Virus record (IMG/VR): IMGVR_UViG_3300038520_002118
Location: 1 to 57,628 of that record
Reading direction: 5' to 3' (one strand)
Source of the DNA: a virus
Taxonomy: Duplodnaviria; Caudoviricetes
DNA: 57,628 nucleotides
Positions 1-57,628 of the stretch are shown here, in pieces; positions within the stretch are counted from its first letter, which is position 1; each line of letters begins with the position of its first letter. A model generated the notes under the pieces. That model was not told the DNA's origin and did no database searches. It saw only the letters and a list, made by a program, of their open reading frames with translations. The position numbers and the translations under genes are program-made.

Positions 1-167
1 TTCTTGCGATTATGGCAGTGAAGGGTCGTTGATATGTGGTCTGTAATTGGAATAATAACTATCGCTATACAACCCGGCTTAATACAAATAGTAGGACGCG
101 AAGAGTTTGAGAACCCACAAGATTGTTTTGAAAAAGCAATGGTGTTCATGCAAGACAAAGATGACCC
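1..167. repeat. Terminal overlap, copy 1 (circular/permuted genome)
   Basis: 1-167 matches 57462-57628 except at 67, 69 and 117 (A here, G in the end copy). Confidence 0.95.
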
Positions 168-219
168 CCGAGGCATGGCGTGTGTCCCAATACCACCTGA
201 ATGGAAGACAGGCGTATGA
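34..219 (+). CDS. Small exported/membrane protein with two cysteines
   Basis: Hydrophobic N-terminus, C..CVPI; ATGA-coupled to next gene; resembles ORF 15771-15974. Confidence 0.7.
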   Translation: MWSVIGIITIAIQPGLIQIVGREEFENPQDCFEKAMVFMQDKDDPRGMACVPIPPEWKTGV

Positions 220-542
220 CAGAACTAGAAAAGTACGACCTTAATGGTGATGGTGTTTTAGATGCTGAAGAACGTAAGCTTATGCTCGAAGATAGGCGTA
301 GGCGTATTGAGGATGATGATAAACAGCGTGATCAAATTCGGGTTATGGTTTGGTTCGCTCTTGCGGGCATGTTGCTCTATCCGTCTGGAATTTTTATTTG
401 TGATCTTCTTGGCCTTAGTAATGCCGCTACTATTCTTGGTAATATCAGTGGCACTTATTTCATCGCAGTTTCAGCTTTGGTAGCGAGTTTTTTCGGCGCG
501 AGCGCTTGGCAGGCGAAGATTAACAAGGGCGATAACCAATGA
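216..542 (+). CDS. Membrane protein with EF-hand-like loop (possible holin-associated)
   Basis: DLNGDGVLDAEE motif followed by two hydrophobic segments; ATG at 216 overlaps previous stop. Confidence 0.6.
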   Translation: MTELEKYDLNGDGVLDAEERKLMLEDRRRRIEDDDKQRDQIRVMVWFALAGMLLYPSGIFICDLLGLSNAATILGNISGTYFIAVSALVASFFGASAWQAKINKGDNQ

Positions 543-904
543 TACAGATGCTGATAGGGCCTGCAATTGAGCTGGCAAAAGATTTTATCAAGGGTAAGGC
601 TGATGAGAAGAAAGCCATACAACAGAGAAAGATAGCCACGATACAAAACGATGCCGATTGGGAAAGTAAGATGGCTGGCGCTACAACCACGTCATGGAAA
701 GACGAGTGGTTCACGTTAGTTTTATCGGCGCCAATTATTGCGATAATGTGGGCTGTTGCTACAGATGATCCTGATATTATCGAGCGGGTACATAAAGGGT
801 TCGAGACACTACAGGCACTGCCTGATTTCTACCAAACGTTGCTTTTTATTGCGGTCACTGCTAGTTTCGGGCTGAAGTTCGGGTCTTCCATCTTCAAAAA
901 ATAA
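539..904 (+). CDS. Putative holin (3TM holin-like)
   Basis: SWKDEW motif followed by two TM segments, basic C-terminus, near endolysin. Confidence 0.6.
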   Translation: MIQMLIGPAIELAKDFIKGKADEKKAIQQRKIATIQNDADWESKMAGATTTSWKDEWFTLVLSAPIIAIMWAVATDDPDIIERVHKGFETLQALPDFYQTLLFIAVTASFGLKFGSSIFKK

Positions 905-921
905 AGTGCATGTGCACTTTT
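902..921. repeat. Dispersed palindrome site 1 (core GTGCATGTGCAC)
   Basis: TAAAGTGCATGTGCACTTTT between stop codon and next RBS. Confidence 0.9.
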
Positions 922-931
922 TGGAGGGACA

Positions 932-1156
932 GTGATTAAGCGAATCCATGTCAATCAGCACAACATCAGGCACAACAAGAAGAATCCTGATGATCCAGTT
1001 CCGGTTCTCACCGTCAAAACATCTAAAGAAAATATTAAGTGCAACAGGGTCAAGGTAGATGGGCCCTGTGAAGTTGTATATTCGCCAGACAAGCCACTTT
1101 CATGCGGCGCCAAGGTCTGGGTTGAAACTAATTCGGACATAACTGTGGTGGAGTAA
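932..1156 (+). CDS. Hypothetical phage protein
   Basis: GGAGG RBS, GTG start; IHVNQH...KPLSCGAKVW. Confidence 0.75.
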   Translation: MIKRIHVNQHNIRHNKKNPDDPVPVLTVKTSKENIKCNRVKVDGPCEVVYSPDKPLSCGAKVWVETNSDITVVE

Positions 1157-1186
1157 ACACAGCCGCGCAGTAAAAGGAGTATTTGC

Positions 1187-2191
1187 GTGAAGGGTGATAG
1201 GAGCGAACTTCTTAGGGAGACCGCTGAATTATACAAAAAGCACAACGGTAAGGTTTTAGAAGCCGCTAGGGAGATCGGCATACCAAGGACAACTCTTGCA
1301 AGCAGGATCGAAACTGCTAAAACAGAGGGTTATATACAACAGGAGATTAAGGTCGTAGATACTCCAGAGGAGGAGTACAAGACAGTTTATCTCAAGCATA
1401 GATACGTCATACATCAAAGGCCTAAGGGCGACAACGTGAATTGTCGTGTACTGGCTATTGGCGATTCTCATGATGGACCGGAGATACCAGATAAATCAAG
1501 GTTCTACGCGATGGGAAAGTATGCGCGAGAGAATCAAGTTGATCACATAATCCAGATTGGTGACTTTACGTCAATGGATAGTATGAGTACTCACGACCCA
1601 AACTGGACCATCAAAGGTCACGACAAGCCTAGCTTCAAAGACGATCTGGCTAGCTTCTCCGAAGCTCTCCTCAGCTTCGATGACGGCCTCGGGGGGTACG
1701 AAGTACCGAAGCATGTCACCCTCGGGAATCATGAAGATCGCATCGCTCGATTCGTCAATAATAATCCCGAACTCGCTCAACTCCTCTTTGAGGAAGTCTA
1801 TGGATTGTTCGACAAATTTGGATGGAGCTATAGTCCATTCGGGGAATTCTTCTTCATTGGTGACGTAGGTTTTACTCATGTGCCCCTCAACCAGATGGGT
1901 AAGCCCTATGGCGGTATGAACTCAGAAAACTCGATAGCAAGAGACAGCCTGCATGATGTTGTGTTTGGTCACTCCCACAAACGAGTTGATCGAACATTCC
2001 CCAAGCTAGGACATAATTATATCACTGTTATAAATCTTGGTTGTTCAATGCCGGATGGACATGTTGAAGACTATGCCAAACACTCTGTTACTGGATGGAG
2101 CTATGGCGTGTACGATATCACCATTGAAAATGGTAGAATTAAAGAGCAGTCATGGATTCCGATGACTAAGTTGATGAGAGAATATTGTTGA
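1187..2191 (+). CDS. Calcineurin-like metallophosphoesterase with N-terminal HTH
   Basis: GDSH, IGD, GNHE, H, GHSH motifs; N-terminal AAREIGIPRTTL HTH. Confidence 0.85.
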   Translation: MKGDRSELLRETAELYKKHNGKVLEAAREIGIPRTTLASRIETAKTEGYIQQEIKVVDTPEEEYKTVYLKHRYVIHQRPKGDNVNCRVLAIGDSHDGPEIPDKSRFYAMGKYARENQVDHIIQIGDFTSMDSMSTHDPNWTIKGHDKPSFKDDLASFSEALLSFDDGLGGYEVPKHVTLGNHEDRIARFVNNNPELAQLLFEEVYGLFDKFGWSYSPFGEFFFIGDVGFTHVPLNQMGKPYGGMNSENSIARDSLHDVVFGHSHKRVDRTFPKLGHNYITVINLGCSMPDGHVEDYAKHSVTGWSYGVYDITIENGRIKEQSWIPMTKLMREYC

Positions 2192-2631
2192 TGAGAGAAC
2201 TCAATAAAATAATAATTCATTGCTCAGCTACGCCAGAAGGTAGAGATGTTAAAGCGGATGAAATCAAGCAGTGGCATAAAGACAGGGGTTGGTCAGACAT
2301 TGGCTACCATTTTGTTATCGAACTCGATGGGACCATTCGTGACGGACGCCCAGTTGAACGCTCTGGTGCACACGCTAAGGGTCACAACAAAGACTCGATT
2401 GGAATCTGCTATGTGGGCGGCGTTGATGAGAACGGGAAAGCTAAAGACACGCGGACCGATGAACAAATATCCAACCTCTTAGATCTTGTTTTGGATTTGC
2501 GCCAAACCTATGGCGAGCTATCAGTCCACGGCCATAACGAGTTTTCCAGTAAAGAATGCCCTAGTTTCGATGTGCAATTAGAGTTTGCTAATATCGAGGC
2601 TCTACTAGACGAAAGAAGTAGGAGTATCTGA
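2191..2631 (+). CDS. Endolysin, N-acetylmuramoyl-L-alanine amidase (T7 lysozyme-like)
   Basis: IIIHCSAT, DIGYHFVI, GAH, SIGIC, GHNE..KECP zinc-amidase motifs. Confidence 0.92.
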   Translation: MRELNKIIIHCSATPEGRDVKADEIKQWHKDRGWSDIGYHFVIELDGTIRDGRPVERSGAHAKGHNKDSIGICYVGGVDENGKAKDTRTDEQISNLLDLVLDLRQTYGELSVHGHNEFSSKECPSFDVQLEFANIEALLDERSRSI

Positions 2632-3524
2632 TGCTACCTTTGCTAGGTGCTTTAGGCGGTAGTTATTTAGGAACAGCCGGTGCTCTCGGAGGCCTTGGCG
2701 CTCTAGGCGGTGCCGCACTTGGATCTGGTCTTGGTGGCTTTCTACAGACAGGTAGTCTCCAGCAAGGTTTAGCGACAGGCATTGGTTCTTATTTTACAGG
2801 CGGTATATACGGTAGTATGGCAGGCAGTGCTTTTCCTAATGCGTCTTTTGCCGGTATGAACGCAGGTCAGTTGGGTCAGGCTCTCGGTGCAGGATTAGGC
2901 GGTATGGCAATGATCCCGCAGGAGATAGAAAGAAGAGCTTCCAGAGACTTAAAGGGCCGTAGCTACGCCAATCAGTTGAATCCACTATCACTCCGCTTAC
3001 TTAAAAAACGACAGGAAGACGAGGAAGAACAGCTCCCGTTCCCAAACATTAAGGGATTTAGGGAAGGAGGTTTGAATAGTTTGACAATGCCGCAACAGTT
3101 GAATGACAAGCAACTGATACAAATGGTGCGCTCTGCTGTTGAGGGGTCTATCGATAGAGAAACATCTCTCAGGGTATTGGGTGAGTTCGTCAATAGGTTT
3201 GGTAAGGAGAAGCTTGCAAGATTACTCAAGGACATAGCACAGAAGCGTAGGTCAAAAACGAAGCGACCCTCTGAGGGCATGATTGATGGTTTCGGTGATG
3301 GCATGGATGATTTCGTCCCAGCCTCTAATGAATCTAATGAAGATATACTGCTATCGAACGAAGAATATATACTTCCTGCCGACTTTGTTTCCGCAGTTGG
3401 TAACGGTTCTTCAGAAGAGGGCGGTGAAGTTCTCGATGAAATGGTCGCTAATGTAAGGATTGCCAAGAATGGCAAACCAGAGCAACCCCCAAGGATTGAT
3501 CCGAGTGAGTATCTCATTGGATGA
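2631..3524 (+). CDS. Putative internal virion protein
   Basis: Gly/Ala-rich N-terminus; C-terminal GDGMDD..LLSNEEYILPADFVS..GNGS; position in virion cluster. Confidence 0.55.
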   Translation: MLPLLGALGGSYLGTAGALGGLGALGGAALGSGLGGFLQTGSLQQGLATGIGSYFTGGIYGSMAGSAFPNASFAGMNAGQLGQALGAGLGGMAMIPQEIERRASRDLKGRSYANQLNPLSLRLLKKRQEDEEEQLPFPNIKGFREGGLNSLTMPQQLNDKQLIQMVRSAVEGSIDRETSLRVLGEFVNRFGKEKLARLLKDIAQKRRSKTKRPSEGMIDGFGDGMDDFVPASNESNEDILLSNEEYILPADFVSAVGNGSSEEGGEVLDEMVANVRIAKNGKPEQPPRIDPSEYLIG

Positions 3525-3940
3525 TATTTACCCTAATACCTGACGATCATGCGTTGATTGTCTGGCCGCAAGTTGCGGATAAGCTGGAGAAAGCAACCAA
3601 AACAACCGATGGACGATTTGATAAAATGTCTATATTGGATGAGTTGCTCGAAAGGAGAATCCAATTGTGGGTTGTATACGAAGAGACAGCCCCTGTAGCG
3701 GCAATAACTACACGCATATTACAGTACAGCCAGTACAAAGCATTATCGATTGACTGGGTTGGCGGTAGCCAGATGAAAGAATGGCTTGATGAGGTGCTGA
3801 AAACTCTCAGGTCATACGCAAAGGATCAGGGATGCAAGAAGCTGGAAGGCCGAGGCAGAACTGGATGGAAAAAGATTCTCCTGAAGAACGGATGGAATCT
3901 TGATTATGTTGCATACGAGGTTGATATAAGCAATGAGTAA
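3521..3940 (+). CDS. GNAT-fold acetyltransferase-like protein
   Basis: LWVV..AAITT..YAKDQGC..GRTGW pattern; precedes internal virion gene. Confidence 0.6.
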   Translation: MIFTLIPDDHALIVWPQVADKLEKATKTTDGRFDKMSILDELLERRIQLWVVYEETAPVAAITTRILQYSQYKALSIDWVGGSQMKEWLDEVLKTLRSYAKDQGCKKLEGRGRTGWKKILLKNGWNLDYVAYEVDISNE

Positions 3941-4847
3941 AGGAAGTAGCGGAACTACCACAGTAGTTCAGGACACTTTGCCAGAGTATGCACAGCAGTA
4001 CATCCAGAATATTTTAGCTACTGCGGCAGGTGGTGAGGACGGGCAATCCGGTCTTTACACCAGCCCATACATCCAATACACCGGCCCACGCATGGCCGAG
4101 GAATCTCCTCTCAGAGACAAGGTAAACCTAGGTATCGAACAGCTTGCTGAGGTGGGCGCCCCATACTTTGGCGAAGCTATGGATTTACAGCGCGGAATCA
4201 TCCGTAATCTGGAGACACCATCTGAGTTTACTGCTGAGACAGCAAAGAAATACATGAATCCGTTTTTGGAGTCCACGCTTGAGGCACAAAAGCAGGAAGC
4301 GATAGCAGATTATCAACAGAGAATACCAGAGCTTGCAAAGAGTGCAGTGGCCGCAGGAGCGTTTGGTGGTAGCCGTGCACAGTTATTAGAAAATCAAGCG
4401 AAAGAAAACCTGCTTGACAGGCTTGCAAGCATAGAGTCTGAAGGACGAGCAACAGCTTACCAGCAGGCACAAGACCTGTTTGATGTAGACAGACGCTTTG
4501 CGCGGGACAGCCTGCTTGCAAAAGAAGCAGGAATTGCGGGTCTTGTAGGACTTGGTGAGCGCGGCCAGACATCATTGTTGGAGCGTCTGAGACAGCTCGA
4601 AGGGGTCGGCAAGGCAGATGAGGCTCGCAGACAGGCCGAGCTTGACCTAGCTTACGATGAGTTCACCCGCGAAAGAGATTACCCAATGGAGCAATTGGAG
4701 CGGTTTGCCGCGCTGGTCAGGGGTATGCCTACACCAACAAGCCGTATCACTGAAAAACTTACGCAAAGTAACCCACTTGTTGATGCGCTTGGTCTGGGTA
4801 TAACCGGTCTTCAGCTTAGAAACCTAGGGGCGTTTGGTCCAGTATGA
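3933..4847 (+). CDS. Putative internal virion/DNA ejection protein
   Basis: YMNPF and AGAFGGSR motifs, helical Q/A-rich. Confidence 0.6.
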   Translation: MSKGSSGTTTVVQDTLPEYAQQYIQNILATAAGGEDGQSGLYTSPYIQYTGPRMAEESPLRDKVNLGIEQLAEVGAPYFGEAMDLQRGIIRNLETPSEFTAETAKKYMNPFLESTLEAQKQEAIADYQQRIPELAKSAVAAGAFGGSRAQLLENQAKENLLDRLASIESEGRATAYQQAQDLFDVDRRFARDSLLAKEAGIAGLVGLGERGQTSLLERLRQLEGVGKADEARRQAELDLAYDEFTRERDYPMEQLERFAALVRGMPTPTSRITEKLTQSNPLVDALGLGITGLQLRNLGAFGPV

Positions 4848-6457
4848 ACATATTAGAAGTACAAGAAGCCCTGAAGAATATGAGTGAGCAACAGTTGGTG
4901 CGGGAGGTACAGCGTCCAAGCGGTAACGCACCTGTATTCCTAGTGGCCACTGAGCTTGACCGTAGACAGAAGATGAAGGCTCGATACAACAAGCAACGAC
5001 CACCCCAGTCCACTGTAGTGGAAGACCTTCTTGGCGGTATCGGTGCCATGATGCCAATGCAAAAAAGTGCATATGCACCTAATTCTGGCGGGGTAATGAA
5101 GTTACGCGGTGGCGGTATGCCGAGACGCGGTGGCGGTATGCCGAGCTTCAAGAGCTTCATGCTTAAGCAGGCTAAGGAGATGGGTGTCGATATCCCGATG
5201 CGTAAAAGATTCCCAGACTATTCCCCCGGTGCATTTGATGATTTGTTTGGGGATGCAGACCGTGTCAGAGAAGGTTTGAGTCCTTATCAATTAGAGGTAT
5301 ATGAGGAAACTGGCCTCACACCAGCGATGGCTAGCAAGATGTTGAGTGACTTCATCCCAAGCGTAAGAGCGCAGGATAGGTCTGGAATGCCTCAGAAGAC
5401 CCGTGAAGAGATTGAAGAAGCAACCAATAACATGGTTGAAATGTTGCGTGGGGTCATTGCAGGACGACCTGTTAGAAAGATGGCCGTTGGTGGGCTTGCT
5501 GGATTAGGAAGAGCTATTCCTAAGGGCTTCCTCGGTCGGCAAACAGAGCGCTTGTCGGACTTATCCCCGATTCCTAAAGGGCAAGGTATTGTCCCATATG
5601 TCGCAGGCACATCCAGAATTACTAAAAGCGGTGGATACGCTCCTCAAATGGGTTTCTTTGGACCTAAAAATTCATCGCTTGGGGTCAAGGCTCTGCGGTC
5701 GGCAACACTATCAAGCCCATTTGGATTGGGCGCTTTCTTTGCGTCACCGACAGACATGGGAGACGGCACTCTAGCGGGAGCTTATGGTTTAACACAAGAT
5801 GAGTTCGAACAAGTTTTGCAATACATGATGCAGAATGGTTTGGACTTCCCAACTAACTCTCCAGAATTTGCGGACCTTGCGGCTCAGTTGACTGGTAAGA
5901 ATGTCCCGAGACTTCCAAGCCTCGGCGTTCCTGCTGAACAAAGGAGTCAGGAGGCGGCGAGGGTTCAGGCTCAACAACAGGAAGATGAAATCAAGAGGAA
6001 GCAGGCAGAAACAAAGGGCCTGTTCGATCAGATTGCTGAGATGGATGAGCGCAGACGTAAGCAAGCTCTGCAACTAGGTATCGCCAGAGCAGGTCTCGCC
6101 GCAGTGGGTCAGCCTAATTTGATACAAGCCTTGAAGGCAGGCGGGAAGGAAGTGCTCGATACAGTGCAGGAGTCTTCCAAGCCATCAAGTTTGCAGTCAT
6201 TCATCATCAAAGAACGAATCAAGAAGATGATTGCTGGCGGTGACAAAAACCTACAGAATATACTCAAGTTTAGACAAGAGCTAGGTAAGTTGTTTGGGGA
6301 TACGATGGAAGGAACTCCAGAACGACAGCAGTTAGCGGATCAAATCAAGCAATTAGATTTGATGATTGCACAAATGCTTGGCCTTGGGACAGGGGGAGCT
6401 CCGTCTGGGATATCATCGGCAGATATAGCCGCTGAACTTGCCAAGCGTTCAAGGTAG
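4844..6457 (+). CDS. Putative internal virion protein
   Basis: 537-aa ORF coupled to neighbours; xxGG motifs; no catalytic motif recognised. Confidence 0.55.
   Translation: MNILEVQEALKNMSEQQLVREVQRPSGNAPVFLVATELDRRQKMKARYNKQRPPQSTVVEDLLGGIGAMMPMQKSAYAPNSGGVMKLRGGGMPRRGGGMPSFKSFMLKQAKEMGVDIPMRKRFPDYSPGAFDDLFGDADRVREGLSPYQLEVYEETGLTPAMASKMLSDFIPSVRAQDRSGMPQKTREEIEEATNNMVEMLRGVIAGRPVRKMAVGGLAGLGRAIPKGFLGRQTERLSDLSPIPKGQGIVPYVAGTSRITKSGGYAPQMGFFGPKNSSLGVKALRSATLSSPFGLGAFFASPTDMGDGTLAGAYGLTQDEFEQVLQYMMQNGLDFPTNSPEFADLAAQLTGKNVPRLPSLGVPAEQRSQEAARVQAQQQEDEIKRKQAETKGLFDQIAEMDERRRKQALQLGIARAGLAAVGQPNLIQALKAGGKEVLDTVQESSKPSSLQSFIIKERIKKMIAGGDKNLQNILKFRQELGKLFGDTMEGTPERQQLADQIKQLDLMIAQMLGLGTGGAPSGISSADIAAELAKRSR
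5063..5082. repeat. Dispersed palindrome site 2, intragenic (core GTGCATATGCAC)
   Basis: AAAAAAGTGCATATGCACCT encoding QKSAYAP. Confidence 0.75.
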
Positions 6458-6469
6458 TCGGAGGGCCGC

Positions 6470-9400
6470 ATGGCTTTTGATTTAAGTAGACTACGGACGG
6501 ATCAACTTCTCAAGCTTCAAGGTGTAGGCGGAGACCTCACCCAGCTAAGTACCGAAGAGCTAGAAGAACTCCTCGAATCTCAGGAAGAGATGAGTGATCT
6601 TGGCGCTGGCTTCCAGAGAGCAGGCGGCTCTTTCAGACAGGGCATTGCTGGGCTACTACGTGACATAGCTCCAGAGTACTCAGAAGAATTGTTCGAGTCA
6701 GGCGCTAGAGCTATTGAAGAAACACAGCGCCAGCGTACCCCAGACATTCCATCATTCAAAGACATCGAAGACCCTCTCGATCTTATCGAGTACACGGGTG
6801 AGCAACTAGCCACATCCCTACCTCAGCTCATCGCACAGCTCGGAACTGGTGCAGTCGCAACCAGATTGGGCGGTCCTAGGGTGGGCACCGCCGCCGCAAT
6901 CGGAGCCGGAACTCCATTTTTTACCGGCATGAATATTGAGCGCCAGATTCAAGAGCAAGGTATCGACTTCAAAGAAGCAGATGTCGCTAAGGCGTTTGGC
7001 GTATCCGTTGGTCAGTCTTCTCTTGATGCGCTGATCGGTCGTTACATAGGTGTGTTTGGTCCTGCCAAAGCGGGTGGCGAGATAGTCAAGGCCACAAAGG
7101 CAGGGCTTGGTAAAAAGGTTGCCAAGGGTGCCGCTCTTGGTGTTGCTGTAGAGGCGCCCACAGAAGCCGCTCAGCAAGCGCTTGAGATAATACAAGCAGA
7201 AAGCACCTTGAAGAATGGTCTTGACCGTTTAACGTCCATGCCTCCTGAGGTACAGGACGAGCTATTAGAAGCCTTGGTTGCAGGTGGGCTTGTCGGTGGA
7301 ACCATCGGTGGTGCCGCAGGGCCGTTGCGTCCAGATCCCCCTGACATTGCCAAACGTAGGGATCTCGAAGCACACCTCGCGGAGCTTCGTGATCAAGTCG
7401 CAGAAGATTCCCGAAATCTGGAGTTGTTCCGCGCTGAGGCCATAGAAAGGGGATTAATAATCCCCCCGGCGAGACGGCTCCCTCTTTTTGATGACTCTGA
7501 TATTGTTGTCGCGGCGCAGGAAAAACAAGCCGAGGCGATCAGGGAGCAGGAAGAAGCCGCTGTCGAGCAAGAACAAAGGCAACAAGATGCGGTCACCATC
7601 CTTGAGGCTGACAATGAACTGAAAGCACAAGAACAGCGGTTCAATGAACTGTATGAGCCATTGATAGGGAAGAAACTCGAAGAGATTGAGATTGCTGATA
7701 TTGAAAAGTTTGTTGCCAAGGACGATGCAGATCAAGCTCAGTTAGCAAGAGCCCTTGATGCTCTCCGTGCGTACAACACGCTGAAGGCTCAGCGGGCGAG
7801 AGCGGCTAAGGCAAGAGAGGCCAAGGCAAAGAAACGCCAAGCGCTCGAATTACAAAAGCAATCTGAAGAAGAGACCGTTGCGGCAAGAGAACTTGACGAG
7901 GCATCCGCTCAGCAGGCCAAGGTAAGGGAGGAGGTCCTACAAGACATTATTGGCTCAAGCCCAGATGTTGTTTCTGTTGGTAGTGAAGTTCAATTATTCC
8001 AGACAATACTGCGTAACGCAGGCATGGACCCAACTCTCACAGCGACAGAAACCCGTTTGATCGAGCGCAGGAAAGACTTCATTGATCCTCCCTTTGTCGA
8101 TACGAGGACTCCTGAGCAGACCAAGAAGGGCCAAGCAGTCGGTGTCCGCGAGAGCCTGAAGAGACTGACCTCTCTGCAATCACGTAGGCTGGCAGAAGCT
8201 AACGCAATTCAGATCAGAGCGAATGCCCAAGAGGCCATCAACCTAGGCTACACCCCCGAGTTTATGGACAGGGTCCGTAACATCGCCAAGTCCCTGAGAC
8301 AGGATCTATCAAAGATTGGGCTTGAGGACGTGGCGCTCAAGATAGGTGGTGCAGTCCAAGGTGACCCCAGTATCGAGGGCATGACTGACGTAGAGAAAGA
8401 TAGTGGCCGTGTTGCCATATCTCTAGCCGCACAGATTTACAATCCCCAAATGACTGACGAACAGCTCAAGGCGAAGCTAAAAGAAGTCATGAACCATGAG
8501 ACCATCCACGCTCTGCGTATGCTGGGTGTTCTGACAGAGCCTGAGTATCAGTCGCTGGTCAAGGTGGCTAAAGAGCAGGCGTTTGTTGATAGGTCAGGGA
8601 AGGTAAGACTGTTCTCATATTTTGAGAGAGCGCAAGAACTGTACGAAGGAACAGAGGCCCTCCAAGAAGAAGAAGCGGTAGCCGAGTTATTCCGTGACTG
8701 GGCCGCAGGCCGTAAGAAGATCGCAGGTAAGCCACTCAATCTATTCCAGAAGATCATCAAGTTCTTCAAGGGTCTTGGCAAGAGTCTTGACAGTGAACAG
8801 CTTGCTGACGCCAACCGAATCTTCCAGAGCATCGAGTCAGGAGAGATTGGTTCAAGGGTAAGGGACAGAAAAGGTGCAGATGCACTTTCTCCGATGCAGT
8901 CGAGAAGAGCGACAGCAGATTCACCTGCATTTTTCAATGCAACAAATAAGCAGATAGAACAGCTTATTGATCGATACGATTACCCATACGGCACTACAGG
9001 GTACGCTGTTCGTATGCCAATCGAGGACTTTATGTCGCTGACATACGGGGTGGGCAAGGTTAATAAGGCAGACGTCAAGCGTGTTGCCAAAGAATTCTTA
9101 GAGGATATGCCAAGTAACGACGGGTCCAGAATGTCAGATTTACAACCTGTGCAAAAAAGAGTTTTCGACACAGAATTAGACTCAGAAGCTTTTGCCGAGG
9201 CCCGCAGGCAGAGGGACCGCAGGAGGGCGCGAGGACTTGAGGTATCGGACGAGCAGTTTGCAAGATTCGACCCCGATAAAGTAGATAACCAGAACTACAT
9301 GGGTGTACCGTCTCTCAAAATAATAAAGGACATAAACATTCGGAAGATCATCGTAGATGGTCACGAGGGGAGACATCGCACTGCGTTGGCGGCAATTGAC

Positions 9401-12400
9401 GGGGCCGACACCATTCCTGTGCAGGTAGAGTACAAAGAATTCTACACTCTATACGATTCAGGAAGACTTTTCGGAACTATACCCCGTGGTCAGGATTTTG
9501 ATTTCGAGGGGCTTTCTGCAAAGAGAGATGTATTACAGCAGTATGCCGGTGAAGACTTTCCGTCCGTAGATGGCGAGTCATTCACAGCCACAATTCCTAA
9601 AGGAGTCCCCATCTTCTATAAATTCAGAGATGAATTAAATAAGCTGATCGGCCCCAAGTCTGACCCATTGTATCCAGATGATGCCGAAGGAACGGCAAAG
9701 CTCTCTAAGCGCATGACGCTCGATGAATGGTTGAAGAAATCTGCTATCAAAGAGCCGGTGTACCACGCAACCATTGATTCTTTCCCAGCTCTGAATCCTG
9801 ACGAGACGCAAGACAAGGCTGTGCATTTCGCCCCTGACATAGAGACTACAGATGGCAGGCTCGAAGAAATTTTCCAGCGTGAAGTCGTGCAGGAGCTGGA
9901 AGACGGGAAGGTAATGTTCCCCCGCAGGATCACAGCCAGAATTCAAATGAACAACCCCCTCAGACTGCCATTCGATCTTGGTAACTGGGGAGATGATAAC
10001 TTGTGGCGCTCTGCACTTGAGGATAACTCCTTCATGTTCACCCAGAGATATGGGAAAGAGCGCATGGCGAATATTATTGAGTCGCGCCCTGACATACAGA
10101 AGGTTAAGAAGAAGCTTGCCGAGTATAGGAAAGAATTCCCTAACGAGCCTCTTGATGCGGACACTATTTGGCTAGCCATAGATAGCTCTGGGTTTGATGG
10201 AATCATTTACACAAACATGGGTGAGGGATATGGCGCAGATTCCTATCTGGTGTGGAGTCCTAACCAGATATATGTAGAGGAGATCGAACCTCTCGACTAC
10301 GGTGACTTTGAGTTTGCCTTCCAGTTCGATGACCCCAAAGAAAGCATGACACCCGAAGAACTTGCTGAGGTTTCTACACGGCCAGTTATGGGACTTCAGG
10401 GTAGGTTCTTGAGTCAAGAAGATGTCGGGGAGTTAACAAGAGACAAAGATCTGTTTGACGAAAGGAAGCGGCAGTTCTCAGGTATCAAGGGGACTGAAGA
10501 GATCAGAGATCCTCAGCGGATGTTCTCTCGCAGAACTCCTGTTATTGCTGAAGACAATCCGTTCGACATAGACATGAATAGGACTACTCTTCCTTTGTAT
10601 CCAGATCCTGTAGTGGATGAGAACGGCAAGATTACAGGATACCGTCTAATAAACGGAGAGCAGTTCAAACCAAACTCTGTGAAACTCAAAGACGCTGTCG
10701 CATATCTTGGCCGCAAGGTATCTGATGTTCTGGGTACAACAGATAAGGTTCCTTACACAGATGACAACGTAGAGCCCCTCGCTAAGATCATGGCGACAGA
10801 GGCGGTCAAGGCGCTCGAATCAGACAACAACGCTATTGGCTGGTACGACAAGCAGTTACAAGCCGCAAAGAGAACACTCAGTCTAGTCGAGCCACGTATA
10901 TTCGAGACAGGCAGAGACGAGACAGCTTTCGATTGGGCGCTTGCTGTGACATCAAACGGGCAGGCAGTGACAGATAACTTTGCTTACGCACTTGAGGCGT
11001 TCCGTTTCTACAGAGATAAGGGTAGGTTCCCAGTAAAAGAATGGAAGAAAGGTGGGGACCGAAGGAATCAGATGCAGAGTGCTTTTGTTTTCTTCAATGA
11101 GTATCAGAAGCTGTACGAGGATGGTAGTGTTACCAAGCCAATCGATCAGTTCCTTGACTCACAGTTCACAGTGAAACAACTGCAAGCCGTAGTTGATGAT
11201 ATGAACCAGCGATTCAATACCAAGATCAGCGTCCCAGCGGACGAGCTTGTTGACACTGTGGTGTTCGGTTCATACATCGCAGGTCCCAAGATTGGACAAG
11301 GTTTCTATCAGAACTTGAGGGGTAACCTCGACCCACTCACGATGGATATCTGGTGGATGCGTATGTGGAACCGCTACGTCAATCGCCCTTTCGCAACAGA
11401 GGCAACGCCAGAACAGTTGAGAACACTGCGTGGCAAGATACGGGGCGTCATACAAAACAGTCGTGATGAGGTGATACAGGAAGTAGTGCAGGATGCTTTG
11501 CGGGTTACGGGCATACGCAAGTCCGACCTCCGAAACAACAAAACACTCGACCAGTTTATTCCTGCCCTGCGAAAATCATGGGACAGATACTTCAGGAAGT
11601 TCCAGAAAGAACAAGACCGCAACCCGATCAAGCCTCAATTATTCAAGGATGTGAAGACCCTCGAAGGCAAGCTCTACGGACAGATACAGGCCACGCCAAC
11701 AAATGGCACTGAACGCAACTACATGAGGCGTGTAACCAAGAAAGCACAGGGTTTATTGTCCTCAGTGGGGGTGGACATCGAGACTGCTGACTTACAGGCT
11801 TTGATGTGGTATCCTGAGAAACGTTTGTTCGAGGCCCTTGGTGTCCGCAAGGGAGCAGGACAAGATACAGACTATGCTCAAGCCGCATACGACCAAGCAA
11901 AACAGGAGGGGTATACAGATGAGCAAATCAATGAAGCACTCAGCGATCCAGAAAGAGGATACGTCAGTACTCGCACAGACCCCAGACAAGTTGATGAAAG
12001 AACTGATACTGGGACTGGACAAGCAAGACTCTCAAAAAGGTACAGTGCCTCAGACACAGCGAGACGTGTCGCCAACAGTGCAGGGGCTGATGGACAAGTA
12101 TGGGATGTCTCGCGACAAAGCAGAGGCGTGGACGGAAACAACGTAGTTGCGTCCTACTCAGTAAATAATCTTTTCGCGCCCATGTATCTCATGGGCGACA
12201 TCTCAACCCCAGTCGTTCACGAATTAGAACAGTCAGTATCCTCAGCGGAATACTTCAGATCAAAGATACAGCAGTCCAAGGATAGCAATCCTTACGGTGC
12301 CGCTGTGTATGTGTACCCCGTGATTACAGATCCAGACGATACAGGATATGCAGACATGCGTTTGTTTGTAACAGACGGCGGTAACGCAGGGTTTGCGCTG

Positions 12401-15400
12401 AAGGGCAATGACATTGTGAGCGTGTTCAACACGAGGGGTGGTGGCCTACGCAGTGTTTCGTATCCACTGGTGCGGCTTGCTATCGAACAGGGCGGCAGAA
12501 AGCTGGATGCGTTTGACACGATTCTACCTGAGATTTATTCAGCCAACGGCATGAAGACCGCATCCCGTTTGGTTTGGGACGAGAGACAACGTCCTGAGGG
12601 ATGGCGTGATAATGACTTCATTGAGTTCAACAAAGGGCAACCAGACGTTGTATTCATGTACTACGAGCCTCCTGCCACAGAGTACAAGCCTGACTCTGGG
12701 ACGTATGCTTTGGACTATGCAGAAGCACTTGAGATACAAGACAAGGCTGTACGCGGAATCAAAGACAGGGCTCCTGAAAAAAGTGCAGATGCACTTTCTT
12801 CTGACGGGCCTAATACAATCAGGTTCTCGAAGAGGTTTTCTTATACTGGTACGCCCAACCCTGCGGGCTTCTCATCATTCGTTGACAAAGTCATAGCGAA
12901 GGACGAATCAACAGGTCCCTTCAACGAATTCATGCGTAAGATGTTTGGCGCGGCCAAGGGTGAGACGCTACGAGAAGCGTTTGTACGCAACCATATTAGT
13001 AGGTTTAGTCCGGGCTATAAGCTCGATGATATCGTTTACGGAACGAGTTACAACAACCCTGATTCTGTTGGACGAGCAATGGAAATGTCTCAACAGGTTC
13101 TGGGCCGTATCTACGCACTCATGGAGTTCGGACCAATCAAGGTGGATGCTGACGGCAATGTCGAGCAAGTGTCCGAAGCAGGCGTCAAGGGGCTCAACGA
13201 GATATTCGCGCCACTGCTCGAAGGGCAGACACAGGCGCAAGCAAAAGAGAACGAGCGACAGTTCTATGCCTATGCAATTGCAAGAAGAGAGAAAGCATTG
13301 CGGGCTGTTGGGCGAAGAGGCTTCCAAAATTTAAGTGACGCAGAGATCGATAGGGCAATAGCCGCTGGCGACCCAGCGTTCCAAAAAGTATTCAACGACT
13401 ATCAGAACTTCAACAACTACATGGTTCAGTTCGGCAAAGACTCTGGCTTGTTGAATGATCAAATGGCCGAAGAGTTTGCCAACATGGCTTACGTACCATT
13501 CTATCGTTTGCTTGAGACAGCAGAGGGCGACACAGATTTCTCTAACTCCCTCCCACAGAGAGCGGCCAATAGTTTGATGCAGAAGGGAGCGTTTGATCGA
13601 GAGCTTGTGGGGAGTAACTTCCAAGTCTCGGGCGACTTACTCAAGAACATCTATCGTAATAACGAGATGATCATATCTGCTGGTCTGCGTAATATCGCAA
13701 TGCGTAAAACGTCTGAGGCATTAGAGAAGCTACAAGATCCATCTTGGGGAGAGAAAGCTGACCTCACGAAACCGCAAGGCAACGTCATGAAGTTCAGGGT
13801 CAATGGTGAGCAAGTCGGATATAAGATTCGGGACGGTGCACTGTGGCATGCACTGTCTGGTTTGACACCCCAACAGAAGGATGCATACATCAAAACGGCA
13901 GAGATGTTCGCAAATTTACTGCGAATCGGTGTCACAAATATGCCGGGGTTCATGGTGGCAAACCTTTGGCGTGGAAAAATCGATGCCTACATCAAAGCTG
14001 GTGTTCCAATTGGCTTAGGACCTAGGACATTGAGCCGCATGAACCAGTCCATGAAAGACGGCAAAGATGCAATGGCCATCAAACTTCTCACTGGATTCGG
14101 TGGGTATTCTTTCGGTGCAGATCCAGCAGACTTTGCTTCGACCGCAAGACGGCTTGGCAGAACTGGGGGCAGGATCATACAGAAGGACACACCTGTCGCG
14201 GCTGTCGCCACAGGGTTTAAGAACCTGCTTCAGAAAGTAGAACGATTCGGTGAGTCAACAGAGCTTGAGGTTCGTATCGGTCTGTACCAGAAACTTATTG
14301 CTGAGGGTGTGTCTGAAAGAGAGGCCGCATTCCAAGCGATGAACCTGATCAACTACGGTAGGAAAGGAGCCGGTGGTGGTATCACTGGACAACTACTGGT
14401 CAACCGACTTATCCCTGCAATCCCGTTCTTGAATGCACGTATCCAAGGTCTGTACCGTTTAGCAGAAGATCCAAGGCTACCAGCAGATGAGCGTCAGGCA
14501 TATTGGCAAGGGATAATGAATCGCGGACTTCTTGTGATGGCAGTCTCTACTGCGTTGGGTGCACTGGCGATGTCAGATGATCGCTGGGAGGAGGAGTCAC
14601 TACAGAATAAACTGAACTACGACATTATCTACATCGGTGATTCGGCGATTAAGATACCAAGAGCGTTCGAGCTAGGCGCTATATTCGGAACCTTCCCTGT
14701 ATTCGCGGTAGATGCAATCAGGCAGGAAGATGGTTCTGATTTTGCTATGGCAGTGGCTCACACATTGTTCAACACGTTTGCCTTCAACCCAATACCGCAG
14801 GGCGTGATGCCTGCGTTGGAGGTTGTGACGGGGTATGACTTCTTCAGGATGGCCCCACTAGAGGGCATGGCGCTACAAAGAAAAATGACATCAGACAAGT
14901 TCTATTCATCTACTCCGCATGTTTACCGATTCCTGAGCGAAGCTGGATTGGATAAGTTGACACTGAGCCCTCTAGAGATTCAACAGTTACTTGAGGGATA
15001 CATGGCAGGTCTAGCCACGATCCCAATAGCAATAGCTGAAAGCGTCATGTCTTGGACAGGCGCAGTGCCACAGAAGCCAAATGGCATATTCGGTAATCCA
15101 TATGTCACAGATTTTGGCAGGGTGCTTGGACTGGCAAGATTCATACAGAAAGATGGGGAGACTTCTAGCCAGTTTGTCAGAGACTTCTATGACCTCAGGC
15201 GCGAATCAGATGCTGTGTTCACATCCTATCGTGATGCGGCGGCTACAGGTGATCAGGATCGCATGAACGAGTTACTCGAAGATCGCGGTGTCGCTATGGG
15301 ATTCCGTAAGACGTTCAATCGTGTAGCAAAACAACTGACTGATATCAACAACGCCATGAATAGAATAGTCGAGAGTCCAACCATGTCGCCCACACAAAAG

Positions 15401-15484
15401 ACACAGCAACTCAGGCAACTCAGGATACAAAAGAATAAACTAGCAAGACGCATTGTTGAGCTGGCTGAGAAACAAGGTATATAA
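6470..15484 (+). CDS. Giant polyvalent internal virion protein (zincin-like peptidase, ParB-like, ART-like, HhH-like, GNAT-like, LPD38-like regions)
   Basis: 3004 aa; HETIH..EEEAVAE; IVDGHEGRHR; VYHAT..GFDGIIY..PNQI; GPKIG..TMDIWW..LQALMW; KLDAFD..PDVVFM; C-terminal KIPRAFELG..NPIPQ. Confidence 0.75.
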   Translation: MAFDLSRLRTDQLLKLQGVGGDLTQLSTEELEELLESQEEMSDLGAGFQRAGGSFRQGIAGLLRDIAPEYSEELFESGARAIEETQRQRTPDIPSFKDIEDPLDLIEYTGEQLATSLPQLIAQLGTGAVATRLGGPRVGTAAAIGAGTPFFTGMNIERQIQEQGIDFKEADVAKAFGVSVGQSSLDALIGRYIGVFGPAKAGGEIVKATKAGLGKKVAKGAALGVAVEAPTEAAQQALEIIQAESTLKNGLDRLTSMPPEVQDELLEALVAGGLVGGTIGGAAGPLRPDPPDIAKRRDLEAHLAELRDQVAEDSRNLELFRAEAIERGLIIPPARRLPLFDDSDIVVAAQEKQAEAIREQEEAAVEQEQRQQDAVTILEADNELKAQEQRFNELYEPLIGKKLEEIEIADIEKFVAKDDADQAQLARALDALRAYNTLKAQRARAAKAREAKAKKRQALELQKQSEEETVAARELDEASAQQAKVREEVLQDIIGSSPDVVSVGSEVQLFQTILRNAGMDPTLTATETRLIERRKDFIDPPFVDTRTPEQTKKGQAVGVRESLKRLTSLQSRRLAEANAIQIRANAQEAINLGYTPEFMDRVRNIAKSLRQDLSKIGLEDVALKIGGAVQGDPSIEGMTDVEKDSGRVAISLAAQIYNPQMTDEQLKAKLKEVMNHETIHALRMLGVLTEPEYQSLVKVAKEQAFVDRSGKVRLFSYFERAQELYEGTEALQEEEAVAELFRDWAAGRKKIAGKPLNLFQKIIKFFKGLGKSLDSEQLADANRIFQSIESGEIGSRVRDRKGADALSPMQSRRATADSPAFFNATNKQIEQLIDRYDYPYGTTGYAVRMPIEDFMSLTYGVGKVNKADVKRVAKEFLEDMPSNDGSRMSDLQPVQKRVFDTELDSEAFAEARRQRDRRRARGLEVSDEQFARFDPDKVDNQNYMGVPSLKIIKDINIRKIIVDGHEGRHRTALAAIDGADTIPVQVEYKEFYTLYDSGRLFGTIPRGQDFDFEGLSAKRDVLQQYAGEDFPSVDGESFTATIPKGVPIFYKFRDELNKLIGPKSDPLYPDDAEGTAKLSKRMTLDEWLKKSAIKEPVYHATIDSFPALNPDETQDKAVHFAPDIETTDGRLEEIFQREVVQELEDGKVMFPRRITARIQMNNPLRLPFDLGNWGDDNLWRSALEDNSFMFTQRYGKERMANIIESRPDIQKVKKKLAEYRKEFPNEPLDADTIWLAIDSSGFDGIIYTNMGEGYGADSYLVWSPNQIYVEEIEPLDYGDFEFAFQFDDPKESMTPEELAEVSTRPVMGLQGRFLSQEDVGELTRDKDLFDERKRQFSGIKGTEEIRDPQRMFSRRTPVIAEDNPFDIDMNRTTLPLYPDPVVDENGKITGYRLINGEQFKPNSVKLKDAVAYLGRKVSDVLGTTDKVPYTDDNVEPLAKIMATEAVKALESDNNAIGWYDKQLQAAKRTLSLVEPRIFETGRDETAFDWALAVTSNGQAVTDNFAYALEAFRFYRDKGRFPVKEWKKGGDRRNQMQSAFVFFNEYQKLYEDGSVTKPIDQFLDSQFTVKQLQAVVDDMNQRFNTKISVPADELVDTVVFGSYIAGPKIGQGFYQNLRGNLDPLTMDIWWMRMWNRYVNRPFATEATPEQLRTLRGKIRGVIQNSRDEVIQEVVQDALRVTGIRKSDLRNNKTLDQFIPALRKSWDRYFRKFQKEQDRNPIKPQLFKDVKTLEGKLYGQIQATPTNGTERNYMRRVTKKAQGLLSSVGVDIETADLQALMWYPEKRLFEALGVRKGAGQDTDYAQAAYDQAKQEGYTDEQINEALSDPERGYVSTRTDPRQVDERTDTGTGQARLSKRYSASDTARRVANSAGADGQVWDVSRQSRGVDGNNVVASYSVNNLFAPMYLMGDISTPVVHELEQSVSSAEYFRSKIQQSKDSNPYGAAVYVYPVITDPDDTGYADMRLFVTDGGNAGFALKGNDIVSVFNTRGGGLRSVSYPLVRLAIEQGGRKLDAFDTILPEIYSANGMKTASRLVWDERQRPEGWRDNDFIEFNKGQPDVVFMYYEPPATEYKPDSGTYALDYAEALEIQDKAVRGIKDRAPEKSADALSSDGPNTIRFSKRFSYTGTPNPAGFSSFVDKVIAKDESTGPFNEFMRKMFGAAKGETLREAFVRNHISRFSPGYKLDDIVYGTSYNNPDSVGRAMEMSQQVLGRIYALMEFGPIKVDADGNVEQVSEAGVKGLNEIFAPLLEGQTQAQAKENERQFYAYAIARREKALRAVGRRGFQNLSDAEIDRAIAAGDPAFQKVFNDYQNFNNYMVQFGKDSGLLNDQMAEEFANMAYVPFYRLLETAEGDTDFSNSLPQRAANSLMQKGAFDRELVGSNFQVSGDLLKNIYRNNEMIISAGLRNIAMRKTSEALEKLQDPSWGEKADLTKPQGNVMKFRVNGEQVGYKIRDGALWHALSGLTPQQKDAYIKTAEMFANLLRIGVTNMPGFMVANLWRGKIDAYIKAGVPIGLGPRTLSRMNQSMKDGKDAMAIKLLTGFGGYSFGADPADFASTARRLGRTGGRIIQKDTPVAAVATGFKNLLQKVERFGESTELEVRIGLYQKLIAEGVSEREAAFQAMNLINYGRKGAGGGITGQLLVNRLIPAIPFLNARIQGLYRLAEDPRLPADERQAYWQGIMNRGLLVMAVSTALGALAMSDDRWEEESLQNKLNYDIIYIGDSAIKIPRAFELGAIFGTFPVFAVDAIRQEDGSDFAMAVAHTLFNTFAFNPIPQGVMPALEVVTGYDFFRMAPLEGMALQRKMTSDKFYSSTPHVYRFLSEAGLDKLTLSPLEIQQLLEGYMAGLATIPIAIAESVMSWTGAVPQKPNGIFGNPYVTDFGRVLGLARFIQKDGETSSQFVRDFYDLRRESDAVFTSYRDAAATGDQDRMNELLEDRGVAMGFRKTFNRVAKQLTDINNAMNRIVESPTMSPTQKTQQLRQLRIQKNKLARRIVELAEKQGI
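8870..8889. repeat. Dispersed palindrome site 3, intragenic (core GTGCAGATGCAC)
   Basis: AAAAGGTGCAGATGCACTTT encoding RKGADAL. Confidence 0.75.
12779..12798. repeat. Dispersed palindrome site 4, intragenic (core GTGCAGATGCAC)
   Basis: AAAAAAGTGCAGATGCACTTT encoding EKSADAL. Confidence 0.8.
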
Positions 15485-15505
15485 AAAAGCCCCCATAAAG
15501 GGGGC
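15483..15505 (-). terminator. Intrinsic terminator at convergent junction
   Basis: GCCCCC-TTTAT-GGGGGC followed by T6 on the minus strand. Confidence 0.75.
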
Positions 15506-15541
15506 AATGTCCAACAGGAGTAAGCAGATAGTACTATATAA

Positions 15542-15561
15542 AAAAGTTCATGTGAACTTTT
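15542..15561. repeat. Dispersed palindrome site 5 (core GTTCATGTGAAC)
   Basis: AAAAAGTTCATGTGAACTTTTT overlapping stop codon of ORF 15548-15793. Confidence 0.9.
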
Positions 15562-15793
15562 TCTCTATAGCGAGTAGGCGGTCAATCTCGGCTTGAGCAT
15601 AGAACAATATCTTCCTTGCGTCCCGAAGCATCTCGCTGTGCTCAACCTCTCCATACCTGTAGCAGGCACGAAATATCTCTCCTATCTGAGCATTCATGTT
15701 TTTGTGTGAGATCAAGTCCTGTATCTGAGCCGCCCCATCAGGCAACTCATAGTAGCTAGCGGTACTGCCATCAGAACGTAACTTTGTCTGCAT
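15548..15793 (-). CDS. DUF3310-like phage protein
   Basis: DGSTASYY..GEIFRACYRYG..DARKILFY pattern; AAGGAGG RBS. Confidence 0.55.
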   Translation of the reverse strand: MQTKLRSDGSTASYYELPDGAAQIQDLISHKNMNAQIGEIFRACYRYGEVEHSEMLRDARKILFYAQAEIDRLLAIEKKFT

Positions 15794-15974
15794 CAACATC
15801 CTCCTTGGATAGAGGGATACACCCCGCAACAAGCGGGGTATCGTCCGACATAATCTGCTTTGCTTCTTGTAAACAGGATTCAATCTCATCATGGTGCACC
15901 ACCTCTTGGACCTCCGCAACGGGAGTCCCGTTAGCGAACACCAAAAGAACGTATACCCACATTGGACTCACCAT
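15771..15974 (-). CDS. Small exported/membrane protein with two cysteines
   Basis: MWVYVLLV hydrophobic start, C..CIPL. Confidence 0.6.
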   Translation of the reverse strand: MVSPMWVYVLLVFANGTPVAEVQEVVHHDEIESCLQEAKQIMSDDTPLVAGCIPLSKEDVDADKVTF

Positions 15975-16182
15975 TCATTTTTTTCTTGACCCAGTCTTCA
16001 ATATCAACGTACTTCCAGTAAATCTTTCGGTCACTGATCTTGAACGACTTGGGGAACGTATCATCATTGTTGATACGATGAGTAAGTGTTGACCTTGCAA
16101 TGCCAAGGTATTTACAAACTTGCTTAGGACTAAGCACAGGCTCATTCCCAATCCGTTTGATATCTCCTATCTCTTCAACCAT
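15931..16182 (-). CDS. AlpA/excisionase-like winged-HTH regulator
   Basis: LSPKQVCKYLGIARSTL..FPKSFKI..W..DIEDW. Confidence 0.85.
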   Translation of the reverse strand: MVEEIGDIKRIGNEPVLSPKQVCKYLGIARSTLTHRINNDDTFPKSFKISDRKIYWKYVDIEDWVKKKMNGESNVGIRSFGVR

Positions 16183-16589
16183 CGGTTAAAATCCTCTCTT
16201 AAATCTATAAACGCTGATCGCGCCTGTGCATTCTTTTTAAGCTCTGATCTTGAGGTAATACCAAGTGCATCTCTCAGTACAGCAACGGTATTTTCCTCTG
16301 TTGTATCGAGGTCAGTTCCAAGGAGCACAAACTCTTGAAACTTTTCCTGTCTGCACAAAGCACCGCAGGATGCCATCAGCCTGCTTATATCTTTTGCTGA
16401 AGTATCTTGTGCTATCTCATCATCGTCACTAAGCCTGACCATAGCAACCATATAACGTGACCCAACCCAATCTGTCATCAGATCAGCGGGCACCTCATCT
16501 GGATGCACGGCCATCTTGAGCACTGTCCCATCAGAGGACTGATTAAGAGATATTTTCACACCCTCAAAGTGCATCGCTTCAATCGACAT
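16167..16589 (-). CDS. Hypothetical phage protein
   Basis: Coupled ORF in minus operon; likely start MSIEAMHF. Confidence 0.7.
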   Translation of the reverse strand: MSIEAMHFEGVKISLNQSSDGTVLKMAVHPDEVPADLMTDWVGSRYMVAMVRLSDDDEIAQDTSAKDISRLMASCGALCRQEKFQEFVLLGTDLDTTEENTVAVLRDALGITSRSELKKNAQARSAFIDLREDFNRWLKR

Positions 16590-16842
16590 GGTACACGCGC
16601 CTTTCGTCCGCGACCTTCTGAGCATGTCTCATACGGTCAGCCATTCGCGCCTTGTTTGGATGCATACACTCAGAAGTTTCGACCACATCGACATCACCAA
16701 TTGAGTAGCCCATATTGGACAAACTTTTTTGATTTTTCCGAATAAGGTCTTCAGCCTTCTGCCCCGCTTCAGCTTCTGAATCAGCATGGAGATACACCGT
16801 CTTGGTAAAATCCATGTTGAGTGTTACGGCATAAGATGTCAT
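16579..16842 (-). CDS. Hypothetical protein
   Basis: Overlap-coupled ORF in operon. Confidence 0.65.
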   Translation of the reverse strand: MTSYAVTLNMDFTKTVYLHADSEAEAGQKAEDLIRKNQKSLSNMGYSIGDVDVVETSECMHPNKARMADRMRHAQKVADERRVYHVD

Positions 16843-17153
16843 CCCTGCTTATCCTCTGCGCTAGACCCGTGAACCATACGCTTCAAATTCTCCATCGCGT
16901 ATTTGATGAAATGCTGGGAGCCTTCATCACCCATTGACAAAGCCTCAGCATCCTTATTGGCCCGAATCAAACCGGCTATCTCTGCGCGACTCAGTGCGCT
17001 CATTAGCTCTCGCACGGTTGTGAAATTGCTATCCTCAAGAACAGACACACCATTTACTTGGACTGTTACATTTCCTGAGTGATTACCATTCTTATGCACA
17101 CGATAAGTCAGTTCTGTATCACCGTGCTTCTCTTGGATTGTGAATCCTGTCAT
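16839..17153 (-). CDS. Hypothetical protein
   Basis: ATGA-coupled ORF with AAGGAG RBS. Confidence 0.65.
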   Translation of the reverse strand: MTGFTIQEKHGDTELTYRVHKNGNHSGNVTVQVNGVSVLEDSNFTTVRELMSALSRAEIAGLIRANKDAEALSMGDEGSQHFIKYAMENLKRMVHGSSAEDKQG

Positions 17154-17413
17154 TGTTCAAACTCCTTAAAAAGTTTCGTTGCATGTTCTATTGGATCAAC
17201 ACCTTGCATGGCCCACCATAATCTTTCATCACCAAAGTTATGCAGTTCCATGTGATGAGCATGGCAAAGCGGGACACACCAGTTGTCCCCCACCTTCATA
17301 CCCATCGCGTTAGGTTCTGCGTAGGTAACGTGGTGAGCCTCTGAGGCAAAGCCGCACACAAGGCACGGCTTACCATGCAAGCTCTTGATGTATTTCTTAG
17401 AACGGAATCTCAT
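17150..17413 (-). CDS. DUF968-like Zn/HNH-type protein
   Basis: PCLVCG..AHH..D..VPLC..HH.ELH. Confidence 0.75.
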   Translation of the reverse strand: MRFRSKKYIKSLHGKPCLVCGFASEAHHVTYAEPNAMGMKVGDNWCVPLCHAHHMELHNFGDERLWWAMQGVDPIEHATKLFKEFEQ

Positions 17414-17690
17414 CGCCTGTAGGCTCAGGTTGAGGTTTAGATTCAGCGGTTCTCTTTTGTTCTGCTTTCATGGAGATGAAGGTTCCTTTGTTACCTTCTT
17501 TCCTCCAGCCAGCAAGTGCGATGATGGGCATGTCAACACCCTTGTTTCGCTGAGCAAGAATCGAATCCACTGTCTCCTTGTCTAGCTCCACATCACCCGT
17601 GTAATCAGGTGATGAGTCCTTGGTCTTCTCTCTATTCACATAGAGAGCACCACTGGGTTTTTTTACCCCGTTCCTATCGATATACGCCAT
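17397..17690 (-). CDS. SSB-like (DUF736-like) protein
   Basis: GALYVN..PDYTG..AGW; acidic C-terminal DEIPF tail typical of SSBs. Confidence 0.65.
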   Translation of the reverse strand: MAYIDRNGVKKPSGALYVNREKTKDSSPDYTGDVELDKETVDSILAQRNKGVDMPIIALAGWRKEGNKGTFISMKAEQKRTAESKPQPEPTGDEIPF

Positions 17691-17923
17691 CAGTGCAAAC
17701 TCCTATTACGTTGCTCTTGTGTTAATCCAAAACGCTTTCTCAGGACTTCAACCTCTTTGTTTGTCAAAGAGTCCAAGACATCCTGAGTCGATTGAGAAAG
17801 CCCCTCAATGGGAGCGCTCTCTATCTCCTTGAACACATCCCTGAGGAACCTGTCACTAAATCTTTCGGCCTCTTCGGGGGTGAGATCATCAAAGAAATTT
17901 GGGTCAGGCTTTTCTACAGCCAT
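17690..17923 (-). CDS. Small protein with sigma-70 region 4.1-like segment
   Basis: LSQSTQDVLDSLTNKEVEVLRKRFGL resembles RpoD region 4.1. Confidence 0.6.
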   Translation of the reverse strand: MAVEKPDPNFFDDLTPEEAERFSDRFLRDVFKEIESAPIEGLSQSTQDVLDSLTNKEVEVLRKRFGLTQEQRNRSLH

Positions 17924-18615
17924 TACTTCTTCTCCTTAAGCTTCTTTGCTTTATCCATAAACGCATCGTAGACACGCTTGTGTTCTTCTGGGGCATACTG
18001 CTCCAGATGCTCAATTGACTGCTGGTTCATACTCCAGAATTGACGCAAGGAATTAATGTCTCTTTTATCCATAAACTTGATCAGGACTTCAGCGACAGTT
18101 TTCCATGTGCCATCCGTGATAACTTCAGACTCGCCATCAGGCGCAACTATCTGTCGATTCGGACTTGGAGCAACGGGCTGTTCTTCAACCTTTTTAGCAG
18201 GCTTGCTAGCAGGCTTGCTTTCTGTATCAGGTGATGAATCAGGATGATGATCATGCCCGTGATAGATATACATACCCAGACCCATGTACGCCAACACCTT
18301 CACAAGACAACGCTGATATGCTGTGTTGATCTGGAAGGCATTGGGGTTTTGGATTGGCTTGTTACTGTAGTTGATGACAGGGAACACCTCTGTCACGTCC
18401 TCATCAGCACCAATAAACACACGAACAGAAATCAGTGCAGTGCCGTCCTCAAGATATTGGACAGGGCCTTTTTCAAACCGAGCCTGAGGATAATTCTCCT
18501 TCAGTGTTTGCCAAGCCCATGACCAAGACAGGTATGTAAAACCATTCTTCTCCTCAGTGTGACCATCACAGTCAATTGCACTAAGAGTTTCCCAAACAGT
18601 TTTTTTACTTGGCAT
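17923..18615 (-). CDS. Sak3/DUF1071 single-strand annealing protein
   Basis: FTYLSWSWAW..INTAYQRCLVK.LA.MGLGMYIY. Confidence 0.85.
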   Translation of the reverse strand: MPSKKTVWETLSAIDCDGHTEEKNGFTYLSWSWAWQTLKENYPQARFEKGPVQYLEDGTALISVRVFIGADEDVTEVFPVINYSNKPIQNPNAFQINTAYQRCLVKVLAYMGLGMYIYHGHDHHPDSSPDTESKPASKPAKKVEEQPVAPSPNRQIVAPDGESEVITDGTWKTVAEVLIKFMDKRDINSLRQFWSMNQQSIEHLEQYAPEEHKRVYDAFMDKAKKLKEKK

Positions 18616-19018
18616 AAACTGTTCCTTGGAAAAGTTGATTGTGCAATCTTCTCCCAATGCCAGTCGGGGATGTATCACTCAGGATTACTGTTTCTGGATG
18701 AATCCAATCCTTGTAAGTGATGAGTTCACCTCTAGCCAATAAATTTTTGATAGCTTGACTCTTGGTCAACCCACGATTCTGCACAACACTTGCAACCATT
18801 CTCGCGTTCTTGACGCGAACATCTTGCCGCTTCTTGACCTGCTCTACATCGACACGTCTTGTGTACTTTCTTTTTGGCTTGGGAATACTAAGTGCCCCAG
18901 TCTTCACGTCCATTTTCTTCAGCAGATTCTCAAGGACTGCTTTGTGGTATGCGTGAAGCGTGAGCTTCTCATCGATGTTATCCAACTCCTGTTGGATTAT
19001 GTTTACTGCGTCAGACAT
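18605..19018 (-). CDS. Hypothetical basic protein
   Basis: GAGGAG RBS before MSDAV; coiled coil plus KPKRKYTRR. Confidence 0.65.
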   Translation of the reverse strand: MSDAVNIIQQELDNIDEKLTLHAYHKAVLENLLKKMDVKTGALSIPKPKRKYTRRVDVEQVKKRQDVRVKNARMVASVVQNRGLTKSQAIKNLLARGELITYKDWIHPETVILSDTSPTGIGRRLHNQLFQGTVYAK

Positions 19019-19889
19019 TATTACTCTCCTCAAATTGACTACAGAACTGAGCAACACCGCAGAAGTTTTCACAACAACGTGTCAACTCTGACGGGCGCTC
19101 TTCAAGATAAAGTGCAGATGCACCTTTTTGCTCTTTCATGTAAAGCTCAGCTAGCTTTGGATCATCAAAGAGTTTGACCGCAGACTTGCGGCCCTTCTTC
19201 ATGACAGCCCACTTGGCAGGCTTGGCCCACCGCTCTTCATCAGAGCACAGAGGTATGTCATTTATGAAGTCTGTTTGCGTGTTCTTATGCAGGAACACAC
19301 GGTTAGCAATGTACTCAGACTGCTCTTCAAAATCCCAGAGCGGTACATCGATAACTTGAATATTGGCATTCGGATAGTCTTTCTCTCTCTGTGATTTTCT
19401 GCGATTGAAATCACGAATGATTGCGATTATCTGTAATTTCTTGACAGGTAACTGTTTGGTTCTGGTTACAAGCCATGCATAACAGTTCAGTTGCTTCTCC
19501 CAATCAGGCTTATCATTCATGACAGCCCAAGCTGTACAGACCTTATAGTCCATGATCGACACAGAGCCGTCAGCTTCGTACTTCTGTACGTCAATCGCTC
19601 CAGACACCACCCAGTCGAATACATTCTGATACAGGCGCTCTTCGTAGACCTCATTGGGTTTTTCGTCAGTATCTTCTAACATCTGATGGACGGCAGTCCC
19701 GACCATGCTGAAAGTCATGTCGGTAATATCGCGTTGCATCTGGTCTTCATGACGCTGTTTGAGGATATTAATGCGAGGAGAATCGATCAGTGTTGTGACA
19801 CTGATATCTGCATTGCCTTTTGAATACTTGTTATTCTGAGCAACACGGATAAACTGCTCAGGAACATTGTGAACATTAGTAATTATCAT
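19011..19889 (-). CDS. PD-(D/E)XK (RecB/Cas4-like) exonuclease
   Basis: GTAVH, E, GAID, IMDYK, QLNCY motifs; C-terminal Cys cluster. Confidence 0.85.
   Translation of the reverse strand: MIITNVHNVPEQFIRVAQNNKYSKGNADISVTTLIDSPRINILKQRHEDQMQRDITDMTFSMVGTAVHQMLEDTDEKPNEVYEERLYQNVFDWVVSGAIDVQKYEADGSVSIMDYKVCTAWAVMNDKPDWEKQLNCYAWLVTRTKQLPVKKLQIIAIIRDFNRRKSQREKDYPNANIQVIDVPLWDFEEQSEYIANRVFLHKNTQTDFINDIPLCSDEERWAKPAKWAVMKKGRKSAVKLFDDPKLAELYMKEQKGASALYLEERPSELTRCCENFCGVAQFCSQFEESNNV
19108..19127. repeat. Dispersed palindrome site 6, intragenic (core GTGCAGATGCAC)
   Basis: AAAGTGCAGATGCACCTTTTT inside nuclease gene. Confidence 0.75.
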
Positions 19890-19919
19890 CCCGCCTCCCG
19901 ATAGGACTATGAGCTGTCA

Positions 19920-19947
19920 ATAGTAACAGGTATTGAAACTAATGCAA
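19920..19947 (-). promoter_or_regulatory. Possible sigma-70 promoter for leftward recombination operon
   Basis: Minus strand TTGCAT-16 nt-TACTAT with TG extension. Confidence 0.4.
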
Positions 19948-20325
19948 CCTAAAGATACAAAAGAAACAGACGTACTTATAACGATACTAGGGGAGCCTGC
20001 GAGTAAATCAAATTCACGTAGAATGGTATTGATAAGGGGTAAACCTCGATTGATCAAATCGAAAAAAGCTCTGGACTACTGCAAGGGATTCGCAGATCAA
20101 TGTCCGGTTCTGGACACCCTTATTGAGAGTGATGTTGCGGTGACGCTCGACATATATTACGCTTCTCGCAGGCCTGATCTGGATGAGTCAGTCATTCTGG
20201 ATGAGCTACAGGGGAGGGTGTACAAGAACGACAGGCAAGTAAAGGAGAAGCATGTCTTCTGGCATCTCGACAGAGATAATCCACGATCCGATATCCGCGT
20301 TAAAGTTATGGAGGGCGGTGATTAG
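19942..20325 (+). CDS. rusA: RusA-like Holliday junction resolvase
   Basis: GEPASKSN, RPDLD..ILD.LQ..NDRQV..NPR. Confidence 0.8.
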   Translation: MQPKDTKETDVLITILGEPASKSNSRRMVLIRGKPRLIKSKKALDYCKGFADQCPVLDTLIESDVAVTLDIYYASRRPDLDESVILDELQGRVYKNDRQVKEKHVFWHLDRDNPRSDIRVKVMEGGD

Positions 20326-20536
20326 TCAGGCTTTCACTGACGCATCGAGTGACAAGAGACATAATCGGGTTGCAGTGGCAACGTGGCTTCTTTGCAAAGA
20401 TTTTGAGACGGTCTGTGACCTTGCGTCCCTGAACCATCGAGTTATTAAAAAAGTATTGGCAACAATCCTTGCTGAAACACCTGATAGGGGGCAGGTGATC
20501 TGTAAAAAATTAATTACAACAATAGAAAACTTGTAA
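20252..20536 (+). CDS. Hypothetical phage protein
   Basis: LWRAVISQAFTDA..DFETVCDLA pattern. Confidence 0.65.
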   Translation: MSSGISTEIIHDPISALKLWRAVISQAFTDASSDKRHNRVAVATWLLCKDFETVCDLASLNHRVIKKVLATILAETPDRGQVICKKLITTIENL

Positions 20537-20549
20537 CACGGGAGGTTAC

Positions 20550-22310
20550 ATGAGCGACAATCTAGCTCTGAAGGAGTATGCAGACCACTTGCCTATTGGC
20601 GATCACAAGAAAGCCTGTCCACTCTGTTCACACACACGCAAGAAAAACAAGAACGATCTCTGTCTTTCACTCAAGGTCATGCCTGACCGCATGGTATTCA
20701 ATTGTTTCCATTGTCAAGAAAGTGGAGTCATTCAGTTTCGCGGGAGAGAAAAAGTGCAAGTGCACCAAATTGACCAACACAGAACACAAAAGTTAAACAT
20801 ACAACCGTTATCAGAAGAAGCTCTTAAGTGGTTGGAAAGTAGAGGGATATCAAAACAAGTAGCAAAGGACGCCAATCTTTTTTCCAGCGACCACTGGATC
20901 AACTCAGAGAATAGTAGAGTTCCTTGCATCGGATTCCCTTATGAGAGAGGGAGCATTACGGCAGGGGCCAAGATGCGCTCACTGGGTAGCAAAGGATTCT
21001 CATGCACGTCTGCATTGCAGTGGTTCTTCAATATCAATTCGATAGGGGACGGAGATTATTTTGTTATCTGCGAGGGTGAGATAGACGCCCTGTCGTTTGT
21101 GCAAGCGGGAATCAAGTCAGCGGTCAGTGTTCCGAATGGCGCTGTCGGGAAGGTCAAGACTGGCGCCATCAATCCAGAGGATGACAGGACCTTCAACTTC
21201 CTATGGGATGCAAAGGAGAAGCTGGACAACTCACGTAAGATAATCATAGCGACAGACGGGGACACCGCTGGTGATGCTATGGCAGAGGAGCTGGCAAGAA
21301 GAATTGGAAGAGATAGATGCTGGCGTATCGTTTACCCAGATGGATACAAGGATGCCAATGAAGTCCTTCTTGATTGTGGCGAGGAATCCCTTGTTGATCT
21401 GGTTGAGTCTGCTGAGCCTTGGCCAATCAAAGGTATATACGATGCATCGTTTTATTCTACTGAGGTTCAAGACATTTACTCTCACGGGCTTGGATCTGGA
21501 CTATCTACTGGGTATCAGAATCTGGATGACATATACACGGTAGCATCTGGACAACTTACTGTGGTCACAGGTATCCCCAGCTCTGGCAAGTCAGAGTTCA
21601 TAGATCAATTGATGATGAATCAGGCCAGACAGTTTGATAGCAAGTTCGCAGTGTGTTCTTTCGAGAACGAACCAAGACTGCACATTGCTAAGCTGGCTTC
21701 TAAATACATCCGTAAACCATTCTTCGATGGCATGAATGATCGAATGACGCAGGATGAGCTGGATGAGTCTATAAAGTTCGTAAACAAGCACTTCACATTC
21801 CTGTCGCACAATGATGGGAACCTCGTAGATCTGGATGACTTACTGGAAAGATTGAAGGTAGCAGTGATGCGGTTCGGGATCACGGGCGTGGTGATCGATC
21901 CATATAACTACATAAAGAAAGATACAGATAGAGAGACAGATTGGATCAGCGAGATGCTGACTAAGGTGAGGATGTTCGGACAGCACTACGACTGCCACAT
22001 CTGGTTTGTCGCGCATCCGACAAAGATGCAGAGAGAGAATGGCAAAACGCCAGTCCCGAAAGGATACGACATCTCAGGAAGTGCCGCATGGTTTGCCAAG
22101 GCAGACTGTGGCATCACAGTGCATAGGGAGTTTCAGTCTCCCAACACAGAGGTACATGTCTGGAAGTGCAGGTTTGCTTGGATAGGAAGGCAGGGCATCT
22201 GTGATCTGATCTACGATCCTGTCAGCACCTGTTACCGTGAGCATGGATTTGCAGACAGGTATATCAGCACAGAGAAAGCCGGTCCATCAGACTTCCCTGC
22301 CCCATTCTAA
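20550..22310 (+). CDS. DNA primase-helicase (Zn finger + TOPRIM + SF4 helicase)
   Basis: CPLC/CFHC, ICEGEID, DGDTAG, KDANE, GIPSSGKS Walker A, VVIDP, VAHP, DISGS. Confidence 0.93.
   Translation: MSDNLALKEYADHLPIGDHKKACPLCSHTRKKNKNDLCLSLKVMPDRMVFNCFHCQESGVIQFRGREKVQVHQIDQHRTQKLNIQPLSEEALKWLESRGISKQVAKDANLFSSDHWINSENSRVPCIGFPYERGSITAGAKMRSLGSKGFSCTSALQWFFNINSIGDGDYFVICEGEIDALSFVQAGIKSAVSVPNGAVGKVKTGAINPEDDRTFNFLWDAKEKLDNSRKIIIATDGDTAGDAMAEELARRIGRDRCWRIVYPDGYKDANEVLLDCGEESLVDLVESAEPWPIKGIYDASFYSTEVQDIYSHGLGSGLSTGYQNLDDIYTVASGQLTVVTGIPSSGKSEFIDQLMMNQARQFDSKFAVCSFENEPRLHIAKLASKYIRKPFFDGMNDRMTQDELDESIKFVNKHFTFLSHNDGNLVDLDDLLERLKVAVMRFGITGVVIDPYNYIKKDTDRETDWISEMLTKVRMFGQHYDCHIWFVAHPTKMQRENGKTPVPKGYDISGSAAWFAKADCGITVHREFQSPNTEVHVWKCRFAWIGRQGICDLIYDPVSTCYREHGFADRYISTEKAGPSDFPAPF
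20750..20769. repeat. Dispersed palindrome site 7, intragenic (core GTGCAAGTGCAC)
   Basis: AAAAAGTGCAAGTGCAC; right flank degenerate. Confidence 0.55.
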
Positions 22311-22329
22311 AAAGTGCATGTGAACTTTT
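22310..22329. repeat. Dispersed palindrome site 8 (core GTGCATGTGAAC)
   Basis: Fills the entire gap between helicase stop and next ATG. Confidence 0.9.
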
Positions 22330-22521
22330 ATGTGGGGAGCTAGACAAGATCCAATGGATGCTTTAGATGATGCTAAGGCGATGATGTTAAGGGAATTCAC
22401 TGGAGAGATACACATCACTCGAACCCATCAAGGGTACAGAGCAGTCCATCCAGACCAAAAACATTACGGCACTGTGATGGCTGTCCTTCAGCGCGACATG
22501 TTGCAGTCTGATCTGATTTGA
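22330..22521 (+). CDS. Hypothetical protein
   Basis: Short ORF after helicase; start uncertain. Confidence 0.5.
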   Translation: MWGARQDPMDALDDAKAMMLREFTGEIHITRTHQGYRAVHPDQKHYGTVMAVLQRDMLQSDLI

Positions 22522-22534
22522 CTTTTCTCAAGGC

Positions 22535-22572
22535 AAAAAAAAAGGCGCTCCAGTCGGGAAACCGGAGCGCCT
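22535..22572 (-). terminator. Intrinsic terminator of minus-strand early operon
   Basis: AGGCGCTCCGG..CTGGAGCGCC followed by T9. Confidence 0.85.
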
Positions 22573-22574
22573 AG

Positions 22575-22760
22575 CTATTCGATAGATTCACTGTACTATA
22601 AGCCGCAGTCTCATCGTGTGGGATTGCAGTCCCAAGACCACGGTGCGCGACACAATTTTAGATCTTCCCAAGCCTGTGAAATACTCAAGGGGTCAGGCAA
22701 GGTCAGACATCTATCGCCTTCGGCACGTAGCTACCGTGCACTTGGAGGTAGTCGCGCCCC
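22575..22760 (-). ncRNA. Candidate structured RNA in 3' trailer of early operon
   Basis: Hand-paired stems GCGCGAC/GUCGCGC and CCGUGGUCUU/GAGACUGCGG with inner hairpins; no credible ORF. Confidence 0.45.
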
Positions 22761-22762
22761 CA

Positions 22763-23755
22763 TTAAAGCGCAAGCTGATCGAGCACAGCACTCTTGAGTC
22801 TTCTCTCATAAAGACTCTTGGCCTGACGGATCGTGATTCCTGTCCCCTCGATAGGAACCTCATAACCATCCTCATCCTCTGTGCATACTGAGTCATTGAT
22901 AACATGATAATAGTGGATGTGTACAGGTATCTTCTTCCGCACCTTTTCAATGTCCCTTTCGAGTTCATTGATAATCGCGTGATACTCTGTAGAACTCCAG
23001 TTCTCTTCTCGCGCCCTAGTGCTTGCTATACGCATCTGATCTTTGAGATGGTTAGCCCAAGCCAAAGGAGCCCGACCGAATCCAGAAAACTTGTGGATCG
23101 TGCACTCATCCAGACCGTGAGGCTTGGAGGGAATGAGCCTGCCATCAACATTGAAGATGGTCTCTTTGCTGACAGTCACGGTAGCAAGTCGACTACCCAC
23201 ACGATGTGGCCAAAGGTGAGAGATATATGCTGTAAACCGCTTGTAGTCCGAAGATGACATGACTCTTGGTACGTCATCTTCGAGAGCGCGATTCCCGAAT
23301 GACTGAACCTCGACAGACATTCTGTCTACCCAGTGCGGAGTGTCCCGATTGAACTCTCTCCATGCGCTATTGTGAACAGACTCTTTTATCTCCGCCAGAC
23401 GATCATTCCAATTGTAAGACGCAGGCGCCCTCTCACTGACACGTATGTCCTGAATGGTTGCCGCATAGCTCTGGATCGTCCTGACACAGTCAAGCCATGT
23501 CTTGCGTCCCAGCCTTTTGGCTGAGACCAGCATATAATCGCTAGCCTCCCATTGCCGAATGACATTCTTGATCGCTGTGCAGAACTCGACCTCATCATCT
23601 GATTTACGGAGCATCTCCAACCAGTCAGCATTCTGATCCCTGTCAAACACGATCCACTTGATCAGGTTCGGAGGGATCCCCAGATATTTGGCCCTGACTT
23701 GAATCATCTCATTCAACATCGGAACCATGTTCCTCTTTGTGAAATTGTCTTGCAT
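22763..23755 (-). CDS. Hypothetical protein
   Basis: 330-aa ORF with GAGG RBS. Confidence 0.8.
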   Translation of the reverse strand: MQDNFTKRNMVPMLNEMIQVRAKYLGIPPNLIKWIVFDRDQNADWLEMLRKSDDEVEFCTAIKNVIRQWEASDYMLVSAKRLGRKTWLDCVRTIQSYAATIQDIRVSERAPASYNWNDRLAEIKESVHNSAWREFNRDTPHWVDRMSVEVQSFGNRALEDDVPRVMSSSDYKRFTAYISHLWPHRVGSRLATVTVSKETIFNVDGRLIPSKPHGLDECTIHKFSGFGRAPLAWANHLKDQMRIASTRAREENWSSTEYHAIINELERDIEKVRKKIPVHIHYYHVINDSVCTEDEDGYEVPIEGTGITIRQAKSLYERRLKSAVLDQLAL

Positions 23756-23781
23756 AATCGTTTCCTCATGTTGGTTTGTTA

Positions 23782-23831
23782 CGGCCAGTCAGACCGAGCA
23801 TGTGCCCCGCAGGGCACATGGGCAGGTGACT
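23782..23831 (-). ncRNA. Repeated intergenic structured element, copy A
   Basis: AGUCA CCUGCC [CAUGUGCCC UGCG GGGCACAUG] CUCGGUC UGACU GGCCG. Confidence 0.75.
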
Positions 23832-24126
23832 AAGCATTGTTTGCCTGAGTCCGGTTTTCTTCTTTCCTTCTTTGGAATTCTTTCTTGGCGAACTCTCTTG
23901 CGGCATAGATACCCTCATCAGCATTCAGACCATCAGCTAGCTTTTCAGCTATCTTGGTCAGCTTGAGCCGTATGTCCAGCTCTTGCCTCGCAGTTCGGAA
24001 ATCGAACTCGTCTGTGTATACGATGCCTAAGATTCTTCTGACAGCGGCTTCATGTGCTTCCGCTTTCACGCCAAGGAATTCCTTCGGAGGGATCCCCATT
24101 CTGGTTAGCATGTCATTCATGTTCAT
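23830..24126 (-). CDS. Hypothetical protein
   Basis: ORF with GGAG RBS, stop abuts element A. Confidence 0.7.
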   Translation of the reverse strand: MNMNDMLTRMGIPPKEFLGVKAEAHEAAVRRILGIVYTDEFDFRTARQELDIRLKLTKIAEKLADGLNADEGIYAAREFAKKEFQRRKEENRTQANNA

Positions 24127-24367
24127 GATTTGTCTCCACTTTCACAACTTCGAAATCATCAGATACGTGGTTGAATACGAACCACTGAAGGCAGTCCTCG
24201 ACTGTGTAACAGTACAGCTTGGTCTGTTCATCATCGTTACAGTGGAGCACAGCATGTGCCTTGCTTGGGCCAGCTCCCGCTTGATAGAAATCATCCTCGA
24301 TGTCCCTGTAGGTTTCTACCTCATAGACATCGGCACGGATGATAGTTAGTCCTCTTGGTGTGCTCAT
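24113..24367 (-). CDS. Hypothetical protein
   Basis: Start MSTPRG after GAGGAG RBS. Confidence 0.7.
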   Translation of the reverse strand: MSTPRGLTIIRADVYEVETYRDIEDDFYQAGAGPSKAHAVLHCNDDEQTKLYCYTVEDCLQWFVFNHVSDDFEVVKVETNHEHE

Positions 24368-24392
24368 AGTATTTCTCCTCTTATGTTCACAA

Positions 24393-24448
24393 CGGTCTAG
24401 TGAGACCGATCCAGTGCCCGATACACAGACACTGGGGCAGGTCACTAG
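24393..24448 (-). ncRNA. Repeated intergenic structured element, copy B
   Basis: CUAGUGA CCUGCC [CCAGUGUCUG UGUAU CGGGCACUGG] AUCGGUC UCACUA GACCG. Confidence 0.75.
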
Positions 24449-24552
24449 AACTTCCATTTATCCTCATCATCAGAAAGCCAGAAGGCCACAAGGCCAACTG
24501 CGTAGACAAGGCAAATCAAAGCAACGGATGCAAAGCTGGTGTATTCAGTCAT
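24445..24552 (-). CDS. 35-aa single-TM protein (not in ORF track)
   Basis: MTEYTSFASVALICLVYAVGLVAFWLSDDEDKWKF; ATGA-coupled, stop abuts element B. Confidence 0.65.
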   Translation of the reverse strand: MTEYTSFASVALICLVYAVGLVAFWLSDDEDKWKF

Positions 24553-24824
24553 CTCGATGTACTCCAAGGATTAGTGGATTTATCCCTCATCTTTTTGAGG
24601 AACTCCTCACTGTAGGCGCTCTTGCGGTCTGCAACCATGCCTGACTCCTTCAGGTAATTGATAGCGTTAGTCAGCTCTTCAATATCCTGATGCATCTCAG
24701 CCACGGTGTCAGGGTCAGAGATCAAGTGAGTAACCTTGTAGGTCAGGTCATCTACGTGAGACACGCAGTTATCTACCAGTACTCGAATGGCGCTCTGGAT
24801 AGCGCCCTCATGAAGTTCGGTCAT
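24549..24824 (-). CDS. Hypothetical protein
   Basis: Start MTELHE after GGAG RBS. Confidence 0.7.
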   Translation of the reverse strand: MTELHEGAIQSAIRVLVDNCVSHVDDLTYKVTHLISDPDTVAEMHQDIEELTNAINYLKESGMVADRKSAYSEEFLKKMRDKSTNPWSTSR

Positions 24825-24836
24825 ATCATTCTCCAA

Positions 24837-24856
24837 AAAAGTTCATATGCACTTTT
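24837..24856. repeat. Dispersed palindrome site 9 (core GTTCATATGCAC)
   Basis: AAAAAAGTTCATATGCACTTTTT in short intergenic gap. Confidence 0.9.
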
Positions 24857-24864
24857 TGACATGG

Positions 24865-25998
24865 TCAGCTTACGCTGACCACATCTCCGAATGGTGCGGC
24901 TGTACCGCCAGTGGATACCCATAGCACCGGATAGTCAGGTGCCTGTGGGAAATCACCTACGTACAGGTCTGTGAAGTACACCATAGAATCGACAGGCAGG
25001 TTTTGCTCATCAATGTAATTGAAGGCAGGTGTGACCCGTGTGCCGCCACGGCCCTTGGCATTGAGTGACTCGATCACCTCACCCTCATAGTACGTAGTCA
25101 CAGACTGTACCTGAGTGTCGCAGGTGATGATCGTCACAGACGTTGGGCACATGTCCTCAGAGATCGCATTCAGCTCACTGAGATACATGTTCAGCTCTTC
25201 CTGCGAAACAGAACAGGAGGAGTCGATCACAGCCACGATGTTGCCCACACCATTGTGTTCGACACTGGGCATGTAAATGCCACAGGAGGCCAGCATCTTG
25301 CGATTGGGCTTCCGCATGGTGTAGTCATCAGGCTGATCACCTCCCACGAACAGACGCAACTTGTCACGCCAGTCAACCTTGTTAGTGGTCAACACATTGA
25401 CCAGTTCATCAAGGCCAGCGGGTATCTTGCCGATATTCTTGGCAGTGGTAGCGGCCTGCATGACCAGACGATTTGCCTGTGCCTCCATCTCCTCAAGCTC
25501 CTCGCCAGTAACAGGCTCACCGTCACTGTTGGTAGGTTGCTTGATATCACCGAACCTCCAGCCCTCGCCCTTAGGACGATCAGCAGTGTTCAGCAGGCGG
25601 GGATAGATTGCCTCAGCCGACATGCCTTTGTACTGCGGATCGAACAAACCCTCAGGCGGCATCTCCAAATCGCTGTCGATACAGATCTGGTTGATGGCAT
25701 AGTCAGTCGCCATGTTCCAGACCTCATGGTCACGTCCATCACACCGCATCGGATGCTTGAGTGCCACATGCATGATCTCATGCACAACCACGAACAGCAC
25801 CTGCTCGAAAGGGAGCCGCATGACAAAGTCAGGATTGTAGTCCACTGTCCTGCCATCGGTGCACATCGTAGGGATTGATGAGTCCTCAATGAACTGCATA
25901 CCCATAGCGATGGCGCCAAAGAATGGATGCTTGATCATCAAGCGGGTCTTGACCCGCGAGATGACGAACTGGGCATCCTGATTGAGTGCCTGAATCAT
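24865..25998 (-). CDS. DUF2201-family metallopeptidase + VWA domain protein
   Basis: TMCTDG, HEIMH (HExxH), D.AIN; MIDAS DSSCS, GRGGT, FTD. Confidence 0.9.
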   Translation of the reverse strand: MIQALNQDAQFVISRVKTRLMIKHPFFGAIAMGMQFIEDSSIPTMCTDGRTVDYNPDFVMRLPFEQVLFVVVHEIMHVALKHPMRCDGRDHEVWNMATDYAINQICIDSDLEMPPEGLFDPQYKGMSAEAIYPRLLNTADRPKGEGWRFGDIKQPTNSDGEPVTGEELEEMEAQANRLVMQAATTAKNIGKIPAGLDELVNVLTTNKVDWRDKLRLFVGGDQPDDYTMRKPNRKMLASCGIYMPSVEHNGVGNIVAVIDSSCSVSQEELNMYLSELNAISEDMCPTSVTIITCDTQVQSVTTYYEGEVIESLNAKGRGGTRVTPAFNYIDEQNLPVDSMVYFTDLYVGDFPQAPDYPVLWVSTGGTAAPFGDVVSVS

Positions 25999-27050
25999 GA
26001 TGCTTTCTCCTCGAGTACCAGAAGCTTCGCGTCACCAGTAAGCCAGTCACGCACCTCTTTGACATCGTGAGCCCACTTGCGGATCTCAGCCTTGCCATTG
26101 AGATTGACCACGGTCTTCATGGCGAACGCACTGTACTCCTGCGCTGGGATACGGTTGATGAACCGAACCAGATTGGCAGACGTGGACTTCTTGACCCGAT
26201 AGGCAAGGGATGCACACAGGGCATATGCCATTGCAGGCTCAGAAGGGATCTCAGCATTGTCTGGATCAGTGAACGGGGCATCGATGTCAGGCATCGCATC
26301 ACACATTTGCAGGTGCACCTCGAACATGGCCGTAGTGCCCTCACCCAGAGTCCCGCACAAAGCGATGTGCTGGGCCATTGGGCTCAGCTTCCAAGACAGG
26401 ATCTGGTGAGCCTTCTCCCAAGAGCGAGGGGATGGACATGCATTCACGTCCTTGTCGAACTTGGACAGGTGCTCAGGCTGGAAGCGCAGGAAGCTTAGGA
26501 TGCGATTGTCGATACCATTGGTTGCCATGTACTGGAGCGCATCATCAAGGTCAGGCACGATGGTGATGTGCAACAGACGATCCTTGAGGTGAGAAGGCAT
26601 GGCGTTGGTACCAGCACGATGGTGCATCTGGTTGCCAGCACAGACCACAGTCCAGCCGTCAGGCAGAACGTGCTCACCGATACGGCGCTCATTGACTAGT
26701 TGACCAATGATGTTCTGGTTGGCCACAGGAGCCTGTGGCAGTTCATCCACGAACAAGATACCGACACCCTCAGTGGGCAGATACTGTGGACGCAGACGGA
26801 TCATACGATCACCCTGAGCCCAAGGCAGACCGCCCAGCTCACCAGCGTCATACTGGTTGGCACGGAAGTCCATGAAGCTGATCCCCATGTCCTGTGCCAA
26901 AGCCTCGACAGATGCTGTCTTACCAGCACCAGCCACACCCCAAAGCATCGGGGTCACGTACTGGCTTGAACGGCCAGTCAATTGCTGATTTGCCAGAACA
27001 CTGGCGCGAACGATTTCCACAGCAGTGGATAGGTTTGTAGTTTGGTTCAT
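25995..27050 (-). CDS. MoxR/AAA_5-type AAA+ ATPase
   Basis: GVAGAGKT Walker A, ILFVDE Walker B, AGN sensor I, SPRSW. Confidence 0.9.
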   Translation of the reverse strand: MNQTTNLSTAVEIVRASVLANQQLTGRSSQYVTPMLWGVAGAGKTASVEALAQDMGISFMDFRANQYDAGELGGLPWAQGDRMIRLRPQYLPTEGVGILFVDELPQAPVANQNIIGQLVNERRIGEHVLPDGWTVVCAGNQMHHRAGTNAMPSHLKDRLLHITIVPDLDDALQYMATNGIDNRILSFLRFQPEHLSKFDKDVNACPSPRSWEKAHQILSWKLSPMAQHIALCGTLGEGTTAMFEVHLQMCDAMPDIDAPFTDPDNAEIPSEPAMAYALCASLAYRVKKSTSANLVRFINRIPAQEYSAFAMKTVVNLNGKAEIRKWAHDVKEVRDWLTGDAKLLVLEEKAS

Positions 27051-27071
27051 TGTTACTCTCCCATTGGAAAA

Positions 27072-27091
27072 AAAAGTGCACATGCACTTTT
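27072..27091. repeat. Dispersed palindrome site 10 (core GTGCACATGCAC)
   Basis: Between element C and RBS of AAA gene. Confidence 0.9.
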
Positions 27092-27092
27092 C

Positions 27093-27146
27093 CGGTCAGT
27101 CAGACCGATCATGCACACCACAGGGATGTGCATGGGCAGGTGACTG
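27093..27146 (-). ncRNA. Repeated intergenic structured element, copy C
   Basis: CAGUCA CCUGCC [CAUGCACAUC CCUGU GGUGUGCAUG] AUCGGUC UGACU GACCG. Confidence 0.75.
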
Positions 27147-27148
27147 GA

Positions 27149-27742
27149 TTAGTCATCAAGGGTATCGAGCATCGCGTCAACATCATCAGCGACAGCGTCA
27201 CCCCTTGCCTTTGCCGCCTCCTCAGCGGCCTTGTCCTCCTGCATCTCGCGGACTACCTCAAGCAGGCGATTGTACTCAGCCTCATCGAGCTTGAGGATTT
27301 GCTCAGCCAGCTTGTGGACCTTGTCCGCTTCAGGCTTGAACTTGTCAACCAGCTTGCCTTGTGAGGTGATACCAGCGGCATCCAGAGTCAGGGCGACAGA
27401 CACAGAGTCTGTGCACTCCATCAACTCAGGCATGACAGGCAGAAGCTTCTGCACGTTCTCTGAGTAACGCTTGACGTTGGAACCGGAGACACCGGCATCC
27501 TCAAGCTGTTGACGCAGAGCCTCCATGACCTTGACAGGAAGACCTTTCTTCTTGCCACGGCTGACCAGCTTGACGCCAGACACAGCGATGTCAGCAATGA
27601 TGTGCTGGTAGGCAGTCATGACCGCCTCCTGCCGCTCATTTGAAAGATCAGCCGCCTTGGCCTTGAGGCCTTGCTCCGCAGAGATAGCCTGTGCAATTTC
27701 AGTAGCTGAAGCGAGAGTGAATTGTACTTTTGAGTTTGCCAT
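27149..27742 (-). CDS. Hypothetical helical protein
   Basis: Start MANSKV after GGAGGG RBS; Ala-rich. Confidence 0.8.
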   Translation of the reverse strand: MANSKVQFTLASATEIAQAISAEQGLKAKAADLSNERQEAVMTAYQHIIADIAVSGVKLVSRGKKKGLPVKVMEALRQQLEDAGVSGSNVKRYSENVQKLLPVMPELMECTDSVSVALTLDAAGITSQGKLVDKFKPEADKVHKLAEQILKLDEAEYNRLLEVVREMQEDKAAEEAAKARGDAVADDVDAMLDTLDD

Positions 27743-27775
27743 GGGAAATCCCTCCATATTGGCTTGGTTTGAAAA

Positions 27776-27830
27776 CGGTCAGTGTGACCGATACAGCGCA
27801 CCACTGGGATGCGCTGAGGCAGGACACTGA
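27776..27830 (-). ncRNA. Repeated intergenic structured element, copy D
   Basis: UCAGUGU CCUGCC U[CAGCGCAUC CCAGU GGUGCGCUG] UAUCGGUC ACACU GACCG. Confidence 0.75.
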
Positions 27831-28061
27831 TTAGGCTATGACTCCCAGACCATCGCACTCTAGCGCCACGAATGTGAACGCCTTTGCGTCCGACAGTGTC
27901 GGGAAGATGCAGTACTCTGAGTAGGATGATCTCCAACCTTCTTGGTCAGACCCGTAAACGCCCGCCTTGTAGATTTCAAGACGGCCATTCGATGCGTCCC
28001 AGTCATGGTTGATGACCTCATAGATTCCTGAATCAATACGCTTGAGTTTGAGTGTTTTCAT
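27831..28061 (-). CDS. Hypothetical protein
   Basis: Start MKTLKL after GAGGAG RBS; FPTLSDAKAF motif. Confidence 0.7.
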   Translation of the reverse strand: MKTLKLKRIDSGIYEVINHDWDASNGRLEIYKAGVYGSDQEGWRSSYSEYCIFPTLSDAKAFTFVALECDGLGVIA

Positions 28062-28071
28062 GATTGTCTCC

Positions 28072-28392
28072 TCAGGAGTAGTCAGGTGTGACGATCTGTT
28101 CAGCCACAAGCGCCTTGATCACAGCGCTTTGAAGCTCATGACGAACCTTGTGGGCACTGGCAGAGACACGCTTACGGCCATAGCCATTTGGGTTCTTGAT
28201 AGTTGCTCCCCCCAGTTTGAAAGCGTGTTGGAAGTCCATCATCCCGTACTTAGCCTTTGGCTGAAAGCCATCATCAAAGGTGCCTGCAACCTGATAGGTG
28301 CGGCGATTGGGAAGAGTGACAACCGCATGGAAAGAAGTGAATCCTTCAAACGGCTTGAGCTCAGTGATGGTGGTTGATGCATAATCAGTCAT
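28072..28392 (-). CDS. Hypothetical protein (first gene of early operon)
   Basis: Start MTDYAS after GAGG RBS; the longer 203-aa track ORF lacks an RBS. Confidence 0.7.
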   Translation of the reverse strand: MTDYASTTITELKPFEGFTSFHAVVTLPNRRTYQVAGTFDDGFQPKAKYGMMDFQHAFKLGGATIKNPNGYGRKRVSASAHKVRHELQSAVIKALVAEQIVTPDYS

Positions 28393-28958
28393 GATAGTTT
28401 CCTCTGTGTTTCGCGGATACTGCCGCACATCAGTGACGCTGGTAGCGCCAGACACAAAGAGGCAGGCATTCCAACCCGCCTCGACACGAAAACCCCGAAC
28501 CAACTTGCAAGCGCTCAGGGTAGTTCCAACATTGACGAATGACTCAGTACAGGGCACTGCTGGTCTCACTTGGTCAGGGTCACCCCCCAACGCATCCGAT
28601 TCACACGATCTGCTTGCCAGCTTGGCACAGGCACCGCCTGTCACCGTCTCCCATCTCTCGCAGTTCCTGCGGGCGACAATCACACCGAAATGGGTAGCGT
28701 GATCGCTTGTAGCCGTTCTGCGTCAGGTCTGGTATGACCGATGGTCTGCCAGCTCACCGACTCGCCTGAAATGGCGTGGGCCTGTGTGGGAGTCCGTGAT
28801 GTCCACTGAGTGGAGGCATCAGGGCTTGGCCATGGCCAGCATAGGATCGCTCCACTAAGCTGGTTGGTCAGTCAACATAGGATCGCTCCACTAAGCTGAA
28901 TGACCGGCCCTCTCCGGCCCAAGGTGCGAATCCCAGATCGGGTAGAGCACCTTTCGAT
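28393..28958 (-). ncRNA. Candidate large structured leader RNA (~565 nt)
   Basis: Promoter upstream, no credible ORF, about 10 hand-paired hairpins, tandem GCGA-loop hairpins, 8-bp loop pseudoknot. Confidence 0.55.
28840..28898. repeat. 23-bp perfect direct repeat x2
   Basis: CATAGGATCGCTCCACTAAGCTG at 28840-28862 and 28876-28898. Confidence 0.95.
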
Positions 28959-28964
28959 TTGCCA

Positions 28965-28993
28965 ATTGAACCACAGGTAAAAACAGATAACAA
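28965..28993 (-). promoter_or_regulatory. Putative early sigma-70 promoter
   Basis: TTGTTA-17 nt-TTCAAT with TG extension and upstream T tracts (UP-like). Confidence 0.55.
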
Positions 28994-29060
28994 CACCTAT
29001 CGGCAAAAAAAAGTAAAAAAAGTTCATACGCCCAGAAAGTACACTGGTTGCAGGGATCAA

Positions 29061-29080
29061 AAAAGTTCACATGCACTTTT
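29061..29080. repeat. Dispersed palindrome site 11 (core GTTCACATGCAC)
   Basis: In divergent gap before TerS; half-site AAAAAAAGTTCATA at ~29015-29028. Confidence 0.9.
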
Positions 29081-29120
29081 TCAGCGCCCGAAACATTACC
29101 GCTGAGTAGAAGGGGATACA

Positions 29121-29594
29121 GTGGAAAGACTACAGGTGATCGCAGGCCAATCAATCAAGGGAGGCCTTACAGCCAAGCAGGATGCATTCGCTCAGGGCGT
29201 GGCAAACGGACAGACACTCAGCGAGGCATACAGGGCATCGTACAGTGCTGAAGGCATGAAGGACTCCAGCGTGTGGACAGAGGCCAGTAAGCTGATGGAT
29301 AACCCCAAGGTCTCCCAGAGGGTGTTATCGATTCAGAAGGCTCAGGAAGACAGGACACTGCATGATCAGGCTCGTTTGAAGAGATTGGTGCTGGAACGGC
29401 TCCATGCTGAGGCCATGCAGGCTGAGTCTGACAGTGCGCGGATCAGGGCTCTCGAACTGCTTGGTAAATCGATCGCCATGTTCACTGATCGGGTGGAGCA
29501 GGACGACACCAGCCGGAGTGCCGGAGAGATCGAGACAGAGCTCCAGAAGAAACTGGCTGACCTAGCACAGCGCTACGGGGGTACTGGTTCGTGA
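29121..29594 (+). CDS. Terminase small subunit
   Basis: LTAKQDAFA..SEAYRASY..ASKLMDNPKV..RALELLGK. Confidence 0.75.
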   Translation: MERLQVIAGQSIKGGLTAKQDAFAQGVANGQTLSEAYRASYSAEGMKDSSVWTEASKLMDNPKVSQRVLSIQKAQEDRTLHDQARLKRLVLERLHAEAMQAESDSARIRALELLGKSIAMFTDRVEQDDTSRSAGEIETELQKKLADLAQRYGGTGS

Positions 29595-29768
29595 TCTGGC
29601 TATCTGGCTGACCCCACCCACGGGGCACCCCCCTGCGCGGTCGTGGTGCACTGGCCGTACTACACACACTATTCCACACACCCAATCACAACACTTTCAT
29701 AAACCCCTTTTTTGCTATGGTTTATCGGATACTCTGCCTGAAGTAAGGGGTAGGGTACCCCCATAAAG

Positions 29769-29812
29769 AAAAAGCCCCGTAGAGAGCCTTAGAATCGCTC
29801 TGAAGGGGCTTT
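29769..29812 (-). terminator. Possible bidirectional terminator
   Basis: AAAAAGCCCC..GGGGCTTT inverted repeat between convergent genes. Confidence 0.5.
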
Positions 29813-29863
29813 GTGAATTGCGCCAAGGAACCATAAGCGCGGATCATTCTATTTATTAGCTAA

Positions 29864-30010
29864 TCACAGGTCCTTTGTCATCATTTCTAGCTGACGTTTA
29901 TGGACTTCCCTCAGGATACCAGAGTTAGCTATGTGATTTTCTGCTCTTGACAGTTGTGAACACTCGATAGCACGTCCCATAAGTTTGAAGAAACGAACAA
30001 AACTCCTCAT
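29864..30010 (-). CDS. 48-aa protein (not in ORF track)
   Basis: MRSFVRFFKLMGRAIECSQLSRAENHIANSGILREVHKRQLEMMTKDL; ATGA-coupled, GGAG RBS. Confidence 0.55.
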   Translation of the reverse strand: MRSFVRFFKLMGRAIECSQLSRAENHIANSGILREVHKRQLEMMTKDL

Positions 30011-30144
30011 TTCTTCTCCCCAGAGTACTTCTCTAGCTGATCAACCAACTGTGTTAGTGCATTTTCCCACTGATTTAGCGCCCATACAGTGTTCGTGCGG
30101 GCAACATTGAAAGATTTTGATACGAATTGCTTGAACTGCTCCAT
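30007..30144 (-). CDS. 45-aa amphipathic helical protein (not in ORF track)
   Basis: MEQFKQFVSKSFNVARTNTVWALNQWENALTQLVDQLEKYSGEKK; AAGGAG RBS. Confidence 0.6.
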   Translation of the reverse strand: MEQFKQFVSKSFNVARTNTVWALNQWENALTQLVDQLEKYSGEKK

Positions 30145-30155
30145 GTTCATCTCCT

Positions 30156-30211
30156 TTGTGCGGTGCAACATAGAGCAATCTTAGCATACTACTTTGTGCT
30201 TAGTTTATCGA
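30156..30211 (-). promoter_or_regulatory. Promoter plus TGC-N3-GCA (PhaR-like) box
   Basis: TCGATA-17 nt-TATGCT, then TGCACCGCACAA immediately before the RBS. Confidence 0.45.
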
Positions 30212-30349
30212 CTTCCCACCGAAGGAGAATTACGCGCCTCTCAAGTGAAGCAATCTTCTTGTACTTACGATCTAGGGACTTCTGAAGGAGGTTTAGCCAC
30301 GCAAGCTTAACCTTGTATACAAATGAGTTCATAATAAATATCCTGTTGC

Positions 30350-30411
30350 CTAAGGTATACCTTAGTGGTTTTATTATAGGAAGGTTTACCTTACTCTAGG
30401 TAAACCTAGAG
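30350..30411. repeat. Cluster of three AGGTWWACCT palindromes
   Basis: CTAAGGTATACCTTAG, AAGGTTTACCTT, CTCTAGGTAAACCTAGAG. Confidence 0.8.
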
Positions 30412-30455
30412 GGTAATTGTACCAGTGAAATTTTGTACTCGCAACGGAGGATAGA

Positions 30456-30599
30456 ATGATTAGGGCATACGCTGTAATTTTATTTGTTTTTGGCGCCACT
30501 GCCGGGGTTGGTTACTTCATGTCTGATGAGAGCAGGAACATAGGCTTCACCAACATCTGCGGGGAAGATAAATATTTTTGCACGAAGGATAGGTCATGA
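30456..30599 (+). CDS. 47-aa membrane-anchored protein (not in ORF track)
   Basis: GGAGG RBS; MIRAYAVILFVFGATAGVGYF..C..C; ATGA-coupled. Confidence 0.65.
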   Translation: MIRAYAVILFVFGATAGVGYFMSDESRNIGFTNICGEDKYFCTKDRS

Positions 30600-30817
30600 A
30601 AAAATTAATGAGATTCTTAGACCCGGCTCACAATGCACTTAAGGATTCGCCGCCGGAGTGGAAGTTTCTTGCCTCTATCGTACTAGCCACCTTTTGGTGC
30701 TTGGCGTTTGGCATCACAACCGGAGAGCTTTTGTTCATCGGATACAGCATCATAGGGCACTACGCGATCCTCTTCTGCATATTCTTGACTTGGAGCGTAT
30801 TCCGCCAAACAAGGTGA
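30596..30817 (+). CDS. Small 2-TM membrane protein
   Basis: Two hydrophobic segments. Confidence 0.7.
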   Translation: MKKLMRFLDPAHNALKDSPPEWKFLASIVLATFWCLAFGITTGELLFIGYSIIGHYAILFCIFLTWSVFRQTR

Positions 30818-30846
30818 AATGGGACTTAAACAAGGAGGCGTAGCCA

Positions 30847-30866
30847 AAAAGTGCATGTGAACCTTT
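30847..30866. repeat. Dispersed palindrome site 12 (core GTGCATGTGAAC)
   Basis: Lies over the -35 position of a TGCTACAAT extended -10 at 30872-30880. Confidence 0.85.
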
Positions 30867-30961
30867 TCTTGTGCTACAATAAAACCGTATTGCGCTCTCC
30901 TCCCGATTGTAAGCAAGACATGAGGGGCCCTTCGGGGCCCCTTCCCTACGCAAGGTAATTC

Positions 30962-31213
30962 ATGGCTGATATCATTAAGTTTCCCGGCGAAGAAACATTT
31001 CTTGAGCTAGACCCGAAAGAGATGTTAAGAAACGCGATAGACGAATATGATTTTGACAAGGTGATCTTGATAGGCACCGTCACTAAAAAAGATGGCAAGG
31101 GAAGAGCACTAGGTTCAGATCTAACGATATGCACTTCCACCAGCGATACAGCAGAGATAGTATTCCAGATTGAGATAGCCAAGAAGGCCCTTCTGGATGG
31201 AACAGAGTACTGA
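30962..31213 (+). CDS. Hypothetical protein
   Basis: ORF overlapping TerL start; preceded by UUCG hairpin 30922-30943. Confidence 0.7.
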   Translation: MADIIKFPGEETFLELDPKEMLRNAIDEYDFDKVILIGTVTKKDGKGRALGSDLTICTSTSDTAEIVFQIEIAKKALLDGTEY

Positions 31214-32714
31214 TCTCACTCAATACAAAGACCTCATACAGAAACTGCCCATCGAGGAACAGCGTGAACTGCTTGAACTCATGGAGAACCTGTCCGAAGC
31301 AAAGACCAGAGAGCTATCCAGACTAGACTTCCTAGAGTTTGTTCGTCATGTGTGGCCTGCGTTTATTGCTGGCGCCCATCACAAGACAATGGCTGACGCC
31401 TTCGAGAGGGTAGCCAAAGGTGAACTCAAGCGTCTGATCATCAACATGCCACCACGGCACACCAAATCAGAGTTCGCATCCTATCTTTTCCCTGCTTGGT
31501 TTCTTGGAAAATACCCTAACAAGAAGATTATCCAGACCGCGCATACAGCAGAACTGGCAGTGGGTTTTGGCCGGAAAGTAAGGAACCTGTTCGAGAACGA
31601 AGACTTCAAGCAGATCTTCCCTGATATCACCCTGTCAACGGACTCTAAAGCCGCAGGACGGTGGAACACCTCCAAGGGTGGTGACTATTTTGCGATTGGT
31701 GTTGGTGGCGCTGTAACTGGTAAAGGCGCGGACATCCTCATTATTGACGACCCCCACTCAGAGCAAGAAGCCGCTATAGGTGCATACAACCCTGAGGTGT
31801 ATGACAAGGTGTATGAGTGGTACACGTCCGGTCCAAGACAGCGTCTCCAGCCCGGTGGTGCAATTATTATTGTGATGACTAGATGGTCTGTGAGGGATCT
31901 CACGGGTCAGATCATCAAGAAATCTGTTGAGCGTGATGGATCTGATGACTGGGAAGTGATTGAGCTTCCTGCGATCATGCCTTCAGGCAATCCTTTGTGG
32001 CCGGAGTTCTGGCCCCTTGATCAATTGTCCGCATTGAAAGCGGAACTACCTGTATCGAAATGGTCTGCTCAGTATCAACAAAACCCCACCAGCGAAGAGG
32101 GCGCTTTGATCAAGCGAGAGTGGTGGAGGACATGGGACAGAGATGAGCCGCCGATATGTGACGCGATCATTCAAAGTTGGGATACGGCTTTTCTCAAGAC
32201 ACAGAGATCTGACTACTCCGCATGTACAACGTGGGGTATCTTCCATCACCCCAACGACTCCGGCAAGGAAGTGCCCAATTTGATATTATTAGATAGCTTC
32301 AAAGAGAAATATGAGTTCCCAGAACTGAAGCGTGTCGCTCATGAAACATATTGGGCTTGGGAACCTGACCAGATGATCGTTGAGAAAAAGGCGTCTGGAG
32401 CACCATTGATCTTTGAGTTAAGAGCTATGGGGATTCCTGTAACGGAGTTCACGCCCTCAAGAGGGCAGGATAAGATTGCCAGAGTCAATGCAGTCAGTGA
32501 CTTATTTGCATCTGGAGTGATATGGGCCCCTCCTACAAGATGGGCTGATGAGATAATAGAGGAGTGCGCCTCGTTTCCATCGGGTGAGCACGATGACTTA
32601 GTTGACTCTATGTCTCAAGCCCTGCTTAGATTTAGGCAAGGTGGATGGATTCGTTCTGAGATGGACGAATGGGAAGAACCACAATACCGATATCGGAAGG
32701 CTGAGTTTTACTAA
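31197..32714 (+). CDS. terL: Terminase large subunit
   Basis: MPPRHTKS Walker A, ILIIDDP Walker B, MTRW, SWDTA, HDDLVD nuclease motifs. Confidence 0.95.
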   Translation: MEQSTDLTQYKDLIQKLPIEEQRELLELMENLSEAKTRELSRLDFLEFVRHVWPAFIAGAHHKTMADAFERVAKGELKRLIINMPPRHTKSEFASYLFPAWFLGKYPNKKIIQTAHTAELAVGFGRKVRNLFENEDFKQIFPDITLSTDSKAAGRWNTSKGGDYFAIGVGGAVTGKGADILIIDDPHSEQEAAIGAYNPEVYDKVYEWYTSGPRQRLQPGGAIIIVMTRWSVRDLTGQIIKKSVERDGSDDWEVIELPAIMPSGNPLWPEFWPLDQLSALKAELPVSKWSAQYQQNPTSEEGALIKREWWRTWDRDEPPICDAIIQSWDTAFLKTQRSDYSACTTWGIFHHPNDSGKEVPNLILLDSFKEKYEFPELKRVAHETYWAWEPDQMIVEKKASGAPLIFELRAMGIPVTEFTPSRGQDKIARVNAVSDLFASGVIWAPPTRWADEIIEECASFPSGEHDDLVDSMSQALLRFRQGGWIRSEMDEWEEPQYRYRKAEFY

Positions 32715-35170
32715 TGGCTATTGAAAAACCAATGATCCCATCGAATGTTGTCGAGATTATGTCCGGCAACGAATCTGAAGAGCAGGTTGAGGTCGAAATA
32801 ATAAACCCTGACGCTGTCTCAATAGAGGACGAAGATGGGGGGATGACCATCGTCTTAGACCCCAGTATGCAAGAAGACATAATTGGTCCAGACCATATGT
32901 CAAACATCGCAGAGTTCATGGATGATGCGGATCTAGAAAACCTTGGTTCTGAGTTAGTACATCAGTTTCACAGTGACCGTCAGTCGAGGTCTGACTGGGC
33001 GAAGTCCTATGTGAAGGGACTAGACCTGATGGGACTCAAGATCGAGGAAAGGGATCAACCTTGGCCCGGAGCGTGTGGCGTATTTCACCCGCTACTTACA
33101 GAGTCAGTAATTCGTTTTCAGGCGCAGGCAATCACAGAAATCTTCCCAGCATCAGGGCCGGTAAGAACGAATATTGTTGGATCATTAGATGCGGACAAAG
33201 CAAAGCAGGCTGTCCGTGTCGAGAACGAAATGAACTATCTCACAACAGAGGTGATGACTGAGTACCGTGATGAGTTTGAGCAGATGCTGTTCAAGCTACC
33301 CTTGGCAGGCTCTGCCTTCAAAAAAATATACTATGACCCGATGCTCGAGCGTCCTGTAGCAATGTTTGTCCCAGCAGAAGACTTCGTTGTTTCTTATGGC
33401 GCGGCTGATTTAGACACAGCCATGCGTTACACACATGTGATGAAGAAGTCAGCGAACGATGTTCTCAAGCTGATGGTGTCTGGTTTCTACAAAGATGTTG
33501 ATCTCCCTGACCCAGCGCCAGAGATCTCTGACATCGAGGAGAAGTACGATGAGCTTGATGGTGAATCTGCGTACTCGATTGAGGATGATGACAGATACAC
33601 AATCCTTGAGATCCATACCGATCTTGATCTTCCGGGCGAGTTCGCAGACCCAGATGGAATTGCGAGACCGTATGTTGTCACGATTGATAAATCTTCAAGA
33701 ACAGTTCTCTCAATCAGGAAGAACTGGTATGAGGACGACAGCAAGAAAAAGAAGCTTCAACACTTTGTACACTATCGCTATCTGCCCGGACTTGGGTTCT
33801 ACGGGACTGGGCTTATTCATCTTATTGGTGGCTTAGCGAAGTCAGCAACATCCATACTGCGTCAGCTTGTTGATGCGGGAACTTTGGCTAATCTCCCTGC
33901 TGGGTTAAAAGCCAGAGGGTTACGCATCAAAGGTGATGACTCTCCTCTGATGCCCGGTGAGTTCAGAGACGTTGATATTCCCGGCGGCGCGATAAGAGAT
34001 AACATTTATCCGCTCCCATACAAAGAACCTTCTGGTGTTCTGTACAACTTGCTAGGTAATATTGTTGAGGAAGGGAGGCGTGTTGGCTCTGTAGCAGATC
34101 TAGACATAGCATCCTCGAACCCCAATGCCCCAGTCGGTACCACCCTCGCGTTGCTTGAGCGGAACATGAAGGTAATGTCTGGTGTACAGGCTCGTATGCA
34201 TTCCTCCATGCGTAACGAACTGCGTATCCTATCTCGCGTCATTCATGATTATATGCCCGCTGAGTATGACTATGAGTTAAACGGTAAGTTCAACAGGATT
34301 GATGATTTTGACGGGCGTGTTGATGTGCTTCCTGTCTCTGATCCAAATGCGGCAACCATGTCTCAAAGAGTCATGCAATATCAGGCGGCATTGCAATTAG
34401 CCCAACAAGCTCCACAGATTTACGACTTAGGTCAGTTGCATCGTCAGATGCTTGATGTTCTTGGAATACAGAACGCAGAGAAGATAGTGAAGTTGGATGA
34501 TGAGATCCAGCCAACAGACCCAGTGACAGAAAATCAACGAATTCTACAACAGGAGTCAGTCAAGGCGTTCGCATATCAAGACCATGAGGCCCACATACAG
34601 GTCCACATGGCGATGATGAACGATCCGAAGATTAAAGAGATGGTTGGCCAGAGCCCGTTTGCATCTGCTATTCAGGGCGCTATGATAGAGCACATCACAG
34701 AGCACGTAGCGCATCAGTATCGGAAAGAAATCGAGGAACAGTTAGGCGCTCCTCTTCCTGATCCAGATGCACCTATCCCAGAGGATGTTGAGTATGATCT
34801 TGCAGGAACAGTCGCTAAAGCCGCATCAAAACTATTACAGAAAGATCAGGCCGAGGCTCAAGCCGCGCAAGCTCAGCAACAAGCGCAAGACCCACTTACG
34901 CAGATACAGCAAAGGAAGATTGCCCTCGAAGAGGCAGAGTTTCAACATAAGAGGGAAGTTGACATGGCCAAGCTTGAGCTGGATAAACAGTCCAAGCAAG
35001 CTACCGTTGAGACAGAAAGAGAGCGTATCGATTCGCAAGAAAGGCAAGAAGGTGCAAGGCTTGGCGTTAAGATTGCGACTGAAAAAGATAAGCTTGAGCG
35101 CAGGGATCAGATCGAGGGCGCAAAATTAGGTGTTGAAATAGCGAAGTCAATTGCAGACAATAAATCCTGA
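32714..35170 (+). CDS. Portal protein
   Basis: 818 aa directly after TerL; GSAFKKIYYD, C-terminal coiled coil. Confidence 0.85.
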   Translation: MAIEKPMIPSNVVEIMSGNESEEQVEVEIINPDAVSIEDEDGGMTIVLDPSMQEDIIGPDHMSNIAEFMDDADLENLGSELVHQFHSDRQSRSDWAKSYVKGLDLMGLKIEERDQPWPGACGVFHPLLTESVIRFQAQAITEIFPASGPVRTNIVGSLDADKAKQAVRVENEMNYLTTEVMTEYRDEFEQMLFKLPLAGSAFKKIYYDPMLERPVAMFVPAEDFVVSYGAADLDTAMRYTHVMKKSANDVLKLMVSGFYKDVDLPDPAPEISDIEEKYDELDGESAYSIEDDDRYTILEIHTDLDLPGEFADPDGIARPYVVTIDKSSRTVLSIRKNWYEDDSKKKKLQHFVHYRYLPGLGFYGTGLIHLIGGLAKSATSILRQLVDAGTLANLPAGLKARGLRIKGDDSPLMPGEFRDVDIPGGAIRDNIYPLPYKEPSGVLYNLLGNIVEEGRRVGSVADLDIASSNPNAPVGTTLALLERNMKVMSGVQARMHSSMRNELRILSRVIHDYMPAEYDYELNGKFNRIDDFDGRVDVLPVSDPNAATMSQRVMQYQAALQLAQQAPQIYDLGQLHRQMLDVLGIQNAEKIVKLDDEIQPTDPVTENQRILQQESVKAFAYQDHEAHIQVHMAMMNDPKIKEMVGQSPFASAIQGAMIEHITEHVAHQYRKEIEEQLGAPLPDPDAPIPEDVEYDLAGTVAKAASKLLQKDQAEAQAAQAQQQAQDPLTQIQQRKIALEEAEFQHKREVDMAKLELDKQSKQATVETERERIDSQERQEGARLGVKIATEKDKLERRDQIEGAKLGVEIAKSIADNKS

Positions 35171-35190
35171 AAAAGTTCATATGCACTTTT
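35171..35190. repeat. Dispersed palindrome site 13 (core GTTCATATGCAC)
   Basis: Between portal stop and AGGAGG RBS. Confidence 0.9.
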
Positions 35191-35201
35191 TAGGAGGCTA
35201 G

Positions 35202-35384
35202 ATGACAGAGCTTGATTACATTCAAGATAAAATCCGAGGATACATGAACGACACCGCAGATCACATGGCGGGCGGTGGCTGTGAAGATCACTCACAGTAC
35301 AACTACATGTGCGGAATGATCAAAGCATTCGCTACTGTCGAAAGGGACATTATTGACCTCAAGGAAAAAATCGAAAAAGCGTGA
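35202..35384 (+). CDS. Hypothetical protein
   Basis: AGGAGG RBS. Confidence 0.75.
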   Translation: MTELDYIQDKIRGYMNDTADHMAGGGCEDHSQYNYMCGMIKAFATVERDIIDLKEKIEKA

Positions 35385-35467
35385 ATGCGTGTTGATATAA
35401 TCAGATATTGGTTTACGCCACTATGGCGCAGGCACTACGGGCCTTAATCGTAAGCAAAGGAAACCAA

Positions 35468-35836
35468 ATGCAAGTAAAAGAATTTTCTCTTAGTGAAGAG
35501 ATAGCCAATTTATTACCCGCTCCAAAGGGATACAAGATTCTTGTAGCCTGCCCAGAAATCGAAGAAACTACAGAAGGCGGTATCATAATCGCTGAAGAGC
35601 TTCGTAAAAAAGAGTCCACCGCATCAATCATTGGCATGGTTATAGACATGGGCGATGAGTGTTACACCGATAATGACAAGTTCCCATCAGGGCCGTACTG
35701 CCAGCGTGGGGAGTGGATCATATTCAGATCGTACTCAGGTACACGTATCAAGATTAAAGGACAGGAGTTCCGTTTAATTAATGACGACACTGTTGAGGCA
35801 ACAGTAAACGACCCAAGGAGCGTTGAAAGAGCATGA
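35468..35836 (+). CDS. groES: Co-chaperonin GroES-like protein
   Basis: PKGYKILV..TEGGIII mobile loop..YSGT..FRLINDD. Confidence 0.85.
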   Translation: MQVKEFSLSEEIANLLPAPKGYKILVACPEIEETTEGGIIIAEELRKKESTASIIGMVIDMGDECYTDNDKFPSGPYCQRGEWIIFRSYSGTRIKIKGQEFRLINDDTVEATVNDPRSVERA

Positions 35837-36738
35837 ACGAAGAAAACGAAATTGAAGTAGAGATCGAGGGGGCCGCTGACGAAGTCGAGGTCGAAATCGT
35901 TGACGATACTCCAGAGCAGGATCGAAACCGGCCTAGAAGGGCTGAGGGGCAAGAGCCAGAGATTCCTAGTGATGATGAGATAGCTAACTATTCTGATAAT
36001 GTCCAGAGCAGAATTAAGAAGTTGAAGTTTGAGTATCATGAGGAACGCAGAGCAAAAGAAGAGGCTGAGCGATTCAAGAATCAAGCTGTAGAGGACATGA
36101 AGAAACTCTACGAAGAGAATCAAAAGCTGAAGAACACTCTCTCTAAAGGCGAGGGTGCTCTGGTCGGTCAGGCACAACAGCGTATCGAGGCCCAGCTCGA
36201 AAAAGCAAAGCAGGCTTACAAAGATGCGTATGAGTCAGGCGATGCTGAAGCTATAACATCAGCTAGTGAGCAAATGGCAGTTCTTGCAAATGAGAAAGTT
36301 CGTTATGCAAACTACAAACCAAAAGCTCCTAAACAACAGAAACCAGCACAGCTTGATACAAAACAGTATGAAGCATCACAAACACAACCAGCGCAGATAG
36401 ACCAAAAGGCTGTAGAATGGTCCGAAAAGAACCCTTGGTTTCTAAAAGATAAGGCAATGACAGGATATGCCTACGGGGTTCATGAGGAATTAATCGATAG
36501 AGGTGTCAGCCCAAACACTGACGACTACTATCAAGAAATAGATTCGAGAATGCGTGAAGCATTCCCGTCAAAGTTTGGACAACAAAGGCAACAGGGCTCC
36601 GTGGTGTCCCCCGCTACAAGAACAGCGAAATCGTCACGCCAAGTAAAGTTGACCAAGACACAAGTCGATATCGCGAGAAGACTTGGGCTTACGCCAGAAA
36701 AATATGCCGCGCAACTTTTGAAGGAAATGCAAGCATGA
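35833..36738 (+). CDS. Putative capsid scaffolding protein
   Basis: Acidic N-terminus, coiled coil, W..KNPWF, C-terminal LGLTPEKYA; upstream of capsid genes. Confidence 0.65.
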   Translation: MNEENEIEVEIEGAADEVEVEIVDDTPEQDRNRPRRAEGQEPEIPSDDEIANYSDNVQSRIKKLKFEYHEERRAKEEAERFKNQAVEDMKKLYEENQKLKNTLSKGEGALVGQAQQRIEAQLEKAKQAYKDAYESGDAEAITSASEQMAVLANEKVRYANYKPKAPKQQKPAQLDTKQYEASQTQPAQIDQKAVEWSEKNPWFLKDKAMTGYAYGVHEELIDRGVSPNTDDYYQEIDSRMREAFPSKFGQQRQQGSVVSPATRTAKSSRQVKLTKTQVDIARRLGLTPEKYAAQLLKEMQA

Positions 36739-37187
36739 GCACACGAGCAAGTAGGGAATCTCAGACCCGCGAAAAAACTGAGCGTAAAAAAGCTTGGGCT
36801 CCGGCATCCCGAATTCCTACTCCAGATAGTGAGGATGGATATTCGTACCGTTGGGTACGCACATCAATTTTAGGACAGGCTGACAATACCAATGTTTCGG
36901 CAAAGTTTCGCGAAGGGTGGGAACCTGTTCGCGCTGAAGATCATCCCGAACTAATGGTGCAGTCAGATATTGATTCTCGCTTCGAGGGGAATGTCGAAGT
37001 AGGTGGCCTATTACTGTGTAAAAACAGCAAAGAAAACGTAGAAGCCCGTCAGGAATACTACGCGGAAATGAATCAACGGCAAATAGAGTCTGTGGATAAC
37101 AACTTTATGAGAGAGAACGATCCAAGGATGCCTCTCTTACGCCCTGAAAAAAGAACGAAAGTAAGTTTTGGAAGTGGCAACTCCTAG
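36735..37187 (+). CDS. Conserved head-module hypothetical protein
   Basis: YRWVR..EGWEPV..VGGLLL. Confidence 0.7.
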   Translation: MSTRASRESQTREKTERKKAWAPASRIPTPDSEDGYSYRWVRTSILGQADNTNVSAKFREGWEPVRAEDHPELMVQSDIDSRFEGNVEVGGLLLCKNSKENVEARQEYYAEMNQRQIESVDNNFMRENDPRMPLLRPEKRTKVSFGSGNS

Positions 37188-37234
37188 CTAATTGGGGTGT
37201 CGCTTCTGATAGACATATGTAAGGAGATAGACAA

Positions 37235-37837
37235 ATGTCTGCAACAGCCGCACCCTTCGGGTTACGCCCGATTGGTCGCCTAGACAGTGGGTCACTGGAG
37301 GTTTTCCGTCAGTATCCTATTGCTTCTGGGTACGGCACGAATATTGCTATGGGCGATATCGTGCAACTAGTTGATGGCGGGACCGCTACAACTATCGAAA
37401 AGCAGTCAGCTACAGGAGATGACTCTACCGAAATCGATATGGTAGGTATTTTCTTGGGCTGTAAGTTTACTGATCCCAACACAAATCAAATGACATTCAG
37501 TCAGTTGTGGCCTGCAAGCACCGTTGCTTCAGACGCAATGGCTTATGTCGTTGATGACCCCAATGTGTTGTTTGCGATTCAAGCGGATGCCGCTCCAACA
37601 AACACTGGAGATATTTACGGCAAGAACACTTTGCTTGTGCAGACTGCACCAAATACAACCCTGAAGGTATCTCGCGTAGCGTTAGACATCTCAGAGTTGA
37701 GCACAGATGCTCAGAACCCAATTCGGGTTATTGACTATCTTGGTGGGGATCAGGGTGATGAGAAAGGAACGACATACCCAATACTGGTTTGTAAGTTCAA
37801 CTATCATCAGCATTCATCTACCACTGGTTCTGCATAA
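37235..37837 (+). CDS. Putative capsid decoration/minor capsid protein
   Basis: APFGLRP..DDP; immediately before MCP. Confidence 0.55.
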   Translation: MSATAAPFGLRPIGRLDSGSLEVFRQYPIASGYGTNIAMGDIVQLVDGGTATTIEKQSATGDDSTEIDMVGIFLGCKFTDPNTNQMTFSQLWPASTVASDAMAYVVDDPNVLFAIQADAAPTNTGDIYGKNTLLVQTAPNTTLKVSRVALDISELSTDAQNPIRVIDYLGGDQGDEKGTTYPILVCKFNYHQHSSTTGSA

Positions 37838-37849
37838 GGAGATTGAACG

Positions 37850-38758
37850 ATGGCTATTACTCGCGCCCAACTCCTCAAGGAGTTATTACCGGGCCTTAAT
37901 GCATTGTTTGGTCTTGAGTACGACAAGTATGAAGACGAACATGCAGAGATCTATGAAACAGAAAGTTCAGAGCGTTCTTTCGAGGAAGAAGTTAAGCTCT
38001 CAGGCTTCGGTGCCGCACCGGTCAAGCCAGAGGGAAGTGCGATTTCCTACGATAATGCTCAGGAATCTTTCACTGCTCGTTACAACCACGAAACAGTTGC
38101 GATGGGTTTCTCCATTACTGAAGAGGCAATGGAAGACAACCTGTATGACGCCCTGTCTGCTCGGTACACAAAAGCACTTGCTCGCGCAATGGCTTACACC
38201 AAGCAAACAAAAGCGGCTTCTCTGCTGAACACAGGTTTCGACACATTCCAATCTGGGGATGGCGTAACTCTGTTCAACACAGCGCACCCAACTGTTGCTG
38301 GCGGTAACAACCGTAACCGTCTTTCTACAGACTCTGACCTCAATGAGACTTCTCTTGAGCAGGCTGTGATCGACATCGCGGCTTTCACGGATGAGCGTGG
38401 TCTTCTGATCGCGGCACGTCCTCGTAAGCTGATTGTTCCACCTGCATTGATGTTCGTTGCAACTCGTTTGCTCGAATCAGAACTGCGTACCGGAACAGCC
38501 GACAACGACACAAACGCATTGCGTAACAATGGGTCCATCCCAGAGGGATATCGCGTCAATCACTACTTGACTGACAGCGATGCCTTCTTCTTAGTGACAG
38601 ACGTTCCTAACGGAATGAAGCACTTTGAGCGTACTCCAATGCAAACGTCTATGGACGGTGATTTTGATACTGGCAATGTTCGCTACAAAGCTCGCGAGCG
38701 TTACAGCTTCGGCGTCTCAGACCCACTAGGAATCTTCGGATCGCCCGGTGCGTCTTAA
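37850..38758 (+). CDS. Major capsid protein
   Basis: MAITRAQLLKELLPGLNALFG..KLIVPP..ERYSFG; followed by strong terminator. Confidence 0.88.
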   Translation: MAITRAQLLKELLPGLNALFGLEYDKYEDEHAEIYETESSERSFEEEVKLSGFGAAPVKPEGSAISYDNAQESFTARYNHETVAMGFSITEEAMEDNLYDALSARYTKALARAMAYTKQTKAASLLNTGFDTFQSGDGVTLFNTAHPTVAGGNNRNRLSTDSDLNETSLEQAVIDIAAFTDERGLLIAARPRKLIVPPALMFVATRLLESELRTGTADNDTNALRNNGSIPEGYRVNHYLTDSDAFFLVTDVPNGMKHFERTPMQTSMDGDFDTGNVRYKARERYSFGVSDPLGIFGSPGAS

Positions 38759-38786
38759 TCAGGAATCTTTTCCTGATACAATAAAG

Positions 38787-38811
38787 GGGAGGCTTCGGCC
38801 TCCCTTTTTTT
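38787..38811 (+). terminator. Intrinsic terminator after MCP
   Basis: GGGAGGC-TTCG-GCCTCCC-T7. Confidence 0.9.
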
Positions 38812-38821
38812 CATCCTGACA

Positions 38822-38841
38822 AAAGGTGCATGTGCACTTTT
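38822..38841. repeat. Dispersed palindrome site 14 (core GTGCATGTGCAC)
   Basis: AAAAGGTGCATGTGCACTTTTT after terminator. Confidence 0.9.
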
Positions 38842-38868
38842 TGACACTGGCCAAGACAGGAGATTTTC

Positions 38869-39267
38869 ATGGCTAATACAACTTTTAGTGGAGCAGTCCG
38901 CTCCGAAAACGGATTTGTATCTGTAACAAAGAACGCAACCACAGGGGCGTTCACAACAGGTACCACATATTCAGATATCATCACAGGTAGCGTTCAGTCA
39001 TTGTCTGGCGCTGGCGCAGTCAACATTACTGATCTGATCACAGAGGTGACCACTACCGGAGCAAACGCACTGACGTTAGCTAATGGCGCCACAGGGCAGG
39101 TTAAGATCATCACAATGGTCACTGATGGTGGTGATGGAACCCTCACTCCAACAACTCTTGCTGGCGGTACAACCATCACGTTCAATGACGTTGGAGATGG
39201 TGTTGTGCTTGTTTACGGTTCAGCAGGCTGGGTGGTTGTAGGAAACAACGGCGCTACGATTGCGTAA
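38869..39267 (+). CDS. Putative virion structural protein
   Basis: MANTTFSG start, T/G-rich beta composition. Confidence 0.65.
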   Translation: MANTTFSGAVRSENGFVSVTKNATTGAFTTGTTYSDIITGSVQSLSGAGAVNITDLITEVTTTGANALTLANGATGQVKIITMVTDGGDGTLTPTTLAGGTTITFNDVGDGVVLVYGSAGWVVVGNNGATIA

Positions 39268-39277
39268 GGGGTAGATC

Positions 39278-39556
39278 ATGGCAATGTCTGATACATTTGC
39301 AGTTACTCGAACAAGTGACGGCACAATATTTGGGCAGAGATCGCGAGTACGTCAGATCGTTGCCACGACAGCGAGTTCTGGGAGTCCTGCTATTGTCGTC
39401 AAAGATGGCGGTGCCAGTGGGACAACCCGGCTCTCTATGGCGTTTACAACATCCGATGTGATCACGGTAAATATCCCTGACAATGGAATATTGTTTGAGA
39501 CAGATGTATATCTTGATCTAACGGCTTGCGATTCCGTTACATTCTTTCTATCGTAG
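39278..39556 (+). CDS. Putative virion structural protein
   Basis: IPDNGILF motif; RBS. Confidence 0.65.
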   Translation: MAMSDTFAVTRTSDGTIFGQRSRVRQIVATTASSGSPAIVVKDGGASGTTRLSMAFTTSDVITVNIPDNGILFETDVYLDLTACDSVTFFLS

Positions 39557-39564
39557 GAGGTATT

Positions 39565-39858
39565 GTGGCCACTCCAGAAAGAGTTAAAAGTAAGATGAAG
39601 GAGCTTGGGCTTAGCGGTGTGAATAAGCCCAAGAAGACCCCGAGTCATAAAACTAAATCTCATGTGGTCATGGCTAAAGAAGGGGACAAGTATAAGCTTG
39701 TCCGCTTCGGTCAACAGGGGGTGAAGGGTGCAGGGAAAAGCCCAAAGACAGCGAAGGATAAGGCGCGTAAGAAATCGTACTATGCACGGCATGATGCTCA
39801 AGGAAAGCCAAAAAGCAAACTCAGTGCAAAGTACTGGTCCCACAAAGTTAAGTGGTGA
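39565..39858 (+). CDS. Small basic protein
   Basis: GTG after AGGAGG; K-rich, KLVRFGQQG..YYARH..YWS. Confidence 0.7.
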   Translation: MATPERVKSKMKELGLSGVNKPKKTPSHKTKSHVVMAKEGDKYKLVRFGQQGVKGAGKSPKTAKDKARKKSYYARHDAQGKPKSKLSAKYWSHKVKW

Positions 39859-39891
39859 TGACTGGCGTTATTGGGCGCAATGAGAATCTGA

Positions 39892-40362
39892 ATGATTAGA
39901 CTGGCTACAAAAGACGATGCTAAGGCCATTGTGAAGATAGCCTTTTTATTTCACAAACTAAGCCAGTTTGGCGGTGTCACGACATATAACTTCAAAGATG
40001 CTTTGATTTACACCCTCAACGGCATCAAAAACAAAAACAAGTTGTGGATGGTGTGCGAGAAAGACTCTGAGGTTATAGGGTTTTTTGTTGCGGGCAAGCA
40101 TCATCCCCCTTGGAACTCCAATCAAAATCTGTCCAGCGAAGAATTATTTTTTCTGCTTCCAGAGCACAAGTCCCCTCGGATTGCGTTAAACTTTTTTAAG
40201 GAGTGGGAAAAATGGTGCGTGAGTCACGGTGTAGTCCAGATGTCATTCACTCCTACATCGTTTGTTGATGACAACCTCAATCGGTGGGATGGGTTTTGCA
40301 ACCACATCGGGTTTAAAAAAGGTGGCATCTACTACAAAAAGGTCTTGACCAATGAAGTTTAA
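39892..40362 (+). CDS. GNAT-family acetyltransferase-like protein
   Basis: MIRLATKDD..VIGFF..FFLLPEH..GF. Confidence 0.75.
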   Translation: MIRLATKDDAKAIVKIAFLFHKLSQFGGVTTYNFKDALIYTLNGIKNKNKLWMVCEKDSEVIGFFVAGKHHPPWNSNQNLSSEELFFLLPEHKSPRIALNFFKEWEKWCVSHGVVQMSFTPTSFVDDNLNRWDGFCNHIGFKKGGIYYKKVLTNEV

Positions 40363-42652
40363 ATCAATATGCCCATCGCTAAGTCCTGACGCACTTGATG
40401 ACTTGTTCATCAGGACGATGTATTGCTTCGGTGATGATGGCGGCGGTGGCGGCGGTGGCGGCGGTGGCGGCAGTCAAGCCGACAGCTATGGCTATGATGA
40501 CTATGATGGTGGCCGCTTTGATGATGACGCAGGCTTCGATGACGGTGATACCGGTGACACGGGCGGGTCTGATGACGCAGGATTTGATGACGGTGATACC
40601 GGTGATACCGGTGATACCGGCGGGGATGATGATTCTTCTAGAGGTGACAATGAGGATGATGATCCGTTTGTTGGTGACGAGGTAGACCTCACGGATTCAG
40701 AGATTGACGATATCGTAGATGACATCATCGATGATTTTGTTGGTGATGAGATAGATTTCAGTGATTCAATCACTGGGGATGAAGCTGAAGAATTTATTGA
40801 TTCTCTTATCAGTGATGATGTATCAGGCTTAGAACAGGAACTAGGTTCCGAAACTGATATTGATTTCGATGACTTAGAAGAAGAAGATTTTGACCCTGAG
40901 TTCGATCTAGGAGATGTTGGAGATACGCTGACGGATTCAGAGATCGAAGAACAACTCGATGATATTGATCAGGGTCTAACTAAAGAGGCAAGAATAGATA
41001 ACGCAATTGACGCATATAAAAACAACGACTCTTTCTATGGAAATGTGACAATGGACCCGAGCGATCCAGAGGTCATCAACGATCTCAGAGAGGAGCTTGC
41101 CGGTAAGACAGTTGCTGAAATAGACGAATTTACTAAAGATATTGGTGGTTTGACTTTGGATGAGCTTGCCGCTGAAGCCCCACCAGAGGTCGAGCCTGAG
41201 GTTGAGCCTGAGTTTGAAACCCCACCGAGAGATATAACAGATCCGGGCGCCCTCGATACCGAAGAGTTACTTGCAGAGATAAGGGGCGAAGGTACAGCAG
41301 ATTTTGGGGATGACTCCCAGACCTACCAAGAAGAAATCCCTGTAGAAGTCAATGTGCCTGAGGTCAACCCTTATATTGGCGATGACGCAGATGATGAGAC
41401 ATTACCGGCGCCTGAGCCGGAGGATATTTTCGTTGGGGACGAAGTGGCTTTCCCGACAGATCCCTATGATGATTACGATGATGTGTTTGGTGAGCCCGGT
41501 GGCACAGATCCTTTCGTGGGTGAAGAGATTGCAGTGCCCGAGGAAAATAAAATTTCAACCACGATAGACAATCTCATCAATGCGGCTTTATCTTTACCAA
41601 CTCCCGGCAGTCTCATATTTGAGGGCCTGTCAAAAGAGTTCCCCAAGATCGCTCAGGCAATCAAAGAGGGCACCTACGATCCTGAGTTTGACTATGGTGA
41701 TGTAGATGACATCACGCTCGATGAGAGAGTTTCTTATATCAGCCCCGAAACGGGAGAGCTGAACACTAGGAACTTCAACATTGGGGATGACGAAAGAGAT
41801 CAGCCATATGTGGACACGTATGTAAACGGTAAGTTTACTCGCGTGTATGGACCCATAGAGAACCTGTCAAAACAGTTTGACCCCAGCGAGATACGTGGCG
41901 TTGATTTTGATGAGGGTGATGTAACTGACACGATTCCAATTATTGACGAGTTACCCATACCAGAGGAAGCGCCTGAAACAGATTTCAAAGAGCTTACCAG
42001 TGGTACGCTTTCTCCAGCAGATGACCCATTTGTAGGTGATGAGATTATGGGGGATGATGACCTTGTACCAGATATAGAAATTCAAGTGCCTGAACCTGAG
42101 GACCCATTCGTTGGCGATGAAATAGATTACTCGGACGATTCTGAGGACATCGATGAAGAGGATCCTTTCGTTGGTGATGAAGTGTTTTATCCAGATGAAC
42201 CAGCTCCAGTCGCGCCTGTAACAGGTGGTGGTGGTGATGACACCTCTACCCCAACAGAAACCACCCCTCCTTTTATAGCCTCACCGTACACGTCATTGTT
42301 TGGAGATCCGCTACAGTACAATCCATTCGAGGGCCAAGATCCGTTTGAGTACGATACCCCTACGGTCACCGATCCTTTCAGGCCAGAAGAACTGTTCGGT
42401 TCATATACGTTGTCGAACGATGTGGCTCAGGGATTAGCGGATCTGGTAAATGCAGGTTATGCACCTGAATACCTTGAACCAATATCTCAGATGGATGAGG
42501 CAAGGAGAGAGCAGGAAGAGATCATGGCATTGATTGGCGCTCAAATGCCTACGGGTACGCCTGTCTCAGATGAAGACTTCCAGTACTTTGAGCTTTCCCC
42601 AATCGAGGAAGCGGAGCGTTTAATAGCGGAGTTAAGTAATGATCAATCGTAG
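40352..42652 (+). CDS. Highly acidic low-complexity protein with DPFVGDE repeats
   Basis: 766 aa, D/E-rich, poly-Gly near N-terminus. Confidence 0.8.
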   Translation: MKFKSICPSLSPDALDDLFIRTMYCFGDDGGGGGGGGGGGSQADSYGYDDYDGGRFDDDAGFDDGDTGDTGGSDDAGFDDGDTGDTGDTGGDDDSSRGDNEDDDPFVGDEVDLTDSEIDDIVDDIIDDFVGDEIDFSDSITGDEAEEFIDSLISDDVSGLEQELGSETDIDFDDLEEEDFDPEFDLGDVGDTLTDSEIEEQLDDIDQGLTKEARIDNAIDAYKNNDSFYGNVTMDPSDPEVINDLREELAGKTVAEIDEFTKDIGGLTLDELAAEAPPEVEPEVEPEFETPPRDITDPGALDTEELLAEIRGEGTADFGDDSQTYQEEIPVEVNVPEVNPYIGDDADDETLPAPEPEDIFVGDEVAFPTDPYDDYDDVFGEPGGTDPFVGEEIAVPEENKISTTIDNLINAALSLPTPGSLIFEGLSKEFPKIAQAIKEGTYDPEFDYGDVDDITLDERVSYISPETGELNTRNFNIGDDERDQPYVDTYVNGKFTRVYGPIENLSKQFDPSEIRGVDFDEGDVTDTIPIIDELPIPEEAPETDFKELTSGTLSPADDPFVGDEIMGDDDLVPDIEIQVPEPEDPFVGDEIDYSDDSEDIDEEDPFVGDEVFYPDEPAPVAPVTGGGGDDTSTPTETTPPFIASPYTSLFGDPLQYNPFEGQDPFEYDTPTVTDPFRPEELFGSYTLSNDVAQGLADLVNAGYAPEYLEPISQMDEARREQEEIMALIGAQMPTGTPVSDEDFQYFELSPIEEAERLIAELSNDQS

Positions 42653-42884
42653 CAGTATGTCTAAACAGCTCACTGGCAAGATGGCCAAAGGTGGTAAAGT
42701 AAAGAAGAAGGCAAAGAGCAAGGTCAATGAAGCCGGTAACTATACAAAGCCCACACTACGCAAGCGACTCTTTAATGAGATCAAGGCAGGCGGAAAAGGA
42801 GGCAAGCCGGGTCAATGGAGCGCAAGAAAAGCTCAGATGCTCGCTCAACGCTATAAAAAAGCAGGCGGAGGTTACCGCGACTAA
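42639..42884 (+). CDS. Small basic protein
   Basis: NYTKP..GQWSARKAQ..GGGY. Confidence 0.75.
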   Translation: MINRSSMSKQLTGKMAKGGKVKKKAKSKVNEAGNYTKPTLRKRLFNEIKAGGKGGKPGQWSARKAQMLAQRYKKAGGGYRD

Positions 42885-43141
42885 TGGCCAAGAAAGCGTC
42901 CCAGAAGTCACTCGACAGTTGGACAAAACAAAAGTGGCGTACCAAGAGTGGCAAGCCATCTACACAAGGCTCGAAAGCTACAGGGGAGCGCTATCTACCG
43001 GAGAAAGCTATCAAGGCTCTTTCATCAAAAGAATATGCGGCTACGACTCGCAAGAAACGAGCGGACACCAAAAAGGGCAAACAGTTTTCGTCACAGCCTA
43101 AGAAGGTTGCCAAGAAAACAAAAACGTATAGGAAGAAGTAA
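42884..43141 (+). CDS. Small basic protein
   Basis: QKSL..WTKQKW..ERYLP. Confidence 0.75.
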   Translation: MAKKASQKSLDSWTKQKWRTKSGKPSTQGSKATGERYLPEKAIKALSSKEYAATTRKKRADTKKGKQFSSQPKKVAKKTKTYRKK

Positions 43142-43824
43142 TGGCTGTTGTAACGCCTGATCTGCCAGAGATATTCGAGGAAGCTTATGAGAGAGCAGGA
43201 CTTGAGATGCGTTCTGGCTACGACCTCAAGACTGCAAGACGATCCTTAAACCTCCTAACCCTTGAATGGCAAAACAGAGGTCTGAACCTGTGGACTATTG
43301 AGCCCGGAACTATTAGCCTTTCTTCTGGGACGGCAACCTATACGTTCCCTACCGACACTGTAGACGTAATTGAGATGACATTACGTACAGGATCTGGTAC
43401 GAATCAAATAGATCAGAATGTGGAGAGAGTGAGTGTATCTACGTATTCTCAACAAACTAATAAGAACACGACAGGACGGCCCGTACAAGCGTTCATTAGA
43501 CGCTTGGCAACGTCAACAACTGTTACGCTGTGGCCTGTGCCGGATTCAACTGAGTCTTATACTCTTGCGTATTTCCGTTTGCGTGGAATCGAAAGCATTA
43601 GCTCGGGCGTTACGGGCACGGCTGACATGCCTCCGCGATTCGTTCCTTGCTTGGTTGCAGGGCTTGCCTACTACGTTGCGATGAAGAGACCAGAGGTAGC
43701 TGAAAGAGTTTCTGCCCTCAAGCAGGAATATGAGTTCCAGTTCGAGTTAGCCGCAGGGGAAGATAGGGAAACATCGAGCATACAGTTTGTTCCGTTCAAT
43801 ACTTTTTATGGGGTGGGTGGCTGA
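43141..43824 (+). CDS. Putative head-tail adaptor/tail tubular protein
   Basis: ARRSLN..W.NRGLNLW..GRP..LWPVPD..GLAYY. Confidence 0.6.
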   Translation: MAVVTPDLPEIFEEAYERAGLEMRSGYDLKTARRSLNLLTLEWQNRGLNLWTIEPGTISLSSGTATYTFPTDTVDVIEMTLRTGSGTNQIDQNVERVSVSTYSQQTNKNTTGRPVQAFIRRLATSTTVTLWPVPDSTESYTLAYFRLRGIESISSGVTGTADMPPRFVPCLVAGLAYYVAMKRPEVAERVSALKQEYEFQFELAAGEDRETSSIQFVPFNTFYGVGG

Positions 43825-44156
43825 TGGCCGTTTATGCAAAGGCCAAGAAAGCTTTCGGGTTTTGTGATAAGACTGGGTTCAGGTATCCACTCAGTCAATT
43901 AGTAACAGAGATCAGAAATGGCATTCCAACAGGATTCAAAGTTGGTTTCGATGTGGTTGATCCAGATCAGCCACAAAACTTCCTTGGTCGGATTAGGATT
44001 AATGACCCTCAAGCTCTACGCGACCCCAGACCAGAGCGGAAAATTGAGCCGGTCACATTCAAGTATCCAGCGCTCGATCAAGAAACATTAGAACCATTCG
44101 GTCCACCAGATCCACTACACGTAACGGCGGGCGCTGTTACAATAGTAATATCGTAA
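43824..44156 (+). CDS. Hypothetical virion-module protein
   Basis: CDKTGFRY..DPQALRDPRP. Confidence 0.7.
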   Translation: MAVYAKAKKAFGFCDKTGFRYPLSQLVTEIRNGIPTGFKVGFDVVDPDQPQNFLGRIRINDPQALRDPRPERKIEPVTFKYPALDQETLEPFGPPDPLHVTAGAVTIVIS

Positions 44157-44174
44157 AAGTTCACATGCACTTTT
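44155..44174. repeat. Dispersed palindrome site 15 (core GTTCACATGCAC)
   Basis: Between stop and GGAG RBS. Confidence 0.9.
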
Positions 44175-44190
44175 TTGGAGAGAAGAAGCA

Positions 44191-44472
44191 ATGATGAAGA
44201 AGACCAAAGGTTATGCCAAGGGTGGCATGAAGAAGAAAACAAAAGGTATGGCTAAGGGCGGCAAGCTCAAAATGGTCGATAAAGGCGGTAAGAAAGTTCC
44301 GTTCTTCGCGGCTGACGGCAAGGGTAAGATGGCTGGCGGCGGTATGGCCAAAAAGACTAAAGGCTACGCCAAGGGTGGCGCTATGAAGAAAACTAAGGGA
44401 TACTCCAAGGGTGGAGTTGCTCGCGGTACAGGTGCGGCAACAAAAGGAAAGAAGTTCACTCGGGGTGGCTAA
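44191..44472 (+). CDS. Basic protein with KG(Y/M)AKGG repeats
   Basis: K/G-rich, five xAxGG/xSxGG units. Confidence 0.75.
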   Translation: MMKKTKGYAKGGMKKKTKGMAKGGKLKMVDKGGKKVPFFAADGKGKMAGGGMAKKTKGYAKGGAMKKTKGYSKGGVARGTGAATKGKKFTRGG

Positions 44473-45140
44473 TGCCGTATTTAATCTCCAACGTGCCCAG
44501 CTTCAAGTGCTGGGTGCGTAAGGAGTTCACCTGTAATCATCAGGATTATCATGGTGAGTTCATTCATGCGTTGGCTTTTGCAGTCAACACAATTCCAGAC
44601 AGATCTCTGAGCTTCCAAGTCGTTTTCACAGGATGTGAGATCGACTCGGAAGGCGGTGAAAATGTTCACGGAGGAGCAATGTGGGCAAGGATGCCCATCC
44701 AAGCTCTTGTCGCTGATATACATTTAGATGAGTGGCCTGACCGAATGGAGGATCATTTGTGTCAGCCGTGGGACTGTGAGTCTAGGAATCACTCAGTCAT
44801 AGTCATGGATAGGGTTAGCTCTAGTCCGTGGGTCGCCAAAATTAACAGCGAGTTTTATGAGGCTCGATATATGTTCACTGTAGATTACACGGACCACGAG
44901 ATTGCCGACTCTCCTGATCAACACAAGCAATCGCATGTGCTCTATCTTACTGAAGGCCCTTGGACTGGTAATATCGTTGCACTGCCCAACAATCGAGTTA
45001 GAGCAACGTCACCTGCCCTGTGGCGCACAGGCGAGGGCGCACCAGATTTCACGCCTAGTCAATATACCCATTCAGCAGAGGGGCATTCGAGTTATACTGA
45101 TCCAGACATAACATTTAATAATCTATATCAGGATTCGTGA
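44472..45140 (+). CDS. Conserved hypothetical phage protein
   Basis: GAMWARMPI, QPWDC, Y.FTVD, HKQSHV, PNNR. Confidence 0.75.
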   Translation: MPYLISNVPSFKCWVRKEFTCNHQDYHGEFIHALAFAVNTIPDRSLSFQVVFTGCEIDSEGGENVHGGAMWARMPIQALVADIHLDEWPDRMEDHLCQPWDCESRNHSVIVMDRVSSSPWVAKINSEFYEARYMFTVDYTDHEIADSPDQHKQSHVLYLTEGPWTGNIVALPNNRVRATSPALWRTGEGAPDFTPSQYTHSAEGHSSYTDPDITFNNLYQDS

Positions 45141-45775
45141 TGAATTACTCAGAGCTGACTCAAGCGATCAAGGATTACACAGAGAACGAAGAAACAACTT
45201 TCGTTAACAACATTCCTGTTTTTGTACGTCAGGCAGAAGAGCGCCTGAATCGCTCCGTCATCATCCCTGAGTTAAGGAAGACATCCCAAGGTACATTTAC
45301 AGCGGGCAATAGATTTCTATCCAAGCCCACTGACTTTCTTGCAGTGGCCTCTATTGCTGTCTTAGATGGGTCAAGCAACTTTAACTATCTTCTACCTAAA
45401 GATGTGAACTTCATAAGAGAGGCGTATCCGCTAACAGCGACTCAAGGATTGCCAGAGTACTATGGCCAGTTCAGCGATGGATCCATAGTTGTAGCACCAA
45501 CGCCCGATACAAGCTACACAGTCCAGTTGGCTTATTACTATGACCCACCATCAATCGTTACGTCTTCTACAAGCTGGTATGGAGATAACGCAGAGACTGC
45601 ATTACTATATGGCTCATTGATTGAGGCCTACACCTTCATGAAGGGTGAGGCTGACTTGATCAATCTTTATGGGCAACGATACGAGGAGGCGGTCTCGCAG
45701 TTAATGGTCCTTGGTGAGGGTCGTCTCAGAAGAGACACTTACAGGAACAACGAGCCACGACCACAGGTCACATGA
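45140..45775 (+). CDS. Putative adaptor/tail tubular protein
   Basis: MNYSEL..QAEER..GLPEYY..APTPD..LLYGSL. Confidence 0.6.
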   Translation: MNYSELTQAIKDYTENEETTFVNNIPVFVRQAEERLNRSVIIPELRKTSQGTFTAGNRFLSKPTDFLAVASIAVLDGSSNFNYLLPKDVNFIREAYPLTATQGLPEYYGQFSDGSIVVAPTPDTSYTVQLAYYYDPPSIVTSSTSWYGDNAETALLYGSLIEAYTFMKGEADLINLYGQRYEEAVSQLMVLGEGRLRRDTYRNNEPRPQVT

Positions 45776-46065
45776 GCATTTCTGAAACATCCGATACCTT
45801 AGTAGGGACGCCTACTATAGTTGCGACATCCAATCGAGGACTCAACCCAGAAGAGTTAGCTGGATTGGCTGTAGAAAAAATTATGCGTATATCAGCAGAT
45901 GCAGATCCAATCATCAGGATGCAAGCAGAAGCCTTCAAAGAACGATTACGGGCCTTGTTAGTGGGATACTTTAAACAAGCCCAAAAATCAGAGCGAACTA
46001 CGTTGTATAATCTATTTAAGAGCCAAGGTCATGAAGACATGGCGCAGATTATTAAGAGGCTGTAA
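45772..46065 (+). CDS. Hypothetical protein
   Basis: Coupled ORF. Confidence 0.7.
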   Translation: MSISETSDTLVGTPTIVATSNRGLNPEELAGLAVEKIMRISADADPIIRMQAEAFKERLRALLVGYFKQAQKSERTTLYNLFKSQGHEDMAQIIKRL

Positions 46066-46526
46066 TGGCAATCACAAACGCAATTTGCAACGTCTTCAAG
46101 ACTGATATCCTTAAGGGCGTGCATAATTTTAGTTTATCAGGCGGTAACACATATAAGCTTGCACTGTTCACGTCTTCTGCGACATTGAACAAAAGCACAA
46201 CGGCTTATTCTGCACCTTCGGATGGAACGGCTAATCCAACAAACACACATGAAGTCACATCGACTGGCACAAGCTACAGTACTGGCGGCGGCACTCTGAC
46301 TAATATCACACCTGTTTTGAGTGGCGATGTTGCTCAGATGGACTTTCAGGACGAAACGTTTTCTACCGTTACTCTCACGGCGAACGGAGCGCTCATTTAT
46401 AAGAACAGCTCTAATGAAGCCGTTATGGCGGTAGCTTTCGGCGGCGATAAAACAGCCACGTCAGGTGATTTCACAGTCCAGTTCCCAAATCCATCTAGCG
46501 CCACAGCAATCATAGAAATCAACTAG
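46065..46526 (+). CDS. Putative tail/virion protein
   Basis: YKLALF..Y..GG..GALIY..GDF. Confidence 0.65.
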   Translation: MAITNAICNVFKTDILKGVHNFSLSGGNTYKLALFTSSATLNKSTTAYSAPSDGTANPTNTHEVTSTGTSYSTGGGTLTNITPVLSGDVAQMDFQDETFSTVTLTANGALIYKNSSNEAVMAVAFGGDKTATSGDFTVQFPNPSSATAIIEIN

Positions 46527-46560
46527 GCGTTTGCCGTGGCCTAAGTAAGGAGGCGTTAGC

Positions 46561-49518
46561 TTGTCTAATGGTTGGGGCAGGGGTACGTGGAGCAGTGATG
46601 CGTTCGGTACAAACGATGCCGGCGGCGTAACGACAGGCTGGGGTCGCAGTACTTGGAGTGATGGCCCTTGGGGCAAAACAGTCACCACTGTAGCCCTCAC
46701 AGGTATTCAATCAGCGAGTTCTGCTGGGTCTGTGACTGTAGCGGCAGAGGCTATTGCCGCTCCCTCAGGCATCCAATCATCAACGTCCGCAGGCTCTGTT
46801 TCAGTTGTTGCAGAAGCAACGGCCTCCCCGTCAGGTATACAAGCCACTTCAACAGCGGGTTCTGGAACAGCATCAGCCACCTTCTCAGTCGAGGTAACAG
46901 GGGAGACCCTACGTACTAGCAATGCAGATCTTGCTGGTGCGTTCAACGCTGAGTATTTCGTTCCTACGGACTCAGGTAACCCAAATGTCACAGTCATGGC
47001 ATTTGAAGACAGCACCACTGTTTCTGCTGATGGATCTTCTCTTGGCACAATTAGTTCGGCTGGCGGGACGCTTTCTATCAGTGCGTCCAATTACGAAAAC
47101 AAACTGATATCTGCCGACAAGCCAATCACACTACAGAGTGCTAATAATGAAACCACTGGTGTGCCTACATCGTGGCAAGGTACTTCGTTTGGTCTTAGAA
47201 ATACCAGAACAGGCGTCAGGCTACAATTCAGATCCATATCCGGCACCGCAACAGTCGAGATATTTAAAGATGGGTCACTGGTAACCACACTCAGTGTCCC
47301 AGACAACACTACAACTACACAAACCTACGCAGACGACACAAGCGATCCTGAATATCAAATCTTTTCAGACCTGCCGATTGTTGGTTTTAAATCCAGCAAC
47401 GCTAGTTTTGCAGACACCCATCCTCTATTCCCTGCAAGCAGACAACTGTACGGCTTTGCCGCAAGCTCCGCACACATAGTCAAGGTAGAAGACTACGGTT
47501 CGTCATCTAGTTATGCAGAGTTTGAGTCAGACGGGACGACCAGTAGCACCACCACCATAAGCACAGTTCGGGGTACAGGCGGCGGCGCACAAGATTACAC
47601 AGGCCCATCTATCCGAGTTGTAACAGGGGCCGATGTAGCTGGTAACGCAATAGCCGATGGTGACGGTGGAGAAAAGACAAGCTGGATATCCGAAGTATGT
47701 TTTGCTCACGAGTTTAGATTAATAGAAGACGCAGAGTTTCTTGCCATCATAGGTACGCCGGGAACGAATGGTCGCAATATCAATGTCTTCGATTCAAGCG
47801 GTAACCTAATTGACACCGTTCAGCTTAGTGGTGATACGAGTGGTTCAAATTTTCCGACTAAGTTTCAATTAGTTTCTAACTCTACGACAGAATCTAGCCT
47901 CACACCGCTTGCGAAATCCTACGATTTGACCGCTGGTATGCGGATCGTGTCGGAAGTTCCTGTCGGAGTCATTGTCGAAGACGATAGCAGTGACAACGAA
48001 GAAAACCTTTTTGGACTGAGATTCTTCAATGGTTTTGTAACTGGTGATGCAGTTGTTTCGGCAACAGGCATTCAGTCAGCTAGCTCAGCGGGGAGTGTGA
48101 GTGTAGTAGCTGAGGCCAGCGCTTCCTTGACAGGCATACAATCGACAACTAGCGCCGGAGCCGTGGACGCAGATCCTGACGCAAATGTCACAGGAATCCA
48201 AGCTAGCAGTACAGCAGGAAGCGTCTCTTTAGTCGGTGAATCAAATGTATCACCCACTGGCATACAGCGTTCGAGCACAGCGGGTAGCTCTTCTGTTTCA
48301 GCCGATGCAAATCCATCTACTACAGGGATACAAGCAAGCTCTTCAGTCGGTACCTGCACTGTAGCGGCAGAGGCCAATACTTCTCCGTCAGGGATACAAT
48401 CAGGTTCATCAGCAGGATCTGTTTCCACCGAGGGAGAGGCAAACGTAACTCCTACAGGTATACAGTCTTCCACTTCGGCTGGAAACGTAGACGCAGACCC
48501 AGATGCAAATATTACAGGTATTCAGGCTTCGAGTTCCGCAGGTTCTGTTTCAGTCGTTGCAGAAGCAAATGCTTCTCCGTCAGGTATACAAAGCACTTCT
48601 TCCGAAGGATCTGTTTCCACCGTGGGAGAGGCAAACGTACCTCTTACAGGCATACAGTCAACGAGTAGTGGGGCCGTTGTTCTTGTATCAGCCGATGCAT
48701 TCACAGCGCTCACAGGTATACAGTCTTCTACCAGTGCTGGTAACGTAGATGCAGATCCTGATGCGAACATAACAGGTATACAGGCCACGACATCAGCGGG
48801 CACGGTATCGATCTTGAATGACATGACGGTATTCCCCACAGGAATACAGTCAACCACTTCTGCCGGAAACGTGGATGCAGATCCTGATGCCAATGTTACA
48901 GGCATACAGGCGTCCTCCTCTGCTGGCTCGGTGTCTGTCTCCGCAGAGGCAACGGCATCACCCTCTGGGTTGCAATCTTCAACATCCGAAGGAAGTGTCT
49001 CATTTAGTATCACATCATCGTTTACGACAACGGGAATCCAATCTGCCACCTCGGAAGGTGATACTTCAGTGTCAGCAAACGCTGATGTTGACACGACAGG
49101 AATACAGGGATCAACAGCGATAGGCTCTGTAGCCGTCTCGGCGCAGGCCAACGTTACCCCTACAGGCATACAATCTGCAACGACCGCTGGCGGCGCTTCA
49201 GTATCTATAAGTCAGACTGTCGTCCCTACGGGAATACAGGCTTCCACAACGGTTGGTTCTGTTACAATATCAGGGAGTGCTAATGTTGTTCCGATAGGCA
49301 TAGCATTAGTAATCTCGGCTGAGTCTGTCAATGTCTGGGGTCCTGTTGATGAGAGCCAGACATCTAATTTTGTTGCTGTGAATACAGCCCAGACTCCAAA
49401 TTATTCAGTTGTATCGGATGGCAACGTCCCCAACTGGTCGGAAATTTCAGGAGCGAGTGATGCTGGATTTTCTCAAGTATCTGATGGCAACACTCCAAAT
49501 TGGGAAGAAGTAGCATAA
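46561..49518 (+). CDS. Fiber-like protein with TGIQ repeats and inserted globular domain
   Basis: TTG after AGGAGG; GWGR motifs; many (T/S)GIQxxxxxG repeats interrupted by ~370-aa insert. Confidence 0.75.
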   Translation: MSNGWGRGTWSSDAFGTNDAGGVTTGWGRSTWSDGPWGKTVTTVALTGIQSASSAGSVTVAAEAIAAPSGIQSSTSAGSVSVVAEATASPSGIQATSTAGSGTASATFSVEVTGETLRTSNADLAGAFNAEYFVPTDSGNPNVTVMAFEDSTTVSADGSSLGTISSAGGTLSISASNYENKLISADKPITLQSANNETTGVPTSWQGTSFGLRNTRTGVRLQFRSISGTATVEIFKDGSLVTTLSVPDNTTTTQTYADDTSDPEYQIFSDLPIVGFKSSNASFADTHPLFPASRQLYGFAASSAHIVKVEDYGSSSSYAEFESDGTTSSTTTISTVRGTGGGAQDYTGPSIRVVTGADVAGNAIADGDGGEKTSWISEVCFAHEFRLIEDAEFLAIIGTPGTNGRNINVFDSSGNLIDTVQLSGDTSGSNFPTKFQLVSNSTTESSLTPLAKSYDLTAGMRIVSEVPVGVIVEDDSSDNEENLFGLRFFNGFVTGDAVVSATGIQSASSAGSVSVVAEASASLTGIQSTTSAGAVDADPDANVTGIQASSTAGSVSLVGESNVSPTGIQRSSTAGSSSVSADANPSTTGIQASSSVGTCTVAAEANTSPSGIQSGSSAGSVSTEGEANVTPTGIQSSTSAGNVDADPDANITGIQASSSAGSVSVVAEANASPSGIQSTSSEGSVSTVGEANVPLTGIQSTSSGAVVLVSADAFTALTGIQSSTSAGNVDADPDANITGIQATTSAGTVSILNDMTVFPTGIQSTTSAGNVDADPDANVTGIQASSSAGSVSVSAEATASPSGLQSSTSEGSVSFSITSSFTTTGIQSATSEGDTSVSANADVDTTGIQGSTAIGSVAVSAQANVTPTGIQSATTAGGASVSISQTVVPTGIQASTTVGSVTISGSANVVPIGIALVISAESVNVWGPVDESQTSNFVAVNTAQTPNYSVVSDGNVPNWSEISGASDAGFSQVSDGNTPNWEEVA

Positions 49519-49535
49519 AGTGCACATGCACTTTT
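49516..49535. repeat. Dispersed palindrome site 16 (core GTGCACATGCAC)
   Basis: Between stop and GAGG RBS. Confidence 0.9.
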
Positions 49536-49551
49536 TTATGAGGAATAAATA

Positions 49552-50736
49552 ATGCCCAGTACCTATACCACAAATCTTGGCATAGAGAAGATCGCTACTG
49601 GCGAGCAGTCAGGAACGTGGGGGACCACGACAAATACAAACCTTGATCTAATAGACGAGGCAGTCAATGGGATTGTAAGCATTACCCTGTCCTCTGCCGG
49701 TTCTTCAGGTTCCCCTAATTCACTGCCCGTGACAGATGGCTCATCATCAAATGGCCGAAACAAGTTTATTGAGTTTGTAGATGGAGGAGACTTAGGCGCG
49801 ACAGCATACGTGCAGTTGACTCCAAACAACGCAGAAAAAATAGTTCACGTCCGTAACAGCCTGTCAGGCAGTAGAGCTATTATAGTTTTCCAAGGGACGT
49901 ATAACGCATCTAATGACTTCCAGATTGAAAATGGCAAGGACGTTGTACTCAAGTTCGATGGAGCCGGAACCAATGCAACGGTCAAGGATGTATTCACAGA
50001 CCTTGCTGTCACTAAGGTAGATGCAACCACTCTTGCTATCGGCGGTACCGCCGTTACGTCAACAGCCGCAGAGATCAATAAGTTAGATGGGTTCACTGGC
50101 ACGGTTGATGACCTAGATTACGCAAAAGACTTGAGGGCGACCGGAGTTACAACCACTGAGTTCGATAAGCTTGATGGCCTCACAGCGACCACCACAGAGC
50201 TTAACTACGTTGATGTCACCACACTAGGCACCGTAGAGGCGTCAAAAGCTGTGACTGCAAACTCAAGTGGGGAAGTGATAGTCCCTGATAATAAGAGGAT
50301 ACTCTTTGGGTCTGGCTCTGACGTTGGTATTCAATACGATGAGACTACGGATGATCGTCTAGAAATCAGCGGCGGTGAAGTCTTTGTTGATAATACGTTG
50401 ACAGCAAAGCGCGGAATCGGAACAACCCTTACCGACACATCAAACACGGGCAGTGTAACGCTTGATTTTTCTGCTAGCCAAAACTTTGTCCTAACGCTGA
50501 CAGGTAACGTCACTCTGGCAAATCCCTCTACAGAAGCTGTGGGCCAGTCAGGGTTTATTGTTCTTATTCAGGACGGTACAGGGGGTCGAACTGTATCTCT
50601 TGGCACAGACTATGAAACAGCGGCAGGAGCGGGTCTGACATTATCATCAACCGCGAGCACTACAGATATTGTTCCATACATCGTTGCGGCATCAGGGCGT
50701 ATCTTGCTTGGCGCACCTCAGTTGGCGTTTGCATAA
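49552..50736 (+). CDS. Tail fiber protein
   Basis: GEQSGTWG..TNTN N-terminus; TAAEIN.LDG repeats; QDGTGGRT. Confidence 0.7.
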   Translation: MPSTYTTNLGIEKIATGEQSGTWGTTTNTNLDLIDEAVNGIVSITLSSAGSSGSPNSLPVTDGSSSNGRNKFIEFVDGGDLGATAYVQLTPNNAEKIVHVRNSLSGSRAIIVFQGTYNASNDFQIENGKDVVLKFDGAGTNATVKDVFTDLAVTKVDATTLAIGGTAVTSTAAEINKLDGFTGTVDDLDYAKDLRATGVTTTEFDKLDGLTATTTELNYVDVTTLGTVEASKAVTANSSGEVIVPDNKRILFGSGSDVGIQYDETTDDRLEISGGEVFVDNTLTAKRGIGTTLTDTSNTGSVTLDFSASQNFVLTLTGNVTLANPSTEAVGQSGFIVLIQDGTGGRTVSLGTDYETAAGAGLTLSSTASTTDIVPYIVAASGRILLGAPQLAFA

Positions 50737-53054
50737 TGTTCGATAACTCCCAGTTCTTTGTTTCTGGTGCGAGTTTTTATCCGCATCGCATAAGTCAATC
50801 GTTGAGATTTAATTCAGGTGACTCAGCTTTTTTAAGCCGTACAACAGGTAGTGCCACTAACACGTTTACTTTTTCGACTTGGTTTAAGCGTGGGGATATT
50901 TCTGCCGGAAACTATCAATATATTTTTGCGAGCGGAGCTTCTGGGTTAGCAATTGGGAAGGCCTCTAGTGGGGATCTGGAAGATAGATTTTATGTACACG
51001 ATGGTTCATCTAATCAAGAAGCTGATCCACTAATACGTGATTCTGGTTCTTGGTATCACGTAGTGCTTTCCGCAAATTCTGGGACGGGCGTACTCTACAT
51101 AAATGGTGAATCTGTAAAAACAGGTATTAGTGTAGCGTCTTTATCTACCGGATCAGGGCTGACCCGCATAGGAAGATTTGGGGATGGCAGTTTCTATTTA
51201 GATGGATACTTAGCGGAAACGCATCTTGTCACTGGATCAGCATTAACACCAAGCTCTTTCGGTGAAACTAAAAACGACATTTGGGTTCCTAAAGATTATA
51301 GCGGATCATACGGAGATGACGGTTTTAAACTAACGTATGCTGATTCTTCTGATATAGGAAACGATTCTTCTGGCGAAAACCATGACCTTACAAATACTAA
51401 TTTAACAGCAAGCGACGTGGTCAATGATAGCCCAACAAATAATCATGCCACACTCGGGGCGCAACCAATTGTAACCCACACCCTATCAGAGGGCCGGTTG
51501 AAAAGCACGAACAGCAGTGGGACACACGGTGGAACCACAGCGACTTTTAACTATCCAACATCAGGCAAGTGGTATCACGAGGTTACAATCAACGCTGAAA
51601 CAAGTGACAAAGGACAAGGTGTCGGGATTGGAAATCAAATAGCCAGAACCTCTACTACTTGGGGCAACTATCTTAATCTAATCGCCTATCTTTCAGATGG
51701 AACCAAACTTGTTGATACAGGATACGCATCATATGGAACAGCACAAAATGCGAATGATGTAGTCGGCGTGGCATACAACGCAGACGATCAGGAGTTAGAG
51801 TTTTATCTAAATGGAACAGGACAGGGAACAATAACTACATCAGAAATGGATGGGCTAGTAGACTTCAATAATTTATGCCCGCTAGTTTTTGGTAGAAATA
51901 TGGAGCAAACTTTTAACTTTGGTCAGTCGTCTTTTGCTCACACTCCACCATCAGGCTACAAAGCACTTAACACATCCAACCTATCTGACCCCACGATTGA
52001 CCCCAATGAAGGCGAAACACCGGATCAGTACTTTGACGTAACCACATACACCGCAAACAATGGAACACTATCGATTACAGGTTTAGAGTTCCAGCCAGAC
52101 TTTGTTTGGATTAAGTCTAGAAGCTTAGACATTGCACACGCATGGTTTGATGTGCTTCGCGGGACATCAACAGCAGGATCAATCAATACGGCCATTGCTT
52201 CTAACAGGGTTGATGCACAAGGTAGCGGTAACGGAGTATTGTCTTCCTTTAACTCCGATGGCTTTACGGTCGCAGGGGGAAGCTCTGGATCGAATCCTCT
52301 AAGCCTAGTTAACAAGGGCACAAACACATACGTGGCGTGGACTTGGAAAGCAGGGGGCTCTGGAGTAACCAATAATGACGGAACAGGAACATCTACCGTT
52401 AGTGCAAGTGACGAGTCAGGTTTTAGTCTAGTTAAGTATACTGGCAATGGCTCAAACCAAACACTTGGACACGGGTTAAGTTCTGCTCCAAATGCAATCT
52501 GGATAAAAGAGATTAACAGTACATCCGGTTGGATGTGTTATTACAGTGCACTAGGAGCAAATAAATTTTTATCTCTTCATAGCACTGCCGCACAATCTAC
52601 TAGCACTGCGGCTTTTAACAACACCGATCCAACCTCCACTGTGTTTTCAGTAGGCGCGAGTAATGCTACCAATCAGTCAAGTCAGGATATGATCGCGTAC
52701 TGTTTTTACAATGTGGATGGGTACCAGAAAATTGGATTGTATGAAGGAAATAACTCGACTGATAATGCGTTTGTTTTTACCGGCTTCCGTCCCAGATTCC
52801 TTATGATAAAAAATGTTGATTCAACCGGTAACTGGGGTATGTGGGACACAGCACGTACTACGTCCAATGTTGCAAGTAGCATTCAAAGAGCCGACACAAG
52901 CGAGGTTGAAAATACTACGACACCTAATAACAGTGTAGATATACTGTCGAACGGGTTTAAGATACGAGGAAATACGGGTGTGTCTGGTGATGCTGTAACT
53001 TACGTTTATATGGCCATAGCAGAGCAACCTTTCAAATACTCAAACGCGAGATAG
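50736..53054 (+). CDS. Tail fiber/receptor-binding protein with LamG-like and SPRY-like regions
   Basis: SLRFN..TFSTWFKR..WYHVV; SGKWY.E..NFGQ; FQPDFVWIKSR; GFRPRF. Confidence 0.75.
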   Translation: MFDNSQFFVSGASFYPHRISQSLRFNSGDSAFLSRTTGSATNTFTFSTWFKRGDISAGNYQYIFASGASGLAIGKASSGDLEDRFYVHDGSSNQEADPLIRDSGSWYHVVLSANSGTGVLYINGESVKTGISVASLSTGSGLTRIGRFGDGSFYLDGYLAETHLVTGSALTPSSFGETKNDIWVPKDYSGSYGDDGFKLTYADSSDIGNDSSGENHDLTNTNLTASDVVNDSPTNNHATLGAQPIVTHTLSEGRLKSTNSSGTHGGTTATFNYPTSGKWYHEVTINAETSDKGQGVGIGNQIARTSTTWGNYLNLIAYLSDGTKLVDTGYASYGTAQNANDVVGVAYNADDQELEFYLNGTGQGTITTSEMDGLVDFNNLCPLVFGRNMEQTFNFGQSSFAHTPPSGYKALNTSNLSDPTIDPNEGETPDQYFDVTTYTANNGTLSITGLEFQPDFVWIKSRSLDIAHAWFDVLRGTSTAGSINTAIASNRVDAQGSGNGVLSSFNSDGFTVAGGSSGSNPLSLVNKGTNTYVAWTWKAGGSGVTNNDGTGTSTVSASDESGFSLVKYTGNGSNQTLGHGLSSAPNAIWIKEINSTSGWMCYYSALGANKFLSLHSTAAQSTSTAAFNNTDPTSTVFSVGASNATNQSSQDMIAYCFYNVDGYQKIGLYEGNNSTDNAFVFTGFRPRFLMIKNVDSTGNWGMWDTARTTSNVASSIQRADTSEVENTTTPNNSVDILSNGFKIRGNTGVSGDAVTYVYMAIAEQPFKYSNAR

Positions 53055-53063
53055 GAGAATTTC

Positions 53064-53624
53064 ATGTGGCAACACAACGGTAAAACGGTCAAAGAGGGGA
53101 GGTCTTGGACATCTGATGACGGCATCACACACCCATCAAACTGGGCCGTGTGGTCGGATGATGTAAAAAAATCTTTTGGTCTGGTTCAGGTTGCTGACCC
53201 AAAAACTTGGGATAACCGATTCTATTGGGGCTGGGACTCAGAAGAAAAAAACTTGGTTGAAAGAAAGATTGATGATGAAGACGCAACGGATGACAGCGGC
53301 AATAAACTGAAAGATGAAGATGGCAATCAAGTTGTAAACTACGGACTCAAGTCGGTCGCAATTAGTAATACTAAAACTATTGCGAGAGGGAAGCTATCGC
53401 ATACTGATTGGTATGTTACTCGGAAATCAGAGTCTGGAACCGCCATACCATCTTCTATTACAACTTACAGATCGGCTGTCCGCACTGCGTGTAAAACTAT
53501 AGAAGATGCGATTACCGCTTGTGATACCCATGCAAAATTCATGGCTCTTTATGAAGTGCCTTTGGATGAAAGTGGGAACCCAACAGGTAATGCACCTATC
53601 AGTGACTGGCCCAAAGAAATCTAG
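53064..53624 (+). CDS. Putative tail fiber assembly/accessory protein
   Basis: L..TDWYVTR..YR.AVR..WP C-terminus. Confidence 0.55.
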   Translation: MWQHNGKTVKEGRSWTSDDGITHPSNWAVWSDDVKKSFGLVQVADPKTWDNRFYWGWDSEEKNLVERKIDDEDATDDSGNKLKDEDGNQVVNYGLKSVAISNTKTIARGKLSHTDWYVTRKSESGTAIPSSITTYRSAVRTACKTIEDAITACDTHAKFMALYEVPLDESGNPTGNAPISDWPKEI

Positions 53625-53635
53625 GGCAAAGGACC

Positions 53636-55594
53636 ATGTCTCTTACAAAGTTGCAATTCAACCCCGGCATTGTCAGGGAAACAACGTCTTACACAAACGA
53701 AGGCGGGTGGTTTGACGGGGATAAAATTCGATTCCGTGCAGGGTTACCTGAAAAAATAAAAGGCTGGTCTAAACTTTCTGCTAATTCATTTCTTGGAATA
53801 TGCCGTGGGCTCAAACCTTGGGTAGCCCTCGACTCAACTATCTACAATGGCGTTGGGACAAATTTAAAGTATTACATTGAAGATGGCGGTGTTTATAAAG
53901 ATGTAACACCAATCAGAGCAACAACATCAGCAGGTGATGTTACCTTTTCTGCAACAAATGGTTCATCAGTGATTACAGTTACTGATGCGGCCCACAATGC
54001 AGAAACAGGAGACTTTGTCACGTTCTCAGGCGCGGCATCTCTTGGCGGTAATATCACTGCGGCTGTTTTGAATCAGGAGTACCAAGTTGATGAAAGGGTC
54101 TCCACTACGCAATACAAGATATCAGCGAGAGCGGCAGGGACAAGCATACAAAGTATTACCGTTAATGGGCAGATTGTTGCTAGTAATGTTTCTGCTAATT
54201 CTTCTGACACAGGGAACGGCGGCTCTTCAACCGTAGGCGCATATCAAATAAACACAGGCCTGAACGAATCTGTTTATTCAGGTGGCTGGGGTGTTGGCAC
54301 TTGGGGTCGAGGAACATGGAGTTCATCGGTAGATCTCACAAATGCGGCTTTCAAACTAAGACTTTGGTCTCATGATAATTTCGGTGAAGACCTTATTATA
54401 AATGTAAGAGAAGGCGGCATATTCTACTGGGATAAATCAACAAACAGTGGTGAGCCTTTTTCCAGAGCAGTGGCTTTGGGCTCGGTTGCTTATAATTCAG
54501 CAGGCGACATTGATGCTGGAGTCCCCACACTTGCAACTCAGGTATTAGTTTCTGATATCGACAGACACGTCATTGCATTTGGCGCGGATGATATTGGTGC
54601 AGATGGTTCTTCAACTGGTGCACAAGATCCGATGCTGATTAGGTTTTCAGATCAGAGCAATCCGTTTTTGTGGACAGACGCTGTCGAGAATACAGCAGGC
54701 TCTTTGGCGCTGGGCAGTGGATCAAAGATAGTTTGCGCCACCGAAACAAGACAGCAGATACTTGTTTGGACAAATAAGGCGCTGTATAACCTCCAATTTC
54801 AAGGTCCTCCATTTACTTTCGGCGCCAGCCTTATATCAGAAAATGTCACTATTGCCAGCCCGCAATCCTTCAAGGCTGTTGATGATCTAGTTTTCTGGAT
54901 GGGTGAAGGTGAGTTTTACTACTACAATGGACAGGTGCAGACGTTGCCATGCTCTGTCAAAGAATATATTTATAGTGACATCAATATTGAGCAGATCGAA
55001 AAAGTTACGTCAGGACTCAATTCTGCGTACAGCGAGGTATGGTGGTTCTATCCTTCATCAGATTCCACCACGAATAACAGATACGTAGTGTACAACTATG
55101 AGGACAAGCTTTGGTATTACGGAACAATTGCAAGGTCTAATTGGATTGATCGCGGTATCAACAGATATCCTATCGCCGCTGGATTAGATGGATTTCTTTA
55201 TTACCATGAGTTCGGAACCAATGATGGCTCAACTTCCCCAGAGTCTGCGATTACAGCGTTTATTGAATCAAGTCAGATCGACCTCTCTGATGGCAACGAG
55301 TTTGCTTTCATCAGAAAGGTGATACCAGATCTCGCTTTCCCTGAGTCAACCTCATCAACACCAACGGTTGACCTTACACTCAAGGTGCGTAATTTTCCGG
55401 GCTCGAATTACAGCAACACCAACACATCGTCCGTTGTGAGATCACAGACAGTTCCTATAGAGGCGTGGACCGATCAAGCATACGTCAGGTTGCGCGGGCG
55501 CTCATTCGCTTTACGTGTCGAGTCTAATCAACCAGATGTCGGATGGAGACTAGGTACAACCAGAGTTGATGTTAGAAAAGACGGGAGGCGGTAA
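53636..55594 (+). CDS. Putative tail hub/stabilisation protein
   Basis: 652 aa beta-rich; IRFSDQ, VFWMG, EVWWFYPS. Confidence 0.6.
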   Translation: MSLTKLQFNPGIVRETTSYTNEGGWFDGDKIRFRAGLPEKIKGWSKLSANSFLGICRGLKPWVALDSTIYNGVGTNLKYYIEDGGVYKDVTPIRATTSAGDVTFSATNGSSVITVTDAAHNAETGDFVTFSGAASLGGNITAAVLNQEYQVDERVSTTQYKISARAAGTSIQSITVNGQIVASNVSANSSDTGNGGSSTVGAYQINTGLNESVYSGGWGVGTWGRGTWSSSVDLTNAAFKLRLWSHDNFGEDLIINVREGGIFYWDKSTNSGEPFSRAVALGSVAYNSAGDIDAGVPTLATQVLVSDIDRHVIAFGADDIGADGSSTGAQDPMLIRFSDQSNPFLWTDAVENTAGSLALGSGSKIVCATETRQQILVWTNKALYNLQFQGPPFTFGASLISENVTIASPQSFKAVDDLVFWMGEGEFYYYNGQVQTLPCSVKEYIYSDINIEQIEKVTSGLNSAYSEVWWFYPSSDSTTNNRYVVYNYEDKLWYYGTIARSNWIDRGINRYPIAAGLDGFLYYHEFGTNDGSTSPESAITAFIESSQIDLSDGNEFAFIRKVIPDLAFPESTSSTPTVDLTLKVRNFPGSNYSNTNTSSVVRSQTVPIEAWTDQAYVRLRGRSFALRVESNQPDVGWRLGTTRVDVRKDGRR

Positions 55595-55896
55595 TGTCTT
55601 CCAACAGAGGGCTAGCTAAGCCGTTTTTTCCTGTAGCGCCTCAAGAGTACAATCAGGCGTATTTTGCAGACCTTGTTAATCAATTTACACTGCTGATAAA
55701 CCAATCTAAAAATCCGGGCGATGGTCGTTTTAGTTCTGTGACTATTAAAGATCTAGCTTCAGATGATGTGGGCCTTGAGTCTGGAACACTTTACAGGCAT
55801 GGGACTACGGTAAGGGTATCTGATTTGTCGCTTTCCAGCGTTCGCGGTGTATCCGCAACTAGTACAATAGGTACTGTAACAGTGAGTACACCATAA
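55594..55896 (+). CDS. Hypothetical virion protein
   Basis: Coupled ORF. Confidence 0.65.
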   Translation: MSSNRGLAKPFFPVAPQEYNQAYFADLVNQFTLLINQSKNPGDGRFSSVTIKDLASDDVGLESGTLYRHGTTVRVSDLSLSSVRGVSATSTIGTVTVSTP

Positions 55897-56108
55897 TGGC
55901 GAATATCGATAGAGAGATTGGTGAAGTATCAGCACGACTGACTGCACTCGAAAGAGATATGGCAGAACTTCGTGATGACATCAAGTGGATGAGAGATCAG
56001 GTCCAGCAGTCTAAGGGTGGTTGGAGGACAATCGCGTTCTTAATATCAGCCTCCGGCATACTAGGCGCATTTGCTACACTGTTATCACAACACATGTGGT
56101 TTAAATAA
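55896..56108 (+). CDS. Coiled-coil + C-terminal TM protein
   Basis: LTALERDMAELRDDIK followed by hydrophobic tail. Confidence 0.7.
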   Translation: MANIDREIGEVSARLTALERDMAELRDDIKWMRDQVQQSKGGWRTIAFLISASGILGAFATLLSQHMWFK

Positions 56109-56125
56109 AGTGCATGTGCACTTTT
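56106..56125. repeat. Dispersed palindrome site 17 (core GTGCATGTGCAC)
   Basis: Between stop and GAGG RBS. Confidence 0.9.
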
Positions 56126-56138
56126 TGAGGATTAAGAA

Positions 56139-57041
56139 ATGATGTACGTACCGGGCTATGTTGGCCCTAGAGTTTCAGGGCCAAATCCAAAAGGGGGTCA
56201 AGCAACTCCTGTACAGCCAACAACTCCTGTACAGCCAGCAACTCCTGTACAGCCAACAACTCCTGCTCAGCCGGTTGCATCACCGCCATCTAAAGGCAAT
56301 GTACAGCCGCCAAATCCAATCACAGATTTCCAATATAAGCCACCAGCGCTTGGTGATCAGTTCGGTGACTTTGTGAACTCTCCTGAGTATCAAGCCGTAG
56401 TGGATGCAAATCAAGGTCGAGGCTTTGGCGTACAAACTGCGGACATGTATAGGTCAGATGTTTTTCCTGACTACATGGGTTCGTCTTCTCGCATACGCCC
56501 ATATGAGAAAGCATACAAAGACTATCAAGCAAGAATTAATGCTGAGCCTGCTCCGGCTGAGCCTGCTCCGGCTGAGACTGCGCCACCTCCAACAAATGCA
56601 GATGTGTATGGTGGAATGTTTGGGTTCAACCGTCCACCGCCCATGCGTAATCCGTTCCGCAATCCAATGATGGGTGTGGGTTTCGGTGGCCAATTCGGAG
56701 GTATGGGATTCGGAGGCCCATTCGGTGGCATGGGATACGGTAGTCCGTATGGTGGCACGTTTGGGTTCAGGAACCCAATGATGGGTTTTGGTAACCCCAT
56801 GATGGGTTTTGGTAATCCGATGATGGGATATGGTGGTAGTCCGTTCATGGGCGGTTTAGGTGGATTCTTTAGGAGAACTCCAGATCCAAGAATGGGTTTC
56901 CGGCCTGCCGAACAACGGCTTGATATCCCACGTCTGTTTCAGCCGATGCAAAATAGACCACAGGCCGAGCTTCAGAGGCCTGTACCAAGGATGACAGGTC
57001 CAAGGATGACAGGTCTTGGAAGCTTGTTTAGGCGTGGATAG
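56139..57041 (+). CDS. Low-complexity P/Q- and G/F/M-rich protein
   Basis: TPVQP, AEPAP and NPMMG repeats. Confidence 0.75.
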   Translation: MMYVPGYVGPRVSGPNPKGGQATPVQPTTPVQPATPVQPTTPAQPVASPPSKGNVQPPNPITDFQYKPPALGDQFGDFVNSPEYQAVVDANQGRGFGVQTADMYRSDVFPDYMGSSSRIRPYEKAYKDYQARINAEPAPAEPAPAETAPPPTNADVYGGMFGFNRPPPMRNPFRNPMMGVGFGGQFGGMGFGGPFGGMGYGSPYGGTFGFRNPMMGFGNPMMGFGNPMMGYGGSPFMGGLGGFFRRTPDPRMGFRPAEQRLDIPRLFQPMQNRPQAELQRPVPRMTGPRMTGLGSLFRRG

Positions 57042-57043
57042 CC

Positions 57044-57493
57044 ATGATCTTCGAGGCAGTCGCGGCAATCGAAGTTGCGAATCAAGCCATACGCGGGATC
57101 AAAGAACTCGCGGGGCACGTCACCTCTGTCGGACAGATGGGGAAACATCTAACTAATCTTGCCGATGCTCACGAGGACATACAAAGACAGGCAGAGGCAG
57201 GAGACGCAAACGCATTCTTCCATTTGGAAGAAATCAAGCAACGCGAATACGAGATAAAGCAACTTTTTATTTACGCTGGCAGGGCCGGCCTCTGGACGGA
57301 CTACCAGACTTTTATACGCAATAGGAAAGAAATAAGGAGGAAGCAACGAGAGCGTGAAAAAGCTCAAAGATTGGCTAAGCGAAAGGCCATCAAGAACGGA
57401 CTGGCTTATACTGCTGTTGTACTTGCTGGCTGTCTCACCGTGGCTGGGGGGATTTGGTTACTTCTTGCGATTATGGCAGTGAAGGGTCGTTGA
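57044..57493 (+). CDS. Coiled-coil protein with C-terminal TM
   Basis: 149 aa; continues into gene 34-219 across the circular junction. Confidence 0.75.
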   Translation: MIFEAVAAIEVANQAIRGIKELAGHVTSVGQMGKHLTNLADAHEDIQRQAEAGDANAFFHLEEIKQREYEIKQLFIYAGRAGLWTDYQTFIRNRKEIRRKQREREKAQRLAKRKAIKNGLAYTAVVLAGCLTVAGGIWLLLAIMAVKGR

Positions 57494-57628
57494 TATGTGG
57501 TCTGTAATTGGAATAATAACTATCGCTGTGCAACCCGGCTTAATACAAATAGTAGGACGCGAAGAGTTTGAGAACCCGCAAGATTGTTTTGAAAAAGCAA
57601 TGGTGTTCATGCAAGACAAAGATGACCC
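57462..57628. repeat. Terminal overlap, copy 2
   Basis: Matches 1-167 with 3 A>G differences. Confidence 0.95.

Follow-up and report, generated by a model that had tools for sequence, protein, structure and literature searches.

To our knowledge, only about ten natural classes of self-cleaving ribozyme are known. The hammerhead, which cuts RNA, is a three-way junction whose core strands are CUGANGA and GAAA and which is cleaved at a UH triplet. Pistol and hatchet were reportedly found through genomic association or interchange with self-cleaving ribozymes already known. A 2015 study (RAGATH) of structured RNAs near genes associated with twister and hammerhead reportedly yielded pistol, hatchet and twister-sister, and the last three ribozyme classes are said to have come from seeking conserved RNAs beside hammerheads and twisters in phage-like DNA. 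Intercistronic RNA is also cut by host enzymes: RNase III, whose sequence specificity is weak, cuts hairpins between cistrons in the early operon of phage T7, and RNase P recognizes a type of substrate in which a hairpin is followed by R-C-C, as in the 4.5S RNA precursor. Perreault et al. 2011 (PMC3088659) describe tandem hammerheads that flank genes in phage-like and prophage polycistronic RNAs and that cleave in vitro and in vivo. Guilt by association has also given motifs that are not ribozymes, for example RAGATH-18, now identified as TnpB guide RNA (PMC11061315).

Four repeats found in the window, that is, the whole 57,628-nucleotide stretch of viral DNA that was analyzed, are, judged by sequence comparison, copies of a previously undescribed cis-acting structured sense-strand RNA of ~56 nt. 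A search with the pattern CCTGCC-N15-35-TCGGTC-N4-8-CCG gave four matches, all on the minus strand (23782-23826, 24393-24441, 27093-27140 and 27776-27823), and 0 matches in 100 dinucleotide-preserving shuffles, the chance expectation being none; no fifth copy was found across the whole window. This bears out the four-copy minus-strand repeat described in an earlier sequence-only reading, which had located the sites correctly and had drawn their extents too short, the 5' strand of the outer helix (X) adding 1-4 nt at the 5' end. The same reading had the copies starting at or near a stop codon, as they do (TAA just before or touching X, with its last base at 27831 and 27149; TAG inside X, at 24447-24445 and 23832-23830), and ending 15-30 nt before the next ribosome-binding site (RBS), which is close to the 13-30 nt measured from GRCCG to the start of the RBS. 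The copies and their neighbors are as follows, with the minimum free energy of folding (MFE, in kcal/mol), its z score and the bit score of each copy; both terminator-like hairpins were read from the sequence.

27776..27831, minus strand: motif copy 1, between a 76-92 aa ORF (stop TAA 27833-27831) and a 202-aa gene (family F0); MFE -25.8 kcal/mol, z -4.15; 79.4 bits.
27093..27148, minus strand: motif copy 2, in the gap that separates the 202-aa gene (stop TAA 27151-27149) from the MoxR-like AAA ATPase gene; MFE -25.0, z -3.71; 80.5 bits.
27066..27092, minus strand: terminator-like hairpin directly after copy 2 (A-tract, GUGCA-UG-UGCAC, U8).
25995..27083, minus strand: MoxR-like AAA ATPase gene, likely start ATG 27050.
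24865..25998, minus strand: DUF2201 metallopeptidase/VWA-like gene, in the same operon as the ATPase.
24835..24857, minus strand: second terminator-like hairpin (AAAAAGUGCAUAUGAACUUUUUU), with no adjoining motif.
24393..24449, minus strand: motif copy 3, after a small ORF (TAG 24447-24445 inside X) and before an ORF with ATG 24366; MFE -30.2, z -4.15; 74.2 bits.
23782..23834, minus strand: motif copy 4, after a 98-aa ORF (TAG 23832-23830 inside X) and before a 330-aa ORF (ATG 23755); MFE -28.7, z -4.26; 67.6 bits.

In each of the four copies the MFE fold, state A, is one interrupted hairpin. It is made of an outer helix P1 (X paired with X', 6-8 bp), a bulged C, a CUG/CGG helix of 3 bp whose U.G pair is invariant, a 2x2 pyrimidine loop (CC/NU), a variable helix P2 of 9-14 bp and a 3' UC bulge, the internal loops being 1x2 and 2x2; the terminal loops of P2 differ among copies in length (4-9+ nt) and sequence. 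Much of this architecture had been recognized before: the X/X' complementarity, a central hairpin that differs in every copy yet remains fully paired, and G.U pairs confined to the minus strand are all seen in the window copies, and a CGGUC/GRCCG hairpin with X' as its loop (state B) is present in all four. The 3-bp CUG/CGG helix of the MFE fold had been missed. By computed energies, state A is favored over state B by only 3-6 kcal/mol, and the 3' fragment on its own reaches -6.1 to -6.8 kcal/mol. Between the pseudoknot and the two-state switch that had been proposed, two alternative states are more likely, because X/X' and CGGUC/GRCCG could not form together in full: no linker separates X' from GRCCG, and CUG/CGG competes for the CGG; a full pseudoknot would be sterically unlikely. 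One relative, L141:7076, reads CUUG...CGAUC...GAUCG, a triple change that keeps both the CUG/CGG and the CGGUC/GRCCG helices and therefore fits a two-state element better than a pseudoknot. A GGCCA ending in 2 of the 39 distinct copies breaks one pair of state B, the case for which would rest on one covarying lineage together with conservation.

These 39 distinct sequences come from 52 covariance model matches, which lie in the window phage, in a small number of relatives and in contigs from marine metagenomes; the relatives found to have the element carry 1-5 copies per locus. Among copies that could be placed relative to the ATPase gene, all matches (40/40, in 81 sources) run in the sense direction of that gene. 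Pairing holds in 97.4% of 760 cells and double changes are seen in 15 of 20 pairs, in an alignment that was itself fitted to the covariance model; none of 500 shuffles equaled the observed pairing, and slid controls pair at 26-34%. On the sense strand there are 62 G.U pairs (101 including the invariant core U.G) against 4 A.C. The double changes and the pair counts thus uphold the earlier claim of a sense-strand structured RNA with covariation. The stems vary freely around a nearly invariant unpaired core (C10 and C15 in 38/39 copies, C14 and U63 in 37/39), and U67, C68 and the U12.G65 pair are kept in 39/39; in two rows C14->U is accompanied by U63->C. All conserved unpaired bases are pyrimidines, with no conserved unpaired G or A. 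Most known nucleolytic ribozymes use such a G or A, and a simple rod fold without conserved unpaired purines speaks against a reading by self-cleavage. The 3' tail after P1 is R-CC-G/A, and in L141:7076 it becomes AUCG together with CGGUC->CGAUC. Since the family is small and restricted to one narrow phage clade, its conservation partly reflects shared ancestry and copy-to-copy recombination.

No Rfam 15 family matched any of the four copies at its gathering score, in agreement with the sequence-only reading, which could assign no known class. That reading had also noted a likeness to twister, namely the short strings CUGCC and CGGUC common to the element and a twister sequence. The likeness did not hold up: twister, twister-sister, pistol, hatchet, hairpin and HDV-like models in Rfam 15 all gave no match at gathering score, no twister model scores even at E<=10, and there is no second hairpin or pseudoknot partner, so that twister identity is not supported. 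The sole match at E<=10 was to HDV-F-prausnitzii (10.3 bits, E 7.6, against a gathering score of 44), which is at chance level. In this weak alignment CGGUC-loop-GACCG overlays P4 of the model, and an invariant G.U wobble with conserved C residues is reminiscent of HDV chemistry; however, HDV P1 and P2 cannot form, and the alignment contains 6 non-pairs. Like the RAGATH motifs, the element is a conserved RNA found through association with hammerheads in phage-like DNA, but it matches no RAGATH, pistol, hatchet or twister-sister model when compared through Rfam 15 models only. Nut and put RNAs have either a conserved boxB hairpin loop with boxA or a two-stem put fold; in the aligned copies the loops are unconserved, and there is one rod in place of two stem-loops.

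Hammerhead models (Rfam clan CL00010) gave no match on the four copies at gathering score or at E<=10, in a covariance model search that recovers 9 hammerheads in relatives. Where the hammerhead core was looked for, the aligned copies have C-CUG-CC and NU-CGG-UC instead; they lack GAAA, and just two helices meet at the core. The element differs from hammerheads in being a single rod with a pyrimidine-only unpaired core, without the three-way junction and without CUGANGA/GAAA. It resembles type II and III hammerheads in its setting: the same operon, strand and intergenic slots, several copies per operon, sometimes in tandem, a start at or in the upstream stop codon and an end shortly before the next RBS.

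In the relatives, type II and III hammerhead ribozymes lie between the genes of this same operon. The slots were compared across 10 loci, with the ATPase gene as the anchor for finding relatives. Upstream of the 202-aa gene the motif is present in 4/10 loci (window, L124, L130 and L138) and a hammerhead in 6/10 (L141, L135, L134 and L136 at Rfam gathering score; L133 and L148 by regular expression only). Upstream of the ATPase gene, seven of the ten loci have the motif and three a hammerhead (L134 by Rfam, L136 and L148 by regular expression). A third slot, with the same conserved flank, holds the motif in L138 and a type III hammerhead in L133 and in the window:

28406..28455, minus strand: type III hammerhead homologue, upstream of a 106-aa ORF (ATG 28392).

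This homologue, for which Rfam gave no match, can be aligned to its type III counterparts in L133, L134 and L135, and stem I covaries; its core is CUGAUGU, with U in place of the last A of the CUGAUGA of its relatives. A single operon carries both motif and hammerheads, on the same strand, in L133, L135 and L141, and also in L218, L221, L236 and L237; L135 has one motif copy among three hammerheads. What is new here is that hammerheads punctuate the operon of the relatives and that motif and hammerhead swap at orthologous intergenic slots. A shared operon and swaps at three such slots are the kind of association by which self-cleaving ribozymes have been sought. Because hammerheads occupy the same slots in relatives, the self-cleaving or processing RNA listed among the options of the sequence-only reading gains strong circumstantial support, and the element is therefore probably a new RNA-cutting or RNA-processing element.

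A decayed hammerhead, a type III ribozyme that lost stem I, had its core remodeled and is kept only as a stable hairpin, seems to us quite improbable. X plus the bulged C reads GUGUC in 11/39 copies and CUGUC in 2/39, which equals the type III 5' strand and cleavage-site C in relatives, and the three bases that follow are CUG, as in the hammerhead core; however, 22/39 copies have GUCAC instead, and an invariant non-hammerhead core in 1-5 copies per locus is what selection for a function leaves behind, and not what decay does. Microhomology used in the swaps may be enough to account for the shared outer helix.

The interpretation that we favor, though tentatively, is an intercistronic RNA-processing module that does the job of the hammerheads, a candidate for a new self-cleaving ribozyme. 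The element would be transcribed within the leftward polycistronic replication/recombination operon, would fold co-transcriptionally into state A, and might then cleave itself inside the invariant pyrimidine-rich core. Loss of P1 and CUG/CGG, through cleavage or through a ribosome terminating at the stop codon in X, would let the 3' half refold to state B, whose hairpin may cap the 5' end of the downstream mRNA ~13-30 nt before the RBS. With slightly less assurance still, we suggest that this could be the simplest self-cleaving fold yet seen in nature: a rod in which two tiny pyrimidine-only internal loops flank a 3-bp helix with an invariant U.G wobble, maybe a type III hammerhead minus stem I, with a built-in switch that refolds after scission or after passage of the ribosome.

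A host ribonuclease could do the cutting instead, with RNase III as the first candidate and RNase P as the second, the cuts separating cistrons and the leftover hairpins stabilizing the products; we consider this the main, if rather unlikely, alternative. P1, CUG/CGG and P2 stack to about two helical turns with small internal loops, and such an interrupted helix, in a hairpin that lies between cistrons and begins at stop codons, is what T7-type RNase III sites present. The T7 early-gene signals are likewise ~55-nt hairpins that recur between the cistrons of a phage operon and contain internal loops, with sequence kept around the internal loop and variable stems; the element differs in its stricter core, in an extra conserved 3' segment with an alternative hairpin and in replacing ribozymes. 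A host site could take the place of a hammerhead without a new phage gene, which fits the slot swaps, but ~13 core positions invariant across copies with fully diverged stems are more than expected for RNase III. As for RNase P, the R-CC-G/A tail resembles its substrates, whereas the joint change of tail and CGGUC in L141:7076 suggests that the tail takes part in RNA-RNA pairing and not in CC recognition. The 20-bp interrupted helix would also suit a double-strand-specific RNase, and to that extent speaks against self-cleavage.

The association with hammerheads is unusually clean, because the element replaces them at the same junctions between near-identical flanks, and this makes it a cheap, well-defined candidate for bench tests. 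If self-cleaving, it would be a new, very small catalytic fold. If cut by a host RNase, it would mean that phages freely swap ribozymes and nuclease sites, which would bear on the purpose of phage hammerheads, described as undefined for polycistronic transcripts in a 2019 review (PMC6765202). Either way, the element would mark cistron boundaries in an abundant marine podovirus-like phage group.

Regulation without cutting, by a phage or host protein bound to the element as a translational operator or coupling device thrown by a ribosome stopping in X, a put/nut-like antitermination site allowing RNA polymerase through the terminator-like hairpins, or a passive stabilizer hairpin, appears unlikely. 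Hairpins recognized by proteins typically combine an invariant core in an internal loop with stems that vary, a stop codon lies in or beside X in all four window copies, and two near-isoenergetic states could serve as a switch. A pure binding site, however, would not replace RNA-cutting hammerheads slot for slot; the P2 loops are unconserved, which leaves no boxB-like loop, and reading of the sequences showed no pairing between the element and the downstream RBS. The single copy retained in L135 is hard to square with a dedicated phage regulator and would argue that the element works without a phage partner of its own. A terminator-like hairpin directly follows 12/39 distinct copies, as a regulatory site might require, but 27/39 have none behind them. 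This hairpin, whose stem covaries among relatives (GUGCA/UGCAC, GUUCA/UGAAC, CUGCA/UGCAG), is unexplained by the cleavage model and to that extent speaks against it; no hammerhead slot has one.

Recombination appears to have acted at the element as well. The sequence of copy 1 is identical at L138:3695-3750 and L215:4175-4230, although the ATPases of the window and L138 share only 51% identity. The copy upstream of the 202-aa gene in L124 and L130 joins the 5' flank and hairpin of L138:3237 to the 3' flank of window copy 1, a hybrid whose most likely origin is a recombination event within the conserved 3' core, which deleted the gene cassette between two copies. The hybrid lends support to the earlier idea of a homology cassette, as a side effect, and would make the cistron boundaries recombination points for gene cassettes. 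Both the hybrid and the identical copies would suit a primary role at the DNA level, as conserved boundaries for cassette shuffling or as a protein-bound inverted repeat, but we regard such a role as very improbable: the excess of G.U over A.C (62 to 4), with stems that covary where identity is lost, indicates selection on a single-stranded sense fold, and the copies placed relative to the ATPase gene are all on its sense strand. A weak further sign of exchange is one short contig that departs from the window inside X of copy 2.

The motif lies in a leftward (minus-strand) operon that runs from about 31 kb to 15.5 kb of the window, a complete virus record of 57,628 bp. The products of this operon include a MoxR-like ATPase, a DUF2201 metallopeptidase/VWA protein, a PD-(D/E)XK nuclease and a Sak-type annealing protein. 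The nearest isolates by terminase are the Pelagibacter phages HTVC027P (57%) and HTVC023P (52%), and the nearest relative of the ATPase is that of Roseobacter phage CRP-7 (36%). In the early region of HTVC027P the gene order differs and the ATPase operon is absent. The label "early", attached to the motif-bearing operon by the sequence-only reading, is a plausible one. The features considered here are the following.

Features of the window, with coordinates, strand and description
27776-27831, minus strand: motif copy 1, X included
27093-27148, minus strand: motif copy 2, X included
24393-24449, minus strand: motif copy 3, X included
23782-23834, minus strand: motif copy 4, X included
28406-28455, minus strand: type III hammerhead homologue, aligning with those of the related loci L133, L134 and L135, stem I covarying
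22543-22572, minus strand: strong terminator-like hairpin, 13 bp then a U-run, inside the leftward operon at 22.5-22.6 kb
15489-15505, minus strand: strong terminator-like hairpin, 6 bp then a U-run, at the end of the leftward operon

A pattern search recovered the four minus-strand copies of the sequence-only reading, where 100 shuffles gave none, and no further copy occurs anywhere in the window genome. The proposed link to the upstream stop codon also holds, with TAA touching the 5' strand X in copies 1 and 2 and TAG lying inside X in copies 3 and 4; the next ribosome-binding site begins 13-30 nt 3' of GRCCG, close to the 15-30 nt claimed. The minus-strand RNA of each copy folds into one interrupted hairpin (-25.0 to -30.2 kcal/mol, z -3.7 to -4.3). 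In these four copies the outer helix P1 consists of the X/X' pairing (6-8 bp). After a bulged C come the 3-bp CUG/CGG helix, which holds a U.G pair, a 2x2 loop CC/NU, and the inner helix P2 (9-10 bp, loop of 4-5); the 3' strand of the rod also bears a UC bulge. The plus strand of the copies folds well too (z -2.4 to -4.4), so that folding energy by itself cannot choose the strand. Anti-Shine-Dalgarno mimicry and sequestration of the ribosome-binding site were considered and dropped after reading the flanking sequences.

Strand and structure can instead be read from the aligned copies. The pooled alignment A6 holds 52 matches, 39 of them distinct, in which 97.4% of 760 cells are paired and both sides change in 15 of the 20 pairs, these being counts of sequences and not of independent events. 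In 500 shuffles, pairing, double changes and covariation score all stayed below the values observed, and sliding the partner by 1-3 columns lowered pairing to 26-34%. The alignment was fitted to a model, which favours structure; the complementarity is nonetheless visible in the raw sequences. Non-canonical pairs comprise 101 G.U (62 when the invariant U.G of the core is set aside) against 4 A.C, which confirms the bias reported earlier and shows that the fold is selected on the sense strand, as RNA. Within the core, U67, C68 and the U12.G65 pair are fixed in all 39 rows, and C10 (38/39), C14 (37/39), C15 (38/39) and U63 (37/39) are nearly so. A change of C14 to U is paired with one of U63 to C in two rows of one lineage, a single event that would keep the pyrimidine-pyrimidine opposition.

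The sequence-only reading also proposed either a pseudoknot or a two-state switch. CGGUC finds its complement in the 3' segment G-R-C/U-C-G in 37 of the 39 rows, the other two ending in GGCCA. X' is the whole loop of the CGGUC/GRCCG hairpin, with no linker, and we infer that a full X/X' pseudoknot is sterically impossible. The two-state part fares better. In the copy L141:7076 the core reads CUUG...CGAUC...GAUCG, where a single change in CGGUC is answered in both the CUG strand and the tail; this triple change implies that CUG/CGG and CGGUC/GRCCG both appear to be selected, and the two helices are mutually exclusive. The combination of P2 with the 3' hairpin (state B) lies 3-6 kcal/mol above the rod of P1, CUG/CGG and P2 (state A), and the isolated 3' fragment has a folding energy of -6.1 to -6.8 kcal/mol. 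State A would be complete before the tail is transcribed, so state B should form only once state A has been broken, by cleavage or by a ribosome terminating in X. Tandem motif pairs occur at L133:4947-5114 and L225:1107-1272, with a conserved spacer of about 55 nt between the copies; the first copy of each has GGCCA in place of GRCCG, breaking one pair of the alternative hairpin.

The earlier statement that no known class could be assigned stands: in Rfam 15, neither the gathering cut-offs nor a relaxed E<=10 brought up a family that matches the copies beyond chance. An HDV-like fold aligned at 10.3 bits was rejected as chance, its P1 being unable to pair. Our literature search found no description of the motif; an unpublished or supplement-only one, for example among RAGATH motifs, may exist. 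A covariance model built from the four window copies (R1) gave 40 matches in a search of the window plus 80 loci that surround ATPase homologues, every match lying on the ATPase-sense strand. They fall only in the window, in its close relatives at 99% identity (L124, L129-L132) and in five loci at 50-55% ATPase identity (L133, L135, L138, L139, L141), with none among loci at 43-50%. On viral contigs, a loose pattern hit at least 119 loci, of which a structure filter left no genuine copy outside the window's own loci. Matches to the tighter pattern that replaced it fell in 10 viral loci, all of the same clade, in 26 loci from metagenomes and in 8 from cellular genomes. When 25 metagenome and viral loci were searched (L232 and L240 were omitted as likely duplicates of other contigs), 13 scored 39-79 bits. 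Five loci at 30 bits or less (L222, L238, L230, L231, L234) were excluded from A6 and the 39-row counts; seven metagenome loci with nothing at E<=0.01 (L224, L227, L228, L229, L235, L239, L242) were likewise left out of those counts. Three rows of an earlier alignment, A4, were excluded from A6 as chance (window:29624-29653, window:32969-33001 and L130:5056-5085; E 2.8-7.2). The 8 cellular-genome matches were rejected as members: all score 29.6 bits or less and are without P2, and most seem to lie in coding sequence. The one at L244:3290-3337 (minus strand, 29.6 bits), upstream of a ribosome-binding site in an alphaproteobacterial MAG contig, is a borderline case: it has X/X', CCUGCC, UCGGUC and GACCG intact and a poor P2; no tRNA lies near it, and L222:7554-7601 and L238:944-991 resemble it. 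A second model, R2, found no diverged members over 78 sources, and blastn of the motif region against a phage GenBank collection gave no match. The family is small and phylogenetically narrow.

In the ATPase-upstream regions of relatives we read hammerhead ribozymes where the window has the motif. Of 11 loci scanned with Rfam at gathering score, five contain hammerheads, 9 in total and each on the operon strand, and three of the five (L133, L135, L141) carry the motif too; a regular expression for the core strands added others below Rfam cut-offs. When ORFs were clustered across 10 loci, the slot before a conserved 202-aa gene held the motif in four (the window, L124, L130, L138) and a hammerhead in six (L141, L135, L134 and L136 by Rfam; L133 and L148 by regular expression), and the slot before the ATPase held the motif in seven and a hammerhead in three (L134 by Rfam; L136 and L148 by regular expression); with L124 and L130 almost identical to the window, these counts exceed the number of independent lineages. 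After a shared upstream flank of about 90% identity, L138 has the motif whereas the window has its hammerhead homologue, and a homologous gene follows both. This homologue has the core CUGAUGU and lies below Rfam detection. A 203-aa GTG-start ORF (28072-28683, minus strand) runs through it; the true start is probably the ATG at 28392 (106 aa). Hammerheads of these loci begin at the upstream stop codon, as the motif does, and in L135 one motif copy stands among three hammerheads. Several more distant relatives lack any element before the ATPase. Rfam, applied to 10 of the more distant relatives, gave 0 matches. Strings of the form GCUAYCUGAUGAG-hairpin-CGAAAC occur in more distant relatives at L183:3177, L184:6166, L187:150, L187:916, L191:1243, L192:1187 and L197:2590, and are possibly divergent hammerheads; the Rfam scan covered L184, L187 and L191 and found no hammerhead there at gathering score.

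Together, this evidence defines a new structured RNA family with a functional link to hammerhead ribozymes. Such polycistronic transcripts are known to be cut by tandem hammerheads that flank genes of phage type (PMC3088659); the purpose of these hammerheads is still undefined (PMC6765202). Slot swaps with self-cleaving ribozymes, coexistence in one operon and the single copy among three hammerheads in L135 suggest that the motif most likely supplies the same service, cutting polycistronic RNA, and it probably needs no dedicated phage partner. That the motif cleaves itself is a serious but tentative proposal, short of an even chance. It is favoured by the strictly conserved core, which contains the invariant U.G, and by the motif's association with ribozymes already known; the rod-like fold and the absence of conserved unpaired purines count against it. 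The main rival, rather unlikely in our judgement, is a site for a host RNase: the helix of ~20 bp could be a substrate for RNase III, or the hairpin and its R-CC tail one for RNase P. Non-cleaving regulatory roles would be the natural home of a terminator-like hairpin, its stem covarying, that directly follows 12 of the 39 copies and was seen after 0 hammerhead slots; set beside the exchange with ribozymes, such roles seem improbable. Whether as a new self-cleaving ribozyme or as a processing signal, the motif is a strong candidate that can be tested cheaply.

Its origin may lie in the hammerheads themselves. X plus the bulged C reads GUGUC in 11 of the 39 copies and CUGUC in 2, which are the 5' strand and cleavage-site C of neighbouring type III hammerheads, with CUG next as in the hammerhead core. 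The motif could be a type III hammerhead minus stem I with its core replaced, which would put the putative cleavage site after C10; since 22 of the 39 copies have GUCAC, this is a lead only.

The cassette shuffling suggested earlier is borne out as a consequence of the repeats, but it cannot be the function primarily under selection, since the covariation is strand-specific. Ahead of the 202-aa gene, L124/L130 carry a hybrid copy: its 5' flank and its P2 are those of L138:3237, its 3' flank that of window copy 1. A crossover within the 3' core common to both (AUCGGUCACACUGACCG) accounts for this. The corresponding two copies in L138 flank one extra gene, and the hammerhead and copy 1 of the window flank two. 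Window copy 1 is identical to L138:3695 despite 51% ATPase identity. A 275-nt contig of low depth from a marine run matches window 26971-27145 and continues with 97 nt of unlike sequence, diverging at 27145/27146, inside X of copy 2; it would fit, if weakly, a relative that has a different cassette upstream. The two marine runs, RNA only by guess and apparently a double deposit of one data set, yielded 5 short contigs, none of them informative about RNA ends.

Right after GRCCG, copies in many relatives often continue with a short conserved string, CUUUGAAAC or GUUUCAAAU (e.g. L217:248, L226:1661, L236:3946). Elsewhere in the window, the sole Rfam match is a Mu-gpT-DE RNA at 38814-38871 (plus strand; 50.2 bits against a gathering score of 49), which ends at the ATG of an ORF at 38869 and has a 302-aa ORF (37850-38758) just upstream. 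A 3004-aa ORF at 6470-15484 (plus strand) matches PHROG families of unknown function over its C-terminal 700 residues and, weakly, a virion structural protein at its N-terminus, and its product may be a giant injected or virion protein.

Follow-up and report, generated by a model that had tools for sequence, protein, structure and literature searches.

Genomic setting of the locus

The window, that is, the whole stretch of DNA that was analysed, is a complete virus record of 57,628 bp. Its large terminase shares 52–57% identity with those of the Pelagibacter phages HTVC027P and HTVC023P, phage 023Pt_psg01 and the lake phage DSL-LC04. The RNA locus lies in the 728-bp gap between the small terminase gene and a leftward operon, and its features are given below; related loci are referred to by handles such as L017.

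29121..29594, plus strand: small terminase subunit (Pfam Terminase_2, 1.4e-07; phrog_51, 5.3e-16)
29061..29080, unstranded: 20-bp palindrome separating the small terminase gene from the promoter of the RNA; the genome has 11 copies
28988..28993, minus strand: -35-like hexamer of the RNA promoter; a -35-like hexamer also stands at the aligned position in relatives
28965..28970, minus strand: -10-like hexamer with a 17-nt spacing from the -35; consensus-type in L017, L009, L046 and L012, imperfect in the window
28458..28958, minus strand: conserved structured RNA block of ~501 nt (BLAST ends, structure, G.U excess; no Rfam match)
28459..28482, minus strand: terminal 9-bp hairpin with a weak U tract at the 3' edge of the block, terminator-like in scans
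28393..28457, minus strand: spacer and ribosome-binding region of the downstream gene, outside the RNA block
28072..28392, minus strand: first gene 3' of the RNA, 106 aa, without family; relatives 87–92% identical
22543..22572, minus strand: strong intrinsic terminator closing the leftward operon (13-bp stem, then 8 U; terminator scan)

The small terminase gene is divergent to the RNA and adjoins it at each locus long enough to show both. On the other side, the ATG at 28392 is the first start codon with a ribosome-binding site 3' of the RNA, and the genes further left comprise a 76-aa ORF, a 202-aa ORF, an AAA ATPase and a DUF2201 metallopeptidase/VWA protein. Pfam and PHROG gave no family for the 106-aa, 76-aa or 202-aa proteins, and an Atlas search with the 106-aa and 202-aa proteins gave no informative match. 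Judging by their sequences, the neighbouring genes offer no candidate to propose as a partner protein for the RNA.

The leftward operon headed by the RNA extends over 6.4 kb down to the terminator at 22572–22543, and it heads towards replication and recombination genes, namely a primase-helicase, a Sak annealing protein and a PD-(D/E)XK nuclease. The scan revealed no terminator-like site on the minus strand between 28459 and 22572, and no other promoter-like site on this strand from 28958 to 22572, the latter in a strict scan that also missed the promoter of the RNA itself. The cumulative GC skew has a local minimum at 28–29 kb, where the two transcription directions diverge. As the half-sites of the 20-bp palindrome vary independently among its copies, the palindrome suggests a protein operator rather than an RNA hairpin. 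The genome had been described as otherwise tightly packed; this does not hold for 29595–31196, which contains small ORFs only.

Promoter and boundaries of the conserved block

The promoter-like hexamers that the sequence-only reading had placed at 28993–28988 and 28970–28965 on the minus strand, with a spacing of 17 nt, are correctly positioned, as is the ATG at 28392. A strict consensus promoter scan of 27800–29700 found no promoter; it misses this one because the -10 of the window has no A at position 2.

The alignments showed that conservation begins abruptly 6–8 nt after the -10 in all variants and ceases a few bases past the 3' hairpin. The BLAST matches to L009/L010/L016 (90.1% identity) end at 28958 and 28458, and L017 has the identical 3' end: its similarity, followed from the terminase side, breaks off at 28458 and resumes at 27830, so that two genes are skipped. 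The gene behind the block is the 106-aa gene in the window and L014, and a 200-aa gene in L017 and L012. Because the boundaries 28958 and 28458 recur at different junctions, the RNA can be regarded as a discrete unit. Block identity among the relatives is 84–94%, while the neighbouring sequence diverges or is exchanged; in L009 the block is 90% identical, against 84% for the next gene and 46% for the terminase protein.

The untranslated leader had been estimated at ~565 nt. The stretch from 28958 to 28458 stands as conserved RNA, but the last 65 nt (28457–28393) belong with the downstream gene, and this spacer is present in L011, which is without the RNA, and absent from L017, which has it. 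The terminal hairpin passes a loose terminator scan with its 9-bp stem and 5 T in 8 positions, and the relatives have fewer U after the stem. The clear terminators of the window (22572–22543 and 15505–15489) have 6–8 U, more than the closing hairpin of the RNA.

From these features we infer the transcription start, the 3' end and any read-through of the RNA, and the conserved unit appears to run from that start to the 3' hairpin. In each of two metatranscriptomic libraries, taken from two studies, there were contigs 90–95% alike, which on 26500–31000 matched only at 28663–28935, inside the RNA. These libraries had been picked with the RNA's own words and were matched by small shares of those words; the sequences are contigs rather than reads, and DNA may be present in the libraries, which makes them a weak hint of expression at most.

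Coding potential of the block

Stop codons occur in all six frames (4–9 in the five full-length sequences and 1–7 in the shorter L046), and the related block sequences differ by seven indels of 1 or 2 nt. The substitutions between the window and L014 were distributed over the codon positions as 26/24/29, without 3-periodicity. A 33-codon GTG ORF is open in five of the six sequences; between the window and L009 seven of its codons differ, each with a change of amino acid. The block is, as far as its sequence tells, without a conserved reading frame and non-coding.

A 203-aa ORF at 28072–28683, an N-terminal extension of the 106-aa frame, was also considered as a conserved protein and rejected. 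Its upstream half is the block, which is joined to other genes in L017, L009 and L012. The sequence-only reading had named translation and conservation of this ORF as protein as one result that would speak against an RNA, and the ORF is not conserved.

Consensus fold and covariation

The consensus structure was obtained with RNAalifold. With five sequences it had 156 pairs, of which 21 showed compensatory double changes, and with six sequences 149 pairs, 25 of them with such changes. For the pair counts, the RNAalifold structure of six distinct sequences (L014 and L015 being nearly identical among them) was held fixed after one never-varying helix had been exchanged for the pseudoknot. This fixed structure has 151 pairs in 27 helices and three GNRA loops, and its main elements are as follows.

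28921..28953, minus strand: P1, the hairpin nearest the promoter, whose 4x4 internal loop is invariant and whose apical stem has 3 bp (helices 2 and 3; 3 double-change pairs)
28835..28905, minus strand: twin hairpins with GNRA tetraloop caps, within a 135-nt insertion (repeat D1; helices 5–8)
28794..28824, minus strand: helix 10 hairpin of the 5' insertion domain; outer pair U-A to C-G, window against 4 relatives
28763..28776, minus strand: P3 hairpin (helix 11); G-C to C-G in L014/L015, with a counterpart in L012 and L128
28722..28761, minus strand: P4/P5 nested helices, core of all variants (helices 12–14)
28659..28714, minus strand: middle domain, a long hairpin (helices 15 and 16) and a small hairpin (helix 18); most variable part
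28687..28694, minus strand: 5' strand of the pseudoknot, in the loop of the long hairpin (helix 17; 8 pairs, 100% of cells paired)
28650..28657, minus strand: 3' strand of the pseudoknot (helix 17)
28492..28648, minus strand: 3' domain, helices 19–26; highest sequence conservation and long invariant unpaired stretches

Across the fixed structure, 97.7% of 864 cells were paired, against 92.1 ± 0.6% in the shuffles, a value reached by 0 of 500. Pairs that had changed on both sides and still paired numbered 26 of 151, compared with 13.2 ± 2.3 in the shuffled sets, where again 0 of 500 reached the observed count. When the partners were slid by 1–3 columns, pairing fell to 33–38% with 1–4 double-change pairs, a control over which the counted structure is favoured, having been derived from the same six sequences. 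Several of the covarying pairs are common to the same two sequence types, and few events may underlie them. G.U combinations occurred in 90 cells and A.C combinations in 2, which indicates that the RNA is read from the minus strand and that selection acts on this transcript.

The claim that the leader folds more strongly than chance received its support from the covariation across relatives rather than from the window alone: the minimum free energy fold of the single 573-nt sequence was -228.4 kcal/mol, against -215.4 ± 7.4 for shuffled sequences (z = -1.76, unremarkable by itself), and 6 of 100 shuffles were as good. The other outcome that the sequence-only reading had named as refuting, an unremarkable z-score together with homologs devoid of covariation, did not occur, as the homologs covary. 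Most of the helices paired by hand in the sequence-only reading recur in the RNAalifold consensus, and most show compensatory changes; one that fails is a short hairpin at ~28617–28630, where a G-to-A change in four of the six sequences covaries with a long-range partner instead (helix 21, 28621–28617/28563–28559). The possible pseudoknot 28694–28687/28657–28650 is borne out, as 48 of 48 cells are paired and one pair is U-A in two sequences and G-C in four. RNAalifold offers an alternative in which part of the 3' strand of the pseudoknot pairs with 28538–28533; this pairing never varies.

All seven sequences, from four variant types, have the same letters in the P1 internal loop; P1 on its own, across these four types, has 3 double-change pairs, a number matched by 193 of 500 shuffles and thus not significant. 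Each of the twin hairpins is one copy of a 26-nt direct repeat with a spacing of 36 nt (28837–28862 and 28873–28898), and the pair adjacent to the tetraloop changes from A-U to C-G in one copy and from U-A to A-U in the other. In P4/P5, the middle helix changes from G-C to A-U in L046, with a third pair type at the equivalent place in L012. Double changes are numerous in the middle domain (5 of 9 pairs in helix 16 and 2 of 5 in helix 15); since two sequence types of this domain occur, few events may account for them. Within the 3' domain, helices 20, 21, 22 and 23 have one double-change pair each, most other columns are invariant in all six sequences, and one hairpin tip carries a 6-nt palindrome.

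Type III antitoxins have tandem direct repeats with a period of ~36 nt beside a gene for a toxin endoribonuclease, and a ToxI-like antitoxin was considered for the direct repeats. Judged by the repeats and by Rfam, it was rejected: the two copies are hairpins of a larger fold with compensatory changes, they are absent from two variants, and they have no Rfam match.

Variants and distribution of the RNA family

Searches with the 106-aa protein brought in relatives at 4 loci, and DNA words taken from the region yielded further ones. A search of viral contigs with the family profile (nhmmer) yielded 11 members: L009, L010/L016, L013, L014, L015, L017, L045/L122, L046, L047, L068 and L012. A 15-nt conserved word occurred in 106 stretches of viral contigs, mostly by chance; those that nhmmer showed to be real were the known members together with L045, L046, L047 and L068. 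The core motif occurred in 14 stretches of viral contigs, three of which (L119–L121) were set aside as chance matches inside coding sequence, and a word of the L012 variant was found in L012 only. Metagenome contigs contained at least 119 core-motif stretches, and among the matches listed L221, L185 and L128 were real by nhmmer. In genome contigs, none of 108 core-motif stretches was real by nhmmer; hence no prophage copy and no host was found there. Among the best 80 of 434 loci with small-terminase relatives, the RNA was present at 9, all on contigs already known. The closest relatives without the RNA have other, unrelated leaders, with 270–500 nt lacking ORFs of at least 60 aa at the equivalent place.

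Three architectures were identified, which we call the window type, the short-5' type and the L012 type. The short-5' type, represented by L046 and four identical copies, has ~70 nt of other hairpins in place of the 135-nt insertion with the twin hairpins; this insertion is missing from the L046-type and L012-type variants alike. The L012 type, to which the partial L128 belongs, is ~320 nt long. It keeps P1, and its next helix is capped by a tetraloop where the window type has the insertion; P3 and the equivalent of P4/P5 are also kept, and the 3' domain is replaced by unrelated structured sequence. There is no closing hairpin in the L012 type, and its 3' part runs into the ribosome-binding site of the 200-aa gene. 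Folding of the 321-nt L012 leader gave z = -3.18, with 0 of 100 shuffles as good.

Compared at the level of sequence, the RNA family is modular: a promoter-proximal core (P1 and P4/P5) appears in all variants, the insertion is optional and the 220-nt 3' domain is exchangeable. The shared core alone amounts to ~100 nt.

Comparison with known RNAs

The 4227 models of Rfam 15 should cover GOLLD, ROOL, OLE, introns of groups I and II, 6S, RNase P and riboswitches. At gathering thresholds the whole window gave one match, Mu-gpT-DE at 38814–38871, outside the block. Membership in a known family such as GOLLD, ROOL, OLE or the introns, as had been proposed for checking, was not borne out, since 28000–29400 yielded at E ≤ 10 three weak sub-threshold matches, all of them outside 28458–28958. 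ARAGORN detected no tRNA or tmRNA gene in the window, and blastn of 28000–29600 against 50,697 phage records returned no match.

A literature search returned no description of a like RNA, which does not prove its absence from print. A survey of structured RNAs in IMG/VR, the same source collection as that of the present RNA, used the same method, covariation in intergenic regions, and describes candidates of 29–151 nt (Fremin et al., 2023; PMC10690425). The 500-nt RNA as a whole is not among candidates of that size, although fragments of it might be. In a preprint on the clustering of prokaryotic intergenic regions, the word "phage" does not occur in the main text.

Antitermination by put RNA works in cis, with the RNA bound to the zinc-binding domain of the beta-prime subunit. 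In the lambdoid phage HK022 it is described as lying just after the early promoter, folding during its synthesis, staying with RNA polymerase and suppressing pausing as well as intrinsic and Rho-dependent termination with no phage protein (PMC9378689). Like putL and putR, the core of the RNA described here is placed directly downstream of a promoter in the leader of a long operon (to 22543). Compared by description, the two differ in scale: put RNA is ~70 nt long with two stem-loops (PMC9378689) and a triplex, and the present RNA has ~500 nt, 27 helices and a pseudoknot.

BoxA/nut leaders, known from ribosomal RNA operons and lambdoid phages, are promoter-proximal signals that load host Nus factors and render the polymerase resistant to Rho and terminators (PMC10250234, PMC3177189), BoxA being an 8-nt single-stranded signal recognised by NusB–NusE (PMC3177189). 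The 5' strand of P1 starts with five letters matching the BoxA core, which may be chance. Unlike BoxA, the P1 motif matches at ~5 of 8 positions and lies partly within a helix and an internal loop. No N-like protein was found.

GOLLD, ROOL and OLE belong to a group of large ornate RNAs, some of them phage-borne, that form RNA-only homo-oligomers (PMC12286853). Like them, the RNA extends over several hundred nucleotides, has an intricate fold and shows conservation by covariation; it differs in that it opens a protein-coding operon at +1 instead of being a free-standing gene, and in its very narrow distribution over 11 viral contigs.

In ColE1 plasmids, the pre-primer RNA II, a folded RNA of ~550 nt, is transcribed from a sigma-70 promoter, and the way it folds determines an event further downstream on that DNA. 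Unlike RNA II, the RNA locus gives no indication of hybrid formation, an antisense partner or an origin.

Nature and possible role of the RNA

We consider it very probable that the block is a genuine, uncatalogued structured RNA of ~500 nt on the minus strand, made from a sigma-70-type promoter (28993–28965) as the first 500 nt of the 6.4-kb operon. The proposal of a large functional RNA is thus supported by the covariation, the G.U strand asymmetry, the lack of a conserved frame and the discrete, modular conservation. That the locus would act otherwise than as RNA, whether as a DNA element (packaging site, origin or operator cluster) or as a coding stretch including the N-terminally extended 203-aa ORF, is highly improbable. 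The block does adjoin the small terminase gene, contains two 26-nt direct repeats and allows the 203-aa and 33-codon ORFs to be drawn; yet the G.U to A.C ratio of 90 to 2 points to selection on one strand as RNA, and compensatory changes are found throughout. The direct repeats form hairpins whose pairs change in a compensatory way, and neither the L046 nor the L012 variant has them. A coding function is contradicted by the frame-breaking indels and stops, by the seven of seven non-synonymous codon changes of the 33-codon ORF between the window and L009, and by the fact that relatives have other genes joined to what is the upstream half of the 203-aa ORF in the window.

Our best guess as to its role, with a probability of roughly 0.35, is a cis-acting, co-transcriptional leader that would carry RNA polymerase over 500 untranslated nt into the operon. 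The core would fold on leaving the host RNA polymerase and act in cis on the elongating complex, either alone, as put does in HK022, or with host elongation factors that it recruits. This would let the polymerase run past the weak 3' hairpin, escape Rho-type termination across the 500 untranslated nt and reach the replication-type genes downstream; the 3' domain may add a second function.

The position at +1 of the operon promoter fits such an antiterminator-like leader. Action in cis is favoured because the block starts 6–8 nt after the -10 in every variant, because what all variants share is the core next to the promoter, and because the downstream genes differ among them. It is further favoured by the L012 variant, which without a closing hairpin runs into the ribosome-binding site, by the poor U tract of the window's closing hairpin relative to the real terminators of the genome, and by putL, which likewise stands just after its promoter and is described as protein-free (PMC9378689). 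That no other minus-strand promoter was detected between 28958 and 22572 points the same way, as weak evidence given the strictness of the scan. Against a cis-acting leader, the 500 nt, the pseudoknot and the GNRA loops exceed the needs of such a role, known antiterminator RNAs that act in cis being far smaller, with put seven times smaller at ~70 nt; and the scan gives no internal operon terminator that would have to be overcome. The strongest conservation lies in the 3' domain, farthest from the promoter, which a function in trans would fit better, and the block closes with a hairpin like a self-contained RNA gene.

In a second reading, the RNA is a stable, trans-acting molecule in the manner of GOLLD, ROOL and OLE. 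It would be released at the 3' hairpin by termination or processing and would then serve as a scaffold, assemble with itself into a particle or act as a decoy for a host factor, with the operon expressed by read-through. We hold this to be nearly as likely as the cis-acting leader. The size and complexity of the molecule (27 helices, a pseudoknot and three GNRA loops), the end of the block exactly at the hairpin in three kinds of junction, and its conservation above that of the neighbouring proteins speak in favour, as does a 3' domain that is nearly invariant, including its long unpaired stretches and the palindromic hairpin tip; phage-borne large ornate RNAs that form homo-oligomers are moreover described (PMC12286853). 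The L012 variant, however, has kept the core and its position without the 3' domain and hairpin, the U tract is weak, the adjacent genes vary and are without family, so that no partner protein is evident, and the GOLLD, ROOL and OLE models were unmatched. Cis and trans action are not exclusive, as the leader could be processed into a stable RNA. More speculatively, and in our view rather unlikely, the two could be united in a new class of large phage RNA that reprogrammes host transcription, in which a put-like core would work on the polymerase and a cassette-like 220-nt 3' domain would bring a further activity of the RNA alone, such as assembly with itself via the palindromic hairpin tip or the capture of a host factor.

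An ordinary 5' UTR, cis-regulatory or stabilising, would protect the operon mRNA from RNases or tune translation of the first gene in the way of a riboswitch or thermometer. Its place before the first gene, the strongly structured 321-nt leader of L012 (z = -3.18) and the 270–500 nt without ORFs of at least 60 aa that relatives lacking the RNA keep at the equivalent place are consistent with this. We nevertheless regard it as unlikely: control of one particular gene is hard to reconcile with a first gene that differs among variants, the block ends 65 nt before the start codon and excludes the ribosome-binding site, no riboswitch family was matched, and 500 nt is very long for a stabiliser. Still less probable is a replication pre-primer or origin transcript, which would form a persistent RNA–DNA hybrid near the divergent promoters and prime DNA synthesis as RNA II does. 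The RNA is sited at the point where transcription diverges and the GC skew has its local minimum (28–29 kb), it heads an operon directed towards the primase-helicase, the Sak annealing protein and the PD-(D/E)XK nuclease, and its length is similar to that of RNA II; but the skew minimum merely tracks gene orientation, iterons or an AT-rich unwinding element were not found downstream of the RNA, and exchange of the module among phages is not tied to the replication genes.

Significance of the RNA family

Structured RNAs of at least 400 nt with unknown function are rare, being limited to GOLLD, ROOL, OLE, HEARO and a few others, and to our knowledge each known RNA of this size proved mechanistically unusual. 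The RNA described here is a new family of a known general kind, a large structured phage RNA or leader, with a narrow distribution. Surveys restricted to motifs of up to 150 nt can overlook large RNAs of this kind in viral metagenomes.

Although its host is uncultured, the RNA is approachable, as it has clean boundaries, its own sigma-70-type promoter, a covariation-backed fold with a pseudoknot and natural domain-swap variants. The promoter and RNA, together with a reporter, can be transferred to a model bacterium or used for transcription in vitro. An action of the core on RNA polymerase would mean that antitermination by RNA alone reaches beyond the lambdoid put elements; if the RNA is trans-acting, it would join the small set of large ornate phage RNAs. 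Should the reading as a new class of RNA prove true, this would be the first large modular RNA of such a kind in the uncultured aquatic relatives of HTVC023P-type pelagiphages.

Recurring palindrome

A palindrome of ~20 bp is present in 11 copies in the window, several of which are located at gene boundaries.

Window, starts of the 18-bp palindrome core: 903, 12780, 15543, 22311, 24838, 27073, 29062, 35172, 44156, 49517, 56107

One copy separates the terminase gene from the promoter of the structured RNA, and another immediately precedes the ATPase gene. The half-sites differ independently of each other, with either G or T at a single position. This pattern suggests a site for a DNA-binding regulator that acts as a dimer, and not an RNA hairpin or a terminator.

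The small and large terminase genes are separated by 1.6 kb (29595-31196), which is an unusual interruption of the terminase pair. This interval contains only ORFs of 31-67 aa, most of them on the opposite strand, and one copy of a palindrome-like motif recurring in the genome (30846-30867); the GC content at 30-31 kb of the window falls to 0.44.

Other genes and motifs

The only Rfam match in the whole genome was the Mu-gpT-DE RNA motif at 38814-38871 (+), which scored 50.2 bits against a threshold of 49. It is found a short distance 3' of the gene for the Mu-gpT-like major capsid protein (37850-38758). An ORF of 3004 aa is located at 6470-15484 (+), and its only Pfam match was LPD38 (residues 2703-2857), which is a domain linked to large polyvalent proteins. 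At 24865-27083 (-), the gene for an AAA ATPase (phrog_1297) precedes that for a DUF2201 metallopeptidase/VWA protein. The latter is labelled 'HNH endonuclease' in PHROG; no HNH domain was found in it by Pfam, and the PHROG name looks misleading.

Leftward operon and leaders of the relatives

An intergenic linker of 55-67 nt, containing a small hairpin, recurs at different gene junctions in the leftward operon, with an identity of up to 97% across phages.

Window, 27776-27833: linker
L009, 3240-3291, 3693-3759 and 4537-4591: linker

In the three related contigs L017, L009 and L046, the linker is located directly 3' of the structured RNA. It resembles either a recombination boundary or a processing site.

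Relatives without the RNA present other long leaders in the same place, behind a similar promoter.

L361 (= L011), 2080-2440 (-): other leader
L359, 490-690 (-): other leader

L011 and L009 have in common their promoter and the first four bases of the transcript. The long leaders of L011 and L359 may represent further, unrelated putative leader RNAs.
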